IMG/VR virus record: IMGVR_UViG_3300027974_000023
Coordinates: 64,826 to 128,825 of that record
Reading direction: 5' to 3' (one strand)
DNA from: a virus
Length of the DNA stretch: 64,000 nt
Shown in pieces: positions 1 through 64,000 of this stretch (positions within the stretch are counted from its first letter, which is position 1; the number at the start of each line of letters is the position of its first letter). The notes beneath the pieces are model-generated. The model was not told the DNA's origin. It ran no database searches and worked only from the letters and a program-made list of their open reading frames with translations. The position numbers and the translations under genes were made by a program.

Positions 1-461
1 CTATCACCTCTTGGTCTATCTGTTCTTTCAGATGCTAACTTACTCATTACTTTTTTAGTTTCTTCTGAATGTTTTTTTCCTTTTCTTGGGTCTGGATTAT
101 TTAATCTATAAAGTCTATTTTTTTCTTTTATTTTTTCAATAGTTGCTATTGTATGTTTTACAGAATAGTCACCACCTTTTGTTCTATTATATCCATTTGG
201 AACCATAGAGTTTAGTTCTTGAATAAACTGTACTTCAAATAGTTTTGCATCTTCTAAAGTTAAATTATCTTTTAGTATTTCAAATTTAAATTTTTCAAAC
301 CCATACTTTTTAATAGCCAAACAAAAAACAACTGCTCTGCTTCTCATTCCTTTATGTTGCTTAAATCTTCTTTTTACATCAGAAGTAATACCAATATACT
401 TTTTATTATTAATATTATTTGTAAAACAATACACTGAATAAAGTGCTGCTGTCTTTGCCAT
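1..461 (-). CDS. GIY-YIG homing endonuclease with NUMOD3 motif (runs off window edge)
   Basis: Manual translation from ATG at 461: MAKTAALYSVYCFTNNINNKKYIGITSDVKRRFKQH...EVQFIQELNSMVPNGYNRTKGG...KGKKHSEETKK. Confidence 0.85.
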   Translation of the reverse strand, partial: MAKTAALYSVYCFTNNINNKKYIGITSDVKRRFKQHKGMRSRAVVFCLAIKKYGFEKFKFEILKDNLTLEDAKLFEVQFIQELNSMVPNGYNRTKGGDYSVKHTIATIEKIKEKNRLYRLNNPDPRKGKKHSEETKKVMSKLASERTDRPRGD

Positions 462-472
462 AGTTATTAATT

Positions 473-1420
473 TTATAAACCTGCTAAAAATGATGTAGTT
501 AAATCTACCCATCCACCAACACTATTATATTTTTTAAATGATGTAACATTAATATAAGCATTATATCCATCATCTGTATTAATAAATGTTCCCGAACAAT
601 AAAATACATCAATTTCTGTTCCAACATTAGCATCAATTATTCCTGTTGCACCTGTTAAAAAAGTATTTGAAGCTAATCTTATTTTTTCAGTAGCATAAAC
701 CATTTTAGCTCCATAAGTTGTTATAGCTGCAAGAGCCGCTTTAAATGGAAATAGTATAGCACATAGAGTATAGTTTTGATAATCATTTGGAAAGTTTGTT
801 ACAACTGGAGCAACAGCATTTGCTGCTACCCATGTAATTGCTGTAGCAACTGCACCACAAGTATTATCCGTTAAAGATTGCGTTTCACTCTTTCCTCTTC
901 TCCAAATCCTTCCTACACTACCTGTTCTTGATATTCCAATATGCGGTGTATTAATCATAAACAAACCACCATTTGTACTTGTTGTAACATGTGATCCCCA
1001 AGCTTGTATACCTAATATACCTGTGTGAGGATAACCAGCTAAACCACCTGCCATGAATGCACCTAAAAACTGATTCTGAGATGCAGGAGTCTGACCAATG
1101 TTTGAAATATCTGAATAAATAGGACCATCTATATCATCAGAACAAATTGAATCTGATAAAACTATATTATCTGGAAAGTAACCTTTTTCTTGTATAAAAG
1201 ATTTAGCATAATCACCAAATCTTTGAACATTAACTGCTCCAGGATAAGTTACTTTAACTGTAGTATCATAGTCTACAGGATTAATTGTATTTCTTTCAAC
1301 ACCTTCTACAACAGGAAACCAATCTCCTGATACCGGTTTAATACTAGAAAGAATTAAAGCACCAGGTACAACAGTATCTGTTTTTGGATTTTTTAATGCA
1401 TAAGGAATTAATTTTGCCAT
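473..1420 (-). CDS. LCIB/LCIC-family beta-carbonic anhydrase-like protein
   Basis: Motifs SICSDD, FMAGGLAGYPHTG, PHIGISRTGSVG, DNTCGA match the LCIB Cys/His/Cys zinc-ligand pattern. Confidence 0.8.
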   Translation of the reverse strand: MAKLIPYALKNPKTDTVVPGALILSSIKPVSGDWFPVVEGVERNTINPVDYDTTVKVTYPGAVNVQRFGDYAKSFIQEKGYFPDNIVLSDSICSDDIDGPIYSDISNIGQTPASQNQFLGAFMAGGLAGYPHTGILGIQAWGSHVTTSTNGGLFMINTPHIGISRTGSVGRIWRRGKSETQSLTDNTCGAVATAITWVAANAVAPVVTNFPNDYQNYTLCAILFPFKAALAAITTYGAKMVYATEKIRLASNTFLTGATGIIDANVGTEIDVFYCSGTFINTDDGYNAYINVTSFKKYNSVGGWVDLTTSFLAGL

Positions 1421-1422
1421 GA

Positions 1423-1563
1423 CTATTTCTTTTTTGTAGTTGCTTTAATCTTTTTCTCTTGTTTCAGCATTTGAGCTGTAGGTTTCTTTCCAGAACCTTT
1501 ATTATCACGGATGTTATCCCAGAGACCTCTCTGGGAAACACTACCGTCTTTTCTTTTTAGCAT
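1423..1563 (-). CDS. small basic phage protein (46 aa)
   Basis: Manual translation MLKRKDGSVSQRGLWDNIRDNKGSGKKPTAQMLKQEKKIKATTKKK; fills the gap between neighbours. Confidence 0.7.
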   Translation of the reverse strand: MLKRKDGSVSQRGLWDNIRDNKGSGKKPTAQMLKQEKKIKATTKKK

Positions 1564-1577
1564 TTGCTTTGCCATTA

Positions 1578-1880
1578 TTATTTTTTCTTAAATAAGTTTT
1601 TAAAAAAAGATTTAATTTTAGCAGCTGTTGATACTGATTCAATTACTATTTCTTCAATCTCCTCAGCTTTTTCTTCAACTAATTCTTTGTGTTCAGAAAT
1701 AATTTTAGTTGCTTCATATGTAGCATTTTCAACTATTGCTAATACTTCTTGTTCAACCTCTTCTTTAACTATAACAGGTTTAGCTTTCTTAACTCTAGGT
1801 TTTCTTACTGATGCTTTTTTAGCAGTTGAAACTTTCTTTACTGTTTCATCTTTAACTTCTTCTCTTACTTTCTTTGCCAT
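1578..1880 (-). CDS. Lys/Glu-rich hypothetical protein
   Basis: ORF track; basic N-half and acidic C-half. Confidence 0.65.
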   Translation of the reverse strand: MAKKVREEVKDETVKKVSTAKKASVRKPRVKKAKPVIVKEEVEQEVLAIVENATYEATKIISEHKELVEEKAEEIEEIVIESVSTAAKIKSFFKNLFKKK

Positions 1881-1907
1881 AATATTAAAATAAAATTAAG
1901 CATCCCC

Positions 1908-2087
1908 TTATTTAGAAGGAGATGCTGATTTAGGAGCTTTAGATATTCCACCTACTTTTCCTTTTGCTACTTTTTGTGCAGATGCTTTTGGATTAACTCC
2001 AGATTTAACACCTTTACTTCCAGCAACTTTAGAAGCGGAAACTTTTGCATTTGGGTTATTCATTTTCCCAGTTGTGTAATTTGCCAT
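1908..2087 (-). CDS. small Lys/Ala/Gly-rich basic protein (59 aa)
   Basis: Manual translation MANYTTGKMNNPNAKVSASKVAGSKGVKSG... Confidence 0.6.
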   Translation of the reverse strand: MANYTTGKMNNPNAKVSASKVAGSKGVKSGVNPKASAQKVAKGKVGGISKAPKSASPSK

Positions 2088-2099
2088 TTTATTTTTAGT

Positions 2100-3116
2100 T
2101 TAAGAGTTCCAATACTTTTCACAAGCAGCGTTCAAGTCTTTTAAGATATCCTCATTTAAAGGGTTCTTCATATGCTCAACTACATCAGACACATTTCTTC
2201 CAAGCATAGCACCTGACTTAGTGTGGTAGATATAACCATCTGCCTTATTTATAATATACTTAAAAAATACGGAATCTCTAACAATTGATTTAATTTTTAG
2301 TGTTTCCATATCAAGATTAGCTACATCCATAAATGATTTAGCTGCTCTTTCTTTGTTACTTTCTCCTCCTAAACCGTTGATGAATACATCCATGTTTTCA
2401 TAGATTACATCATTAGGAGTTGATTTTCTATATTGTGTACTGTTGATATCCACCACCTTAGCAATGTAAAACAACTTAGTACTGTTTTTGTCAAATAATT
2501 TCTGAAGTTCAGCAAGTGCTTTATTACGCAGCTTTTTGTATTCAGTTCTTACCATTACTGTTTCTTCTTCTTTATCTAAGTAAAACTTAGGTGGAACAGC
2601 TTTGGATCTAGCATCATCAAAACTTTTTGATACAAGAGAAAATCCTCCTGCTTCAATTGCATAAAGTTTGATTCTATCATAAGGATCTCTTGGGTCTAAG
2701 AACAAAGGTTCATTACCACAAGAAATGGAAATCTTATTCCAAAAATCTTTATTGTTTGGTTGTAGTAATTTTACTTGATTCCAAAACATTGGATCTTCAA
2801 TATCAATTACATTTGCAGCTAATTCTTTTTCTAACTCAGCTACAGCACTTCTTATCTCTCTTACCTTTGCAGCTCTATCTTCTTCATTAAGAAGTTTTAT
2901 TTCCGGTGCAAATTCATTCAGTCCAGTAAGGTATCTTACTACACCATTATTGTCTAAACAAGCAATTTGTTCAGAGTGTGTTACCCCATCAAATAAACTC
3001 ATCCCATAATCTTCTAAACCCATGTTAGAAGAGGAATTGTCAAAGAAAGGTCTTACAGCTATTGCTGTTTTTTTAACTGAGCCCTTACCGGTCTCAACCA
3101 TTGTGAAATTATCCAT
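2100..3116 (-). CDS. conserved crAss-like structural-module protein downstream of MCP
   Basis: 338 aa; position in capsid block. Confidence 0.55.
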   Translation of the reverse strand: MDNFTMVETGKGSVKKTAIAVRPFFDNSSSNMGLEDYGMSLFDGVTHSEQIACLDNNGVVRYLTGLNEFAPEIKLLNEEDRAAKVREIRSAVAELEKELAANVIDIEDPMFWNQVKLLQPNNKDFWNKISISCGNEPLFLDPRDPYDRIKLYAIEAGGFSLVSKSFDDARSKAVPPKFYLDKEEETVMVRTEYKKLRNKALAELQKLFDKNSTKLFYIAKVVDINSTQYRKSTPNDVIYENMDVFINGLGGESNKERAAKSFMDVANLDMETLKIKSIVRDSVFFKYIINKADGYIYHTKSGAMLGRNVSDVVEHMKNPLNEDILKDLNAACEKYWNS

Positions 3117-3149
3117 TGTTTTGTTGGTTTTTGGTTTGTGTAAATTTAA

Positions 3150-3998
3150 TTAATTATTCTGGCACATCTCCAGATAAGTGTTATATTTTCTATCTAAATA
3201 GATAGTTGCATCTTGATACAATAATTCTAAAACTTTTTTACAATCACTTGAATAATAGTGAACTTGAAATAAGCTATTTTTTAAACCTCCTTCTTTATTA
3301 CTATGACTTGGATATTTACTTTTAATTTCCAGTTCCTTAGTACAAAAAATAATAAATTCAAAAATTGTTTCAATTGTTCCACATAATGAAATCTGAGGTT
3401 TAATGTCATAGTTATAAACTCCACCATCACCGTCAACAACACCTCTCCAAAAATCTTTTGAATTTTTTAAAGAGTCATGTGGTACAGCTGTCCAACTTTT
3501 TTTATTATTAAAACCTAACTCTTTAAGTTTACTATGTAAAACTTTAGAAAAAATTTTAATTGAACAAGAATTTTCTGCATAAAATTTTATCTCTTTATTA
3601 CAATTAAAAAAAAGTTTAAACTTTTCTAAATGTTCTTTATCCTTTAGCTCAATTTCTAATTCAATAGAATATTCTTTTTCTTTTCTAATGTGACCATCTG
3701 CATATAGAAAACCTATCCAATATAAAGCTTCTGGTGTTAATGTATCAAAAACAGTTTCATCTAACGTAGAACCTCTACTGAGTCTCCATTGTGTAGATTT
3801 ATCTCTTATTAACCCAGATTGCTGTAGTATTGTTCTAATAGTTTTTCTAGTCATCTTCATGACTTCCTCAATTTTAGTTTGAGGAAGCCCTTGAAGATAC
3901 ATACTTTTAACAGTTTCTTTTTGCTCTGTTGTAATTTTACTCAAATTAGCTACCGCATTATAAGGTCTATGCGGGTAAATTCTTTTCTTTTTGTCCAT
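3150..3998 (-). CDS. free-standing LAGLIDADG homing endonuclease
   Basis: Motifs LYWIGFLYADGHI and FWRGVVDGDGGV with N-terminal HTH; start moved to ATG 3998, downstream of a TATATTTG promoter at 4017-4024. Confidence 0.85.
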   Translation of the reverse strand: MDKKKRIYPHRPYNAVANLSKITTEQKETVKSMYLQGLPQTKIEEVMKMTRKTIRTILQQSGLIRDKSTQWRLSRGSTLDETVFDTLTPEALYWIGFLYADGHIRKEKEYSIELEIELKDKEHLEKFKLFFNCNKEIKFYAENSCSIKIFSKVLHSKLKELGFNNKKSWTAVPHDSLKNSKDFWRGVVDGDGGVYNYDIKPQISLCGTIETIFEFIIFCTKELEIKSKYPSHSNKEGGLKNSLFQVHYYSSDCKKVLELLYQDATIYLDRKYNTYLEMCQNN

Positions 3999-4058
3999 GT
4001 TTTTATAATTAAAACACAAATATAAAAAGAATATTTGAGAAATCCAATTACTGTCTGA

Positions 4059-5678
4059 TCAAAAACTTCCTCCTGTAATAGGGTTTCTCATAACAATTTT
4101 CAATACTTTAGTTGGATCTTTAACCCAAATAGCTGGCATTGTTTGAGACATCATTACACGGTATCCATTGAATTGACCTGAAGATTGGAACCCTTGAGTT
4201 CTACCCATGTAATCCATAGTACCATTTTGATACCACCATTTCAATTGATTATCCCAAGATAATTTCAATAAGAAGATGTTATCATTAGTATTATCAGTAA
4301 TATCAAAGATAATGAATGAATAAGAAGATAATGGGAAACCATCAATAATTGGGTTTTCAATATCATTTGTGTGAACATTGTCAAATGCTGGATTCAATAC
4401 AAATTTCACGTTAGCCAAGAATGGGATAACATATGAAGTGTATGCAAATCCAAAGTTCAAGTCCATACCTTTACCAGTGATTGCACCTATATCAGCAGCT
4501 TGAATCAATAAACCTGAAGATACTGCCTCACGTTTGATAGCCTCATTTACCATTCTCATACCACCCATACCAGTTTGTACAACTAGAGAGCGTTTTGGAT
4601 CTGGACCTTGGAACTCAACTTTACCATTAAAGAAGTTGTAGATCTCTCCACGGAATAAATCCAATGTAAAGTTGTTTTTGTTGTAGATTCTTTTGAAAGA
4701 GTTATCCAACTGTTTCCAAAGACCCACTGACAATCTTAAATCATCTGGACCATCTTGTTTAACTTTACCACCTTGACCCCACATTAAGTAAGTTTCAATA
4801 TCTGTAGCAATTTTAGACAAGTGAGCAGATTCCATTGTAGTTAAGAATGTTCTAGATAAATCACCATTGTCAAAAGCTTTTTTAACTTTGTCTTTACCTA
4901 ATTTCTTAACCATGTCATCTAAGTTAGCAATAGATGGATCATTTAAGTTAGAATCAAATGTTCTCCAGATTTCAGTTACAGGAACTGTTCCATCTGCATT
5001 CATTCCTCCTTTGATCATCAAATCTGCTCTAGAAGAGATAGAATAATGTACGTGAGCTTCAGCACCACCAACAAAGTTGTAGAATTCACGGAATCCTGCT
5101 CTTGTTTGGATATCAGAGAATCTTTCTCCATATTCACCACGTGCAGAACCTTTACGGAATACTTTAGTACCATTAGACAAATACTTGTTATCCAAGAATT
5201 TGAAATTGTCATTGTTCACTAATTGAACTGTGTAGATGAAACCATCACCAATTGGAAGAATATCTTCTGCAGTAATGTACATCTCAACACCGTTGTATTT
5301 GTCATAAGTGATGATATCACCATGTCCAAACTCACGTCTGTTCAATTTAATACGGAATGTTGAACCTTCAATTCCTTTGAATTCATTGTCTGGTTCAATG
5401 TCTTCAATTACATAAGGAAGGTCAATAGAAACCGGAGTTTGCCATCTATACTCACCTCTTGCATTGTCAACCATAATTACATTCTTTCCACCGAAAGAAG
5501 ACATTTGATAAAGTGGCATCTCAACTTTTTGAGCCATAGCCCATAAGTCAACTGGACCTAAATCCATTGGTTGCGCATCCTTTAACATGTTTACTAAGTG
5601 GTAAGAATCCACATGTGAACTTGCATTGTATGCAGTATCACGTAGGAATATACCATTGTTTAAAACTGGAGTACTCAT
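4059..5678 (-). CDS. major capsid protein (crAss-like)
   Basis: 539 aa, strongly biased codons, position downstream of TerL-portal-acidic protein as in crAss-like phages. Confidence 0.8.
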   Translation of the reverse strand: MSTPVLNNGIFLRDTAYNASSHVDSYHLVNMLKDAQPMDLGPVDLWAMAQKVEMPLYQMSSFGGKNVIMVDNARGEYRWQTPVSIDLPYVIEDIEPDNEFKGIEGSTFRIKLNRREFGHGDIITYDKYNGVEMYITAEDILPIGDGFIYTVQLVNNDNFKFLDNKYLSNGTKVFRKGSARGEYGERFSDIQTRAGFREFYNFVGGAEAHVHYSISSRADLMIKGGMNADGTVPVTEIWRTFDSNLNDPSIANLDDMVKKLGKDKVKKAFDNGDLSRTFLTTMESAHLSKIATDIETYLMWGQGGKVKQDGPDDLRLSVGLWKQLDNSFKRIYNKNNFTLDLFRGEIYNFFNGKVEFQGPDPKRSLVVQTGMGGMRMVNEAIKREAVSSGLLIQAADIGAITGKGMDLNFGFAYTSYVIPFLANVKFVLNPAFDNVHTNDIENPIIDGFPLSSYSFIIFDITDNTNDNIFLLKLSWDNQLKWWYQNGTMDYMGRTQGFQSSGQFNGYRVMMSQTMPAIWVKDPTKVLKIVMRNPITGGSF

Positions 5679-5705
5679 TTATTTATTTTATTTATTAGTT
5701 ACTAA

Positions 5706-6974
5706 TTAAAAAGTCCTTCTGAATATGTTAGTATTCTGTCTGGATATTGTTTTTGGTTTATTAGCAGAAGGTCTGTTTTCTTCTAATGAACCTGTGTTTG
5801 TAGAAGAGCTAGATAATTTTCTAGATTCTTCTGTTTTCAAAGTTCTTACTGTTTTTTCTACAGTTTCTTTAGAACCTTGTTCTCTAATTTTTGATTCAAA
5901 TCCTTCTGGATCTTGAAGCAACCAAAGAGCTTTAGCAATCAATCCATGGTTTGGTTCTACAAACTGATACTTTTCTAACAAGTGTCCAAGTAAATTAGTT
6001 TGTTTTCCAGAGATAGAAGGGTAGTTTGGTTGTACCAATCCTGAATAAAGCATGCTTTGAATCTTCTTGTCAAGCTTAATTCCTCCTAGCTCACCAGTAG
6101 CAAGTGTATTATATACATTATCAGTATATGCTTTTGCTTGCTTTTGTTGCTGTTCTTTTTTATGTTCTTGCTCTGCTAACTGTCTTGCAATAATCTCTTC
6201 TTGCATTCTGTCTAGCTTAGGCTTAAACTGATTTGCTTTTTGCTCTAACTTATTCATGTCAGCCCAATCTTGAATCTCTGATTCAATTTCTTCTGCTGTA
6301 CCAAAGTTAGTAGCCCAAAGATATTGTCTAGCAATTTCTTCTTGGTCTCCTTCATTACTAGGATCTAATTGCACAATTTCTTCTACATGTGCTAATGATC
6401 TGAAAAGACCTTTTAAATCTTGTCCACCATCTGCTACATATTTTGCAGCAATCTGAAGTTCTTCAGGTAAAGAGTTAAAGAATTCTTTTGGAGTATCCTC
6501 CTTAATCTTATTCTCTTTCTCTTGGAAGTTAGCTTCAAATAATTCTCTGAAATCTTTAGTGGTGTATTCTTCTAATGGTTTGTCATCATCAAAAGGCATT
6601 AAAGACCCTTCTTCAATCATTTTTTGTGCTAAGTCTAAAAGACCACTCTTGTCTACTTTCGATCTACCTTTTCCACTGTTGTCTTCTACTTGTGAAATAA
6701 GATTGTCAAGTTCTGCAATTGTTTCTTCTGTTTCAGCTTTAGCTTCTTCCTTTTCCTTTCTTTCAGCAGAGGTTAATGGATTGTTGTCAAGGAACGAAGT
6801 GTCAATGTTCTCCTTTGAGAACATACCTTTTGGTTTTTCTGGTTCTCCATCTTCAGGAAGCATAATGCTTTCTGCACCAGGGTTACCAAAAAGCTCATCA
6901 ATGTTTATGTCTATTTGTCCTACCGCTGTAGTTTCTTGAACATCCTCATTGAGGTTTTTTGTTTCATCAGTCAT
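5706..6974 (-). CDS. acidic helical protein, probable capsid scaffold/assembly protein
   Basis: Acidic coiled-coil 422 aa between portal and MCP. Confidence 0.55.
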   Translation of the reverse strand: MTDETKNLNEDVQETTAVGQIDINIDELFGNPGAESIMLPEDGEPEKPKGMFSKENIDTSFLDNNPLTSAERKEKEEAKAETEETIAELDNLISQVEDNSGKGRSKVDKSGLLDLAQKMIEEGSLMPFDDDKPLEEYTTKDFRELFEANFQEKENKIKEDTPKEFFNSLPEELQIAAKYVADGGQDLKGLFRSLAHVEEIVQLDPSNEGDQEEIARQYLWATNFGTAEEIESEIQDWADMNKLEQKANQFKPKLDRMQEEIIARQLAEQEHKKEQQQKQAKAYTDNVYNTLATGELGGIKLDKKIQSMLYSGLVQPNYPSISGKQTNLLGHLLEKYQFVEPNHGLIAKALWLLQDPEGFESKIREQGSKETVEKTVRTLKTEESRKLSSSSTNTGSLEENRPSANKPKTISRQNTNIFRRTF

Positions 6975-7080
6975 CTTTGTTGGTTTTGGTTTATAATTTA
7001 ATATACTAATTAAACTTGATAAATTTAAAGCAGCTTATAAAATTTTTCACACTATATAGCTAAGTATTATTCTTTTCTTC

Positions 7081-7419
7081 TTATAAATATTTAAAATAAT
7101 GACCTTTTGTTAAACCTGATTTAGATTTACCTTTACACACTCTTGTTATATGTGTAGGTTCAATTTTAAAAAACCTTGCTGCTTCAGTAACACTTTTAAA
7201 TTCAAATAATACTACACCTTCCTTAGTTATATTACAAACAGGTTTTTTATCTTTTAATGAAAGATGTTTAATCCAACTATTTACTTTAGTAAGTCTTATA
7301 GATCTTTTCCATTGGTAAATATGTTGATTATACCTGTTTTGAGGTTTCACATTAGTTTTACCAACATATCTTACTTTATCAGTTTCAGGATCTACTAAAG
7401 TATAAATATAAGTTATCAT
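7081..7419 (-). pseudogene. internally deleted GIY-YIG/NUMOD1 homing endonuclease
   Basis: YIYTL...RYVGKT...RYNQH joined directly to a NUMOD1-like FKSVTEAA...ITRVCKG tail; catalytic Glu/Asn segment absent. Confidence 0.6.
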
Positions 7420-10157
7420 ATTTTTTTATCTGCTTTTAATTCACTTTTTGTTTTATTTTCTCTTGCAACCTGCAATTGTTTATCTGCTATTTCTCTTTGA
7501 GCTTGGATCTTTTCTCTTTCAATTTGAGCTTTCTGAGAATCATTATTCATTCTATTAGTTTCCTTTTCTCTCTGTAAGTTTGTTTGATCTTGAAACTCTT
7601 CAGTAGCTCTGATCTCTTTCATAGCATCTAAGAAGTCTGATTGTTTATTTTCATTAACATCAGTCATAGCACCCATACCTGCCGCGCGTATTTCAGCAAC
7701 AAGAATATCTTTTTGTCTATTTTTCTCATCTCTCAATTCAGCTGCATCAAGTTCCATTTTCTTTTGTTTCTCTTGAGAATCAAGTTGTTGCTGTTGCATT
7801 TCTTGTTGATGTTGTTGCTCCTCTTGTTTTTGCTTGTTCATTTTTTCTTCAGCAGCTTTAAGTGTACCTGTAACTTCAGATATACTATCAGCTTGAACAA
7901 TTTTACCAAGATCAAAGATTGTTGCTCCAGTTGTATTGTTTGTTAAAGCCATTTGTTTCAATTGCTCTAATACAGCTCTGTTATTTGCATTTGTACTACA
8001 GAAGATATTAAGATCTCTCATTAATAAATCAGTACCATTTATTTCAAAATTTACTTTTTCATCCTGAGATGTCATGTATGTAAGTCTTGCAGATGGTTTT
8101 GTTGAATTATAGTATTGAGCTAAGTCAGTTCTCATCTGGTGTACTCTTGGCATTAAGTAATCACAGTGCTGCATGAAGAACATCTCAGTTTGTGCATAAG
8201 AAGCACTCTTAGCCTGTTCTACACCTGTAGCTGTAGTTTGTGTTAACTCTTGTCCTAATCTTTGAGGGTTGATACCAATTACTTCATAAGCTTGTTGTTT
8301 AAAGTGCTCTGCTAATTTGATTCTTGACATTAGCCTTTCTGTTTGTGAAAGATCTAATTTCTGAAAGTGCTGGAAGTTAAGAGGGTTTTCTGTATTGCTT
8401 ATTGAGGTATCCAAAGGAAGCATCTGGAAATTCTTCATTGCCACATATGCTTTTGATAAATTGTTCTTACCCCAGTCTTCACCCATTGAGTGTCTTGGTA
8501 GTGAATTCTGATCAAGTAAAATTACTGTTCCTAACTCATCAACTAGTATATCAGCAATCTGATTGTTTACAATGTTGTATCCAATCTGGTATGGCTTCAT
8601 TAAGTCTAACAAAGCTGTTGACTTAGTATTTCTATCAGAGAATACTGCTCCTTCTACAGGAAGCTTGCATCCATACAAACTGTTATCACCTTTAAATTGA
8701 AACTTTAATGGACCAATATGATTCTTATCTGTACCAATATAGATTGGAGAGAAACCTCCAGGATTGTTCATACCCCAGAATGAAGGAATATTTGGACCAA
8801 TTTTAACACCACCCCAAACTTCATTAATCCAAATCCAGTCAATATGTTCTCCAAAAAGCAAAGTGTCTTTTGTTTTGTTTTTGAATAATCTATTATCATA
8901 GATTGGTTTATCAGTAATCTTGTAATCTTCTGTTACTATTTCATTGATCACCTCACCGCTTTCAGCAATTTTTGTAAGATGTCCAATTTTTCTTTGAGAC
9001 TTCCAGTACGCTGTAGTTACTCTCAATAAGTAAGCTGTACCTTGATCATAATAATCTTCTCCTTCAGAAAGTATTTGGTTAACAATATCTCCACCATCAT
9101 AAACTGAACCAGCCATCATACTAGTATACTGTCTGTATGCTAATGAAGGCATGTTAGTATTCCATTCATGAGACTTAGTAGCATCATAGAATGTACCATC
9201 ATTTTGCCCTCCAATAGTATAACCTGCAGATCTGATTGGATAAATTGCTTCAAGACCTTCATGCTGTTCTTCTGTCAACATGTAACCATACTTATCAATA
9301 ACATCAGCTACGGTGAGCATATCCACTTTACCAACCCAGTTACCTTGTGAAATGTATCTTGCATCAGGAGATTTGTGGTAGAAAGTTACTGGAGGATTCC
9401 AAAGTTCAACTTCATAATCATCTTCCATCATTCTCATGTGCCAAAATTCTCTGTCTGTAATAAGCATATCTCTGAATCCTCTTTCTTCAAGCTCATCCAT
9501 ATGAAATCTTTCACTATCCACTTGATGTTGATGTATAGCCCATTGTTCTATCATGGATCTATAATCTTTCTGCATATATTTTTCAATCTCAGGAAGAGAC
9601 TTTAAATTTTCAGGAGACAATTGTTGTTGTGCTTCTTCTGATTCAGGATCTAAACCTTGCTCAAGCATTGCTGCTTGAATTTTCATTTTAGCATCATCCA
9701 TTAATGTATCCTCAACTAGCTTTCTTTTTTGCTCTAACATTTCATTATAGGAGAATTCATCAATACCTCTGTATGAAAGTTTGGTAGTTCTTTTTGCAAA
9801 TTCAGCTACTAGAACATTAATAACATTTGGGATAATAGGATAGAACTTTAATTCAAGTGCAGACCAGTCTTCTCTAGTTAATACATCAACAATATCTTTC
9901 ATCTCATTGTTTTCTTCAACTATATAGTCAGACTTATCAATAATACCTTTAGCCAACTTATAGTTTTTCATAAGTCTGCGGGCATTTCTACGGATCTGTT
10001 TCAGTCCATTCCATTCTAACCAATCCAAGCACCATGCTGCCCACTCCTCATCCTTTTCAACACGTAGTATAAATTGAAGTGGTTGGGTGATTGAACCCAT
10101 TCTATTATGAGATGCTTTAGCTCCCTTTTTGAGTTGCAAACTATTATATACTTGCAT
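7416..10157 (-). CDS. portal protein (crAss-like)
   Basis: 913 aa, YPIIPNVINVL motif, Q/E-rich coiled-coil C-terminus, downstream of TerL. Confidence 0.8.
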   Translation of the reverse strand: MQVYNSLQLKKGAKASHNRMGSITQPLQFILRVEKDEEWAAWCLDWLEWNGLKQIRRNARRLMKNYKLAKGIIDKSDYIVEENNEMKDIVDVLTREDWSALELKFYPIIPNVINVLVAEFAKRTTKLSYRGIDEFSYNEMLEQKRKLVEDTLMDDAKMKIQAAMLEQGLDPESEEAQQQLSPENLKSLPEIEKYMQKDYRSMIEQWAIHQHQVDSERFHMDELEERGFRDMLITDREFWHMRMMEDDYEVELWNPPVTFYHKSPDARYISQGNWVGKVDMLTVADVIDKYGYMLTEEQHEGLEAIYPIRSAGYTIGGQNDGTFYDATKSHEWNTNMPSLAYRQYTSMMAGSVYDGGDIVNQILSEGEDYYDQGTAYLLRVTTAYWKSQRKIGHLTKIAESGEVINEIVTEDYKITDKPIYDNRLFKNKTKDTLLFGEHIDWIWINEVWGGVKIGPNIPSFWGMNNPGGFSPIYIGTDKNHIGPLKFQFKGDNSLYGCKLPVEGAVFSDRNTKSTALLDLMKPYQIGYNIVNNQIADILVDELGTVILLDQNSLPRHSMGEDWGKNNLSKAYVAMKNFQMLPLDTSISNTENPLNFQHFQKLDLSQTERLMSRIKLAEHFKQQAYEVIGINPQRLGQELTQTTATGVEQAKSASYAQTEMFFMQHCDYLMPRVHQMRTDLAQYYNSTKPSARLTYMTSQDEKVNFEINGTDLLMRDLNIFCSTNANNRAVLEQLKQMALTNNTTGATIFDLGKIVQADSISEVTGTLKAAEEKMNKQKQEEQQHQQEMQQQQLDSQEKQKKMELDAAELRDEKNRQKDILVAEIRAAGMGAMTDVNENKQSDFLDAMKEIRATEEFQDQTNLQREKETNRMNNDSQKAQIEREKIQAQREIADKQLQVARENKTKSELKADKKI

Positions 10158-10158
10158 A

Positions 10159-10836
10159 TTATAAAAATTTTAAATTAAATTTATTTTGTTTAATTAATCT
10201 TGTCATGTGTGATGGTGACTTTTTAAATACCAAAGCTACATCTTTGATTGAATCATAGATAACATTATTTTTTAAATCAATAACTTTTTTCTTTAAAAAT
10301 TGAATTCTATGACTAATTTGATTCTCGCTTTGTTTTTTACCTAACTGAGTGTTTCTATTTATCTCTTTATGCCAGTTAGGTATTTTTTTACCATAGTTAG
10401 GATTATTTACACCACTCATTAATAAAGACATTGCTTGTTTTCTTTCAGGTGTGATTTTTTTACCATACATTGGATTTTTACTACCTAATCTAGATATGGA
10501 TATTTTATTTCTTGTTTCATTGCTTATATTGCAAACTCCTTCACCACCATCAGTTAAATTAACAAGTGTACCCTTACCTATATCTTTTCTTCCATATAGA
10601 GCAATAAACTCAATTTCTTTAGAAACACATTCTTCTTTTGTCAAGTCTTCTAAAACTATTTTAATTTTATATTCAGGATTATTTTTAACAATATTCAACC
10701 AATAATTATTTCTACCAGTTTTATGATAGGCTCTATTATATTTCCATTTTTTTTGATATTTACCTATACCGATATAAAAAACCTCATTTTTATCAGGTCT
10801 TATATGTCTGTATATATAGTATACATTTTCTTGCAT
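10159..10836 (-). CDS. free-standing GIY-YIG/NUMOD3 homing endonuclease
   Basis: YYIYRHIRPD...FYIGIG, EIEFI, LVNLTDGGEG, NPMYGKK repeats. Confidence 0.85.
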   Translation of the reverse strand: MQENVYYIYRHIRPDKNEVFYIGIGKYQKKWKYNRAYHKTGRNNYWLNIVKNNPEYKIKIVLEDLTKEECVSKEIEFIALYGRKDIGKGTLVNLTDGGEGVCNISNETRNKISISRLGSKNPMYGKKITPERKQAMSLLMSGVNNPNYGKKIPNWHKEINRNTQLGKKQSENQISHRIQFLKKKVIDLKNNVIYDSIKDVALVFKKSPSHMTRLIKQNKFNLKFL

Positions 10837-10838
10837 AA

Positions 10839-13800
10839 CTATCTTATATTTTTAAATGGAGATCTATTTATATTCTTTCCTCCTGATGAACTACCTGCAC
10901 TCCTACCCATGTGACGGAAAGGACTACTACTTAATTTATACAAATTTTCTGACTTTTGCAAGTTTTTAGCCGTATCATCCATGATAACTCTTTTACTATA
11001 ACCTCTATTAGCTTGCTGAATTCTCATGAAAGCAACCATTGCACAGAAGGCAACAAGTCTATCCACATTGACTCCATCTGAGTATGCAGCCATTTCTTTT
11101 AATAACATAATGTCTGGTATTCTTTCAATACCATATTTAGTTCTTACAATAGTACCATCAGATTTAGTTTCTACATCAAGTTCTTCTTTAGTGTACTCAA
11201 TAGCATAACTTAGTAAGTGAGCTTTAAATAATGTTCCAGTATTCTTCCAACCATACTCCTGATACACTGAATTATTAGATCCCAGGTCTTTTAAGAACAT
11301 TATTTGACTTTTTGGTACTAAGTACTTCTGCTTCTTTCTAGAGATCATATACTGAATAAATAATGAGATGTTATTCTCAATTACTGTCCAGGCATTATAC
11401 CACTCAATAATTGTCTCCAGTCTTTGGTGTGTTTTGTTAATATCATCAAACCTTCCGCACCATGCAGCTACAATCTTATCTGGTTCTATGTATGTTTCAG
11501 TTTCTATACCGGTAACCTTTGTTACTTCTACAGGAGCTTTCATAATATAGATAGAACATAATGATTCAGATGTGGTTGTATTATGTGTAACCAAAGCATG
11601 TTCTGTAACATAAAGATTATCTGGTGCATCAACTGATATACAAATCGCTTCTCCATCATTAATGCATTCTATATTTGTTATGTATCTGCTAAATACTTTT
11701 GATGGTTTGTATATATCTCTTTTTCTTTTCAATCTAAAAGGTGTCAAGCCTTCAGGTAATAAAACTCTTACAATATATGAATTTAGATGAGTTGTTTTTT
11801 TACATCTTATTTTTGCTATTCCTCCAAGTGATTGTACTAATTCAACAACTTGATAAGCCATTATTTTTGATGATGAATAAAATTCAGCACCATGATTTGA
11901 ATAAGAACCATCTGTATCCATTAAACCTTGCAATAAAAGAAATCTTGAGTATATAGTTGAATACATATATTGATGAGGTATATGTTTATCTTCAGATCTT
12001 CTACCTTTTAAATCTAAGGCTTTTAATTTTTGTGTTAATGAATTTCTTGAACCAGTTTTTTTTACAATTGTATAATCACAATTTGAATTTTTTACTTTTT
12101 TTATTAATAGATCATCATCTAACAGGTGTTCAATATAAGTAATTAATTCTTCATCAACTGTACTAAATCTAATAGATTTTTGTGATAACCCTCCATCACC
12201 TAAAAGTAAACCTAACAAGTAAGGATGAATAGATAACTTTGCTGAACCCTTAAAGAAAACTGGTTTAGTAATAGGGATAGACCATTTATTTCTATTTTGC
12301 TTATCCTTATAATAAGTAGAAATTGTGTATTCTTTTTTAATATTTTTACCCGTGCCTGTATAAGTAATTGTTTTAGTATTGTCTAATAAATCTTTTACAG
12401 AAAGAGTAATGTATCCTTTTGTACCACCATTCAATTTTACATTCCATAAGTGATCTTCACATACTTTAATACTGTGTCCATCACTAAATGTAATTTTACA
12501 TAATTCTTTAATACCTTGAGGATATACACCAATTACATTTATAGGTTGACCATCAGAACCAATCACTTTATCTCCTATTTGTATATCACCTATTCTTTTT
12601 CTACCTGTTGGTGTATATAACATATTATCAACATATTCAGCTTTACCCTCAGCTACGGGGTCAATACTTGCATAGTACATTCCAAATGTAGGATTCTCTA
12701 CTGGTCTTTCCCATACTACAAGAACTCCTGTTTTATCTTCAGTATTTTTTGTAATTGGAAATTCTATAATAGGTCTTTTGTTACTGTGCTCAGGAAGTAT
12801 TTTACCGTTGGCATCTCTGCCTAAATCTAAGAATTCATAAGCATATTCTTTATCTTCAATTCTTCTTTGTTGTGCTGTTACAAGATGCATTGGGAACTTA
12901 GATATAGTTCTGTTAGCAAAAGCTTCTTCAATATTTCTTGGGTGCTGAGAGATCCTTAACTGGTAAGTTTCTGGAGCAAGTTCTTTTTTCCATTTTTCAA
13001 ACTGATCATCTAATGCTTCTAAGGCTTCTGCTACTTGAGAATTACCAAAGTTATCAATATAGGGAGGCATAGACCATTGCTCAGGTATGAATAACCCGGA
13101 TCTTCCTACAGAACCTTTATTATCTAATAAGTCTGTTTCTACAGAATAGATATCATTTTCTTTTGGATACAGAATCATTTTTCTCAATGGTTCACACTGA
13201 GACAAATCCCCTACGGATCCTGCTGCTATAAATACACCAGTAGTAGTTAAACCAGATCTCATGGCTGGGCGCATGTACTCATAAGTATTATCCATCCTTG
13301 GAGCAATCCCTGCTTCTTCATGAAAGAAGTATTTAACCGGACCCCCTACACCATTTGTTGGATCTTTTTCAAATGACATACCTTGGATAGTACCTTTAAG
13401 ACCTACTTCTGTTTTTCTGTCTCCTCTTCTTACCTCAATCTTCTGTTGCCACATCATTACCTTGTCTGGAGACATAGGTCTATACCATGCTGTATGTTCA
13501 TTAAGAAAAGCCGCGTACTCTTGTAAAAACTTCCAGGAACCTTTCTCATTAATGTAGTCTTTAAGACTAGCACCAATCTTTAGAGTAACCCCTTCTTCAA
13601 ACCATTGTTGGTTAAGAAGCTTAGCCATGTGATAATAAGAAGAAGCTATCTGTCTTTTTTTAAGAATGGCAATATGATTATAGTTTAGTTCTGCTAGTAT
13701 CTCATATAGAGCCATGTGATATTGAGCATCCCGGATATCAGCAAAACCAAACTTTTGAATTTCTTTGTTAAAGATAGGTAAGAAGTTTAACCACATATAG

Positions 13801-14114
13801 TAATCTCTAGTCATATACCACACCTTACCTTTTTCTTTAATAAGAACACCTCTTCTGCATTTTGCTTTTTGGTCATCCCAATAACTTATAAAATCTTTAG
13901 ATTTAAAAGGAGCTGTACAGTAAACTTTGTCTTTATTAAACTTTGCAGACTCTTGTGTAAATAAACTTGTAGTAGTATCATTAAACTCATACTTACCAGG
14001 TTCTTTAAAAACATTGGTTAGCAAGTATTCATATAATTCTTCTCTGGAATTAAAGTCAGTAGAAGTCCATGTACCATTATCCCATGTAGGTATGTCTTGA
14101 TATATTTCTCTCAT
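10839..14114 (-). CDS. terL: terminase large subunit containing an intein
   Basis: Walker A-like LKKRQIASS, Walker B FFHEEAG, nuclease SIDPV, IENN and NVDRLVA motifs. Confidence 0.9.
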   Translation of the reverse strand: MREIYQDIPTWDNGTWTSTDFNSREELYEYLLTNVFKEPGKYEFNDTTTSLFTQESAKFNKDKVYCTAPFKSKDFISYWDDQKAKCRRGVLIKEKGKVWYMTRDYYMWLNFLPIFNKEIQKFGFADIRDAQYHMALYEILAELNYNHIAILKKRQIASSYYHMAKLLNQQWFEEGVTLKIGASLKDYINEKGSWKFLQEYAAFLNEHTAWYRPMSPDKVMMWQQKIEVRRGDRKTEVGLKGTIQGMSFEKDPTNGVGGPVKYFFHEEAGIAPRMDNTYEYMRPAMRSGLTTTGVFIAAGSVGDLSQCEPLRKMILYPKENDIYSVETDLLDNKGSVGRSGLFIPEQWSMPPYIDNFGNSQVAEALEALDDQFEKWKKELAPETYQLRISQHPRNIEEAFANRTISKFPMHLVTAQQRRIEDKEYAYEFLDLGRDANGKILPEHSNKRPIIEFPITKNTEDKTGVLVVWERPVENPTFGMYYASIDPVAEGKAEYVDNMLYTPTGRKRIGDIQIGDKVIGSDGQPINVIGVYPQGIKELCKITFSDGHSIKVCEDHLWNVKLNGGTKGYITLSVKDLLDNTKTITYTGTGKNIKKEYTISTYYKDKQNRNKWSIPITKPVFFKGSAKLSIHPYLLGLLLGDGGLSQKSIRFSTVDEELITYIEHLLDDDLLIKKVKNSNCDYTIVKKTGSRNSLTQKLKALDLKGRRSEDKHIPHQYMYSTIYSRFLLLQGLMDTDGSYSNHGAEFYSSSKIMAYQVVELVQSLGGIAKIRCKKTTHLNSYIVRVLLPEGLTPFRLKRKRDIYKPSKVFSRYITNIECINDGEAICISVDAPDNLYVTEHALVTHNTTTSESLCSIYIMKAPVEVTKVTGIETETYIEPDKIVAAWCGRFDDINKTHQRLETIIEWYNAWTVIENNISLFIQYMISRKKQKYLVPKSQIMFLKDLGSNNSVYQEYGWKNTGTLFKAHLLSYAIEYTKEELDVETKSDGTIVRTKYGIERIPDIMLLKEMAAYSDGVNVDRLVAFCAMVAFMRIQQANRGYSKRVIMDDTAKNLQKSENLYKLSSSPFRHMGRSAGSSSGGKNINRSPFKNIR
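11580..12641 (-). mobile_element. class 3 intein (354 aa) with LAGLIDADG endonuclease in TerL
   Basis: Begins AEYVDN (Ala1), block B EDHLW, block F AICISVD, ends LVTHN followed by Thr; LLGLLLGDGG and LQGLMDTDGS. Confidence 0.88.
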
Positions 14115-14809
14115 ATATTTATTCTTTTATAATGAAACCACTCAGGAGGATTAGTAGAACCATTTAAATATCTTCTAACTGTACTAAATGGAATATTAAT
14201 ATATTCTGATAACTCTTTACCTGAAGCAAATATAGTTTTTGTTATAGAACATATAATAGGTTTAGCATTATAATGTTTACCACCACTTGTAGATTGTTTA
14301 ATTTTTAATTTAGTATTTTCACTTAACAGCTTGCCTTTTCTATATTCACTTAATTTAAGTTTAGAATTTTCATTATGATGTTTACCTAACCATCTTGTAT
14401 TACCTTTAGCTTTTATAGAAATTCTTTCTTTTGTTTTTTCAGTATGCTTTTTTCCATAAAAAGGATTATTCAAACCTTTTGAAAAAACAATATAAGTTTT
14501 TCTTAAAGATTCATAAGTTTTTGAAGAAGGTTTATATCTTACATTTTGTTTTGTAATCACCATGCTCCACAAAGCTTTTTGCATTGCTGAAGAATTTGGA
14601 TAAATTTTAGTTAACAATAAATGTGCAATATAATGTTCTTTGGGGGTTAATAAAACAATATTAGGATGATTTGTATTTCTACAATCACCTTCACCACCAA
14701 AAGATTTAGGTTTAATATGATGTGCTTCAAAATAAGCTAAATCAGATTTATTTCTATTTTCTGATTTAGCTTTTAACATTAAATTGTAATATACTTGTCT
14801 ATAGTCCAT
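14111..14809 (-). CDS. free-standing HNH/NUMOD3 homing endonuclease
   Basis: EAHHIKPKSFGG...NIVLLTPKEHYIAH, NPFYGKKHTE. Confidence 0.88.
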   Translation of the reverse strand: MDYRQVYYNLMLKAKSENRNKSDLAYFEAHHIKPKSFGGEGDCRNTNHPNIVLLTPKEHYIAHLLLTKIYPNSSAMQKALWSMVITKQNVRYKPSSKTYESLRKTYIVFSKGLNNPFYGKKHTEKTKERISIKAKGNTRWLGKHHNENSKLKLSEYRKGKLLSENTKLKIKQSTSGGKHYNAKPIICSITKTIFASGKELSEYINIPFSTVRRYLNGSTNPPEWFHYKRINI

Positions 14810-14830
14810 AACTGTTTGATTAACAAAATA

Positions 14831-15346
14831 TTACTGGTCGTACCCCAATCCAATTCCACCTCTTACTTTGCTGGATTGTTCTTCTTGTAAGTCTTTATAT
14901 ACTCCTTTAAATGAAGCTCTGATATCATTGAAACTTTTTGCAGCGGCAATAATAGAGTTCATATTACCGTCCCTACCTGTTGTAAGAGTTGATGTTTCCA
15001 TAAACTTTGCTAATCTATCTAACATAGTTGCAATACCTTTATATGCTCTGGATGTTGGTGTTTCATACATTCTTTGACAAAATAACAAACCAATAGCAAT
15101 GTCATCATCCTCTGTAGAAAACTCAGCTTGTATTTCATGAAGAATTATAGATTCTTTATCTATTTCCGGAGTATGAAAAAATGGATTCATATCTGGATTA
15201 GGACAAGTCATGTAAAAAAAATACTGATAAATCTTTAAGTAATCATCCGGATAATTATCCATGATATCTTTTAAAGCTTTCAGTGTATAACAATGCTCTG
15301 TAGGAATTACTGCACCATTTTGTACATCAAATAATCTTACTAACAT
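14831..15346 (-). CDS. hypothetical protein, candidate terminase small subunit
   Basis: 171 aa helical protein upstream of TerL; positional inference only. Confidence 0.4.
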   Translation of the reverse strand: MLVRLFDVQNGAVIPTEHCYTLKALKDIMDNYPDDYLKIYQYFFYMTCPNPDMNPFFHTPEIDKESIILHEIQAEFSTEDDDIAIGLLFCQRMYETPTSRAYKGIATMLDRLAKFMETSTLTTGRDGNMNSIIAAAKSFNDIRASFKGVYKDLQEEQSSKVRGGIGLGYDQ

Positions 15347-15347
15347 A

Positions 15348-16187
15348 TTATTTCTTTTTAATTACTATTTTGTTGTCTTTGATATAATGCATTAAAGCAT
15401 TAACCTCATCTACAAGATACGGAATTACCATGGGAATTACATCTTTTATTACAGGATCTCCATTGTGATCTAGTTTAATAACTGGATATCCATATTCATC
15501 TTCTGAATCAACTTCAAATAAAACATGATGAATAAACATCTTTCCAGGTTTTAATCTAGGATTATGTTTAAGTATAATGTACATATAGATACTTAACTGT
15601 AAAGCATAATGATAGAAATGACAATCATCAAGATTATCTACAGGAGGTATCAATTTAGTTGATTTACCTTCCCAATTTATATAGGACTCCGTTTTAATTT
15701 CTTTAGATGTTTTATAATCAATAATATTTACTTTACCATTCACTACCTCAACTAAATCTGATTGACCACATATGCCTGCAGATTTAAGATATACCATATG
15801 TTCAGGATATACTCCTTCTTCTAGCTTCTGACTAGGTGCAAGTTTTATACCACTTTCTGTTGTTGCATTAGGAATAAAAATTGGTATATTCTTCCCGTCA
15901 ACTTCAAGAGATGCTAATGCACAAAGATCTGCTTCTCTCTGGTTGTGGTAATATGTTCCCATTGTAACAGCTCTTTCAGATTCAGTTTCCCAAATTTCTT
16001 GTATTTTCTTTGGCTCAATACCAAACCATTTAGATCTCTTGTTTTTAGAAACTTTTGCAGCAATAGACTTAGCATCAAAAGGTTTTTTAAAGTGAGCAAC
16101 TAATGTTGTTACACTTATCCAATTAAGTTTATCCTCAGCTTCTAAGCTTTTGTAAGTATGATCTGTTGCACTAAAGTATATACTCAT
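15348..16187 (-). CDS. PD-(D/E)XK nuclease
   Basis: SVTT, GTYYH, GQSDLV, IIDYKT, LQLSIY motifs. Confidence 0.8.
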   Translation of the reverse strand: MSIYFSATDHTYKSLEAEDKLNWISVTTLVAHFKKPFDAKSIAAKVSKNKRSKWFGIEPKKIQEIWETESERAVTMGTYYHNQREADLCALASLEVDGKNIPIFIPNATTESGIKLAPSQKLEEGVYPEHMVYLKSAGICGQSDLVEVVNGKVNIIDYKTSKEIKTESYINWEGKSTKLIPPVDNLDDCHFYHYALQLSIYMYIILKHNPRLKPGKMFIHHVLFEVDSEDEYGYPVIKLDHNGDPVIKDVIPMVIPYLVDEVNALMHYIKDNKIVIKKK

Positions 16188-16188
16188 C

Positions 16189-16494
16189 TTATTTAAGTTT
16201 ATCTAGTTTGTCTTCATCTTCTTCTGATACTACAGCTTTCCATCTTAGATCCGGACAATCTGATGAAAGAGATCTTACTTTAAATTTTAATGAGCACCCA
16301 CATAATTGACAACATGGTTGTGTTCCTGTTAAAGCACAAGAATCACCTTTATCATCTTTTCTTACACATGCATTACAATGCTGCATTCTAGCTGCAGCTA
16401 TCTCCTCAACAAATCTATCTCTAATAATGGAATTCTTAATACCCTCCATTATTTGTGTTCTATTTTTCCAAATTTCTTTAATTGTTGGTTTCAT
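16189..16494 (-). CDS. Cys-rich putative Zn-binding protein
   Basis: CNAC, CCQLCGC, SDCP. Confidence 0.6.
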   Translation of the reverse strand: MKPTIKEIWKNRTQIMEGIKNSIIRDRFVEEIAAARMQHCNACVRKDDKGDSCALTGTQPCCQLCGCSLKFKVRSLSSDCPDLRWKAVVSEEDEDKLDKLK

Positions 16495-16849
16495 TCTTTT
16501 TGGTTTTAAATTCTTGTTTCCTTTGTTCTTCAGCTGCTATCATTTCTTCTAATTTAATAAGAGCTTTAACTTTAACATCTAACTGCTTCTTATTATGATA
16601 TGCACTGAAGGTAGAAGTATCATGATTAGATAATACTTTTTCTGCCCTCTCAATACCTTTTCTTACTGAGAAAGGTCTTGCTGTAAAATGACCTAAACCA
16701 TCTAAGTTTATTCTTGGATGGGTTAAACCGGATAAGTTTTGTCTTAGTGTTTTATACATAAACTCTACTAAATCTTCTACCAGTGATTCCTCAATATGTA
16801 GTTCTTCAGCTACAGGTCTGTATAGTTTGTTAGATCTCTTGGGATTCAT
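16478..16849 (-). CDS. HU/IHF-like protein
   Basis: VAEEL...VEDLV, RINLDGLGHF motif. Confidence 0.55.
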   Translation of the reverse strand: MNPKRSNKLYRPVAEELHIEESLVEDLVEFMYKTLRQNLSGLTHPRINLDGLGHFTARPFSVRKGIERAEKVLSNHDTSTFSAYHNKKQLDVKVKALIKLEEMIAAEEQRKQEFKTKKNETNN

Positions 16850-17207
16850 ATCCTAAAAATTTAAAATCTAACAATACAGTTCCTTGAGTTTGTATTTTTA
16901 AATCTGGGTTCAACATAATTAGTTTTTTGTTACTCCCATCTTTTATTACTAAATTGTTTTTTTCAGCTTTATTAATACAGTTCCTTACAGTCTGTGGTGT
17001 TTTGAATATCCAATCTTCTTCTGCAGATGCATCATAACAAAAGTGTGTTAATTCAATTGGCTGATTAAAGCTTAGTAATGTAAGACAATTAAGATCAGAT
17101 TCACTCACTGTTATATGATTTACATAACAGTGAGTCAAGATCTGAAATTTAACCACATCCCATTTAGGCATCTTAACCTTTTTCTGAACTTGGTTAACTA
17201 TTGCCAT
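16830..17207 (-). CDS. putative winged-helix DNA-binding protein
   Basis: TPQTVRNCINKAEKNNLV pattern. Confidence 0.45.
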   Translation of the reverse strand: MAIVNQVQKKVKMPKWDVVKFQILTHCYVNHITVSESDLNCLTLLSFNQPIELTHFCYDASAEEDWIFKTPQTVRNCINKAEKNNLVIKDGSNKKLIMLNPDLKIQTQGTVLLDFKFLGYESQEI

Positions 17208-17210
17208 TGC

Positions 17211-17501
17211 TTAAGATTTTTTAAGTTTTCTAGCTGAAGTATCTTCTTGTTCAAAAGCTCTTTCTTCTTCCTCTTCTTCTTCACTTTTCTCTTTTGGTGA
17301 TGTATTCTCAATAAACTGTGCCCACTGATAGTTTAAAGTAGATCTTTTGAATCTTGCTTCATCAATCTCAGTTAGAAGCTTTTCATACTTTGCTTGCGCT
17401 TCTAAGTAAGGAATTGATTCCTCATAGAACTTTTTCATTTCTTCTTTTCTTGCAGTTAACTCTTCTTGAGTTAATTCTTGCTCTTCTAGTTGGTTTGACA
17501 T
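17211..17501 (-). CDS. coiled-coil hypothetical protein
   Basis: ORF track; preceded by TATCTTTG at 17525-17532. Confidence 0.6.
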   Translation of the reverse strand: MSNQLEEQELTQEELTARKEEMKKFYEESIPYLEAQAKYEKLLTEIDEARFKRSTLNYQWAQFIENTSPKEKSEEEEEEERAFEQEDTSARKLKKS

Positions 17502-17623
17502 ATTTTATACTTTTTAAGTTTAAACAAAGATACTAATAAAGTTTAAATTTTACAGGTTTAAAATAAAAAATCCAGACACTAATAGTACCTGGATTATAGT
17601 AATGTGGGTTACGGTAATGGAAG

Positions 17624-17782
17624 TTACCTATTTTTAATTGTAAAATTTAATACAGTAATTGAATAAAAGTTTCTAGTTGCATCTATTTCTATACTGAATA
17701 AATCAAGACTAGATAGTCTAAGTTTTATGATCAACTTATCCCATTGTTTAGTTGGGGATTTCCAATTGTTTCTAAATTTCAT
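17624..17782 (-). CDS. small hypothetical protein (52 aa)
   Basis: Manual translation MKFRNNWKSPTKQWDKLIIKLRL...; start overlaps upstream stop. Confidence 0.5.
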   Translation of the reverse strand: MKFRNNWKSPTKQWDKLIIKLRLSSLDLFSIEIDATRNFYSITVLNFTIKNR

Positions 17783-18372
17783 ACTTCAAATTCATTTAAT
17801 AAAACATAAGTAATTTTTTTCTGAGGTTTTAATAATTTGATCCATTCTAAATGTTTTTGCTTGTTATTAACAACCTGACAACCAGCAGACCAACTTCCAA
17901 TGTTTTCCTGCAAACCTTTAAAGTTATTGTCATAAGTAGCAGCATGAAAGTTAATACCATAACCAGCACCAATAATTGGAATCCCAATTTCTTCTGATTT
18001 TTCATCCATATCTCCATCACGAAAAACAATAAAGTTTCCTACTTGCTTTAATGCAGGCATCTTACCCATGTGTAAACCATAAGTCCACACATCATAATAC
18101 CATTCATCTGATTTAACTATTGCTGCTCCTGCTTTGTTGTATTTAAGGAAACCACCTTCTAAAATTGGAGTACCAGGATTTGTTGTACCAGATGTAACAC
18201 CAACAAAAGAAGCTTCATTAAACAAATAAAATTTATCATCAAATTTGTTTGGTGCATCTTCATTTGATCTTATACCAAGTATCCAATATCCTTTTGGGAG
18301 AGCTGTAAATGATTTTAATGACTTAACTTTATTTAAAAGTTGTACATCATTATATGTTCTTACATTAATCAT
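17779..18372 (-). CDS. putative endolysin with L,D-transpeptidase-like His/Cys motif
   Basis: GINFH...SWSAGCQV; adjacent to holin-like genes. Confidence 0.6.
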   Translation of the reverse strand: MINVRTYNDVQLLNKVKSLKSFTALPKGYWILGIRSNEDAPNKFDDKFYLFNEASFVGVTSGTTNPGTPILEGGFLKYNKAGAAIVKSDEWYYDVWTYGLHMGKMPALKQVGNFIVFRDGDMDEKSEEIGIPIIGAGYGINFHAATYDNNFKGLQENIGSWSAGCQVVNNKQKHLEWIKLLKPQKKITYVLLNEFEV

Positions 18373-18378
18373 AAAATT

Positions 18379-18609
18379 CTATTTTATTTCTGTTGATGAA
18401 TCATCAACTGTAAACTGAGACATTGCTGCTAACAAGCCTCCACCAAATGCTGCATAACCACCTGCTGTTATGATTGCTACTGGTAATGCTACGGGAGCTG
18501 TAGCTAAAACTGCTCCTATTGCTGTTAAAATTAAACCTACTCTTTGTACTTTCTTCCAAAACTTAGGTGTAGGTGCATTAAATCTTTCTTTTAAACTTAA
18601 CTCTTTCAT
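18379..18609 (-). CDS. holin-like membrane protein
   Basis: Two hydrophobic segments after TPKFWKK. Confidence 0.6.
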   Translation of the reverse strand: MKELSLKERFNAPTPKFWKKVQRVGLILTAIGAVLATAPVALPVAIITAGGYAAFGGGLLAAMSQFTVDDSSTEIK

Positions 18610-18613
18610 ATGT

Positions 18614-18913
18614 TTATTTATTGATTACAAACTGTCTTACAGCATCTGAAAGCTCACTTACATTTCTTGCAAGATTTTTTATTTCTAACTGTGTTTGTTC
18701 TTGGATAGCTTGATATTTAAGTCTTGCTTCTTGCTCAACTAGTTCAATCTTTCCTTTTAATTTACCAAGTTCCTCAGCATGATGTTGAGCTCCCTTTAGT
18801 AAAATTTCAATGTCTTTTCTTGTATCATTATAGGCATTCTTTAAAAAGAAACCAAAAGCAGTAATAATTGTTGCTGCTATGAATATTACAATTGTTAGTG
18901 TACTTGCATCCAT
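18614..18913 (-). CDS. membrane-anchored coiled-coil protein (lysis module)
   Basis: N-terminal TM helix plus coiled coil. Confidence 0.5.
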   Translation of the reverse strand: MDASTLTIVIFIAATIITAFGFFLKNAYNDTRKDIEILLKGAQHHAEELGKLKGKIELVEQEARLKYQAIQEQTQLEIKNLARNVSELSDAVRQFVINK

Positions 18914-18968
18914 GTAAAATAAGTTTATAAAATGTATATAATAATATACAAAAAATTTTAAAATAAAC

Positions 18969-19448
18969 CTATAAAAAATACGTATCTCTTACTTCTACAG
19001 GAACATTATCCATAGCTTGAAACATCTCAAATAAGATAGGTCTCTGAGTAATAGCTAATTCATAAATTTCATCTAATGCAGCTTGCTCATTAGGAAAAGT
19101 AAAATTGCTTGCAAGGTAATCTGATATTTCAGGATCAGATGGTCTTAAACAAACAGTAGCCTGTAAATCGGGCTCAATAAAATAACTTGTTTCTAATGTA
19201 AATTGTTTTTTCTCTATAGGAAATTGAATTACAACAGGATTATGGTCAATTTCAGGAAGCGTTAATAACCACGCATCACAACCAATTAATTGTGCTTGTT
19301 GTAAAGTACATCCGTTTACTTCTTCATTTGAAATAAACTTTTTACCATCTGCATCAATTTGTATGTTAAAAAATTGACCGTTAAAACCCCAAACTTGACC
19401 TTCTAAGGCAGTTGCTTGTGTTTCGTTTAATTGTCTTACTTTAATCAT
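18969..19448 (-). CDS. hypothetical protein
   Basis: ORF track. Confidence 0.5.
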   Translation of the reverse strand: MIKVRQLNETQATALEGQVWGFNGQFFNIQIDADGKKFISNEEVNGCTLQQAQLIGCDAWLLTLPEIDHNPVVIQFPIEKKQFTLETSYFIEPDLQATVCLRPSDPEISDYLASNFTFPNEQAALDEIYELAITQRPILFEMFQAMDNVPVEVRDTYFL

Positions 19449-19451
19449 AGT

Positions 19452-20861
19452 TTAAAATGTTGGGTAGAACTTACCTGTTCCACTATTATATAATGTTGTT
19501 ATTTCTGTAGATGTTAACTCTTTACTATATGGAGTTACTTCATCAATTTTAGTTCCGTTTCCTGCGTAATATTGAAGCCCTGCCCCACTTGAATTTCTGA
19601 CACCTATATTTGTACTCATTGGAGATGTGTATGCAATAACATTTGTATCTGAATTTGAAGTTGACAATGCTCCGTTATAATAAATCTTTGTACCTACACC
19701 TGCTTTATGAGTTACCGTAACCATATACCAAGTGTTATACGGATTTGGACTTGATTCTGATAAATTAGTATATCCAGTTGGTGTACCATAACATGTTTGA
19801 ACTGTTGTACCTCCATAATTCCAAATAGAAAACCCATAAAAATTTCCACCTGTATATTGAAAGCATGTTAATAACGCTTGATTAGCACCAGTGTTAACTA
19901 TATACACCCACATATTTACAGAAAAATCACCAGTAAACGTATTAAACATATTATTTGGTAAACTTATATATGAACTTCCGTTAAATATAAAAGCATTTCC
20001 ACTCTTACCAGCACTATAAGTCAATCCACCTACTGCCGTTCCGTTGTAAACACCTAGTGAATCATTTGCTATTGTAGAATAAAAAGCATTTCCTTGGTAG
20101 AACTTGCCAGCTCCACTATTATATAAATCTGTTACTTCTGTAGAAGTTAATTCTTTTGTATTATAAAATACTACTTCATCTAAAGATGCTGAATTGAAAT
20201 ACTCATAATTAACCCCATCATATCTTTGTGCTAATAATGTTGGGTAGTGGGTAGTATCATACGCAATAGCTGTTACGTTTGAATCTGACGTTACCATTGA
20301 CCCGTCAAAATAGATTTTCCTTCCTGTTGTCGTTGAGTAAGTAAATACAAATAAGTGCCAAACATTTATGGTTAGAGCAGTAGTTAAATCATATGCCAAA
20401 GTAAGTGGTGTGCTAGTTCCATCATACTTTTGAAACCTAACCTCTGTATTATTTAAGTAGCAACCCCAACCATGTTGACGTGTAGGGCTTAGGAGTAATT
20501 TATTATTTGATACGATAGTTTTTAATCCTGCGCTTGTTGATGGAACTTTTACCCAAGCAACTACTGAGAAGTTACCTGTAAAATTTATCGCATTATTAGG
20601 TAAATTTACACACGCAGTAGTACCATTTCCTACAAAAGCATTTCCACTCTTACCAGCACTATAAGTTAATCCACCTACTGCAGTTCCATTATAAACACCT
20701 AATGAGTCATTTGCATTTGACTCACCTTTGTATACAGCATACAAATTAGTTGTTAAACTAGCTAAAGCATTAGATTCACCTTTGTATACGGCATACAAGC
20801 CAGTAAGTAATGAGCTTACTGTTGATTTTAACATTGAACTTATTAAACTATAGTAATTCAT
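19452..20861 (-). CDS. double LamG/concanavalin-like domain protein (virion adhesin candidate)
   Basis: Two FSVxxWV...WH/WY...IYxxG...DEV...LTSTE units. Confidence 0.8.
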   Translation of the reverse strand: MNYYSLISSMLKSTVSSLLTGLYAVYKGESNALASLTTNLYAVYKGESNANDSLGVYNGTAVGGLTYSAGKSGNAFVGNGTTACVNLPNNAINFTGNFSVVAWVKVPSTSAGLKTIVSNNKLLLSPTRQHGWGCYLNNTEVRFQKYDGTSTPLTLAYDLTTALTINVWHLFVFTYSTTTGRKIYFDGSMVTSDSNVTAIAYDTTHYPTLLAQRYDGVNYEYFNSASLDEVVFYNTKELTSTEVTDLYNSGAGKFYQGNAFYSTIANDSLGVYNGTAVGGLTYSAGKSGNAFIFNGSSYISLPNNMFNTFTGDFSVNMWVYIVNTGANQALLTCFQYTGGNFYGFSIWNYGGTTVQTCYGTPTGYTNLSESSPNPYNTWYMVTVTHKAGVGTKIYYNGALSTSNSDTNVIAYTSPMSTNIGVRNSSGAGLQYYAGNGTKIDEVTPYSKELTSTEITTLYNSGTGKFYPTF

Positions 20862-20862
20862 A

Positions 20863-22509
20863 TTATGCTTGCTGATTTAAACCTAAAACATCCCATTTTG
20901 CATCCGTAGAATTGTATATAATTCCAAGATACATTGTTTTACTTATTACAGTAGTAGTAGGTAAAGTTATTCCAATTGCTCTATAGTTAGTTCCAAAAGT
21001 AATTGCTCTAGCTGTAGCATTATCTTTTATTCTAATCATTAATGATTGACCTTCTACGAAAGTACCAGTAGGATTAGCAAGTGTAAGTCCAGTGGCTTGT
21101 GCTGTAATAATTACTAAATCATTTGTAGATGTAGGAGTAACCGTAGCTGAACTAGCAACTGTTTGAACTCTTGGGTTAAGTGGAGCATATACGCTTAAAT
21201 CTTGATCTCCAGTATTAGAACCAGACAAAGTTGCGATACCCAACTTAGTTTTGATAGTTGCTGTAGTTTCATCACCTGTATTACTTCCAGATAATGTTAA
21301 TCCAGAGTCTTTAATAATTTTTCCAGTAGTACCATCAAAAAATACTACATTGTTACTTACTGAAGAAGCAGGACCAGTTACAGCACCTACAATATTTTTT
21401 TGTATTACATTCCAGTATTGACCTACAGTAGCTTGATTACCTGACACAGTTCCATCTGTATTACAAATAATCATATCTCCTACCTCAACATCTGTACCGC
21501 TTGCTCCACCTATTTTACCGGCAACACTTGCAATATACATATAACCTGCATCTGCTGCAGGATAATTAGGGTTAGTTGAACAGTCAATTGTTCCTTTGTA
21601 AACTAATGCATTAGCATTGCCTAGTAAATTATCAGCATAAACCTTAACTGCATTCTGTGTTGGATATAATGTATCTGATGTACCTAATGAAGTACTAGTA
21701 GATTTATTTGCTACATTTTCCGGAGTATATCCTAGAGCAGTAGCTATTGATTTATGTTCCCATAAACTGTTAGATGAGTTATAGAACAAACCATCATTGT
21801 TAGATGCATTTAAAGCATCTACATCATGTAGTTCTCCTAATTCAAAACCATTTTGTACTTTAACAAAGATTTCTCCTACAGTAGCACTTGATCTGGTAAC
21901 AATACCAAGAAATACTAAATGTGCTGGAGCTACTGGTTTATTTGCTAAACCAAAAATTAAGTTACCATTAGTACCTAACCATACAGGATCTCCCGCATTA
22001 GCAGTACTAGTATTTAAAGGTGCACCACCTGTTCCGGTAAGTAAACCTTCAGTGATAACAAATATAATTCCATTTAATGCGGCTGAACTTGCTACAAGCC
22101 CCATTGTTTTACTTGATGTTGATTCTGATGCATTAGATGCTTTAGAAACAATCATGTTTGTACCATTTGCTGAACTAACATAAACTGCTTGTCCTTTTGT
22201 TAATGCAACTCCGGCTTTTACTTCATGTTGTACTGTACTAGTGTAGTTACTTATCCATTCTACATCATAATCAGTACCACTTGCTTTTGCTAAAATATCT
22301 CCTGTTGCTCCACCAGTTGGTAAGTTTCCACTTCCACCTAATGCAATCCAAGATGTTCCATTTGAATAATAATATTGGTCAGACCAATACACTATTCTTT
22401 TAGTATTAGCACTTGCTAAATTGGATGTAATATCTAATGTATCCGCTTTTAAGTTATTGATGTTATTCCCTTGCAAGTTAACATCAACAAAAAACTTCTT
22501 CTCTGCCAT
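20863..22509 (-). CDS. tail fibre / virion protein
   Basis: Start reassigned to MAEKKFFVD; ELGELHDV, FDGTTGKIIKDSG, SGSNTGD repeats. Confidence 0.7.
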   Translation of the reverse strand: MAEKKFFVDVNLQGNNINNLKADTLDITSNLASANTKRIVYWSDQYYYSNGTSWIALGGSGNLPTGGATGDILAKASGTDYDVEWISNYTSTVQHEVKAGVALTKGQAVYVSSANGTNMIVSKASNASESTSSKTMGLVASSAALNGIIFVITEGLLTGTGGAPLNTSTANAGDPVWLGTNGNLIFGLANKPVAPAHLVFLGIVTRSSATVGEIFVKVQNGFELGELHDVDALNASNNDGLFYNSSNSLWEHKSIATALGYTPENVANKSTSTSLGTSDTLYPTQNAVKVYADNLLGNANALVYKGTIDCSTNPNYPAADAGYMYIASVAGKIGGASGTDVEVGDMIICNTDGTVSGNQATVGQYWNVIQKNIVGAVTGPASSVSNNVVFFDGTTGKIIKDSGLTLSGSNTGDETTATIKTKLGIATLSGSNTGDQDLSVYAPLNPRVQTVASSATVTPTSTNDLVIITAQATGLTLANPTGTFVEGQSLMIRIKDNATARAITFGTNYRAIGITLPTTTVISKTMYLGIIYNSTDAKWDVLGLNQQA

Positions 22510-22591
22510 ATTATTATTTTTTACAAATATAGTAAATTTAAAAAAACCCACCCCTATTATGGAGTGGGTTAAAAAAAATCCTAAACTTTAT

Positions 22592-23740
22592 TTATTTAGA
22601 AACTCTAACATTAACCTCTGTAGATGGTAATACATTAGAATAAATTTGAATTAAATTAGGTAACATACTTATTACCTCAAACTCTGCAATTTTATATTCT
22701 CCTGTAACAGCTCGTAAATAAGTTGTTACATTAGGACTAACTACGTTTAAATTATGAGTAACACTAACACTGTATATACCACCACCAGCTTCCCAATCTT
22801 CTGGTGCAAGAGTTTGTAAAAAAGCTAAAGCAGCAATTTCTGTATCAGTATAAGCATTAGCATTAGTTAATGCTTGAGCAGCAGAACCAGCAGCGTCATA
22901 GTTAGGAGCTAATGAATCAGCATAAGCTTCAGCATTTGCTTGTGCAGTTGAAGCAGCATCATCAACATATAGTTTGTTAGTAGCTTGTCCATCTAGGAAT
23001 GGAGTGGCTAAATTAACTATATTATGATTCGCTAAGTTTAAATCAGTATCTACATAAATATTACCAATACCATCTTTATCAATAAGAGTACTTATTTGTA
23101 CTTCTGAAAATGTACCAATAGCAACATTACTAATGTCATTGAATCCCATGTCAATGCTACCAGTCATAGTACCACCTGCTAGTGGTAGTTTGCTAGAAAT
23201 CTCAGGAGTAATTTGAGCATCAATTTTACCTTGTAATGTAGCTGGAGTAATAACAACTGCACCACCTTCTGTACCATCATTAGCTTCAGTTTGTGTAGCT
23301 AAACGAGAAATACCGTCAACTGTTTCTGTTGCAATAACTACGTTACCTTGTAAGATTAACCAGTCTGCAATTGTTGCACCAGCATTATCAACTTTAGCAA
23401 CAATTGAATCACCAACTTGTACTGACTCTCCTAAAAAAGTACCTGCTGCAGTTACTGCCCAAAAGAAACCTTTTAATGCTGATCCATCAGTAATATCAGG
23501 AGTGTTTGTTGTTGGATCATAACCACCTTGAAAAATCAAACCACCTGTTACTGCAGCAATATCAGATAAGTTAGCTACTTCTTTAGTAGCAGTACCATCA
23601 AAATATTGTAATCTATGTGCTGCTGAATCATATCCAAAAGCACCTTCCGTTGAACCAATACCTGAATTAGTTCCAATTTTTGCATTTGTTAATGCACTAC
23701 CTTGTAGATTAATGTCTACAAAAAACTTTTTTTCTGCCAT
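22592..23740 (-). CDS. tail fibre / virion protein
   Basis: MAEKKFFVD N-terminus; RLATQTE, KLPLAGGTMTG, ATNKLYVD fibre motifs. Confidence 0.7.
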   Translation of the reverse strand: MAEKKFFVDINLQGSALTNAKIGTNSGIGSTEGAFGYDSAAHRLQYFDGTATKEVANLSDIAAVTGGLIFQGGYDPTTNTPDITDGSALKGFFWAVTAAGTFLGESVQVGDSIVAKVDNAGATIADWLILQGNVVIATETVDGISRLATQTEANDGTEGGAVVITPATLQGKIDAQITPEISSKLPLAGGTMTGSIDMGFNDISNVAIGTFSEVQISTLIDKDGIGNIYVDTDLNLANHNIVNLATPFLDGQATNKLYVDDAASTAQANAEAYADSLAPNYDAAGSAAQALTNANAYTDTEIAALAFLQTLAPEDWEAGGGIYSVSVTHNLNVVSPNVTTYLRAVTGEYKIAEFEVISMLPNLIQIYSNVLPSTEVNVRVSK

Positions 23741-23796
23741 TTTGTTTTGTTTTTAGTTTAAATTTAAGTTATAATATAATATACAATTTTATTTTA

Positions 23797-24048
23797 TTAA
23801 TTACAATAAACATATCCAGAAACTGGAATATTAAATGTTATGTTTACAGTGTTGTTATTTATCCAGTCAATCTGAGCAATGATTTCATTCTTATCCTCAT
23901 CAACTACCTGCACAGAACATTTAGTATTTAGATTATGATTAACAACCCATGTAGTTTCTGGAACAGATTGAGTGTGTACATAACTTATGTCTTGAAGTGA
24001 GTTTACAAGATCAAACTCACCAGATACCGGATTGTATTTATTTTTCAT
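23797..24048 (-). CDS. small virion beta-domain protein
   Basis: YVHTQ...WVVNHNLN...VQVVD motif. Confidence 0.6.
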   Translation of the reverse strand: MKNKYNPVSGEFDLVNSLQDISYVHTQSVPETTWVVNHNLNTKCSVQVVDEDKNEIIAQIDWINNNTVNITFNIPVSGYVYCN

Positions 24049-24050
24049 AA

Positions 24051-24416
24051 TTATGAGTATTGAATTTCTGTTACATTTCTGTTTTCATCATAACTGAGTG
24101 TTTCAATGATAGTTTCTACACCATACTCAGTAGTTCCAGTATGAGTAACACTTGTTACATCATTATTAACATTGTAAGCTAAAACTCTATTATAATTTGC
24201 TGATCCTTGAATCCTGCCTATTTTAGATATAGAATTTTTCTTAATTATTTCTACATATGCCTCAACTAGTAAAAGAGTTGTTTCTGTAGCTGCCCCACCA
24301 GGAGGTGCAATACCAGAAATACCATCTACTATTTGCTGAAGACCTAGTAATGTTTTCATTTGATATGGGAAATTATTTCCTTGATTTCCTGTATCCTTTA
24401 AGTTTCCTATTGACAT
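24051..24416 (-). CDS. putative structural protein
   Basis: ORF track; GAATETTL motif. Confidence 0.5.
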   Translation of the reverse strand: MSIGNLKDTGNQGNNFPYQMKTLLGLQQIVDGISGIAPPGGAATETTLLLVEAYVEIIKKNSISKIGRIQGSANYNRVLAYNVNNDVTSVTHTGTTEYGVETIIETLSYDENRNVTEIQYS

Positions 24417-24432
24417 TATTTTTATTTTTTAA

Positions 24433-25578
24433 TTAAACTGTTGTAAATGATGTATCAACTGGAATAAGACCAGCACCAATAACCGCATCAACTTTATCTG
24501 TAAACGCTCCTGGGTAATATGCATTATAAGCATAAAAAAAAGCTGTTCCTAAAATACCATGTACAGCACGTGAATTAATATTAGCAGAGCTTACTTGAAA
24601 TAAAGATTGTCCAACATTAGCTACACTTCCTATATCATGTAACCAAATACCATAACAAGCAGTTGATCCAAATAAATTAGAAATACTAGATTGTGTTACA
24701 GATAAAATACCTGTACCATAAACTTCTAAGCAAGCTTCATTTTTTGCATTTAATTGAGATTGTACAAATGCTAATGTAGCTCCTGTTTGTACAACAGCTA
24801 CTTTTGTTGCACCAGATGTATCTACAAATGTAAAATCAGCAGATCCTTTTATTATATTAAAACAATATATATTACCCGATCCAGTATGACTTATTTTAAT
24901 TTGTGTACCATAACATCTAGATTTAAAACCATCAGATATTCTTACTCCTGTATTATTACATAAAATTCCTGTACCTGTACCACCTACTTGTATCCAAATA
25001 TTTTCTAAAGAAAGTCTTTGAGCATTTGATCCTGTAAATACTATACCATTATTACTTCCATTAGGTAATACTGTAATACCTTGAATAGAAAAATGATTAT
25101 TATCTAAAGCACTTGCCGATGTATCATCACCATTTACAGTAATGGTACCTATTAAATAAATAGGATTAGCTATACTTCCATTCTCACCTACTAAAAATAT
25201 ATGACCTTTTGTTAAAGTTACATCTTCAGTAACAGCTCCTTGTAATCTAATAAAAGCTGGATTAAGTTCAGTAGCTATAGTAACACCTTCAGCAATTAAA
25301 TTATTAATTGCAGTTTGTGCTGCACTAATAGTTTTAAATGGAGTAATGATACTACCATTAGCTACATAACTATCAGTTCTGTTAGGATCTACAAAAAATT
25401 GATTTGTTGGTTCATATAAAATATTGTTTGCAAAATCTTCTACAGTCATTGCAACAGCTAAATAACCATCATCTCTTTTAGAATCATTAATTGCTATAGG
25501 TAATAAAACTTTAGAAGAATTAAAAGTTTTTACAACTCTACCTTCTTTAATCCAACTTATAAAATTTAGAATATCCAT
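24433..25578 (-). CDS. beta-helix-like virion protein (tailspike candidate)
   Basis: GSIITPFKTISAA followed by beta-helix-like repeats. Confidence 0.55.
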   Translation of the reverse strand: MDILNFISWIKEGRVVKTFNSSKVLLPIAINDSKRDDGYLAVAMTVEDFANNILYEPTNQFFVDPNRTDSYVANGSIITPFKTISAAQTAINNLIAEGVTIATELNPAFIRLQGAVTEDVTLTKGHIFLVGENGSIANPIYLIGTITVNGDDTSASALDNNHFSIQGITVLPNGSNNGIVFTGSNAQRLSLENIWIQVGGTGTGILCNNTGVRISDGFKSRCYGTQIKISHTGSGNIYCFNIIKGSADFTFVDTSGATKVAVVQTGATLAFVQSQLNAKNEACLEVYGTGILSVTQSSISNLFGSTACYGIWLHDIGSVANVGQSLFQVSSANINSRAVHGILGTAFFYAYNAYYPGAFTDKVDAVIGAGLIPVDTSFTTV

Positions 25579-25677
25579 AATAAATATTTAGGCTATATAT
25601 TAATATAACTAAAAAAAATCACATAAACAAAAAAACCCTAGAAGTTAATCCAGGGTTTAAGATGTTTGCTGTAGGAA

Positions 25678-25842
25678 TTACTCAGTTACTAATTCCGGAA
25701 TAGAAGCTTTTACTTCTTCTAAGTTACGGAAAGTACTTACTGCTAATAATACTTTATTAACATCTGGTAAAGAATACACACCTTTTAAGTTAGCAAGGTT
25801 TAATGCTTGTTCAATTACATTTAATGCTTCAGCTGGAGTCAT
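25678..25842 (-). CDS. small hypothetical protein (54 aa)
   Basis: Manual translation MTPAEALNVIEQALNLANLKGVYSL... Confidence 0.55.
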   Translation of the reverse strand: MTPAEALNVIEQALNLANLKGVYSLPDVNKVLLAVSTFRNLEEVKASIPELVTE

Positions 25843-25894
25843 AATTAAATTTTTTTGGTTTATATTATTTTCTGTAAATATAATAAATTTAAAT

Positions 25895-26131
25895 TTATTT
25901 TATAGCTTCTAGTTCACTTTTTTGTGCTGGAGTTAATGCATTTGCAAACCATTCTTTACCTAACATGATTGCAATGTGATCTACATTACGTTTTACTGTA
26001 GCTGTTTCTTCTTCAGATAATGTTCTTTTTCTTTTTAACTCTGCAATTAATTTTACACTATCATAAGCTGCTAACACAGACTTTGCTGCTTGCTCAACTG
26101 TTACTTCTTCTTTAAATTGTTCTACTGACAT
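25895..26131 (-). CDS. small helical protein (possible fibre chaperone)
   Basis: ORF track; follows adhesin-like gene. Confidence 0.45.
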   Translation of the reverse strand: MSVEQFKEEVTVEQAAKSVLAAYDSVKLIAELKRKRTLSEEETATVKRNVDHIAIMLGKEWFANALTPAQKSELEAIK

Positions 26132-26154
26132 TTTAGTTTAATTTTAAATTATTA

Positions 26155-26952
26155 CTAAGCTAATAAAATTTTTCTATCTACACCATTGATTCTAACATTC
26201 CATACTTTACTTGAAGTATTTACTTCATTTGTTACAGAACCTGCATTGTTTGTACTTGAACCAACTACAAATTGATTTGTTGTTGATGATGATGCATTAA
26301 TACCAATTACAATTGAATTTTCATGATTTGCCCTTGCGTTTGAACCAATTGATATTGTAAAACTTGATGTATCAGAACCAGAACCAGCTCTAGAACCTAT
26401 TGCTGTATTCTCAGATCCAGTAGTATTATTTCTTAATGCCCACCAACCTAACGCAACATTATTAGAACCAACAGTATTGGTATAAAATGCTCCTTGACCT
26501 ATTGCTACATTAATTGAACCTGTTGTAGTATCATAGCCACAAAGAGCTCCCATAATAATGTTTCCGCTACTTGTTGTATTAGCTGCTAATGTATTTTGCC
26601 CAATTGCTATATTTGTTGAACTATTAACACCACCAGGTAATGCGTTGTGTCCAATTGCTATATTATTACTACTACCACTTGTAAAACTTACTCCAGAACC
26701 AGAACCAATTGAAACATTAGCAAGAAAATTACTATCTGCATTAATCCCTGTATTGTAACCAATATTAACATTTTGATCAGCTGCATAAGTTGTAATAAAA
26801 GTGCTTGCAAAATCAGCTACAGTAATTCCTAATATGTTACCTTGTAAGCTAGTACCTATTGATAAAGGTAATACAGCATTATCTGGTACATTTGTAATAA
26901 TGTTTTGGGACGTTATAGGGTACCCAAAATTAATTTGTCCTTTAAAACTCAT
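26155..26952 (-). CDS. YadA-head-like repeat fibre protein
   Basis: Repeated NxAIGxxAL/NTTG units. Confidence 0.7.
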   Translation of the reverse strand: MSFKGQINFGYPITSQNIITNVPDNAVLPLSIGTSLQGNILGITVADFASTFITTYAADQNVNIGYNTGINADSNFLANVSIGSGSGVSFTSGSSNNIAIGHNALPGGVNSSTNIAIGQNTLAANTTSSGNIIMGALCGYDTTTGSINVAIGQGAFYTNTVGSNNVALGWWALRNNTTGSENTAIGSRAGSGSDTSSFTISIGSNARANHENSIVIGINASSSTTNQFVVGSSTNNAGSVTNEVNTSSKVWNVRINGVDRKILLA

Positions 26953-26964
26953 ATCTATAATTTA

Positions 26965-27258
26965 TTAGTTCATTGCTTGCCATGCTGAGCCATTGTATAC
27001 TTTAGCCTTATTTAATGTAGTATCAAAATACATTTGACCTTTTTCAGCAGTAACAACTACAGCATTAACAGCAGCATCATTTGTATAATTTGGTAACTTA
27101 GGAACAGTTGGTAAAAGAACAGATCTTTTAACAGCAACTGTTAAATACTTATCATCTCTGTTTGGATCAGGTTCACCTACCGCAATTAATGCATTGTCAC
27201 TTACTGATGTAACTACTCTATTTTGTTTAGTCCAGCTAAACCAATTTAATATGTCCAT
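26965..27258 (-). CDS. short virion protein
   Basis: MDILNW...RDDKYL N-terminus; GQMYFDTTLNKAKVYNGSAW. Confidence 0.6.
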   Translation of the reverse strand: MDILNWFSWTKQNRVVTSVSDNALIAVGEPDPNRDDKYLTVAVKRSVLLPTVPKLPNYTNDAAVNAVVVTAEKGQMYFDTTLNKAKVYNGSAWQAMN

Positions 27259-27361
27259 GATTTTTTATTTTATTATAAATACTATTAATAATATACAAAA
27301 AAATTTCCACAAAAAAAAGCCCTTAGTAAACTAAGGACTTGATTTCTTTGGCAAGAACTAA

Positions 27362-27553
27362 TTACATATGTAGTCCAAGAATAAATGCCATGATTAACAT
27401 TACTGTTACAATAGCATTTGCCATAAGGATACTATCCTTATCTTCATTCCATACATTGTGCATTCTACTATAGACAGGTTTTCTTAACTTATCTTGTAAT
27501 TGAAATAACACAATCAGGACTATAATTCCCATTATGTAAAAGGCTGTTTTCAT
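27362..27553 (-). CDS. small membrane protein
   Basis: Two hydrophobic segments. Confidence 0.5.
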   Translation of the reverse strand: MKTAFYIMGIIVLIVLFQLQDKLRKPVYSRMHNVWNEDKDSILMANAIVTVMLIMAFILGLHM

Positions 27554-27909
27554 AAACTATCAATTCTTCTCCGCAAATATACTAAAGCTTTTTGTAAATC
27601 TTCCTTTTCTTTAGCAGGATTTTTCTTTCCCGCGCGCGCAACGTACTTAATTACATTACCGAGATAAAAGTCTTTATCTAAGTTCCACGCTTCTAATACT
27701 GCAAATACTTCGTAAGGATTATCAGCTCCACCATAATGCGCTGGTCTGATAGCTTCCATCTTTTCACAAAAGAGTTGTGCGGTAGGAGCAGGTTGTGGGT
27801 TAGTTACTACATGTAAACTATTTGCACTCCTAACTGCTTCCTCAGCTCTTTCCTTCAGCAACTCATTACGCTGCTTGTTTATATAAGTGTCATAATCAGC
27901 TGTTACCAT
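27550..27909 (-). CDS. DUF3310-like phage protein
   Basis: RPAHYGG...FYLGNVIKYVARAGKK...EDLQKA. Confidence 0.8.
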   Translation of the reverse strand: MVTADYDTYINKQRNELLKERAEEAVRSANSLHVVTNPQPAPTAQLFCEKMEAIRPAHYGGADNPYEVFAVLEAWNLDKDFYLGNVIKYVARAGKKNPAKEKEDLQKALVYLRRRIDSL

Positions 27910-27910
27910 C

Positions 27911-28186
27911 TTAGTACTTAAATGCTATGTCAAACTCTTTTACTAATAGTTTCATCTCTGTACCTACTATGATCTTCTCAGCAGACTCCAATCCAAAAGC
28001 TTGTACATATACTTTGTCACCCACCTTTACTTTCTCTACCTCATCTCCAATTGCAAAGATCTCAAGCTCTGTCCATTTTTTAACAGCTTCTTTCTCGCGC
28101 TCTGCTTCTTGAGCTGGGCTTAATTCAATCACCGGTTTCTCAATCACCGGGATGTTAATCAAAATTCTTTTTCCGAATAGTTCCAT
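27911..28186 (-). CDS. groES: GroES-like co-chaperonin
   Basis: LFGKRILI, FAIGDEVEKVKVGDKV, LLVKEFDI. Confidence 0.65.
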   Translation of the reverse strand: MELFGKRILINIPVIEKPVIELSPAQEAEREKEAVKKWTELEIFAIGDEVEKVKVGDKVYVQAFGLESAEKIIVGTEMKLLVKEFDIAFKY

Positions 28187-28194
28187 TTTTCTTT

Positions 28195-28395
28195 TTATTT
28201 ATTATTTAATTGTTTTGCAATATACTCAATACATCCATATTCTGCTTCTTCATAGCTATCATATTTGGCACCTATAACTGAAAGTGCTTTTTCATCAGGT
28301 TTATAATATACTTTATAACCCCATTGGTTGTCACCATCTAAGGTTATTAAACCTATCCAACCAAATTCTTTTCTGAATAATTTTAATGTATGCAT
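28195..28395 (-). CDS. hypothetical protein
   Basis: ORF track. Confidence 0.5.
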   Translation of the reverse strand: MHTLKLFRKEFGWIGLITLDGDNQWGYKVYYKPDEKALSVIGAKYDSYEEAEYGCIEYIAKQLNNK

Positions 28396-28676
28396 TATTT
28401 AAACGTGATTACTTTTACTACTGCCATTTGTGCACTTACTAATTCCCCAATTGCATGATCAAATAGCAAACTCTTTAAAGCGCTGCTATCAGTGGTTGAG
28501 TAGTTATCTTTAAGAATGTTTGCTGCTTCTGCAAATAACTCTTTTACTTTAGCTACCTCATCATCATTAGAAGGATTAAATTCAATACCTACTAATTTCT
28601 CACCAAATGAAAGCACCTTAGCTTCATTCAGTTTAATATCCGTAGCTGGGATATCTATTATTGATTTCTCACTCAT
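28395..28676 (-). CDS. Acb2/Tad1-like helical-hairpin protein
   Basis: VGIEFNPS...VAKVK...AQMAVVKVIT pattern. Confidence 0.5.
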   Translation of the reverse strand: MSEKSIIDIPATDIKLNEAKVLSFGEKLVGIEFNPSNDDEVAKVKELFAEAANILKDNYSTTDSSALKSLLFDHAIGELVSAQMAVVKVITFK

Positions 28677-28766
28677 TACTTATATTTTTTAATTGTTACT
28701 GCTAAGCTTTGCAACCATCCTTTCAAAGCTTCAATCTTACTTTTGTTACTTGTTTTACTCATCTTC

Positions 28767-29183
28767 TTATTTATTAAATTTAGATAATAATTCTGATATT
28801 ACATAACCACCTGCTTCCAATAACTCTCTGTATTTTTTAAAAGAAACTAGTTCTTCTTCTGATATACTAGCCAGAAATTCTTCATCAGCAAATAGCTTTC
28901 TTATATTTACTAGTTTCATTGTAATATCTCCAAAGTCATTTGCAATATTTTCTTGATATGGTTTTAAATTTTCAAGATTGCTACGGTCAACTTTTAAGAA
29001 ATCAACTTTAGGGGTAAATTTCATATGACATGATTTACTAGTAGCAGGATAAGAATCTAAACCTGTACTTAAATCAGTAATATGATATCTATCACCAATT
29101 ATTGTAACTTCAACAGTTGTTATTCCTACAGCAACATGTTTATTAGGTGTCAATGTTTTTTCAAATTCTTTAGTATCCATCAT
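28767..29183 (-). CDS. hypothetical protein
   Basis: ORF track. Confidence 0.5.
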   Translation of the reverse strand: MMDTKEFEKTLTPNKHVAVGITTVEVTIIGDRYHITDLSTGLDSYPATSKSCHMKFTPKVDFLKVDRSNLENLKPYQENIANDFGDITMKLVNIRKLFADEEFLASISEEELVSFKKYRELLEAGGYVISELLSKFNK

Positions 29184-29388
29184 TGTTTGTTTTTGGAATT
29201 CCTATTGCTATGTAAATTCTTGGTTTATACTCTTCAAAACTTCCCGGATGAATACTCATCTTTTTATTTCTAGCCATTTGTTTAATCTTACTAAAAGCAT
29301 GTTTACGATCTCTACAAGCTAGAACAAAATATGTTCTCCTATGAGCAGGAATCAAACAACATGTTGCCAAATCACTTCTCTCTGGCAT
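29170..29388 (-). CDS. hypothetical protein
   Basis: ORF track; overlaps neighbours. Confidence 0.45.
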   Translation of the reverse strand: MPERSDLATCCLIPAHRRTYFVLACRDRKHAFSKIKQMARNKKMSIHPGSFEEYKPRIYIAIGIPKTNNDGY

Positions 29389-29656
29389 GGCTTTTAACTT
29401 TTAAAAAACTATTTTCTAATTGCTCTTCTGTTAATACACTCAAGACACCTTCATTATCCTTTATAATGTAATTATCAGGATTACACTTCTTAGGGCCCAG
29501 ATCAGTATGCACATATAATGTCAATTGCTTTGTATTTATTGGTATGATAAACTCTGCTTTACCATTTGCAAAAGCAAACACAGAATCTCTATCATCATCT
29601 ATATACTTTAATACATCAACATATGCAGGTTTACTCATATATCTTTCAGCCATCAT
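29372..29656 (-). CDS. hypothetical protein
   Basis: ORF track. Confidence 0.5.
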   Translation of the reverse strand: MMAERYMSKPAYVDVLKYIDDDRDSVFAFANGKAEFIIPINTKQLTLYVHTDLGPKKCNPDNYIIKDNEGVLSVLTEEQLENSFLKVKSHAREK

Positions 29657-29880
29657 GCATCATATTTATTATTCATACTAACCATAGGTGATATTTCTTC
29701 AGCCTCACCATCTTCATCAAAGTCTCTAGCAAGCAAATCAAATTTTGCTTTCTCTAGTAACCCTACTAAAACTGGTATTGCTTCTTTCTGAAATTGAGCT
29801 ATTCTTATCTCATAACTCCCTTTGTCATAAGATAGAATTTCTAAAACTCTAATAGGTTCTTCCGCTTTCTTTTTTGCCAT
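29653..29880 (-). CDS. hypothetical protein
   Basis: Start at MAKKK (29880), downstream of TATATTTG at 29905-29912. Confidence 0.55.
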   Translation of the reverse strand: MAKKKAEEPIRVLEILSYDKGSYEIRIAQFQKEAIPVLVGLLEKAKFDLLARDFDEDGEAEEISPMVSMNNKYDA

Positions 29881-29927
29881 TGTTAATCTTGTTTGTTGGT
29901 TGTACAAATATATGAATTATTTTAAAT

Positions 29928-30200
29928 AAAAAAACCCAGGAAGTAATTCTTGATCAGAGAAACTTTCCTGGGTGTTGCTAACAGTTATATGACTGACTAA
30001 GCGGGGTTCGTCAACCAGACTTAGTGCACATTCATTTTCCTGCGCAGAGAAGGCCAGATCTAGTGAGCAGTTCTTATGGTATGCTTACCTGGCACTGAAC
30101 CTGCAGATCCTATCTACAGGGGAAGAACAAATAAAAAGCCCCGGTGTGACAAGAAGGGCACCGGGGCTTAAACATATAAGGAAGCGGAAACAGCCTTTTA
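29928..30200 (-). ncRNA. candidate structured non-coding RNA
   Basis: GC-rich, six consecutive stem-loops, upstream TACATTTG promoter (30210-30217), terminal hairpin plus U-tract. Confidence 0.5.
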
Positions 30201-30234
30201 ATGTTGGAACAAATGTAATAACTTTTTTAATATA

Positions 30235-30777
30235 TTACTTAAACGAAAACAATTTTCTCTCTTTTATTTTTTTAGCTGGTACTCCTGCTACACACATGTT
30301 AGCTTCAACACTATTTAATACTAAAGAATGTGCATATACACAACTATTCTTTTCTAGAATTACTCCGGGTAATATACTTGTATTGGTTCCTATTGTTACA
30401 AATTCATTTAATATTACTGGGCTAGATCTTACATTTCTAAATTCATCTGACACACATGGATTAGATAAGTATTCTCCTGTAAAATCATCTGATGAAGAGT
30501 ATATGGAAACTCTTGATGATAAACCAGAATAGTCTTTCATTACTATCTTTTCTTTTCCGACAAGTAAACTATAACAACCAATGTGTACATAACTACCAAT
30601 CTCAATACCTTTTTCACCAGCACTTAATATACAAAAGTCATCAATCCTTACATCATTACCAATATGTATATTACCAGGATTATAAATACTACACTTATCA
30701 GATATCAGAACATTCTTACCGTAGGAACCAAACCCTATCTTACTTAATGCTTGATCATCAAGAAACATATATATCAA
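30235..30777 (-). CDS. hexapeptide-repeat sugar acyltransferase (VioB-like)
   Basis: IGNDVRIDDFCILS, IGSYVHIG, VAGVPAKKIKER. Confidence 0.85.
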   Translation of the reverse strand: MIYMFLDDQALSKIGFGSYGKNVLISDKCSIYNPGNIHIGNDVRIDDFCILSAGEKGIEIGSYVHIGCYSLLVGKEKIVMKDYSGLSSRVSIYSSSDDFTGEYLSNPCVSDEFRNVRSSPVILNEFVTIGTNTSILPGVILEKNSCVYAHSLVLNSVEANMCVAGVPAKKIKERKLFSFK

Positions 30778-31381
30778 ATTTAGAAAGATCAGGATAAGCT
30801 AGTTCCAAATCTTCATTACTTATTTTACTTCCGTCACCTTTATAAAACTGACCCATTAGTTGCAAACCTTTTGCTGCTATCTCTGGCATCATATAAAAGT
30901 TCCATCCTAACATAGTGAAATCATCTTCTAAATAAGAACATTCATCTCTACCACTAAATCTAGCTTTTTTAAACCAGAGATATGCCTCATAGTTATCAGT
31001 AAGAATAGCACCGCCTTTACCAAGTTTCAAATGTTTGTATGGCCCAGTAAAAGAAACACACATATGACTTCCTGGAATATACATATCTGCTGTAAACCGT
31101 AAAGCAGAATCCCATACACGTGTCGGTCTCAGTTGATAACATCCTTTTATTGTATCCCCCGGCACATTATAAAACTTAACCTTACCCCCGGCATGCTTTA
31201 TCTCACAAGGAACAGATGGATAAGTCTTACTAGGTATTTCAATTTCTGTATCTTTAATACCTTCATAATACAAAGCCAGAAACAAAGCATTACTCATATT
31301 ATCTATTGCTACGACATAAGGAGCTCCTGTATAATCAGAAACTTTCTTTTCAAACTCTTTTGTTATATCATGAGGATTCAT
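30758..31381 (-). CDS. short DegT/DnrJ/EryC1/StrS-family aminotransferase
   Basis: FEKKVSDYTGAPYVVA, TYPSVP, DSA, SFTGPYKHL...GGAILTD, GWNFYM. Confidence 0.8.
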   Translation of the reverse strand: MNPHDITKEFEKKVSDYTGAPYVVAIDNMSNALFLALYYEGIKDTEIEIPSKTYPSVPCEIKHAGGKVKFYNVPGDTIKGCYQLRPTRVWDSALRFTADMYIPGSHMCVSFTGPYKHLKLGKGGAILTDNYEAYLWFKKARFSGRDECSYLEDDFTMLGWNFYMMPEIAAKGLQLMGQFYKGDGSKISNEDLELAYPDLSKFDIYVS

Positions 31382-32157
31382 CTTACTTCTACAAGTTTAA
31401 TATTAGTTATGAAATTTAAATATAATTTTTCTATTTGTGGTATGAATTCATGTTCAGGTAAAGAAATATAAAATCTAAAATAATTAAGAAAATTTTCTTT
31501 TGATAATAACCGTTTTGGATAATGATACATTCTATATTCTTTATCCAAAATCTTTACTTGATTTTGCATATTATCTAAAGCAAATCCTTCTTCTGTAACT
31601 ATACTATGACCACCTCCTGTAATTTTAAGTTTTGCATTACTTCTTATCATCAAAGGTTTATCATATAAATGAGATTCTTTATCATAATCTCTATCAACAC
31701 CAAACTTTAAACTTCTTAAATCAACATCAGAGTTACCTGTTTCATTATACATATTATAACCCTCAAAAACTATAACATCATACTCCTCTACATCTTTTAA
31801 ATCTTTTTCCCACATATCCACCAGCTCATCATGATCTACTACTATAACCCAATCAGCTGTGGATTTTTTCCAATAATCACTTCTTAAATTATTAATTTTA
31901 TTTACATGATTGACTGTTCTATTTTGATTTTTTGATTTTAAACCATATGTTCTTTCAGCACCAGATAAACAATCATCAGGTTGTGGTATTTCAACAACAT
32001 TACAGCCCATGCTTTTACAGTAAGAAGTAGTGTTGTCGGTAGAATCATCATCAAAAACATTTATGACAGCATCTGGAAATCTCTCTCTATAATGCTCAAT
32101 AAAGAAAGGCATTACATACATGCTGTTAAAACTAATAGTAAATATTTCAACTTTCAT
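31378..32157 (-). CDS. glycosyltransferase family 2-like
   Basis: VFDDDSTDNT, WVIVVDHDE (DxD), YDKP. Confidence 0.8.
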   Translation of the reverse strand: MKVEIFTISFNSMYVMPFFIEHYRERFPDAVINVFDDDSTDNTTSYCKSMGCNVVEIPQPDDCLSGAERTYGLKSKNQNRTVNHVNKINNLRSDYWKKSTADWVIVVDHDELVDMWEKDLKDVEEYDVIVFEGYNMYNETGNSDVDLRSLKFGVDRDYDKESHLYDKPLMIRSNAKLKITGGGHSIVTEEGFALDNMQNQVKILDKEYRMYHYPKRLLSKENFLNYFRFYISLPEHEFIPQIEKLYLNFITNIKLVEVR

Positions 32158-32161
32158 AAAA

Positions 32162-32169
32162 CAAATATA
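32162..32169 (-). promoter_or_regulatory. Bacteroidota-type -7 promoter element (TAnnTTTG) heading the left arm
   Basis: TATATTTG on minus strand; same consensus at 4017, 17525, 22524, 29905, 30210. Confidence 0.6.
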
Positions 32170-32514
32170 TACTTTCCGGGTCTATCTACCAAGCATGTTA
32201 CTACAAGGTAAGTTACCACATGGTAATATGGCTCTCACAACTTTATTAATTTTTTACTTACGGTATTTGGGGCTTGTGTGTGGAATGACTTGAGTGGACC
32301 CCCTAGTACCAGCCGCCCCCCTCCGCTAAAGCTTTGGGGTACCCCCTATGCCTTTGCCCTGCTGGCTGGCACACAGCTGCGCCAACAAACTTTTTTCCTG
32401 CCGGAGAAAAAGTTTCTTTGGTTTGCTACCTAACCTCTTTGCACAGACCCTATCTTTTCCTAACCCTTAACTTAATTGGATAACAATTATTAATTAACCA
32501 AAAAACAAAAAGTT

Positions 32515-32949
32515 ATGAAAGCAGTATTTGAAAAGACTTACAAGTCAGTTAACGCACAAGGTGTATTAACAACCAAGTTTAGATTCCATGTAAAGGGTAC
32601 TAAACAAGAGATAGAAGACTACAAAGCAGACAATCCTAAAGCGGGTGAAGATCCTGTAACAGGAGCACCTATCTTTACAACTATTTACCCAACAGTAGAT
32701 TGTATGAAACCAGGTGGAGTTCCTATGTACAAGTCTACTACAGGAAACTATGGTTTAGACTCTTCAGAGTTTGACGCTATGCAAGCAATAGCTAACAGCA
32801 TTGGTGCAAGTGAGCAATTTAACAAACAAGTAATTGACAATTTAACAGGTAAATTATTTGGCTCACGTACTGCATCTATTGTAACTGTAGCAGACATTGC
32901 AGAAGAAGTTGTAGAAACAACTAATGACGCAGACTTAGATAACATCTAA
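32515..32949 (+). CDS. hypothetical early protein with acidic C-terminal tail
   Basis: First plus-arm gene, biased codons, own terminator. Confidence 0.65.
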   Translation: MKAVFEKTYKSVNAQGVLTTKFRFHVKGTKQEIEDYKADNPKAGEDPVTGAPIFTTIYPTVDCMKPGGVPMYKSTTGNYGLDSSEFDAMQAIANSIGASEQFNKQVIDNLTGKLFGSRTASIVTVADIAEEVVETTNDADLDNI

Positions 32950-32955
32950 CAGCAG

Positions 32956-32984
32956 AGACTACCCGAAAGGGTAGTTTCTTTTTT
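32956..32984 (+). terminator. intrinsic terminator
   Basis: actaccc-gaaa-gggtagt followed by T-tract. Confidence 0.85.
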
Positions 32985-33610
32985 GCTCAATTGCCCTATT
33001 CTTTCCTAACCCTCTATTGATATTGCAATTGTCATTAGACATTCCAATTGCTTTAAGTGTATAGTTATTTTTTTACATGTTAACATGTTAACTTGTTCTC
33101 TACATGGAGTAGTTATCAACAATATGTGCACTATTTGGCTAAATTGTTAATTATAATGGTCTCTACCCTATGGAGAAGTAGCACTTGATTTAGTTATTAA
33201 CTCTATTAATCAAGTAGTTATGTTATTAACAATAGTTATCAACAATAGAATAACTAATGAAGCTGTGACAGATTAAGTAACTCTAACTTACTAATGGTTA
33301 GGTGATTAAAAAGTATGTTAAAGTGTGTGTGAAGTTGTTGAAAGGTGTAATACTCTCACTATACCTTAGGTATATCATGTTAACCTATATTATGCTAACT
33401 ATCTCACACCATACATTTTATATAGCTAGAGTAGGCATACACACATTAATAACAGTACTACTATACTAATCAGTATAACTCTATATACACCTTTACTATT
33501 ACTTGTATGTTCTCTATTACATTAGGAAGATAGTATTTCACAGTAAAGGCTTCCGGAACTCTTTATAAACCCAAGAATATAACCTAAATAATAACCTAAA
33601 CTAAACTACC

Positions 33611-34363
33611 ATGAAAATGTTTAAAGAAAACCACAGTGACATGATCAAGTTACTAAAGAACTTAAAGTTTGAGAAAGACTACACTAAGTTCCACTTCCTA
33701 CAATCAAACAGAATTGTAGATCCTAAACACACTAACAAGATGACTGTTAGTTTAAGAAACATGTCTGCTACCAGACCAATAGTATGTATTAACACTGATG
33801 TTATAGATGGAAAGAAAAAGCTATACATCATAGATGGTCAGCATCTATTCTATTCTCTAATGAAAGAAGAGTCTGAAATACCTTATGTAACATTAGATAT
33901 CAAAGACTTCAAAGACTTGATATATAAAATGGCTCTGTTAAATAACTCTAGCAAGTCTTGGACAGTATTAGATTACATAGTTGCTTATAAGGCAATTGAT
34001 CCGGATTATCAAGCATTGTTTGAACTTAACCTTAAATACTCCATTGAATTAGCAATGTTAGCTGGTATATGTCTTAACAGCAATACTGTTACTATGATAT
34101 CAACTAAAATAAAAGATGGAACATTTAAGAAAACAAATGACAAAACAATTGAAATGTGTGACAAGTTTCAAGATGTATTTACCAGCATTGGTGTAGTTGA
34201 CAGATGGGTTAAACATGCTTTCTATAGTGCATTTATGATGAACTATAACAAATACAAGCATGCAGAAACTATCAGTCACATAAGAAAAAACATCAATACA
34301 ATTAAGATTATGTCTAACAACCAAAAAGTTAAAGATATAATCAATGAACTATTCTTAAAGTAA
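33611..34363 (+). CDS. ParB/Srx-like (DGQH) domain protein
   Basis: SNRIVD, RPIVC, IIDGQH, LNNSSKSWT. Confidence 0.65.
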   Translation: MKMFKENHSDMIKLLKNLKFEKDYTKFHFLQSNRIVDPKHTNKMTVSLRNMSATRPIVCINTDVIDGKKKLYIIDGQHLFYSLMKEESEIPYVTLDIKDFKDLIYKMALLNNSSKSWTVLDYIVAYKAIDPDYQALFELNLKYSIELAMLAGICLNSNTVTMISTKIKDGTFKKTNDKTIEMCDKFQDVFTSIGVVDRWVKHAFYSAFMMNYNKYKHAETISHIRKNINTIKIMSNNQKVKDIINELFLK

Positions 34364-34379
34364 TTTAAAAACAACTAAC

Positions 34380-34607
34380 ATGAGTAAATTAATATTTGTA
34401 TGGTTTCTAATGAATGGAACAGTTACTCCTGCGGGAGAACATGAAGGACATAAACTATATACAATGTGGTTCAAAGACGGCAAGGTTGCTGACTATATGT
34501 ATAAAGGAGAAGTTGTTAACTACATCAAGACAGGTGAACTTGTATATGATGAAGACCTAGAGTATGGTGAACAACTAGATGAAGAAGTATTCTACAGTAA
34601 GAACTAA
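34380..34607 (+). CDS. hypothetical protein
   Basis: ORF track. Confidence 0.5.
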   Translation: MSKLIFVWFLMNGTVTPAGEHEGHKLYTMWFKDGKVADYMYKGEVVNYIKTGELVYDEDLEYGEQLDEEVFYSKN

Positions 34608-34896
34608 TATTATGGTCCGGAAAAGTGTAGATTGGCACATGAAAGTAGCCAGGATGTATAACCTTAAATGGTCAATGCAAGAAATTGCAGATTATCTTAA
34701 AGTTAATATGGAAACAGTACACCACAGTATCACAGTACATTCAGAAATAACCGAATGGTATGATGATGCTGTTGGTGTACACTTTGGAAGCAAGAAAGAA
34801 GCTTACCAAACAGAAAAAGAAATGTTAAAAGGGTACAAGCCACCCAAATACTCAGAGTTGAGTAAAGAAGAAAGAGCTATTTATAAATTACTTTAA
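34579..34896 (+). CDS. HTH-containing protein
   Basis: WSMQEIADYLKVNMETV. Confidence 0.5.
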   Translation: MKKYSTVRTNIMVRKSVDWHMKVARMYNLKWSMQEIADYLKVNMETVHHSITVHSEITEWYDDAVGVHFGSKKEAYQTEKEMLKGYKPPKYSELSKEERAIYKLL

Positions 34897-35540
34897 TAAA
34901 CCTACCATGGAACCATTTAAAAAAATTAAAAACAGAACATTGGGTGTTGAATTAGAAAAACACCTATGTGTATTAGCATCATATGCTGACAACAATGAAA
35001 TTATTGGCTATATGCCTAAGTCTAGACTTACTAAAACATTCTACCACAAGTCTGGTACTGAACTAAAACTAGAAGCTTCACAAAAAACGAAGCAACTAAA
35101 CCCATAACTTTCATGGTAGGAAGGAGGTTGACAAGGGCTCTGTTTAATTACAGGGCCTGAGTTAGCCATATAATGTACTAAAAACTTAAAAATGAAAGAA
35201 CCAAGACTAACAGAAGACCTATATCATAAGATATATGATTTAGAAAGTTACTATGCTAATGTAGATAGAAGCTATCCAGATGGTGTAGACAAAGAAATAA
35301 AGCTGAGAGAGATTCAACAAGAAATCTTAAGCTATGAGAAGAAGATCTATCACATAGATACAGAAAGAGCTATAAAAATGTTTGAGTATACATTGTATGT
35401 TTTTGCAGTTGTAGTATTATTCATACTTTTCTTTTATGTATTAAGATCTTAGACACTTGGAAAGACAAGCGTGAATAGTCTACGTGAGTGACATTACAAC
35501 TAAATTGGGAAACAGAGCTTAGAAATAGGCTCTGTTTTTT

Positions 35541-35888
35541 ATGCTTAAAAGGGAAAAGTACATGAAAAAATTATGGAAGAAATGGTTTGGAAAAACCTAT
35601 TCACAAGATAACAAGTTTGAGTTACTTGTGATAAATGATGAAGTTGATGGTATATATCAGAAACTTGGTGTTACTGAAGAAAGAAGTGAAGAATTAATAA
35701 AGATTATGATTAATGCATATGATGCTAATGATAAAAAGATTCCTGCTATGCAAGAAATGTTAGCTGAATGCAAACATATCAATGAAGTTGTAGTAATACT
35801 AAATTTCTTTGAGAAATACATCTATCAACAGAATTCAAACCCATTTGATGGAATATTAGGTGCTATATTAAAAGATAGAAGAAAATGA
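35541..35888 (+). CDS. hypothetical protein (paralog of 41001-41276)
   Basis: LGVTEER...HINE motif. Confidence 0.55.
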   Translation: MLKREKYMKKLWKKWFGKTYSQDNKFELLVINDEVDGIYQKLGVTEERSEELIKIMINAYDANDKKIPAMQEMLAECKHINEVVVILNFFEKYIYQQNSNPFDGILGAILKDRRK

Positions 35889-36074
35889 AAACAATTATAA
35901 CTTCAGTCTTGGGATTTAATTTTAAGGCTGATATAGTTGATTTGAATGATAACCTCCTACCAACAGGAATTAAGTCAACTTACTTCCCAGATAATATTGA
36001 GCCTATTGCACCTAAAATGGTGAATAAAAAATGGTTTACTTCATTTAATGATGCTCTCTTGAATAAAATAAGAG

Positions 36075-36521
36075 ATGCAAGAACAAATGCCTATGAATAT
36101 TAGAGATGTAAATGTTAGACTAAGCATGGAAGATATTAAACATACTCTGAATCATTTCCTACAGAATTCATCAAAAGAACAAAAAAAAGACTTTGCTCAA
36201 TTGATTGAAGGTTTGTTTCTTGATAATGAACCAGCTTGTGGTATTTTCATTAAGATAGCATTGGGTAACCGATTACCTTCTGTTATACCAGATAATACAC
36301 TAGTTAAAGTTGGTGCAAGTAATTTTTATCTTTCATCAGGTAGACAGTATAAGCACAAAGATGCTGATAATAAAGTTTCAGCTAAAGTTGTAAAGTTCAA
36401 CGGTTGGCATAACTATACCCCTTATACACTAGAGTATATTTATATTGATGCTAATAGTGATGAAGTTACTACAACAGATAGAACTTCAGCCACTGATATT
36501 GAAATTATAGAAGAGTTTTAA
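36075..36521 (+). CDS. hypothetical protein
   Basis: ORF track. Confidence 0.5.
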   Translation: MQEQMPMNIRDVNVRLSMEDIKHTLNHFLQNSSKEQKKDFAQLIEGLFLDNEPACGIFIKIALGNRLPSVIPDNTLVKVGASNFYLSSGRQYKHKDADNKVSAKVVKFNGWHNYTPYTLEYIYIDANSDEVTTTDRTSATDIEIIEEF

Positions 36522-36677
36522 GATAGTAATCTGTGGATTGCTTTTCCCGGTAAATAAGAAGGGAGGTGTAACAACTTCCCTTTATTATTGTTTAGCTATA
36601 TAATGCCATAAAAGAATGTTATGATGACCTATTGTTTTATAGAAACTCTTACATTTACTATGCTTTATACAAACTGA

Positions 36678-36950
36678 ATGATTTATCAATTACCTAACGG
36701 CAAAGTAATCAATATTTCTATTGAACAATATCTTGATATGACAGATCAAGACATTCAGTATTTTATGTCTATAAATGGTGGTGACTATGCTACTAATCCA
36801 TTCACGGATTCAGCTGTAGTCAACAATGCAAAAGAAAAAGCTTATGATTTTGACTATCTTCCTAATGATGAAGAAGATGTTGACAATATTATCTCAGATG
36901 ATGAACCATTTGATGATATCATAGACCTTAACAATCCCTTGAATATATAA
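36678..36950 (+). CDS. acidic hypothetical protein
   Basis: ORF track (MIYQLPNGK...). Confidence 0.6.
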   Translation: MIYQLPNGKVINISIEQYLDMTDQDIQYFMSINGGDYATNPFTDSAVVNNAKEKAYDFDYLPNDEEDVDNIISDDEPFDDIIDLNNPLNI

Positions 36951-37056
36951 TAAACCTACAGGTTTATTTTTACTTATTACATGCTGGAGTATGCATGTGA
37001 TATAGTATTTCTATACTCTCAAAAATCAATTTATTTATTCTTAAAAAATTTGTGTT

Positions 37057-37533
37057 ATGAACTCAAAAGTTAAAGTTGTTGCTAATGAAGCAGGTGCTGT
37101 TATCAACTCATCAAACAATCCAGAATTTGGATTTATCCGTGTAGAACAAGTAAAAAATGTCTTTGATGACAATGGGTTTATGAAAAGAGCAAAGTTATCT
37201 GCTTTAATTCATGGAACAGTAAGTGATCTTGAAGATGCTGGTTATTTTGGTGGTCAAGAATTAGATGGTAAAATTGTTATTATAGAAGCATTAGATCCTT
37301 TTAATGAAAAACAACCATTAAAAGGTATCAAAGAAGCTGGTAAAACAGGTATTGTTTGTACATATGGTGGAATGCCAATCTATAGAAAAACAATTTACAC
37401 TGAAAATGCTGCTACTCAAGATGCTTATGTTAAACATGACAACATTGAAGAAATCAAAAGAGCTTATGCTAAAGCTAAAGCTGCAGAACAAACAAATGAT
37501 GCTGTTAAACCTAATGGTGAATTTGAATTATAA
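37057..37533 (+). CDS. hypothetical protein, possibly OB-fold/SSB-like
   Basis: Biased codons; followed by terminator at 37543-37565. Confidence 0.45.
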   Translation: MNSKVKVVANEAGAVINSSNNPEFGFIRVEQVKNVFDDNGFMKRAKLSALIHGTVSDLEDAGYFGGQELDGKIVIIEALDPFNEKQPLKGIKEAGKTGIVCTYGGMPIYRKTIYTENAATQDAYVKHDNIEEIKRAYAKAKAAEQTNDAVKPNGEFEL

Positions 37534-37822
37534 TTAACAACAGAGGGGTGTAAAAGCCCCTTTTATTTCTGAAACTAAAAAATATATGATTATGGAAAAT
37601 GTAATAAAAATTCAAGCTGAATTGAAAGATTTAGTTAGCAAAGCTGTTGAAATCTTAGAAAAAAATTACAATACAGAAGATATTGAACTTCAAAATCCAG
37701 CAGCTGTTCTCAGTATGTCTTTAGAACATGCTTTATGGGAAATATCTGACTTAGATGAGGAAGATTTAAAATAGTAATTAGTAAAGAGTCTGTTTAGGCA
37801 GGCTCTTTTTATGATTTAAAAA

Positions 37823-38284
37823 ATGTATATGATTATGGAAAAGCTAAAACAAGATGTAAAAAATTACATGTTGCATGGGGATAGAAAGCCTTACATGCAA
37901 TATGAACAAGACAAGTATTCACAGTATCAAAACTATCTCTATAAGAGAGTGTTGTATGGTCTGGATGCATTGCCTTCAGAAGAAGTCTTACTCATGTGTG
38001 GTAAGAAAAAGCAAAGAATAGTAAATGTTTACAAGAAAGCTCAGAGTCTTATCAATAGATATAAGCATGAGATTACTAGAAAGAAAACAAATACTCTTTT
38101 TGCTACATTATTTCCAAATAGTCTTATTACTAAAACTATGATGGAGATAGATGATGTTGATGATAACTTGAAGAATGTCCTTACATTCAAAGACCTTGGT
38201 ATTACTAAGGATCATCTAGTTCAATTGTTTATCAATGAAGGAGTACTTCCAAAGAACTTCTTATCTTTGAAAGAAAAAGCATAA
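37823..38284 (+). CDS. hypothetical protein
   Basis: ORF track. Confidence 0.55.
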   Translation: MYMIMEKLKQDVKNYMLHGDRKPYMQYEQDKYSQYQNYLYKRVLYGLDALPSEEVLLMCGKKKQRIVNVYKKAQSLINRYKHEITRKKTNTLFATLFPNSLITKTMMEIDDVDDNLKNVLTFKDLGITKDHLVQLFINEGVLPKNFLSLKEKA

Positions 38285-38476
38285 TGAGAAAAAATGATAA
38301 TCAGCCAGCATTTGCTACGGTACATGCTGGCTTCCTTCAAATAGGACTAACCAAAAAAGAATATGTTATTGCTTCAGTTACTCAAGGCTTATTAGCTGAA
38401 GGTAAATGGAAAGGTATTGAAGAAGGCTTTCCTGATAGAGTAAAAGCAATTACTGAAACAGTATTAAAACTAATGG

Positions 38477-38869
38477 ATGAAAAAGCTTAAAGTTTGTAGT
38501 GGATGTCAGGAAGAAAAAGTTATCTGGAAAAATCATGAAGGAAACCGTTACTGCCAGTATTGTTGGGCTAAGGTTAAATCAGGTGATCCTGAACATAAGA
38601 ATGTGATTCCACAGGTATCTGCTAAAAAGAAAAAGCAAGATGCTGAGTACCTTAAGCTAAGAGCAAGATTTCTCACAGAAAATCCAATGTGTGAAATTGG
38701 TGTATCAGGTTGTACAAGAAATTCTACAGATGTTCATCATATCAGAGGAGGTGAAGAAAGAAGTGTTTACTATTTAATTCAATCCACTTGGAGAAGTTCA
38801 TGTAGGAATTGTCATGATTGGATTCATAATTTTCCAGAAAAAGCAAGAATAATGGGTTGGTTAAAATAA
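38477..38869 (+). CDS. Zn-finger/HNH nuclease-like protein
   Basis: CSGC, CQYC, TDVHHIRG, CRNCHDWIH. Confidence 0.7.
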   Translation: MKKLKVCSGCQEEKVIWKNHEGNRYCQYCWAKVKSGDPEHKNVIPQVSAKKKKQDAEYLKLRARFLTENPMCEIGVSGCTRNSTDVHHIRGGEERSVYYLIQSTWRSSCRNCHDWIHNFPEKARIMGWLK

Positions 38870-39344
38870 ATTATCATGGATTATAATAATGTTATTAATA
38901 GAACCATTTTATTATATCATGTGGATAGACAAAGAGAATTTAAGAAATTAAAAGAAGACTTAAAAACTTGTTGTTGCTTTCCAACTAGAAAAAAAATTAA
39001 AACTAGATTGGAGGAGCTAGAAATCATTTTAAGCAGAGATTATGCATTAGATAAAATAAATTTAGCAAACAAATTGGGTGTAAAATACAAAGATCTTAAT
39101 GATTATCCTAAAATGATTGAAATTGAACACAAATCAAGAATCCTTAAAAGAGCATTAGCATGAGTAAACCAAATGTAAAACAGATAACAGAAGTTGCAAA
39201 AAAATCTGAAACAATTGGTAACATTTGCTATGAAGAATTTCAAAAAACAAATAAATTAGAGGCCGCTAAAGTTGCTCTTAATGCTTTTAGAAACACTTTG
39301 TATGCAAACAGCTTACTAATTAAAAATGAAAAAATCTAAATAAT

Positions 39345-40448
39345 ATGCTAAAAGATAGACAAGATGTGCAAACTGAAGCACTTGCTGAATTAGAAAAGCA
39401 TAAAAGAGGTTGTGCTGTTCTTGGAACTGGTGTGGGAAAGACTCTTGTAGGTCTCACACATATGGACCGGAACACATCTCCTATGGATAGAGTTTTGGTT
39501 GTTGCTCCAAAGAAAGCAATTTTTAAATCATGGGAAGATGATGCTGTCAAGTTTGACAAAGATTATCTACTTGGTAGAATAGTATTTACTACTTACTTAA
39601 GTATAAACAAGCATGATCCTAGAGATTATCAAGTTGTTTATCTTGATGAAGCTCATAGTTTACTTGAGAGTCACCGTATCTTTCTAAATGCTTATAAAGG
39701 CAAAATAGTAGGTTTAACAGGTACTCCACCAAAAGTTGACTATAGTATTAAAGGTAAATTAGTAAATGAATTCTGTCCTGTTGTTTATACATTTAAATTA
39801 GATGATGCTGTTGATAATGGTATACTTAATAATTATCAGATCATAGTGCATCAATTGAAACTAGGTACTGATAAAACATTTCCGGTAAGGGCAAATAATA
39901 AAACATTCATGGTGTCTGAAAAAGATAATTATTTATTTTGGTCTAATAAAATAGACATGAGAATGGGTAATTTACAAATGATGAGAATTATGAGAATGAG
40001 GGCTATGATGGAGTATAGAAGTAAGGAGAATTATGTTAAGAAACTTTTTCCTGCAATTTCTAGAAACACTAAAGCTATTTTATTTGCTAATACTCAAGAG
40101 CAAGCAGATAGACTGTGTACTTGGAGTTATCATAGTAACAATCCTGAATCTGATAGAAATTTAGAATTATTCAATGAAGGAGTTACTAATCAACTATCAT
40201 GTGTAATGCAATTAAGTGAAGGTATCAATATTCCTAACTTAAAACAAGGTATTATTATGCATGCTTATGGTAATGAGCGTAAAAGTTCTCAGCGTATAGG
40301 AAGAATGGCCAGATTAAATCCTGATGAAACTGCAATAATTCATATTTTATGTTATATGGATACTATAGATGAGAAATGGGTTACAGAAGCACTTGAAGGT
40401 TTTGATCAAGACAAAATTGAGTGGAAAGATTTCAATATCTCATATTAA
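39345..40448 (+). CDS. superfamily 2 (DEAH) helicase
   Basis: GTGVGKT, LDEAH, GLTGTP, EGINIP, QRIGR. Confidence 0.9.
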   Translation: MLKDRQDVQTEALAELEKHKRGCAVLGTGVGKTLVGLTHMDRNTSPMDRVLVVAPKKAIFKSWEDDAVKFDKDYLLGRIVFTTYLSINKHDPRDYQVVYLDEAHSLLESHRIFLNAYKGKIVGLTGTPPKVDYSIKGKLVNEFCPVVYTFKLDDAVDNGILNNYQIIVHQLKLGTDKTFPVRANNKTFMVSEKDNYLFWSNKIDMRMGNLQMMRIMRMRAMMEYRSKENYVKKLFPAISRNTKAILFANTQEQADRLCTWSYHSNNPESDRNLELFNEGVTNQLSCVMQLSEGINIPNLKQGIIMHAYGNERKSSQRIGRMARLNPDETAIIHILCYMDTIDEKWVTEALEGFDQDKIEWKDFNISY

Positions 40449-40464
40449 TTTACTAACTTATATT

Positions 40465-40719
40465 ATGGAAATTCTTAAAACACACCAAATAGTGATATAT
40501 AATGATGATGAGCATTCATTTCAATATATCATGGCTACTCTAATTAAGTTCTGTGAGCATCATCCACACCAAGCTGAACAATGTGCTATGATAGCTCATA
40601 GTAAAGGTAAGTGTATTGTTAAATCAGGTGAATTCAATGAACTATTTGAAATACATGAGAAACTTAACAGATTAGAAATTAAATCAGACATAGAAGATTA
40701 TGCAAGTGATTTTTATTGA
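40465..40719 (+). CDS. clpS: ClpS-like adaptor protein
   Basis: IVIYNDDEHSFQYI...QAEQCAMIAHSKGKCIVKSG; start reassigned to MEIL. Confidence 0.8.
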   Translation: MEILKTHQIVIYNDDEHSFQYIMATLIKFCEHHPHQAEQCAMIAHSKGKCIVKSGEFNELFEIHEKLNRLEIKSDIEDYASDFY

Positions 40720-41000
40720 TAGTTCAAACAAACCAAAAAATATAGTAGATTCTGAATGGCCAGTTGAAGAAAAAATATATACTCTTAAAAAAGTGTATAA
40801 GATGAATCTTCAACCTGGTGTATTTGGATTTGAACTAATAGAGATATCTCTATCAGATTTATCAGCACCTTATGAATTCTATGATTCTAAAAGATTTGCT
40901 GTAATCATAGGAGAAGAGATGCAAAAAAGAATTTGAAGAAGACATCTTCAAAGAAGAAGAAGTTGAGCTTGAGGCTCTTTAAACCAACCAAATTTTATTT

Positions 41001-41276
41001 ATGACACTTCCAAATTACAAGGACTTGGTCCGTGTTGTTATTGTTGAAGATAATGACAGAAGTATTACAGGCACATTAGGTATAACAGATGAAAGAACAG
41101 AGTTCTTGACTAAATTGATTCACAAACAATTTGAAAATCCACAAACAGTAACAGATATGATGGTTAACATCAGTGAAGAAGTTCTTCATCCAAATGAATT
41201 AGCTTTTTGTATCTATCAACTAGGTAGTACAATTGGTAGAGAAAAAACCATTGGTTCTTTATTTGCTGAAATATAA
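41001..41276 (+). CDS. hypothetical protein (paralog of 35541-35888)
   Basis: LGITDER...HPNE motif. Confidence 0.55.
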   Translation: MTLPNYKDLVRVVIVEDNDRSITGTLGITDERTEFLTKLIHKQFENPQTVTDMMVNISEEVLHPNELAFCIYQLGSTIGREKTIGSLFAEI

Positions 41277-41727
41277 CATGTATTATTCAGAAGAAGAGGT
41301 AGTTTCTGAATTGAAGAAGCTATGTCAAGTTAAAACCCGTGCAAGAGCTGAAGTAGATAAAAAATCTTATCTTATTGCTTTACTTTACTATAAGTTTTTT
41401 GTAACAGAAGAAGTTATTGGCTCCTATTCTGATATGCATCACAGTACTATTAACTATAGTAAGAAAAAGGTTTGTGATTTGTTTGTTACAAAAAACAAAG
41501 GTTTCATGGATAATGTAAATGAATTGTATGAGAAATTTCCATATGATTTTACAGCACCTGAATCTACTGCAAGAATAAAAACAAGCCAAGTTATTAGTTT
41601 TAAGTTAGTCTTAAATGAATACAAAAGAGATCAACTGGTAAGTTACATGAGACACAAGAATATAGATGATGAAACAGAAGCAATGAAAAATTTAATGTTT
41701 AAAGCTTTATCACTATGGGGAAAATGA
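41233..41727 (+). CDS. hypothetical protein, DnaA C-terminal-like HTH motif
   Basis: IG...HHSTINYSKKK resembles DHSTV motif. Confidence 0.4.
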   Translation: MVEKKPLVLYLLKYNMYYSEEEVVSELKKLCQVKTRARAEVDKKSYLIALLYYKFFVTEEVIGSYSDMHHSTINYSKKKVCDLFVTKNKGFMDNVNELYEKFPYDFTAPESTARIKTSQVISFKLVLNEYKRDQLVSYMRHKNIDDETEAMKNLMFKALSLWGK

Positions 41728-41905
41728 AAGAATTGTACATGGATATTGTCCATATGTATGATGGTGAGATTCCAGGTAATCTTACTATAACTGAAGCTCA
41801 AAGAATTGTTGAACAAGAAAAATATGAAAGAAATGGCAAAGGAAGAAGTAAAGAAGGATTACAACACAGTGAACCAGAAAATAGCTGAAAGATTAAAAAG
41901 ATTTA

Positions 41906-42544
41906 ATGCTGAAGCTGACAAAGAAAGACCTAGAACAGGTGAAAAGAAAGAAAAGAAAGTTAATAATGAAGAAGGAGATTAATAAACAATCCGGTGTTAA
42001 TAGCACCGGATTTGTAAAACTACTATTTATGAAAATTATTGTATTATTTATTGGAATTACTACTGTAATTACTGGTTTAATGAGCTTAGGGAAAAGCACT
42101 GAAACAAAAAAAATTGTTAATGAGAAATCTTTTAAGGTAAAAGATACAATCACTGAATCAATAGATAGTTCACTCTTAACTAAAGAGTTATTGGTTAGCT
42201 ATTTACTTCACAAAAAAATCCATCATCCTGAAGTTGCCTATGCAATAATCAGACAGGAGAGCAACATGTGTAGTAATTTGTTTAAAACAAATAATAATTT
42301 ATTTGGTATGAGACATCCTAGAGTAAGACCTACTAAAAGTTTGGGAAGCAAGAAAGGTTTTGCACATTTTGAAAAATGGCAGCATAGTGTACTTGATTAC
42401 AAATTATATTTAGAATTTGTAGGAGGACATAAAATGACAAGAGCTCAATACTTATTACATATTGACAGAAGCTATGCTCATGCTGGTTACAGTACTTACA
42501 TAAGTAAGTTTTTTGATGAGTTTCATGCACTTAAAAATAATTAA
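41906..42544 (+). CDS. membrane-anchored glucosaminidase/lysozyme-like hydrolase
   Basis: TM helix, RQES, NNNLFGM, YA motifs. Confidence 0.7.
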   Translation: MLKLTKKDLEQVKRKKRKLIMKKEINKQSGVNSTGFVKLLFMKIIVLFIGITTVITGLMSLGKSTETKKIVNEKSFKVKDTITESIDSSLLTKELLVSYLLHKKIHHPEVAYAIIRQESNMCSNLFKTNNNLFGMRHPRVRPTKSLGSKKGFAHFEKWQHSVLDYKLYLEFVGGHKMTRAQYLLHIDRSYAHAGYSTYISKFFDEFHALKNN

Positions 42545-42971
42545 GATGAAAGCAAGTGAATTGAGAATTGGAAATTCAATAATGCAAGATGATGAACTTG
42601 TATTCGTTACATGGTGGAGATTAGAGTTAATGGAAAAAAATAAAATTGAGTATAATCCAATATCACTAACAGAAGAATGGTTGTTAAAGTTTGGTTTTAA
42701 ATATAAAAAGTGGGATGATCATTTTATTATTAAAAATGGAGACTATTTTAATTCAATAAAAAAATATGATGACAGTTGGCATTATAATACTGATGAATCA
42801 GAAGCTACATGTTACTATTTAACTACAATTAAATATATTCACCAACTCCAAAACTTATACTTTGCTTTAACTGGTGAAGAATTAACCATTATAGAATGAA
42901 CTTAGTCTACTACATTAATGGTAGATATTACAGCAAGTTCATAGTAGATGCAGATGAAGTAGATTTATTAA

Positions 42972-43334
42972 TTGAACAAATTAAAAAGAAATAAGATGGA
43001 AAATTACTTTGCAACATATAATCAGAGTCTAGCTTTGAAGAAGTTGGGTTTTGATGAACCTTGTTTAATGTATTATGATCATTCATTAAAATTAGTAGAA
43101 TCAGGAGTTTATGAATGTTTAGCACCACTTAAACAACAAGTGTTTAGATGGTTTAGAGAGAAGTATGATCTTCATTGTACTATTACATCTATAAGTCAAG
43201 AATCATGGCAATGGCACATTCAAAAACCTGGTCAACAATTAGGTGAACTGTATAATGAAGACTATTATACATATGAAGAAGCAGAACAAGCCTGCTTAGA
43301 TAAACTAATAGAAATAATTAAAAAGAAATCATGA
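42972..43334 (+). CDS. hypothetical phage protein
   Basis: LKKLGFDEPC, APLKQQVFRWFREK, YEEAE. Confidence 0.55.
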   Translation: MNKLKRNKMENYFATYNQSLALKKLGFDEPCLMYYDHSLKLVESGVYECLAPLKQQVFRWFREKYDLHCTITSISQESWQWHIQKPGQQLGELYNEDYYTYEEAEQACLDKLIEIIKKKS

Positions 43335-43353
43335 AAGATATATTAATATTAGC

Positions 43354-44196
43354 ATGGGCAATAACAATGGGGTTGTTGATGTCATATACTTTAAAAAAGA
43401 AATCATGAAAAATATACACATAATTCCAACAGACCAACCAAGTAGGTTATTCAAATTTGCAAATGAATTGCATTTAGATACTATTCCAAAAGATTATTAT
43501 AAAAAATACAACATCAACATAACATCTGATGAAGAGATTAAAGAAAATGATTTTGTTTACAGTACAAAACAAGATTACAACATTCAAAAAGTTTCTAAAG
43601 AGCTTGTACAAGTATATAGAGATTGTGGGCATTGTAAAAAAATAATCCTAACAACAGACACAATTCTAATTGCAGATGGTGTTCAAGAGATTGATAATTC
43701 ATTTTTAGAATGGTTTGTTAAGAATCCAAGTTGTGAGTTTGCTGAAGTAAAAAAAACTTATAAAAATTGGTATGTATCAGGTTCTCTTGCTCCTGACCTA
43801 AAGTTAGTTTACAGAATCATCATACCACAAGAAGAACCTAAACAAGATTTAGAAAAAGAAATGTTTGAGTTAGAACAGCAACTTGATATACCATCATCTA
43901 TGAGGTGGCACAATTCTAAACCTAAACAATCTACATTAGAAGAAGCTGCTGAACATAATTATCCTGGTGGTGATGTTTGGACTGAAGAACAAGCTGTGAT
44001 TAGAAGACTTGCTTTTAAAAATGGTGCTAAATGGCAAACTGAAAGAATGTATAGTGAGGAAGATATAAAGCCTTTGATTGATTTCATTAAAGATTGTGAA
44101 TCTAACTGGGATTGTGATGAGGACAGTCATAGATATAATACACCTTGTAGAATCTGTGAAGCGCAGAAAGTAATGGAGCAATTTAAAAAGAAATAA
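43354..44196 (+). CDS. mosaic hypothetical phage protein
   Basis: KKIILTTD...DGVQ, TLEEAAE, GAKWQ..RMYSEED short modules. Confidence 0.55.
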   Translation: MGNNNGVVDVIYFKKEIMKNIHIIPTDQPSRLFKFANELHLDTIPKDYYKKYNINITSDEEIKENDFVYSTKQDYNIQKVSKELVQVYRDCGHCKKIILTTDTILIADGVQEIDNSFLEWFVKNPSCEFAEVKKTYKNWYVSGSLAPDLKLVYRIIIPQEEPKQDLEKEMFELEQQLDIPSSMRWHNSKPKQSTLEEAAEHNYPGGDVWTEEQAVIRRLAFKNGAKWQTERMYSEEDIKPLIDFIKDCESNWDCDEDSHRYNTPCRICEAQKVMEQFKKK

Positions 44197-44469
44197 GATG
44201 GAAATATATGGTAGCACTATTTGGGTAAACCCAGAAGAAACTAAAGAATGGTATCAATTAAGGGTAATAAGTCAATGGGATTGGGATTCAAAAGCAATTT
44301 GTTTTCAAAACTTAGACGGACATATTATTAGTTACAAATTAATGCACTGTACAGTACAGCAGTCAAGTACGTATCAATGTAAGACTATAGATATTATTAC
44401 TGATGAGATGAAAGAAGAATTAATTAATCAAGGTTATACAATTTCAAATAAAGTTTAAAAAGAAATAAT

Positions 44470-45282
44470 ATGAAAGATTATAGTAAAGAAAACTTAGATG
44501 TTACACATTACAGAAATGGTGATCCTATTCCTTATGTAAAATCTAAAAAGAAATGGGAAGCATTGACAACAGGTGCTTATTGTTATTATGATAATGAAAT
44601 TGAAAAAGTTGTATTATATAATTGGCATGCTGTAAATGATTCCAGAGGACTTGCCCCTGAAGGATGGAAAATTCCTAAAATAGAAGAATTTGAATTACTA
44701 GATCTAAGTACTGATCTTCCGGGCGGTTTCCGCTACCTCAATGGGAGTTACAACTCCATTGGCTACTACGGTTACTGGTGGAGTTCTTCAGAGTACCTTA
44801 CAAACAATGCTTGGACCCGCTTCCTGAATAGCACCAATGGCAATGCGGCCAGAAACTTCTATGATAAGAGAAATGGGTTCTCTGTTAGGTGTTTGAAAGA
44901 TGAGGTAATAATAAATAAAAGTGAAAACATGGAAGTAGTAATAGATGGAATAGTATATGTTCCTAAAGAATTAGAAAAAAAAGTTGAACCTGTAATTGTA
45001 GAAAAGAATTATAAGTTTGAATTGCATCCCATCATATCAACTAATAAATTAAACTGGGATGATGCAGTAGCATATGCAAAAAGTTTAGGGGATGATTGGA
45101 GATTACCAACCATTGAAGAATGCTTTATTATGTACAATAATAAAATAATTACAGAAGATGTGTATTGGAGTAGTTCGGAGGACTATAGTAACAACGCTTG
45201 GTACTTCTACTTCTTCAATGGGATTGCCAACTTCACCAATAAGCTCAGTACTTGCTTCGTGCGCGCAGTTAGGTCACTTTAA
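44470..45282 (+). CDS. fused FISUMP (Fib_succ_major) + DUF1566/Lcl-type C-lectin-fold protein; putative DGR target
   Basis: NLDVTHYRNGDPIP, LYNWHAV, APEGWKIP, YWWSSS, GFSVRCLKD; then NWDDA, WRLPT, YWSSSE, VRAVR. Confidence 0.85.
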   Translation: MKDYSKENLDVTHYRNGDPIPYVKSKKKWEALTTGAYCYYDNEIEKVVLYNWHAVNDSRGLAPEGWKIPKIEEFELLDLSTDLPGGFRYLNGSYNSIGYYGYWWSSSEYLTNNAWTRFLNSTNGNAARNFYDKRNGFSVRCLKDEVIINKSENMEVVIDGIVYVPKELEKKVEPVIVEKNYKFELHPIISTNKLNWDDAVAYAKSLGDDWRLPTIEECFIMYNNKIITEDVYWSSSEDYSNNAWYFYFFNGIANFTNKLSTCFVRAVRSL

Positions 45283-46190
45283 AAATAATATGGACACAGC
45301 ACATGAAATTGCAGTAGAAGTTTGGAATAACTACATTGCAAGACCTAACAATGATCCTGAAAAGCATAGATTTAGCTTCAAAGATTTAGAAAAAGCTATT
45401 AACTTAAAACTAAAAGAAAATGTGGAAAAAGATTAAAAGATTATTTTGTAAGCACACATATGTACCAAGTGTAACTCCTGGGTATCACATATGTATAGAT
45501 TGTTATAAACATAAAAAGTTGATATGAAAACAGCAGTAGAATGGTTGGTTGAACAAATGATTAAATGTGAATTATTACCTAAAAGTATTCATCCTGATAA
45601 TGTGTTATTCCATAATGCCAAAGAAATGGAAAAAAATAATACTGATAACAAGGTTATTCACTTTGCAGAATGGCTAACTAATAAGCATACAACAACATTA
45701 ATTACATTGTATGAACAGTTTGAAGAAGAACATTATAAAGAAAATTATGAAAGCAACATTTGAATTTGATATGAATGAGCCTGATGATGTAATGGAGCAT
45801 AGAAGAATGTCTCATTCTCTTGGTATGGCTTTAGTATTATGGGAACTTAAAAATAATGCAAAAAGAAAAATGGAAGATATTATAGATTCTTCTGATATTG
45901 AACCATTATCAGGTCAAGATACTTTAGATAAATTTTTTGATCTATTTTATGAACTTATGGAGGATCAAGGTATAAATATTGACAACTTAATACAGTAATT
46001 ATGGAACAAACAATTCCCCATGAAGAAAATGTAAAAAACTATACTGTTGTAAGGCATGTAATGTTTTATCCAAAAACTAGTAGAGTAAGTCTTGATGACT
46101 TAAGAAAGTTTTTTACTCTAGAGGCTATTGCTTCTTTTATTCAGTATGATTACATAGTAAGAGATTGTACAACTATTAAACCAAAGAAGA

Positions 46191-46850
46191 ATGCAGACTA
46201 AATTAATATCTATAACTCAGTCACAGATTGAAGGAGTTAATAGTCCAGAAGAACTTATTGTATATACTGCAAGAGTTAGTAATCCGGAGAATCAGATGAA
46301 TATGGAAACAGCAGATAAGTTGTTGAAGTATTTAATTAAGCATAAGCACTGGAGTCCATTTGAGATGGTTGACCTTACTGTAGAGATAAAGACTAGTAGA
46401 GCTATTGCTGCTCAGATACTAAGACATAGATCTTTTTCATTCCAAGAGTTCTCTCAAAGATACTCTGCTGTAGCAGAGATTGAGACTATTCAGTTAAGAG
46501 CAGCCGGAGCTACCAACAGACAGTCAAGTCTTGAACCATGTAATCCTACTTTATTTAATTCTCCATTATATGCTGAGGATATAATTAATGAACATTTAGA
46601 AAATTCTCAACAACTTTATGAAGAACTAATAAATAAAGGAGTTGCTAAAGAATGTGCGCGTATGGTACTACCATTAGCAACAAGTAGTACACTTTATGTT
46701 AAAGGTTCAGTAAGATCTTGGATACATTACTTACAGATTAGATGTGATGAGACAACTCAGTTAGAGCACAGAGAAATTGCTTTAAACATCTTAGATATCT
46801 TCAAGGTACAGTTTCCAAACATATATCAAGCTATATTTAGTTATGACTAA
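46191..46850 (+). CDS. thyX: FAD-dependent thymidylate synthase
   Basis: HWSPFE, RHRSFSFQEFSQRY, ECARMVLP, TQLEHR. Confidence 0.95.
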   Translation: MQTKLISITQSQIEGVNSPEELIVYTARVSNPENQMNMETADKLLKYLIKHKHWSPFEMVDLTVEIKTSRAIAAQILRHRSFSFQEFSQRYSAVAEIETIQLRAAGATNRQSSLEPCNPTLFNSPLYAEDIINEHLENSQQLYEELINKGVAKECARMVLPLATSSTLYVKGSVRSWIHYLQIRCDETTQLEHREIALNILDIFKVQFPNIYQAIFSYD

Positions 46851-47100
46851 ACTAGAAGCAGTTTTACTTAAGGTTGAGCTGACTACTAAACAAGAAGTAT
46901 TGCTAAATTTCAGAAAACAGTTTAAGTATAGAAGTTCTCATTCTGCTTGTATTTATGTAATTACAGAAATAGATAAGTTGAATCTGGAAATTGAAAAACT
47001 TAATGAACATTTTAAAAAGAACCCATGAAAAAAGTTGTAACCTGGATAAGAGATATGTTTAATTTGCTTATTATTTCTTTTATCTATAAAAAAGACTAAT

Positions 47101-47280
47101 ATGCCTGATATTTCATTATGTAGTGAAAGCACATGTCCGCTTAGTAAAACCTGCTATAGATTTTTAGCAACCCCTAGTACTCCACAGTGGTACAGTATGT
47201 ACACTCCAGGAGAAAATTGTAAAAGTTATATTGATATAAATGAAAAAAAGAAGAGAAGCAAGTCCAAGTCTTCTTCATAG
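47101..47280 (+). CDS. small Cys-rich protein
   Basis: Manual translation MPDISLCSESTCPLSKTCYRFLATP... Confidence 0.55.
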   Translation: MPDISLCSESTCPLSKTCYRFLATPSTPQWYSMYTPGENCKSYIDINEKKKRSKSKSSS

Positions 47281-47659
47281 TATTTGTAATGAACATGCTT
47301 TAATATGTGAAAACACAGACAAGAATCTTTATTATCACTGGTTTACACAATTAAGCAAAAGTCCTAGAAGTTTTACATTTAAACCTTTTATGGCTTTAGC
47401 TGAAATAAACCTTAATCATTTTATGGGTATAATTGATGATTCTGAGAGAGAAGGTTTGATAAGATTGTTTGATGTAAATAATTTTAAAGATGATCTTTAC
47501 ATAGCTCTTGCTAGTTTAGAATTTTACAGAACTCAGAGACTTGAACAGTTTGGTTTGTTCAAAGATTACAAAGATCACTATGAAGAAGCTGCTCTTAACT
47601 ATAAAGATAAAATCTTTACTGTTGAAGTAATGTTGTCTTATGTTAAATACTCAACCTAA
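47240..47659 (+). CDS. hypothetical protein
   Basis: ORF track. Confidence 0.5.
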   Translation: MKKRREASPSLLHSICNEHALICENTDKNLYYHWFTQLSKSPRSFTFKPFMALAEINLNHFMGIIDDSEREGLIRLFDVNNFKDDLYIALASLEFYRTQRLEQFGLFKDYKDHYEEAALNYKDKIFTVEVMLSYVKYST

Positions 47660-48034
47660 ATGTTTACAGGAAAACTAATTAAGAAAGATGGTAAGCTTAC
47701 TTATTCTCATCCAAAGGATAAGTTGGCCTATGAACTGTTCCTACAGAAGTTACCTGAGGGGCAGGAAATTGAAATGTATATTGATCTTGCTAATGCAGAT
47801 CATAGTAGAGCACAGATTAATAAAGTCCATGCTTGTATTAGAGAATTAGCCAAAGAATCCGGCTATACTTTTGAAGAAATGAAGAAGATTATTAAGGAAA
47901 GATCTGGTCTTTGCTACACAGACTCTGAAGGTGAGTATTGTAAATCCTTTGGAGAGTGTACAAAAGACCAAATCATGCTTAGTATTGAAGCTTGTATTGA
48001 AATAGGAGTCGAATTGAATGTTAACCTTCGGTAG
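47660..48034 (+). CDS. NinB-like protein
   Basis: SRAQINKVHACIRELAKESGYTFEEMK pattern. Confidence 0.5.
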   Translation: MFTGKLIKKDGKLTYSHPKDKLAYELFLQKLPEGQEIEMYIDLANADHSRAQINKVHACIRELAKESGYTFEEMKKIIKERSGLCYTDSEGEYCKSFGECTKDQIMLSIEACIEIGVELNVNLR

Positions 48035-48332
48035 GTGCAACATAACCTTCATCACCTGGTTCTAATACTTCTTTTTCATTAAATAAACCTTGAAGTTGAG
48101 CTTGTGCTTCAATTTCTGCAACTAATAAAGTTACAGTATGAAGTGATTTTTGGTTATCATCAAGCTCATTATAGGGTTTATTACCAATTTCTTTAAGGTA
48201 ATCTTCTGATTTATCTTCTTTAATCATTTTACCTACAAGATCAAATGCTAAATTTTTTACCATGAAGTAGTAACCTTTACTTACTGGTATTTTAACAATT
48301 GCATCATCTTTTAATTCTTTAACTTTAATCAT
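48021..48332 (-). CDS. hypothetical protein, counter-oriented
   Basis: Fills the gap between plus-strand genes; protein-like composition. Confidence 0.65.
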   Translation of the reverse strand: MIKVKELKDDAIVKIPVSKGYYFMVKNLAFDLVGKMIKEDKSEDYLKEIGNKPYNELDDNQKSLHTVTLLVAEIEAQAQLQGLFNEKEVLEPGDEGYVAPTEG

Positions 48333-48367
48333 AGCTGGTTAATTTTAATAACAAAAATATTTATTTT

Positions 48368-49093
48368 ATGAGTCAAAACCTAAACATTGAGGAAATTAAG
48401 GAGAAATTTTATCAGAAACTTTTACTATCTGGTTGGGGAAGAGTGTTGAAGTCTTTCATATTTAGTGGTGACTTTGACAATATCATTTTTCAATTAGTTA
48501 AGAAGAGTAACACCGGGGAAAAGTTTACACCCCTTTTTAAAGATTTATTTAGAGCATTTGAAGAATGTCCTTACGATCAACTTTGTGTTGTCATTGTAGG
48601 TCAAGATCCTTACCCTACAATAAATGTGGCCGATGGAATTGCTTTTAGCTGTAGCAAAACTAAAATACCACAAGATGTACAACCAAGCTTAAAGCATATG
48701 CTACAAGAAGTAAATAGAACTGTGTATGAAGATGAGTATGTTAGTTATGAACCTGATCTCAGTAGATGGTCTAATCAAGGTATTTTACTTTTAAACACAG
48801 CTCTGACAACTACAGTAGGTAAAATTGGTGTCCATTATGATATCTGGAAACCATTCACTGCATATTTATTTGACTGGTTGAATAATTATCATAATGGTCT
48901 TGTGTATATTTACATGGGTAAAAAAGCACAAGAGTGGGATGAGTTAGTTTCTTCAGATAATAACATAAAGTATTCAACTTTACATCCAGCAAGTGCTGTT
49001 TACAGTTCAAATAAGAAATGGGATTCTAAAGGTATTTTTGTTAAAGTTTCTGAAGATGTATTTAATAATTATGGTAAAGAACTGATATGGTAG
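48368..49093 (+). CDS. ung: uracil-DNA glycosylase (family 1)
   Basis: VGQDPY, GIAFS, QGILLLNTALT, HPAS. Confidence 0.93.
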   Translation: MSQNLNIEEIKEKFYQKLLLSGWGRVLKSFIFSGDFDNIIFQLVKKSNTGEKFTPLFKDLFRAFEECPYDQLCVVIVGQDPYPTINVADGIAFSCSKTKIPQDVQPSLKHMLQEVNRTVYEDEYVSYEPDLSRWSNQGILLLNTALTTTVGKIGVHYDIWKPFTAYLFDWLNNYHNGLVYIYMGKKAQEWDELVSSDNNIKYSTLHPASAVYSSNKKWDSKGIFVKVSEDVFNNYGKELIW

Positions 49094-49674
49094 AAGTATT
49101 TAATAGACTGATTCAAGAAGGAATTACTCCAAATAATTTTTATATTCTTACATGCTTGAAAAACAAAATTATACCTCATAAATTTGTAAGTAAAGAACTA
49201 GCTTATAGTGTATTAAAAGCAAATGACTGGTTGTCAGAAGATTTGCAATTAACATCTAAAAGCATTATCTTTATGGAAGAAATATCAGGATATTTCAAAA
49301 AAGTCAAGAAGAAAGTTAACTCAGATCTTATGGGAACAGACTATGTGGCAAACATTGAAACTTATGTTGAATTGTTTCCAGATAGAAAACTCAGCTCCGG
49401 TAGATATGCTAGAGTAAATCCAAAGAACTTAGATGGTGCTTTTAAATGGTTTTTTGAGACTTATGATTACACATGGGAAACAATATTGCAAGCAACTGAA
49501 AAATATGTATCTGAATATGAAATGAAAAGATTTGAGTATATGAGAACTTCACAATACTTCTTAAGAAAGCAAAACCTGGACAAGTCTTTTGAGTCAGAAC
49601 TAGCTAATTATTGTGACTTGGTTATTTCTGGAGCAGGAGAAATGCCAAACTATTTTAAGGAAACCATTGTATAG
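49087..49674 (+). CDS. replication-associated protein upstream of DnaB
   Basis: Overlaps ung, precedes helicase; positional inference. Confidence 0.45.
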   Translation: MVEVFNRLIQEGITPNNFYILTCLKNKIIPHKFVSKELAYSVLKANDWLSEDLQLTSKSIIFMEEISGYFKKVKKKVNSDLMGTDYVANIETYVELFPDRKLSSGRYARVNPKNLDGAFKWFFETYDYTWETILQATEKYVSEYEMKRFEYMRTSQYFLRKQNLDKSFESELANYCDLVISGAGEMPNYFKETIV

Positions 49675-49714
49675 TCATACAATGTAATTATGTATATCTG
49701 TAATTAATCACAAA

Positions 49715-50719
49715 ATGAGTCACTTATTTAATGGGGCACGGGCATTGCTACCTGTAACTGAAAGACAGGCTGTTGAAAAAGCCATTCACAAAATAAAAGC
49801 CAGAAGACAAGGACAAGTTAGATCCTTAAGAAGTGCATGGCCAAAATTTAATGATGCTTTCTGTGATGGATTAGAATGGAGAACTATCACCGTAGTAGGT
49901 GCTAGACCGGGAACAGGTAAAACTTTATTTATGGAACAATTGATAAGTGATATTATTGCTTACAATAAAGACCAGGAATTTAGAGTTTTAAAGTTCCAGA
50001 TGGAAATGGTTGATGAAACAAGTGGTGTAAGAAAGCTCAGTTTAAATACAGGAGCAGATTATAACACTTTGATGAGTAAAGGCGGCCAGTTAGTTGATAA
50101 AGACATATATGAACAATGTGTGGCTTATTACAACAGTACTAAAGCTAATGACTTTATCAATGTGGTATATGATGCATGTACTGTAGATGAAATGTGTGCT
50201 ACAGTCCATTATGAAATGGAAAAGTACAAGAATGATGACGGAACATTCCCTAACATGCTGGTTGCAATAGATCACTCTGCTTTGTTTAAAGTAGGAAAAG
50301 GACAAAAGGACAAATTTGAAATGCTAGGAAGCTTAGGTGAGGCTCTCACAATGATGAAAAAGAAATATCCTGTAGCATTTATTGTCCTAAGTCAGCTCAA
50401 TAGAAATATTGATGATCCTAAAAGACAAGAAGAAGGTTCTTATGGTAACTATGTATTAGATTCTGATATCTATGGTTCAGATGCTTTATTACAACATGCA
50501 GATGTTGTTATGGGTATCAATAAACCATCTATTAGAAAGATTAGGTTCTATGGTCCGGACAAGTTCATTATTGAAGATGAAGATGTGTTAGTATTTCACT
50601 TTCTTAAATCAAGAAATGGTACTACAAGAATTAGCTTCTTTAAGCTTGACCGTAATGTAATGAGAATTATAGAAATACCAACACCACCAACCGCAGTAAA
50701 AACAAAAATGAAAATTTAA
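49715..50719 (+). CDS. dnaB: DnaB-like replicative helicase
   Basis: GARPGTGKT, FQMEM, IDH, LSQLNR, GSDALLQHAD, KSRNG. Confidence 0.92.
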   Translation: MSHLFNGARALLPVTERQAVEKAIHKIKARRQGQVRSLRSAWPKFNDAFCDGLEWRTITVVGARPGTGKTLFMEQLISDIIAYNKDQEFRVLKFQMEMVDETSGVRKLSLNTGADYNTLMSKGGQLVDKDIYEQCVAYYNSTKANDFINVVYDACTVDEMCATVHYEMEKYKNDDGTFPNMLVAIDHSALFKVGKGQKDKFEMLGSLGEALTMMKKKYPVAFIVLSQLNRNIDDPKRQEEGSYGNYVLDSDIYGSDALLQHADVVMGINKPSIRKIRFYGPDKFIIEDEDVLVFHFLKSRNGTTRISFFKLDRNVMRIIEIPTPPTAVKTKMKI

Positions 50720-50723
50720 GTGT

Positions 50724-51401
50724 ATGACAGTTAGAAAAGAAAGAGAAAGAGATTTCTATGCACAGCATATGAATACTTTCAAGAAAATTGGACAAGGGGA
50801 TCCATTTTTTCTAGTGAAGACTGCATTTTTCCAGAAAGGTAAGTATGGAAGACAAGTGCAGTTCTTTGAATCAGAATTAGCAAAAGGTGAAGACATTTAC
50901 ATAGAATTTTATGATAATGTAACAGATTCATCTGGTTCTATTGTAGACATTAAACCTTTCTATGCAAATAGACAGTTGTTTAAATACAGATACAATCCAT
51001 TTTATTCTGAAGAATATGATGTTAAAGAAGGTAATAATTATAAAGGTGATCCTTATAAATTATTTACTGTTCCTGTGTCAGAGTTATTAGCAGTACTACC
51101 AGATGGTACAGAAATTACATATGCCCTTTTTGAAAAAAGAGGTGCTGAATCAGTTGCTCAAGATATTAAAGGTTCTGATTTTGATATTGATTTACCAAAA
51201 TTACAAAACTCTTTAGTACAAGATGAATTTCCTGACTTTACAGCAGAGTTACCTAATCTTTTAACAGCACAAGCTCAAGCAATTGTTACTCATAAAGATG
51301 CTTTTGTATCTGAAATGACAATACAAGATTTTGCAGCAATTATGTGGAAAAAGCCTGTAAGTAACAAACAATGGTTAAATGACTTAATTACAAAATCATG
51401 A
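50724..51401 (+). CDS. hypothetical protein
   Basis: ORF track; translationally coupled to next gene. Confidence 0.55.
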   Translation: MTVRKERERDFYAQHMNTFKKIGQGDPFFLVKTAFFQKGKYGRQVQFFESELAKGEDIYIEFYDNVTDSSGSIVDIKPFYANRQLFKYRYNPFYSEEYDVKEGNNYKGDPYKLFTVPVSELLAVLPDGTEITYALFEKRGAESVAQDIKGSDFDIDLPKLQNSLVQDEFPDFTAELPNLLTAQAQAIVTHKDAFVSEMTIQDFAAIMWKKPVSNKQWLNDLITKS

Positions 51402-53878
51402 GTATAGTACTTCCAACTTCAAAAGTTAAGGCAGAAAGAGTAAACCCAAAAAGAATGGTTATTTATTCTAAGCCTAAAACTGGCAAGACAACATGTTATG
51501 CAGGTCTTGAAGATAATCTGATATTAGATTTAGAGCATGGTGCAGATTTTATTGAAGCTCTCAAAGTTCCAATTACAAGTTTACAACAGCTTTTAGATAC
51601 TGGAAAAGCAATCAGAGAAGCAGGTAAGCCTTACAAGTATATAACTATAGATACTGTTACTGCGTTAGAAGATATGATACACCCACTTGCCATAAAACTT
51701 TATAAACAAACGCCGATGGGAAAGAATTTTGATGGAGATAATATTACCACTTTACCAAACGGTGCTGGTTATTTATATATCCGCACTGCATTTTTCCAAG
51801 TGCTTGACTTTGTAGATACTCTTGCTGATCATGTAATTTTATCTGGACACATTAAGGATTAATTGTTAGTTCTTATAAAACCTCTTTAATTGCTGGAATA
51901 TCCTAAAGACAAAATAACTACAATAGTCAAGAAATTAGACTATGAATGTTTGAAAATATTTTGTATCTTTATAGTGACCAAAAAATTCACTATATGAATG
52001 GACAATCAGCAGCCAAGTCTCTAAGTTCACATGAATATGAGAAAGGTTCAACGACTATCAAAACCACTTTTTATAAAGACAAGGGAGTAGAGTACACTAG
52101 CAATAGTGGAAAAGGGAGGAATTTACATACAACTTTTATTTATGCTTTGCTAGAAAATAATACAAATAATATTAGGTATATAGGTAAAGCTAATAATGTA
52201 CAACAAAGATTTAAGTTTCATTTATTAGATAAAGGAAAAACTCATAAAACATGTTGGTTAAAATCAATTGATTATAATATAAGTTATATTATTTTAGATG
52301 AAGTTGATAAATCAGAATGGCAATTTTGGGAAATTTATTGGATAAATCAATGCAAAGTTTGGGGATTTAATTTAACAAATCAAACATTAGGTGGTGAGGG
52401 AGGTTTAGGAAAAAAACTATCTGAAGAACATAAACAAAAAATTTCAATTAAACTTAAAGGAAAAATAGTTAGTTCAGAAACTAAACAAAAACTTTCTAAA
52501 AGTATAAAAGGAAAAAAGCTTAGTGAAACCCATATAAGAAATTTATCTAAAAGTCATAAAGGATTAATTTATCCTAAAGGTAATTATGGTAAACATTGTA
52601 AAAGAAAAATAGGTCAGTATAAAGAAGGAATTCTTATAAAAGTTTGGGATAGTTTAAAAGATGCATCAGAATTTTACAAAGTTCATTATGCATCAATATC
52701 TCACTGTTGTGCAGGAAGGAAAAAACAAATAAAAGGATATATTTGGAAGTATGTAGATTAAGATATAGTCTAATCCTGTTAGAAATAACAGGTAGAAATG
52801 AAACAAGTAGATGATAAAGGTGAGCTTGTTATGTCTGCTAATATTGATTTGACAGGTAAAATAAAGTCTCTAATCTGTGCTAATGCTGATGCTATTGGTT
52901 AACTTAGTAGCCACTTTCTATAGTAATATAGATTGAAAAAGCTTTTTAATTGTCTGGGAACTCTGACCACTTAAAGGTGAAGACAATCAGCAGCCAAGTT
53001 ATAAATAAATTATTATGAGTAAATTAAGTTTAGAACCAGGAACAAAAGTTAATAGATGGACAATTTTACATTGGGAAAAATCTTCTAAAAGATATGTGTG
53101 CCAATGTGATTGTGGAATTATTAAAAAAGTTACGGGTTATTCAGTTAAGTCTGGAGCAAGTAAATCTTGTGGTTGTTATAATATTGAACAAATAGTTGAA
53201 AGAAGTTCTAAACCTCTTTTTACAGCAATGTTTTATCAAGTTTACATGAATTACCAAAAACAAGCTTTACTTAGAAACTATGCTTTTGATATTAATTTAG
53301 ATGAATTCAAAGAACTATTAATTCAAAATTGTCATTACTGTAACGCTGTTCCAGCAAATACTTTTAAAGGACATAAAAGAAAGTTTAAAGATACATCTGA
53401 GTTTGTATATAATGGTATAGATAGAAAAGATAATAATATAGGTTACACAATAAAAAATTGTGTACCTTGTTGTCAAAAATGTAATTTTGCTAAAAAGAAT
53501 TATTCATATGATGAATGGATACTTTGGATTAAGCAAGTGTATGACAACTTATTTATAAAAGGTTCAACGACTATCCCAAAGGGGAGTACACTGCAAGCTA
53601 ATGGTAGTGGAAAAGGAAGCCTTCCTAACAAGGAAGAAGATATAGTCTCATCTTAATAGAAATATTAAGCAGTTTAATAAACGGAATTAATGTTGCGTAT
53701 TAATTTGAAGATAATGTACATGTTCAGAAAAGGGCCGAAAACTATCTTGTCTTTTAAGTCTAATGATGAAGTAACATGTGGTGCAAGACCAGATCATTTG
53801 AGAAATAAAGAAATAGTAATTGCTGATTCTACTGATGGAGATTTGAAAATTTCCTGGGATGAGGTATATGTAAAATAA
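51398..53878 (+). CDS. AAA_24/Sak4-like ATPase, spliced from exons 51398-51859, 52801-52899 and 53717-53878
   Basis: SKPKTGKTT, LDLE, IDTVT; spliced frame ...GHIKD|KQVDDKG...NADAIG|YMFRKG... is continuous. Confidence 0.85.
51860..52800 (+). mobile_element. group I intron 1
   Basis: Exon ends in U, intron ends in G; aattgctggaa (P), aatcagcagcc (Q), gttcaacgacta (R), aagatatagtct (S). Confidence 0.9.
51946..52761 (+). CDS. intron-encoded GIY-YIG/NUMOD homing endonuclease
   Basis: FIYAL...RYIGKA, WEIYWI, LTNQTLGGEGG, NUMOD3 and NUMOD1 motifs; start uncertain. Confidence 0.85.
   Translation: MFENILYLYSDQKIHYMNGQSAAKSLSSHEYEKGSTTIKTTFYKDKGVEYTSNSGKGRNLHTTFIYALLENNTNNIRYIGKANNVQQRFKFHLLDKGKTHKTCWLKSIDYNISYIILDEVDKSEWQFWEIYWINQCKVWGFNLTNQTLGGEGGLGKKLSEEHKQKISIKLKGKIVSSETKQKLSKSIKGKKLSETHIRNLSKSHKGLIYPKGNYGKHCKRKIGQYKEGILIKVWDSLKDASEFYKVHYASISHCCAGRKKQIKGYIWKYVD
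52900..53716 (+). mobile_element. group I intron 2
   Basis: U/G boundaries; aattgtctgggaa, aatcagcagcc, gttcaacgacta, aagatatagtct. Confidence 0.9.
53015..53656 (+). CDS. intron-encoded HNH-type homing endonuclease
   Basis: CQCDCG, SKSCGC, CHYC, NGIDRKDNNIGY..NCVPCC..CN. Confidence 0.85.
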   Translation: MSKLSLEPGTKVNRWTILHWEKSSKRYVCQCDCGIIKKVTGYSVKSGASKSCGCYNIEQIVERSSKPLFTAMFYQVYMNYQKQALLRNYAFDINLDEFKELLIQNCHYCNAVPANTFKGHKRKFKDTSEFVYNGIDRKDNNIGYTIKNCVPCCQKCNFAKKNYSYDEWILWIKQVYDNLFIKGSTTIPKGSTLQANGSGKGSLPNKEEDIVSS

Positions 53879-53904
53879 ATGTTTAATAATTAAAAAGTAA
53901 AAAA

Positions 53905-54585
53905 ATGTTAAGTACAACAGATTTAGGAACAGGAACAGGAATGCCAAAAACAATAACTCCAGGTAATCATGAGTTAAAAATTAATGGTGTTCATTTAGAA
54001 GAATTCTCTTTTATTGAAGGAGCATATCACTTAGTAATTGATGTTGAAACAGCACCAATTGACGGTTTTGAAGGTTTTATGATTGACAAAGATGATGCAA
54101 GTAAAGGTCATTATGCTGGTCAAATTGGTAGAGTAAAAGCTTCTCAGTATGCATTTGCTGATGGTGAAACTAAAAGTGGTATTAAAGTTAGTAGAGATAG
54201 ATCTATCATGATCTTCTTGAAAAACTTATCTATGTCTTTAGATATTCTTCCTTGGTTTGAAGCTCAAAATAACAAATTTGGTACTATTGAAGAATTTGTT
54301 AAAAACTTTAATGATAATGCTCCATTCAAAGATCTTTATTTGAAATGGTGTATTGGTGGTAAAGAATACATGGGTAAAACTGGTTACTTAAACTATGATA
54401 TGTGTTTACCAAAATCTGCAAATAACAAATTTGCTTTTGGTCCAGCAAATACTGGTAAAGTACTTGATTATGTTGAAGCAACTCACCTTAAGAAATTAGT
54501 GGTAGCTGAGAAGAAAGAATTTGGTCCTGAAGATGATGATTTTTCTTCTGCACCAAATGTTTCTACTGATTTTAGCTTAGACTAA
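53905..54585 (+). CDS. putative single-stranded DNA-binding protein
   Basis: ITPGNHELKI start, acidic/aromatic C-terminal tail, between ATPase and primase. Confidence 0.5.
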   Translation: MLSTTDLGTGTGMPKTITPGNHELKINGVHLEEFSFIEGAYHLVIDVETAPIDGFEGFMIDKDDASKGHYAGQIGRVKASQYAFADGETKSGIKVSRDRSIMIFLKNLSMSLDILPWFEAQNNKFGTIEEFVKNFNDNAPFKDLYLKWCIGGKEYMGKTGYLNYDMCLPKSANNKFAFGPANTGKVLDYVEATHLKKLVVAEKKEFGPEDDDFSSAPNVSTDFSLD

Positions 54586-54604
54586 AATACACTAACTTAT
54601 ATTA

Positions 54605-54629
54605 AAGGGAGTTAATAGCTCCCTTTTTT
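54605..54629 (+). terminator. intrinsic terminator
   Basis: aagggag-ttaatag-ctccctt plus T-tract. Confidence 0.75.
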
Positions 54630-54647
54630 ATTCTAAAAACAATTGTT

Positions 54648-55622
54648 ATGATTTCTACTACAAATATCATTACTGATTTGAGACAAGTTCCAACTGAATG
54701 GATATTTGAGTATTACTTGAATCTTACAGAAAAATTAGTTGGTCAGGATATTAAGATGCATTCTGTTTTTGTTAAAGAGAATACTCCATCTTTTTGTATT
54801 TACTATAATACTCTTAAGGGTTATAAATTTAAAGATTTCTCTTCAGGTAAAAATGGAGATGCTATTGAATTTGTGCATCAGTATCTTAATTTAAGTAACC
54901 GTGGTTCTGCAGCAATGAAGATACTAGAAGATTATTCAGAATTTATTGCTAATAATGGAACTATTGTTGTTAACTCTGTACCAGAAAGTAGATATCAAGT
55001 ATCTGATTATGAGATTAGACATTGGAATAGCTTAGATCAAGACTTTTGGATGAGTTACAAAATTTCATCTAAAATGTTGTCTAAGTATAATGTACAGCCT
55101 CTCAAGTTTTTTACTCTTAGCAAGTTGGATAACAATGGTGATTATAAAGAATTGAAGTTTGAGAATCAATATACTTATGGTTATTTTAAGGAAGATGGTA
55201 GTTTGTATAAAATCTATCAGCCTAAGAATAAAAAGAGTAAGTTCATAAAGATTAAGGATTATATCCAGGGATCAGAACAACTTACCTTTACCTCAAAGTA
55301 TTTGATCATTACTTCTTCATTAAAGGACATGATGGCTTTTGAAACTCTTGGTATCAAAAATGTTGAATGCATTGCTCCAGACAGTGAAAATAGTTTTATA
55401 CCTTTAACTGAAATGCAAAAATTAAAAAGCAGGTATTTCAAGATCATAGTTATTTTTGATAATGATGAAGCAGGTATTGAAGCTACTGGTAGATATGCTG
55501 CAAAATATGAGACTGAATATCTTATATTTCCATTAGCAAAAGACATTGCTGATTCAGTTGAGCAGCATGGTGTAGTAAAAACTAGAGATACAATGTTTCA
55601 ACTCTTAAAGAATATACTATGA
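54648..55622 (+). CDS. DNA primase (Toprim)
   Basis: ENTPSF, FKDFSSGKNGD, ITSSLKD, FDNDEAG, KDIAD. Confidence 0.82.
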   Translation: MISTTNIITDLRQVPTEWIFEYYLNLTEKLVGQDIKMHSVFVKENTPSFCIYYNTLKGYKFKDFSSGKNGDAIEFVHQYLNLSNRGSAAMKILEDYSEFIANNGTIVVNSVPESRYQVSDYEIRHWNSLDQDFWMSYKISSKMLSKYNVQPLKFFTLSKLDNNGDYKELKFENQYTYGYFKEDGSLYKIYQPKNKKSKFIKIKDYIQGSEQLTFTSKYLIITSSLKDMMAFETLGIKNVECIAPDSENSFIPLTEMQKLKSRYFKIIVIFDNDEAGIEATGRYAAKYETEYLIFPLAKDIADSVEQHGVVKTRDTMFQLLKNIL

Positions 55623-55792
55623 GTTACATAAAAGATCTCACTCTAAAAGAAATGTCAAAAATGCTTGAAGATACTGTAAAAGAAAATAGAGCTTTAGAAC
55701 TTGAAATGATGGAACAAGCTTGTGAAATATCACAACTTAGATCACAGCTTAAACTTTTCAGAATTGGACATGGACTTAAAAACAAATTATAA
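55619..55792 (+). CDS. small coiled-coil protein (57 aa)
   Basis: Manual translation MSYIKDLTLKEMSKMLEDTVKEIRALELEMME... Confidence 0.55.
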   Translation: MSYIKDLTLKEMSKMLEDTVKENRALELEMMEQACEISQLRSQLKLFRIGHGLKNKL

Positions 55793-55799
55793 CTGATTT

Positions 55800-55988
55800 A
55801 TGAGTTCAACAAATACAGCTCCTATATGGAGTAAAATTAATGAAGATATTTCAATCATAGAACTGAGAAAAGAAAACAGAGCTCTTGACATGGAACTTAT
55901 GGAAGCTTATGAAAAAATAAGAAGTTTGGAAAATACTTTGGCTTTTTTAAAATTAACTAAGTTTGGTACTAAAAATGAAAAATTATGA
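55800..55988 (+). CDS. small coiled-coil protein, paralog of preceding ORF
   Basis: KENRALDMELME. Confidence 0.55.
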   Translation: MSSTNTAPIWSKINEDISIIELRKENRALDMELMEAYEKIRSLENTLAFLKLTKFGTKNEKL

Positions 55989-56416
55989 TAGATTTTTGGA
56001 CATACAAAGGAAAAGTATTTGGTGAACTAGATATTCCTGAAGGAGCTATTGGTTTTATTTATCACATGACAGCAATAATAGATGGTAAGTCTGTTGCTTA
56101 TATAGGTAAGAAGAACTTCTTTGCTAATATAAAGAGACCATTAGGTAAGAAAGCTCTGGCTGTTACCACTGATAAAAGACTTAAGAAATACACAAGAGTC
56201 ATCAAGCCTGATTTTCTTAACTATTATAGCTCCAATGCTATATTGAAAAAAGCTCATAAAGAAGGTGTGCATATTAAAAGAGAGATCTTAATGATCTGCT
56301 ACTCAGGCATGGAGCTTACATATCAAGAAACAAAACATCAATTTGTATATGAAGTATTAGAGAAAGAAGAGTTTCTTAATGGAAACATTCTTGGTCGGTT
56401 TTATAAAACAAAATAG
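55985..56416 (+). CDS. GIY-YIG-like (Seg-type) endonuclease
   Basis: GFIYHM...YIGKK, YYSS, REIL, NGNI. Confidence 0.65.
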   Translation: MIDFWTYKGKVFGELDIPEGAIGFIYHMTAIIDGKSVAYIGKKNFFANIKRPLGKKALAVTTDKRLKKYTRVIKPDFLNYYSSNAILKKAHKEGVHIKREILMICYSGMELTYQETKHQFVYEVLEKEEFLNGNILGRFYKTK

Positions 56417-56418
56417 TT

Positions 56419-56790
56419 ATGAGTGAAGAAAACAAATTAATTGGGAGTTTATTAAAACTTGCTGATTTAGGTATAACAGCTATAAGAATTTCATATTCTG
56501 GAAGTGGTGATGATGGATCAATTGATGAAGTATTAGCTACAAGAGATAATGCAGATGATTTTGAAGATGTATACAGTTTAGATTTTTTTGAAGAAATAGA
56601 TTCTGAAAACAGAACAATAATTGCTGATTGGTGTGTTGAAAAATTACTAAATGATATTGAAGATTGGTGGAATAATGATGGTGGCTATGGTTATTTATAT
56701 ATTAAAATTCCTTCTGGGGAATATAAAATTGAGAATAACATAAATTATGTAGAAACCTTTAATCATTCTGGTAAAATTTTAGATGTATAA
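56419..56790 (+). CDS. DUF6878-like protein
   Basis: YSGSGDDGSI, DWWNNDGGYG. Confidence 0.6.
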   Translation: MSEENKLIGSLLKLADLGITAIRISYSGSGDDGSIDEVLATRDNADDFEDVYSLDFFEEIDSENRTIIADWCVEKLLNDIEDWWNNDGGYGYLYIKIPSGEYKIENNINYVETFNHSGKILDV

Positions 56791-56792
56791 TT

Positions 56793-57140
56793 ATGGCACA
56801 TCCTTTATTACATGCTAAATCCTCTGTTAAGAAATGGGGAGGTCAGATATCTGATTATCAAGCAATTCATGAATGGTTTGATGAATCCAAAGCTTGGATA
56901 GGTCACAGTAAACATAGAATGTTCCGTCACCATAGTGAAGGTATATTTGAATGTGAAAAAAGATTTGGATCCAGTTTTATTAATTCTGATGGGGTAACTG
57001 TATATACAAGATATGTTGGAGAACAACATGTAAAGGAAGATTGCTTTGGTTATATACCAAGTGCAAAAGAATGGGTTGAGGCTTTAGAGTCTGGAAAACC
57101 AAAAGAGTGGATGCTTAAAACATTAAAAATTGAGGACTGA
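56793..57140 (+). CDS. DUF6915-like His-rich protein
   Basis: HAKSSVKKWGG, HEWFDESK, HRMFRHH, GEQHVKED. Confidence 0.65.
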   Translation: MAHPLLHAKSSVKKWGGQISDYQAIHEWFDESKAWIGHSKHRMFRHHSEGIFECEKRFGSSFINSDGVTVYTRYVGEQHVKEDCFGYIPSAKEWVEALESGKPKEWMLKTLKIED

Positions 57141-57523
57141 TGACACAAGAAAAAAAAATTATTAGACTGAAAAATGAGAAAATCAAAGTGGTTTTCACAA
57201 ATGAAGCAAATCCTGATGAGTCAAGTTTATCATTAGAATTTACTGTTACAAGAGATGCCGATAATCAAAAAGTTACAACATTGGCATTAGACCCATCTGT
57301 TTTTAATAGAGAAGACTCATTTATGGGTGAAATGTATATGAATACAGTAAACATTTTAGGAGCTGTTAAAAAAATATTTGATTCTGGAGAAATGTATGAT
57401 GGTTTACATTCAATAACTACTGAGGAATACAAAGAATTTTTAATAAAGGTAAAAGGTGTTGATCCAGAAACCTTTGGGCCAAAAGTAATAAATGTAGATG
57501 GTGTTATTAAGAAAGAAGACTGA
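57140..57523 (+). CDS. hypothetical protein
   Basis: ORF track. Confidence 0.5.
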   Translation: MTQEKKIIRLKNEKIKVVFTNEANPDESSLSLEFTVTRDADNQKVTTLALDPSVFNREDSFMGEMYMNTVNILGAVKKIFDSGEMYDGLHSITTEEYKEFLIKVKGVDPETFGPKVINVDGVIKKED

Positions 57524-57918
57524 TGGAAAAAATAAAATTTGAAAAAGAAGAAGTGCTGAACTTAATGAATATGATGAAGTCAACTGACAATAGTAATTCT
57601 GAATTAGCTTTTCAGATAATTGAAAGTAGCTTTTCTAAAGAGAATGAAGGTGAAGTAATATTACTTTACAAGTATTCAGGTAAAACAGCGGGAGAATGGG
57701 AAAAGCATGCTCCTAAAGTGTATAATTTTGTTAAAGAACATCTTCAAGGTAATAATAACCTATCTGCTCCAAGAACACTTACTATTATGTCAAACATAAA
57801 AGCAAGTAATGCTTCTGTGGAGTTATTCATGGAAACTTTTACTAATGAGCTTAAAGGTTACATGGAGCAATTAGGATTTGAAACTGAGAAATTTGAATTA
57901 ACAATTAAGATGAAATAA
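57523..57918 (+). CDS. hypothetical protein
   Basis: ORF track. Confidence 0.55.
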   Translation: MEKIKFEKEEVLNLMNMMKSTDNSNSELAFQIIESSFSKENEGEVILLYKYSGKTAGEWEKHAPKVYNFVKEHLQGNNNLSAPRTLTIMSNIKASNASVELFMETFTNELKGYMEQLGFETEKFELTIKMK

Positions 57919-60334
57919 TGGATAAAGTTCAGAGTCTTAGTAAGACAAGTAAAGATCTTATGATGAAGGAGCCCTATTATGGCTACTTTCTTATAATGCT
58001 TAATAAAACGTGGAGAAATGATATTCCTACAGCAGGTGTTAGTAAAAATGGTATAAACTATCAGCTTGCTATTAATGAAAAGTTTTGGTTAGAATTAACT
58101 GATAATCACAGACTTGGAATTTTGAAGCATGAGCTCAATTAGGGCTCCTTATACAGTAATGTATATGTAAAATGTCTTAAATTGACGGGAACTCCCTAAA
58201 GCTTTATCTACTAAGCATACACTGTGAAGTAGTATGTGGCTGAACTAATCATTCAGGTATAGTAAAAAAGATAAAGATGTCTAAATGGGCAATCCGCAGC
58301 CAAATTTCTTGGTTATACTGTTTATTTTTGGTATATTGTAACATAAATACTTACATATATGAAAATAGAAATAGAACAAAAAGTAATTGATTATTATGTT
58401 ACTGATAAATTATCAGGTAAAAAGATTGCAAGTATATTACAGTTAAATATAAAAAGGGTATTTGCAATTCTAAAAAGAAATAATATAAAATCAAGAACTT
58501 TGTCTGAATCATCAATGAAATATACTTGTCAAGATGACTTTTTTAATGTAATAGATACAGAAAAAAAAGCATATTGGTTAGGTGTTCTTTTTGCTGATGG
58601 TAATATTACAAAAAAAGCAAGTAAATCAGGACAGATAATTTTTTCATCAAAAGATAAAGATTGGGTAGAACAATTTTTATCAGATGTTGGATCAAATAAT
58701 TCTCCTAATTGTGAATATCAAAAAGTATTTAAAAAATATATATGGAAAGCTCAAATAACATCAGCTCAAATGTATAATGATTTAAATAATTTAGGATGTA
58801 CACCAGCTAAAACTAAAACAATAAGAATACCTATACTAAAGGATGCATTAATTCATCATTTTATAAGAGGTTATTTTGATGGTGATGGTACAGTTGGAGC
58901 CTACAAAAACTTAAAAAATAGTGATTGGAAAATCTTAAAATCAGGTTTTTGTTCAGGCTCAAAAGAATTTATTATTGAATTATTGAAAATATTACCAGTA
59001 AAAAATAAAACTATCAAGCAAAGTAAGGAATGTTATATTACACAACACTCTTTACATGATACACTTAAGTTATATAATTTTATGTATAAAAATTATACAG
59101 TATGCTTGAATAGAAAAAGACAAATTTTTATTGATTATTTAGACACATATGTACCAAGAAAGAGGTTCAACGACTACAATAGGCCATCCCAAGTGGATGA
59201 AGGTATAGTCTGATCTCATGTGAAAACATGAGTTAACAAAAATGCTTGCATATTGCTTTTGGACATTTGACAACATATTTCATGTTTAGTGACCATAAGT
59301 TAGCAAATGTTGCAATGGATATGGAAATCAACCAATATATTGATAGATCTTGGTTGCCAGGTGCTGAACTTGATCATGAACAATATAAAGCTTTGAAGAA
59401 AGCTGTATTAGAAGAATATCAGGCTGCTAAAGAAGCCGGAAAAGATAAAGAAGAGCTAGATCAAATAGCTAAAAAGTTACCAATGCGTGGTGTACTTATT
59501 GAAGATTATCCTGAATTGAATCTTGATCTTAAAGCAGGCTGCAGATATTATTATGATAAACTGAAAGAAGCTAAAGAACAAAAAGAAAAAACAGGAACAT
59601 CTGGATCAGAAGCATTTGATCAATTATGTGATCAAATGGATTCAGAAATGAATACTGGAAATGAACATCCTACATGGGAAGAATTTGAAGGTATCAGTGA
59701 AGCAGAGCAGAAACTAATTGATAAACAGATTCAAAGAATTCTTACTGAAGCTAAAGAACAAACAGTCAAAAAGCAAGGTCATGTACCCGGTGAAGTGGAA
59801 GGTCTTATTAAAATAGAGGAGATAGTTCCACCTAAGTTTGATTGGAGGGGTTATATCAGAAGATTTACTGGAATCAGTACCAAAGTATATACTAAAAAAG
59901 TTAGGAGAAAGGAGAACAAAAGATTCTCAGATTTTCCTGGACTTAAAATCAAAATGAAACAACATATGTTGTTGGCTATTGATACTTCTGGTTCTGTAAG
60001 TGATACAGAGCTTAAAGAATTTATGAATGAGATTCATCACATTTATAAAGCAGGGGTTGAAATCACAATTATTCAATGTGATACCCGTATCAATAGTATT
60101 GAGCCTTATAAAGGCAAAAATGAAATTACTGTAAGGGGTAGGGGAGGCACAAGTTTTGAACCTGTACTTGACTATTATTCAGCTAATGGAAAGAAGTTTA
60201 CAAGTCTTGTATATTTTACTGATGGTGAATGTTATACCCGTCAGAAACCAAAAGGAAATGTATTATGGGTTATTTCTGAAAGATCAGAATTAAACAAGTC
60301 ACTTCCTGGAAAAGTTATCAAATTAGAGTTATAA
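57918..60334 (+). CDS. HEXXH metallopeptidase-vWA protein (DUF2201-like), spliced from exons 57918-58135 and 59245-60334
   Basis: Splicing restores HELLH; NVAMDMEINQ; MIDAS DTSGS, GGGT, YFTDG. Confidence 0.87.
58136..59244 (+). mobile_element. group I intron 3
   Basis: P1 gagcU:Ggcuc; aaattgacggga, aatccgcagcc, gttcaacgacta, aaggtatagtct; terminal G. Confidence 0.9.
58359..59213 (+). CDS. intron-encoded LAGLIDADG endonuclease
   Basis: AYWLGVLFADGNI, FIRGYFDGDGTV. Confidence 0.88.
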   Translation: MKIEIEQKVIDYYVTDKLSGKKIASILQLNIKRVFAILKRNNIKSRTLSESSMKYTCQDDFFNVIDTEKKAYWLGVLFADGNITKKASKSGQIIFSSKDKDWVEQFLSDVGSNNSPNCEYQKVFKKYIWKAQITSAQMYNDLNNLGCTPAKTKTIRIPILKDALIHHFIRGYFDGDGTVGAYKNLKNSDWKILKSGFCSGSKEFIIELLKILPVKNKTIKQSKECYITQHSLHDTLKLYNFMYKNYTVCLNRKRQIFIDYLDTYVPRKRFNDYNRPSQVDEGIV

Positions 60335-60345
60335 AAATTAAAGTT

Positions 60346-61518
60346 ATGAGTAAGTCAGTTCAATTAAATTTAGATGAGATTAAGGATTTTGTAAAATTCA
60401 TGGTTAAGAATAACCAACATATTCAATCACAAGGAAAAGTTCCTGTAGCTATAAATGTGGAAGGAGACGCGGGGCTTGGTAAAACTTCATCAGTTAAGCA
60501 ACTTGCAAAAGAACTTAACATGGATGTAATCAGATTAAACTTAGCTGAGTTTGAAGAATTAGGTGATTTAGTAGGTTTCCCTGTTAAAGAATTTGAAATC
60601 CAAAATGCTGAAGGTAAAAAGACATGGATCAATGAGCATCAGATTGATGCTGCAATGAAGAAAGGTTACAAGGTAACGGATAAAAGAATGTCACATGCTG
60701 CTCCAGATTGGATTCAAGGTAAGGGAGAAGGTGGATTCTTAATTCTTGATGATTATACCAGAGCTGACCATAGATTTATGCAAGCTACAATGACTCTTAT
60801 TGATGAGCAAGCTTATGCTTCTTGGAAATTACCTAAGAACTGGCATATTTTATTGACTACCAATCCTGATAATGGAGATTACAATGTAACTTCATTAGAT
60901 ATTGCTCAAAAAACAAGATTTATTTCCACAGAAGTAAAATTTGATGTGAATGTTTGGGCAAGATGGGCAGAGCAAGTTAACATAGATGGTAGATGTATCA
61001 ACTTTATGTTAATGCATCCTGAATTGGTTACTCAAAGTGTTAATCCAAGAGCAATCACTACTTTCTTTAATTCAATAAGTTCTATTGAAGATTTTGCAAA
61101 AAATTTACCAATGATTCAAATGATTGGAGAAGGTTCTGTAGGTCCGGAATTTGCATCAATGTTTACATTGTTTATCAATAATAAACTTGATAAAATTATT
61201 AGTCCGGAAACTATTCTTACCAAAGAAGAAGGCTATGTTTTAGGAGCTCTTAAAGCTGCTGTTGGTGAAGGTGATGATTTCAGAGCTGATTTATCAAGTA
61301 TTATTGCAACAAGATTAGTAAACTATTCTTTGGTTTGGGCTGATAAAAATCCTGTTAGTAAGGATATGTCACAAAGATTAATCAAATTAGTAACTGATTG
61401 TGAATCATTTACTACAGACTTAAAATACTATTTGATTAAGGAAATTGTTAACGGAAACAAAGTGAAATTTGGTTCTTTGATGATAAATCCTGATGTAGTA
61501 AAAATGGCTGTGAAGTAA
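60346..61518 (+). CDS. MoxR/AAA_5-like ATPase
   Basis: GDAGLGKT, LILDDYTRA, LTTNP, AQKTRF; follows vWA gene. Confidence 0.82.
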   Translation: MSKSVQLNLDEIKDFVKFMVKNNQHIQSQGKVPVAINVEGDAGLGKTSSVKQLAKELNMDVIRLNLAEFEELGDLVGFPVKEFEIQNAEGKKTWINEHQIDAAMKKGYKVTDKRMSHAAPDWIQGKGEGGFLILDDYTRADHRFMQATMTLIDEQAYASWKLPKNWHILLTTNPDNGDYNVTSLDIAQKTRFISTEVKFDVNVWARWAEQVNIDGRCINFMLMHPELVTQSVNPRAITTFFNSISSIEDFAKNLPMIQMIGEGSVGPEFASMFTLFINNKLDKIISPETILTKEEGYVLGALKAAVGEGDDFRADLSSIIATRLVNYSLVWADKNPVSKDMSQRLIKLVTDCESFTTDLKYYLIKEIVNGNKVKFGSLMINPDVVKMAVK

Positions 61519-61610
61519 TCAAAGGTGTGCTGTTCCCTTAAAATAACAGATTTATAATTATTAACAAAGATAGGGGGTGATTACATCCCCTATTATTTTA
61601 TACTAAAGTT

Positions 61611-62924
61611 ATGTTAGAAAATGCTTTACATATTAATATAAGATATCCCAGAGAAGGTAGTGGTAAATTATCTAAAGTAAATCATCTTATACTACAAGAT
61701 ATAAGAATTTTGCATACCGGAGAAAAGCCTGAAAGTTTTTTCCCAAATCTTTTAACTAATTATGTTGTAAATAAAGGTGACAAGTTTTATTTTTTAGAAA
61801 AAGTTTCTATACCTAGAGTTAAATTAAAGGAATTTAATGAACAAAATGGTACTAAAACCGTAAGAGATTTAGAATCTGCAACACACATTTTTGCATCAAA
61901 AGATACTATAAAGCTTTATACTCAACATGAATGGAGTTATACTATAAGCACTGAATTATTTAAATTCTTTTTTGATTTATATAAGGATTATTTTGATAAA
62001 AAAGAACAAGAAGATATCAGACAAGTTTTAGAATTTTATCCTCATGATCTTCTTTTTTGTGATTATACAAGTATGAAATTATTACAAGATACTGGTTTAC
62101 CTAATTATGCTACTTTTGCAGCACATAAAGATTTTGGTAGTATTGCTAATTCATCTCATAATTACATAATAAGCTCTGAATATCTTTATATATACAATTC
62201 TATTAAAAATAAAGTTTTGTATGATGAATCTTGTTTAATCAGTCTTTTAAATGGTACTACTGCTGCAATCATTGATGAAAATCTATTTGGTAGTTTATGT
62301 ACAATGTTGGATAGTTCAGATACTGATAACCATGTTTTGGCTATGGAAATAATGGCTAATTCTCAATATGAAAAAAGTTTGTTGTATTTACTTATTCTTT
62401 TCTATGAATATAGAAATATAATGTACAATCTTCCTTCAAAAAGACATGTTAATTTTAAATCTTTACTGAGTTATCTAAACTCTGATGGTTATATGCATTT
62501 CAATTTAGACAAAATTGTTGAGCTGTTAAAAGATAAAGGAGTTCTTACAACAGATATGTTAGATGTATTATTATATAGATATCATAAAGAAATTACAGAT
62601 ACAGGTTCAACAGCTATATTTAAAGTAAAGAATATTACAGTTGACCCTGAAATTTTAGCTTTTATGAACAAGCCTTATCAGTTCAATCTTGAAGAAGACT
62701 ATGTACCTACGGTAGAGGAGGTGATTCCGGAAGATTTCTTAACTTACATACCAACTGTTGAAGAAGAAACTTTTACTGAATTAAATGAAGAACCTTCTGA
62801 TGATTACTATAAAGAAATTGCAGAAGAAGAGCTTCCAGGTACAGTTTCTGAAGAAGAAAATATTGAAGCACCTATTGTTGAACCTAAAAAAGAAGAAGAT
62901 GAGTCAAGCATTGATTGGTTCTAA
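61611..62924 (+). CDS. hypothetical protein with acidic C-terminus
   Basis: ORF track; possible BRCT-like N-terminal segment. Confidence 0.55.
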   Translation: MLENALHINIRYPREGSGKLSKVNHLILQDIRILHTGEKPESFFPNLLTNYVVNKGDKFYFLEKVSIPRVKLKEFNEQNGTKTVRDLESATHIFASKDTIKLYTQHEWSYTISTELFKFFFDLYKDYFDKKEQEDIRQVLEFYPHDLLFCDYTSMKLLQDTGLPNYATFAAHKDFGSIANSSHNYIISSEYLYIYNSIKNKVLYDESCLISLLNGTTAAIIDENLFGSLCTMLDSSDTDNHVLAMEIMANSQYEKSLLYLLILFYEYRNIMYNLPSKRHVNFKSLLSYLNSDGYMHFNLDKIVELLKDKGVLTTDMLDVLLYRYHKEITDTGSTAIFKVKNITVDPEILAFMNKPYQFNLEEDYVPTVEEVIPEDFLTYIPTVEEETFTELNEEPSDDYYKEIAEEELPGTVSEEENIEAPIVEPKKEEDESSIDWF

Positions 62925-63918
62925 TGAGGAATTAGAACAATTTTATAGAAAGAAATTTTACTTTAGTTACAGTGGGATTAATAAGTTGCTATTTTCCCCA
63001 GCTATGTTCTACAATCATTATGTTCTTAACCAAAGAGAAGATTCTACAGATGCACATTTAGTTGCTGGTAGAGTATTACATTGTCTTTTGTTTGAAGAAG
63101 ATAAGTTTGAAGAACAATTTTTAACACTACCGGGTAAAGTTCCAACTGATAGTCAAAAGAAAATTATTGATTATATTTTCAAATATCATTTGACAATTGG
63201 GAATAATACTTTATCTTTGGTGGACTATCCGCAGGATATACTCTCTCAACTACTCACAGCTAATCTCTATCAATCTCTCAAAACTGATCAACAAAGACTT
63301 GACAAAGTTTTAACTTCAGAAAACATAGAGTATTTTGAATTCTTAAAAGCTAGCCTAGGCAAAACAGTAGTAGATGAAGTGACTCTTACATCATGCAGAG
63401 CACAAGTTGAGGTCTTAAGAGCTAATCAAGATGTCAGAGCTTTATTACAGTTAGATAGAGATTCTTCAGATACTTCTATTAAAACTGTTTCAGAGTTAAA
63501 ACTAACTTATGACCATCCAGACTTAGCTTTTGGATTACATGGTGTACTTGACAATGTAGTTGTTGACAAAAACTCAAAAACCATCTTTATTAATGACTTA
63601 AAAACCACTGCAAAATCAATTCAAGATTTCCCAGAAAGTGTTGAATACTATAGATACTGGCTTCAAGCTGTTATCTATACTGTATTAGTAACAAATCAAT
63701 TTTTAAAAGGAAGGGAGGATAAGGAAGATTGGAAAATTCAAATTACTTTTATAGTAATTGATAAATACAATCAAGTTTATCCTTTTCAAGTGAGTGAAGA
63801 AACACTAGAGAAATGGAAAGCAGACTTCAAAGAGTTAATTGTCAAAGTTAAATGGCATTATGACAACAGAAGGTATGACTTACCATATGATCTAGCATTA
63901 GGTAATGTAAAATTGTAA
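62785..63918 (+). CDS. PD-(D/E)XK exonuclease (RecE/DUF3799-like); probable start 62899
   Basis: SYSGI, GRVLHC, GVLDNV, INDLKTT, YWLQAVIY. Confidence 0.78.
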   Translation: MKNLLMITIKKLQKKSFQVQFLKKKILKHLLLNLKKKKMSQALIGSNEELEQFYRKKFYFSYSGINKLLFSPAMFYNHYVLNQREDSTDAHLVAGRVLHCLLFEEDKFEEQFLTLPGKVPTDSQKKIIDYIFKYHLTIGNNTLSLVDYPQDILSQLLTANLYQSLKTDQQRLDKVLTSENIEYFEFLKASLGKTVVDEVTLTSCRAQVEVLRANQDVRALLQLDRDSSDTSIKTVSELKLTYDHPDLAFGLHGVLDNVVVDKNSKTIFINDLKTTAKSIQDFPESVEYYRYWLQAVIYTVLVTNQFLKGREDKEDWKIQITFIVIDKYNQVYPFQVSEETLEKWKADFKELIVKVKWHYDNRRYDLPYDLALGNVKL

Positions 63919-64000
63919 AAATTATGGCTTTAAGTTCAGTGTATAGGAAATATTTCCAAAAATCCCAAGTATTTATATATCCGCTCTTGGGGATTCAAAG

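Follow-up and report, generated by a model that had tools for sequence, protein, structure and literature searches.

Diversity-generating retroelements (DGRs) are treated as self-contained elements, in which the reverse transcriptase (RT), the template and the target are inherited together in one genome. The DGR of the Bordetella phage BPP-1 is composed of the mtd variable region (VR), avd, the template repeat (TR), and brt. There the whole cassette lies beside its target, the tip of the tail fibre. Cyanobacterial DGRs are said to have remote, that is non-adjacent, targets. The avd-TR-brt part of a DGR can act in trans from a plasmid, and remote targets are known, for example in Treponema denticola (PMC5758913). 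In the same account, Wu et al. consider remote targets unexpected in phage contexts, since these would not be inherited together (PMC5758913). The case presented here is the reverse, since their argument is about cellular targets of phage DGRs. As described in PMC12875486, a DGR does not strictly need a stem-loop, and integration is dependent on target replication.

The Fib_succ_major and DUF1566-type families are described as CLec2-type DGR targets (PMC5758913). Cellular DGRs with targets of the CLec2 class (DUF1566/DUF823/Fib_succ_major) make up 'category d' of Wu et al. 2018, an example of which is the Legionella pneumophila DGR with the lipoprotein LdtA (PMC5758913). Among phages, crAss-like phages with DGRs and hypermutated receptor-binding 'tentaclins' are reported to encode their own DGR (PMC10743442, PMC12386605). 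A literature search found no published account of a phage gene diversified by host DGRs. Here we describe a phage gene that is probably rewritten in trans by cellular DGRs.

The window analysed is a stretch of 64,000 nt, positions 64,826 to 128,825 of IMG/VR record IMGVR_UViG_3300027974_000023. It belongs to a freshwater phage with a genome of 128.8 kb, Crassvirales-like by portal similarity. The best cultured relative of the portal is that of a Leptolyngbya (cyanobacterial) phage, at 34%, and crAss-like phages of Bacteroides, Flavobacterium, and Cellulophaga rank behind. The phage thus shares with the tentaclin phages, as these are described, both the group and the possession of hypervariable lectin-like proteins, but unlike them it encodes no DGR of its own. 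The gene of interest has two domains (Table 1), with D144 at nt 44901. Pfam profiles matched its product at E 1e-19 (Fib_succ_major, PF09603) and E 1.7e-16 (Lcl_C, PF07603), both of which pass the curated cut-offs.

Table 1. Features of the fused gene and its variable regions, in positions of the window.
Feature	Position	Strand	Basis
Two-headed lectin-like protein gene, 270 aa (Fib_succ_major + linker + Lcl_C/DUF1566)	44470..45282	+	ORF list, Pfam
Minimal Fib_succ_major (FISUMP) domain, aa 1-144, C-terminal VRCLKD	44470..44901	+	Pfam, comparison with relatives
VR1, 181-nt DGR variable region	44716..44896	+	In register with G315 TR scaffold; GC; hypervariability
Between-sample variable patch inside VR1	44822..44849	+	Run X2 contig against window
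Linker EVIINKSEN	44902..44928	+	Conserved in 13 fused homologues
Lcl_C/DUF1566 module, aa 154-270, from internal ATG (M154), C-terminal VRAVRSL	44929..45279	+	Pfam, relatives
VR2, 111-nt DGR variable region	45163..45273	+	In register with 'type A' DUF1566 TR scaffold of L040, L046

The two domains are not always joined. M154 matches the start of standalone genes of about 120 aa in relatives, where the Fib_succ_major domain is a separate gene or is joined to another partner (L001). In relatives with separate genes (L002-L009 and L036 were compared), the region equivalent to the linker is the spacer before the start of the Lcl_C gene. The fusion therefore looks like the loss of a stop codon, and the whole gene like two small phage genes joined by stop loss. 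Among the matches listed there were 12 full-length fused homologues, with 67-79% identity. Each half is predicted to encode a minimal C-type-lectin-like (CLec2-class) putative binding domain, the last 37-60 codons of which are a genuine DGR variable region, and the protein may well be a binder. An AlphaFold model built from a 13-sequence alignment had a mean pLDDT of 42, and the assignment of the CLec fold rests on the Pfam families. A sequence search of the PDB gave one weak match, 8q4e_A 'HbP1' (E 2.9e-4, residues 206-269), and the literature found under that name was limited to the unrelated human HBP1.

The N-terminus, MKDYSKENLDVTHYRNG..., is without a hydrophobic stretch as judged by eye from the sequence. 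The neighbours of the gene form a + strand run of small ORFs that includes thymidylate synthase, and the head, portal, and terminase genes are on the minus strand 30 kb away; the gene is outside the structural module. This differs from BPP-1, as does the absence of a stem-loop behind the VRs and of any cassette beside them. Category d targets, as described, also differ in having a signal peptide and long N-terminal parts; the phage proteins appear to lack these and consist of minimal domains, here with two fused.

The two VRs stand out in composition. Their GC content is 0.48 (VR1, 44716-44895) and 0.45 (VR2); the remainder of the gene has 0.29, and the genome mean is 0.315 (sd 0.047, 120-nt windows). 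GC reaches 0.46 or more in only 6 segments of the 128.8-kb genome, VR1 among them. Within the set of two-fold pyrimidine-ending codons, those ending in C number 14 of 26 for VR1 and 12 of 21 for VR2; elsewhere in the gene they number 7 of 57. ARAGORN found no tRNA genes in the GC islands elsewhere in the phage genome, which rules out tRNA genes as the cause of those islands.

Variation among relatives follows the same two regions. The alignment used consists of the 13 full-coverage proteins among 120 matches listed. Where the template reads AAY, at 46 codons, the mean number of residues is 5.74 and all but one of the codons vary (45 of 46); where it has no A at positions 1-2, at 36 codons, the mean is 1.33, with 26 invariant and 10 varying. 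Outside the VRs, the mean over 173 positions is 1.78 residues. In both VRs, the set of variable codons is particular to each of the 13 fused homologues. When the window is compared with seven standalone-gene loci, the variable codons, set among fixed W/S/G/A/F/K codons, alter positions 1-2 but have C or T throughout at position 3, and the comparison of VR1 with L001 and L036 gives the same position-1-2 pattern with a fixed scaffold. Both VRs are at the C-terminal end of their Pfam domain, as in DGR targets. VR1 and VR2 are thus genuine DGR variable regions.

A sequence-only reading of the window had described a FISUMP domain ending VRCLKD fused to a DUF1566/Lcl domain ending VRAVRSL, each with a GC-rich, NNC-rich 3' end in which a DGR footprint was recognised. 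The ORF list and the Pfam matches agree with the first part, and the GC and codon counts of VR1 and VR2 with the second. The footprint held as well, the variable codons being those that are AAY in the template, with position 3 and the scaffold fixed among relatives.

The machinery itself is not in the phage. Profile searches of the whole 128.8-kb genome at E<=1 gave no match to the RT (PF00078) or to bAvd (PF22296), and tblastn with two cellular DGR RTs and their Avds reached a best E of 0.11. For a template, an adenine-tolerant ungapped scan of both strands of the genome scored at best 18 outside the self match, where shuffled genomes scored 16-17, and whole-genome blastn gave nothing above the shuffled background. 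Could an RT be hidden in a missing part of the genome? Homology between the end of the contig (124916-128825) and its start shows that the contig wraps round and the circle is closed. Together with the mapping of both ends to one place of the relative G001, this rules out a hidden RT. None of five related viral records has an RT, and one of the five is 121,857 bp long with a CheckV completeness of 100%. In 21 related loci there was no convincing TR/VR pair within 10 kb of the gene. Neither a DGR-clade RT nor a TR or Avd is therefore present in the phage genome, as they would be in a self-contained cassette like that of BPP-1.

Three other Fib_succ_major domains of the phage were considered as templates or VRs. 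They are in tail-fibre-like ORFs (genome positions 51553-53397 and 55323-56969) and were rejected, having about 37-38% protein identity and not being GC islands.

Templates of both kinds are present in chromosomes of Flavobacteriales. A TR-like 27-mer was found in four GTDB stretches, all from Bacteroidota MAGs with contigs of up to 336 kb, and in seven metagenome stretches. Ten of the 11 matches are Asn-rich non-coding copies; L045, a GC-rich and unrelated copy, was left out. Two Flavobacteriales loci are full cellular DGR cassettes, with target, bAvd, TR, and RVT_1 in one locus. In the MAG L040 the order is a Por_Secre_tail protein, an Lcl_C target, bAvd, TR, and RVT_1; in G315 it is a Por_Secre_tail-like protein, a collagen and Fib_succ_major target, bAvd, TR, and RVT_1. 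Pfam matched bAvd at E 1e-22 and 1e-15, respectively, and RVT_1 at E 2e-23 in both. When the VRs of these cassettes are compared with their own TRs, 18 of 18 and 30 of 31 mismatches are at A. In these bacteria the cassettes diversify secreted surface proteins, and as far as the account of category d goes they are ordinary members of it.

The phage VRs match these templates in the manner expected of DGR targets. VR2 has 16 mismatches to the L040 TR, 15 of them at TR adenines (p 4.8e-6), and the one exception (GCC) is the letter found in the TR of L046, a metagenome contig with a 'type A' DUF1566 TR. VR1 has 34 mismatches to the Fib_succ_major-type TR of G315, 29 of them at TR adenines (binomial p 6e-8); with five non-A mismatches, this TR is not the exact cognate of VR1. 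A TR with the phage's own VR1 scaffold letters was not found, the TR1-specific pattern being present in only one of 121 family genomes, which was G315 again. The VR1 scaffold pattern, which catches both VRs and TRs, was present in 8 of 401 order genomes. Viral copies of the VR2 type have 1-5 non-A mismatches of 16-26 to the nearest cellular TR in 13 of 14 copies. This comparison leaves out L004, which runs off the end of its contig, L007, which has the same sequence as L006, and L022, L023, L026, L031, L032, and L034, which are on the same contigs as other loci; the ungapped count for L003, 21 non-A of 41, is not meaningful because L003 has an indel. The likeness to category d, in the terms of its published description, covers the target families, the class of VR scaffold and the adenine-specific mismatches. 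The difference is that here a phage genome without any part of the cassette carries the VRs.

One bacterial family holds both kinds. G009 has a type-A DUF1566 cassette and also a Fib_succ_major VR with a phage-like scaffold, and G315, with the Fib_succ_major TR, surfaced in the search of the G009 family. Within one lineage of the phage gene, the VRs are mosaics of two template types. Over the 240 nt upstream, the locus L024 and the window share 90% identity; in VR2, L024 has scaffold letters of type B towards both ends, in the 5' part and the 3' part, and variable codons in common with the window in the middle.

The absence of an RT from the phage and the presence of the templates in Flavobacteriales chromosomes suggest that the phage gene is diversified by hypermutation machines of the host. 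As to how, one specific account seems to us just on the likely side. During infection, two chromosomal retroelements of a Flavobacteriales host would write adenine-mutagenised cDNA into a single phage gene, and the small lectin genes would be a phage-side receiver module tuned to the template type of the current host. The phage would replicate in a cassette-bearing cell, the RT-Avd complexes of which would copy the TR RNAs into cDNA mutagenised at adenines. This cDNA would pair with the homologous stretches of replicating phage DNA and replace all or patches of VR1 and VR2, so that the two binding tips of one protein would be re-randomised independently, each by a different host retroelement. 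The published properties of DGRs, action in trans, a dispensable stem-loop and dependence on target replication, permit such a mechanism. Under this account the cDNA may enter phage DNA directly, and the cassette-bearing bacteria are presumed to be hosts of the phage. The gene would resemble BPP-1 in being a phage gene for a lectin-fold binder that is diversified at template adenines, with avd-TR-brt functions that work in trans (PMC12875486). It would resemble the remote targets in having VRs far from the RT and TR and served in trans, and several targets per organism are possible there. Known remote targets, however, share a genome with their DGR and are inherited together with it, whereas here the target is on a phage, the cassettes are on bacterial contigs, and one gene draws on two different DGRs.

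The cDNA might instead be supplied by another mobile element, such as a co-infecting phage, a prophage, or a satellite that carries the same template types in a DGR of its own. According to the literature listing, DGRs are common in phages of Bacteroidota, crAss-like phages included. Near-identical type-B TRs occur in MAGs labelled Chitinophagaceae, Bacteroidia, and Bacteroidota, which suggests that the cassettes themselves move horizontally. In IMG/VR, however, all stretches matched by the exact scaffold patterns were VRs (14 of 14 and 2 of 2) and none was an Asn-rich template, and there was no match to the VR1-type TR core. The cassettes were found on contigs measuring 219 kb and 336 kb, and adjoining ComEC or menaquinone genes. 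We consider a mobile donor improbable. The sequence-only reading had reported no RT, avd or template in 64 kb, which now extends to the whole genome by the profile, tblastn, and template searches, and it had required two different templates, which the Fib_succ_major-type TR of G315 and the DUF1566-type TR of L040 and L046 provide in separate cellular cassettes. Of the three sources that it named for diversification in trans, the rest of the genome is excluded, a co-infecting phage has no support in IMG/VR, and the data point to cellular DGRs of the host type.

Are the VRs still changing? Runs were compared as assembled Logan contigs, which drop rare variants. Run X2 contains a 5628-nt contig of the same phage, which has eight differences from the window over 1737 compared bases (44264-46000). 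All eight are in the VR1 patch of Table 1 and all eight are on TR adenines (chance 3.4e-10), the changes being TTC>TAC, AGC>AAC, ACC>TAC, AAT>ATT, GCG>GCA, and GCC>AAC. The X1 and X2 samples share their year and habitat type, and may have been taken in a single campaign. VR2 is identical in runs X1, X2, and X3. This identity, like the lack of RT, Avd, and TR in the phage genome, would suit a fixed relic, in which the VRs, a one-time capture from a bacterial DGR target or a remnant of a lost phage DGR, are now static. Such a relic is very hard to reconcile with eight A-site differences between contigs that are otherwise identical, with the differences at template-AAY codons in 13 of 13 homologues, and with scaffold letters that have not drifted towards the AT-rich codon use of the genome, and we give it almost no credence. 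The earlier reading was to be abandoned if no A-specific template and no variation were found; a Flavobacteriales TR matches, and the predicted sites vary both in homologues and between two samples. In both comparisons the variation is restricted to template adenines.

The form of the change between X1 and X2 raises a further possibility. It is an internal patch of 28-40 nt, and the variable codons that flank it are unchanged on either side. Simple 3'-to-5' replacement does not fit an internal patch, and recombination between alleles explains it equally. Without any retrohoming, short tracts could have been swapped during co-infection with DGR-diversified host VR DNA or with other phage alleles, and the adenine pattern would be inherited from the diversification of bacterial genes. 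The mosaic of L024 and the window, with its common middle part, is consistent with such swaps. So is the co-occurrence in runs X1-X3 of related strains with other VR2 versions (records 7, 15, and 23; the sequence downstream of their stop codon differs as well), and the conserved scaffold offers identical blocks of 10-20 nt for exchange. However, the 5' and 3' limits of the VRs are the same in all phage copies seen, and none carries host-gene sequence beyond the TR-homologous stretch. The 13 homologues, each with its own codon set, would need very many independent short exchanges. The non-A scaffold letters stay identical to the TR in an AT-rich genome, as repeated copying of a template gives, and recombination among phage alleles only reshuffles diversity and does not explain its origin. 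We regard recombination as a possible but rather unlikely source of the variation, and rewriting by cellular DGRs as the probable one.

The 3' ends of the VRs retain GC-rich blocks, GTGCGCGCAGTTAGG and GGGTTCTCTGTTAGGTGTTTGA, and a GC-rich VR 3' end common to the TR is also a feature of BPP-1. The homology between phage VR and TR ends earlier at the 3' end than it does in the cis targets, at GTTAGG for VR2, and the last bases of VR1 have two G>A changes relative to the TR. With the shortened homology, part of any IMH-like signal may be missing. No stem-loop better than those of shuffled sequences (z-scores 0.26-1.13) was found behind the phage VRs or the cellular cis VRs, and the absence is uninformative because the cellular cis targets are without one too.

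If cellular DGRs do rewrite this gene, host-encoded DGRs would give viruses targeted hypervariation at no coding cost, and phage evolution would become tied to the retroelements that each host contains. Such targets would escape any DGR survey that looks only for VRs beside an RT, and Roux et al. 2021 describe their own survey method as blind to remote targets (PMC8144416). The layout of two templates for one gene and the mosaic of template types suggest that a VR tracks the template of the host, and VRs could thus mark host linkage in metagenomes.

Runs X4 to X24 contain small shares, X4 being represented by a relative of about 89% identity that also has the fused gene. Near the gene in relatives there are a few A-biased short repeats, 45-72 nt long and of low identity, which are in AT-rich DNA.

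Above its curated cut-offs, Pfam assigns one half of the gene to Fib_succ_major (E 1e-19) and the other to Lcl_C/DUF1566 (E 1.7e-16). In the last part of each domain the GC content jumps, to 0.48 in variable region VR1 and 0.45 in VR2, versus 0.29 in the gene remainder. The genome mean is 0.315, and in 120-nt windows a value of at least 0.46 is reached in only 6 genome segments, VR1 among them. The share of two-fold pyrimidine-ending codons that end in C is 14/26 in VR1, 12/21 in VR2 and 7/57 in the remaining gene. This confirms the composition switch noted in a sequence-only reading, which had also placed both stretches accurately; alignment to templates gives the limits tabulated here. The product is a putative two-headed lectin-like binder. 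The apparent absence of a signal peptide is compatible with a virion or a cytoplasmic role alike and does not decide between them; in the genome, the gene is not part of the structural block.

Coordinates, in the window, of the two-domain gene, its variable regions and the sites differing in run X2
Feature	Position	Strand	Description
Two-domain gene	44470-45282	+	ORF, 270 aa
VR1	44716-44896	+	Alignment to templates
VR2	45163-45273	+	Alignment to templates
X2 differences	44822, 44831, 44833, 44834, 44843, 44847, 44848, 44849		All in VR1

A protein search retrieved 12 full-length fused homologues, 67-79% identical, the longest of their contigs measuring 119 kb, and in the resulting 13-sequence alignment the consensus is undetermined exactly at the NNC codons. 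Distinct residues were counted per position of this alignment. The 46 template-AAY codons hold a mean of 5.74 (1 invariant), the 36 template codons lacking A at positions 1-2 a mean of 1.33 (26 invariant), and the 173 positions outside both VRs a mean of 1.78 (84 invariant). In codon alignments the scaffold codons are fixed and the interleaved codons change at positions 1-2, with position 3 staying C or T; the flanks diverge ordinarily, mostly by synonymous changes. The proposal of two regions like those of diversity-generating retroelements (DGRs) is upheld by this concentration of variation at template-AAY codons, and on these alignments we take VR1 and VR2 to be real DGR variable regions. 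Could they be a frozen relic? The spread of residues at template-AAY codons among the 13 homologues contradicts this. One fused homologue (P0010) has an internal tandem duplication within VR2 (…YLNNKTNTYLNNKTNTY…, alignment columns about 283-300), and at the same place the related locus L003 contains additional codons; VR length therefore also changes.

A search for related loci found 21 viral loci. L002-L009 each carry the Lcl_C half as a gene on its own, ~120 aa long, and in L001 the Fib_succ_major half lacks the Lcl_C half and is joined to a different small ORF. As the halves occur separately in relatives, the window gene is a fusion, whose linker corresponds to the spacer preceding the start of the standalone Lcl_C gene. 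The Fib_succ_major gene of the complete relative G001 (L001 9980-10570) extends in frame to include a homologue of window ORF 46001-46201, with the Lcl_C half and three small ORFs missing. Because of this second fusion, fusions seem to recur at the 3' edge of VR1.

The window makes up the second half of an IMG/VR record of 128,825 bp (CheckV 100%, 'linear'). Genes for large terminase, portal and major head protein (minus strand, window 4-14 kb) identify it as a phage. Portal similarity links it to crAss-like phages infecting Bacteroides, Flavobacterium and Cellulophaga, the best cultured match being a Leptolyngbya phage (34%). Thymidylate synthase is encoded 0.9 kb downstream of the two-domain gene. 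The contig end (124916-128825; window 60091-64000) is homologous to the contig start, at 92.6% over 1-244 and 78% over 1005-4756, and both ends map to a single region of the 121,857-bp G001. Some 760 extra bases (245-1004) are present in the start copy and absent from the end copy. On the simplest reading of these sequences, the assembly completed a circle and then continued in a variant strain that lacks the extra bases, in which case no part of the genome would be missing. Throughout this genome the claimed absence of reverse transcriptase (RT), avd and template was borne out: PF00078 gave 0 matches at E<=1 and PF22296 (bAvd) 0 matches, tblastn searches with RT and Avd proteins from two cellular cassettes reached a best E of 0.11, blastn found no repeats of VR1 or VR2, and a template scan forgiving adenine mismatches had 18 as its top non-self score, versus 16-17 in shuffled genomes. 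RT was likewise missing in 5/5 related viral records (CheckV completeness 100, 18, 46, 12 and 63%).

Templates were sought with scaffold patterns having N at variable positions. The VR2 pattern found 14 stretches in IMG/VR, all at ORF 3' ends, some of these ORFs having unrelated N-terminal parts; none of the 14 was an Asn-rich copy. A template-like 27-mer with three unmutated AAC codons, present verbatim in locus L028, found 2 stretches in IMG/VR (both VRs only), 4 in GTDB genomes (all Bacteroidota MAGs, contigs up to 336 kb) and 7 in metagenomes. Asn-rich copies in non-coding context made up 10/11 of the GTDB and metagenome stretches, 8 of scaffold type B and 2 of type A (L040, in a Flavobacteriales MAG, and L046); the window's scaffold letters are type A. 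L040 is a textbook DGR cassette, in which a Por_Secre_tail protein is followed by a secreted Lcl_C target of 312 aa that contains the VR, then by bAvd, template repeat (TR) and 416-aa RVT_1 RT. It is chromosomal, since an ATPase and ComEC come next. Its own cis VR differs from the TR only at template adenines (18/18 mismatches). Of the 111 positions of VR2, 16 differ from this TR; template adenines account for 15 of these (p 4.8e-6), and the sole other mismatch is the letter present in the L046 TR.

Type-B TRs and their upstream avd (L037, L038, L039, L041-L044, L047) are near-identical in nucleotides across MAGs labelled Bacteroidota, Chitinophagaceae and Bacteroidia, which suggests that this cassette may have spread horizontally and recently. 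The L039 TR has TAG in place of the GAG of other type-B TRs, and that of L044 is one codon short.

The VR1 scaffold pattern found 2 stretches in IMG/VR. The genome holding L040 (G009) encodes a secreted Fib_succ_major target whose VR resembles the phage scaffold; no TR lies closer than 10 kb. Behind this 'orphan' target (L049, G009:C11:13300-33200, reverse strand ~8120-10676), which avd, TR and RT do not adjoin, comes a truncated version of the ATPase gene found after RT in the L040 cassette; the locus represents a remote target or else a cassette minus its retroelement part. The VR1 scaffold was matched by 8/401 genomes of the same order. Among them, G315, retrieved also by a search in the family of G009, has the full cassette of collagen + Fib_succ_major target, bAvd, TR and 432-aa RT, the RT being 77% identical to that of L040. 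VR1 differs from the G315 TR at 34/181 positions, 29 at adenines (p 6e-8). Because five mismatches fall off adenines, the comparison shows G315 to be closely related to the true template but not identical with it. The expectation of A-specific matches to two different templates thus held, with a DUF1566-type TR (L040, L046) matching VR2 and a Fib_succ_major-type TR (G315) close to VR1. The G315 TR core had 0 exact matches in IMG/VR, and a mobile element as donor of template cDNA, for which IMG/VR offers no support, is very improbable.

How would cellular templates reach a phage gene? We think it fairly probable that cellular DGRs act in trans upon replicating phage DNA, which would diversify both VR1 and VR2. 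The avd-TR-brt components are described as working in trans (PMC5758913), and integration is reported to require replication of the target (PMC12875486). The same source describes a stem-loop behind the VR as helpful, not essential; none was found behind the phage VRs or the L040/G315-type cellular cis VRs.

Three sequencing runs (X1-X3) hold the gene stretch well, as assembled contigs. The X1 contig is identical to the window, and X1 may be the source sample. The X2 contig, from another sample under another study code, is equally long (5628 nt) and shows 8 differences from the window in 1737 compared bases. As predicted for template adenines, 8/8 fall on positions with A in the G315 TR (chance for random sites 3.4e-10), and these VR1 differences between contigs again speak against a frozen relic. 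The variable codons either side of the patch are unchanged. Such patchy changes are equally compatible with the main rival, in which short tracts recombine with host or phage alleles diversified beforehand; we consider this rival somewhat unlikely overall. VR2 is identical across X1-X3; short low-depth contigs in these runs carry another VR2 version, assigned to a related strain because the sequence past the stop differs too.

Both template types appear to have served one lineage. The gene at L024 is 90% identical to the window gene over 240 nt upstream of VR2 and shares its phage-specific 3' end; within its VR, the 5' and 3' parts show type-B scaffold letters, and the middle has the window's variable codons. 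In 13/14 viral VR2-type copies, 1-5 of the 16-26 mismatches to the nearest cellular TR are at non-A positions. For these reasons the phage VRs look like mosaics, possibly written from whichever template type was available.

DGRs, CLec2 targets and remote targets are already known. Wu et al. (PMC5758913) treat remote targets solely within one genome, whereas here the target is viral and the matching templates are cellular; Roux et al. (PMC8144416) note that their own method misses remote targets. In the open-access literature we found neither a virus target served by cellular DGRs nor a single gene drawing on two DGRs. The present case contributes a crAss-like phage and CLec2 cassettes of Bacteroidota type, together with a fusion holding two VRs and an A-site difference between samples.

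The genome's strongest GC island lies at window 32206-32475 (up to 0.617 in 120-nt windows), where ARAGORN, run on the window, found no tRNA; a second lies at 29949-30211. The large-terminase ORF (window 10842-14114, minus strand) is unusually long for TerL at 1091 aa. It has terminase-family matches in two separate parts, residues 58-490 and 490-847, and its middle also matches primase and DnaC-like P-loop families.
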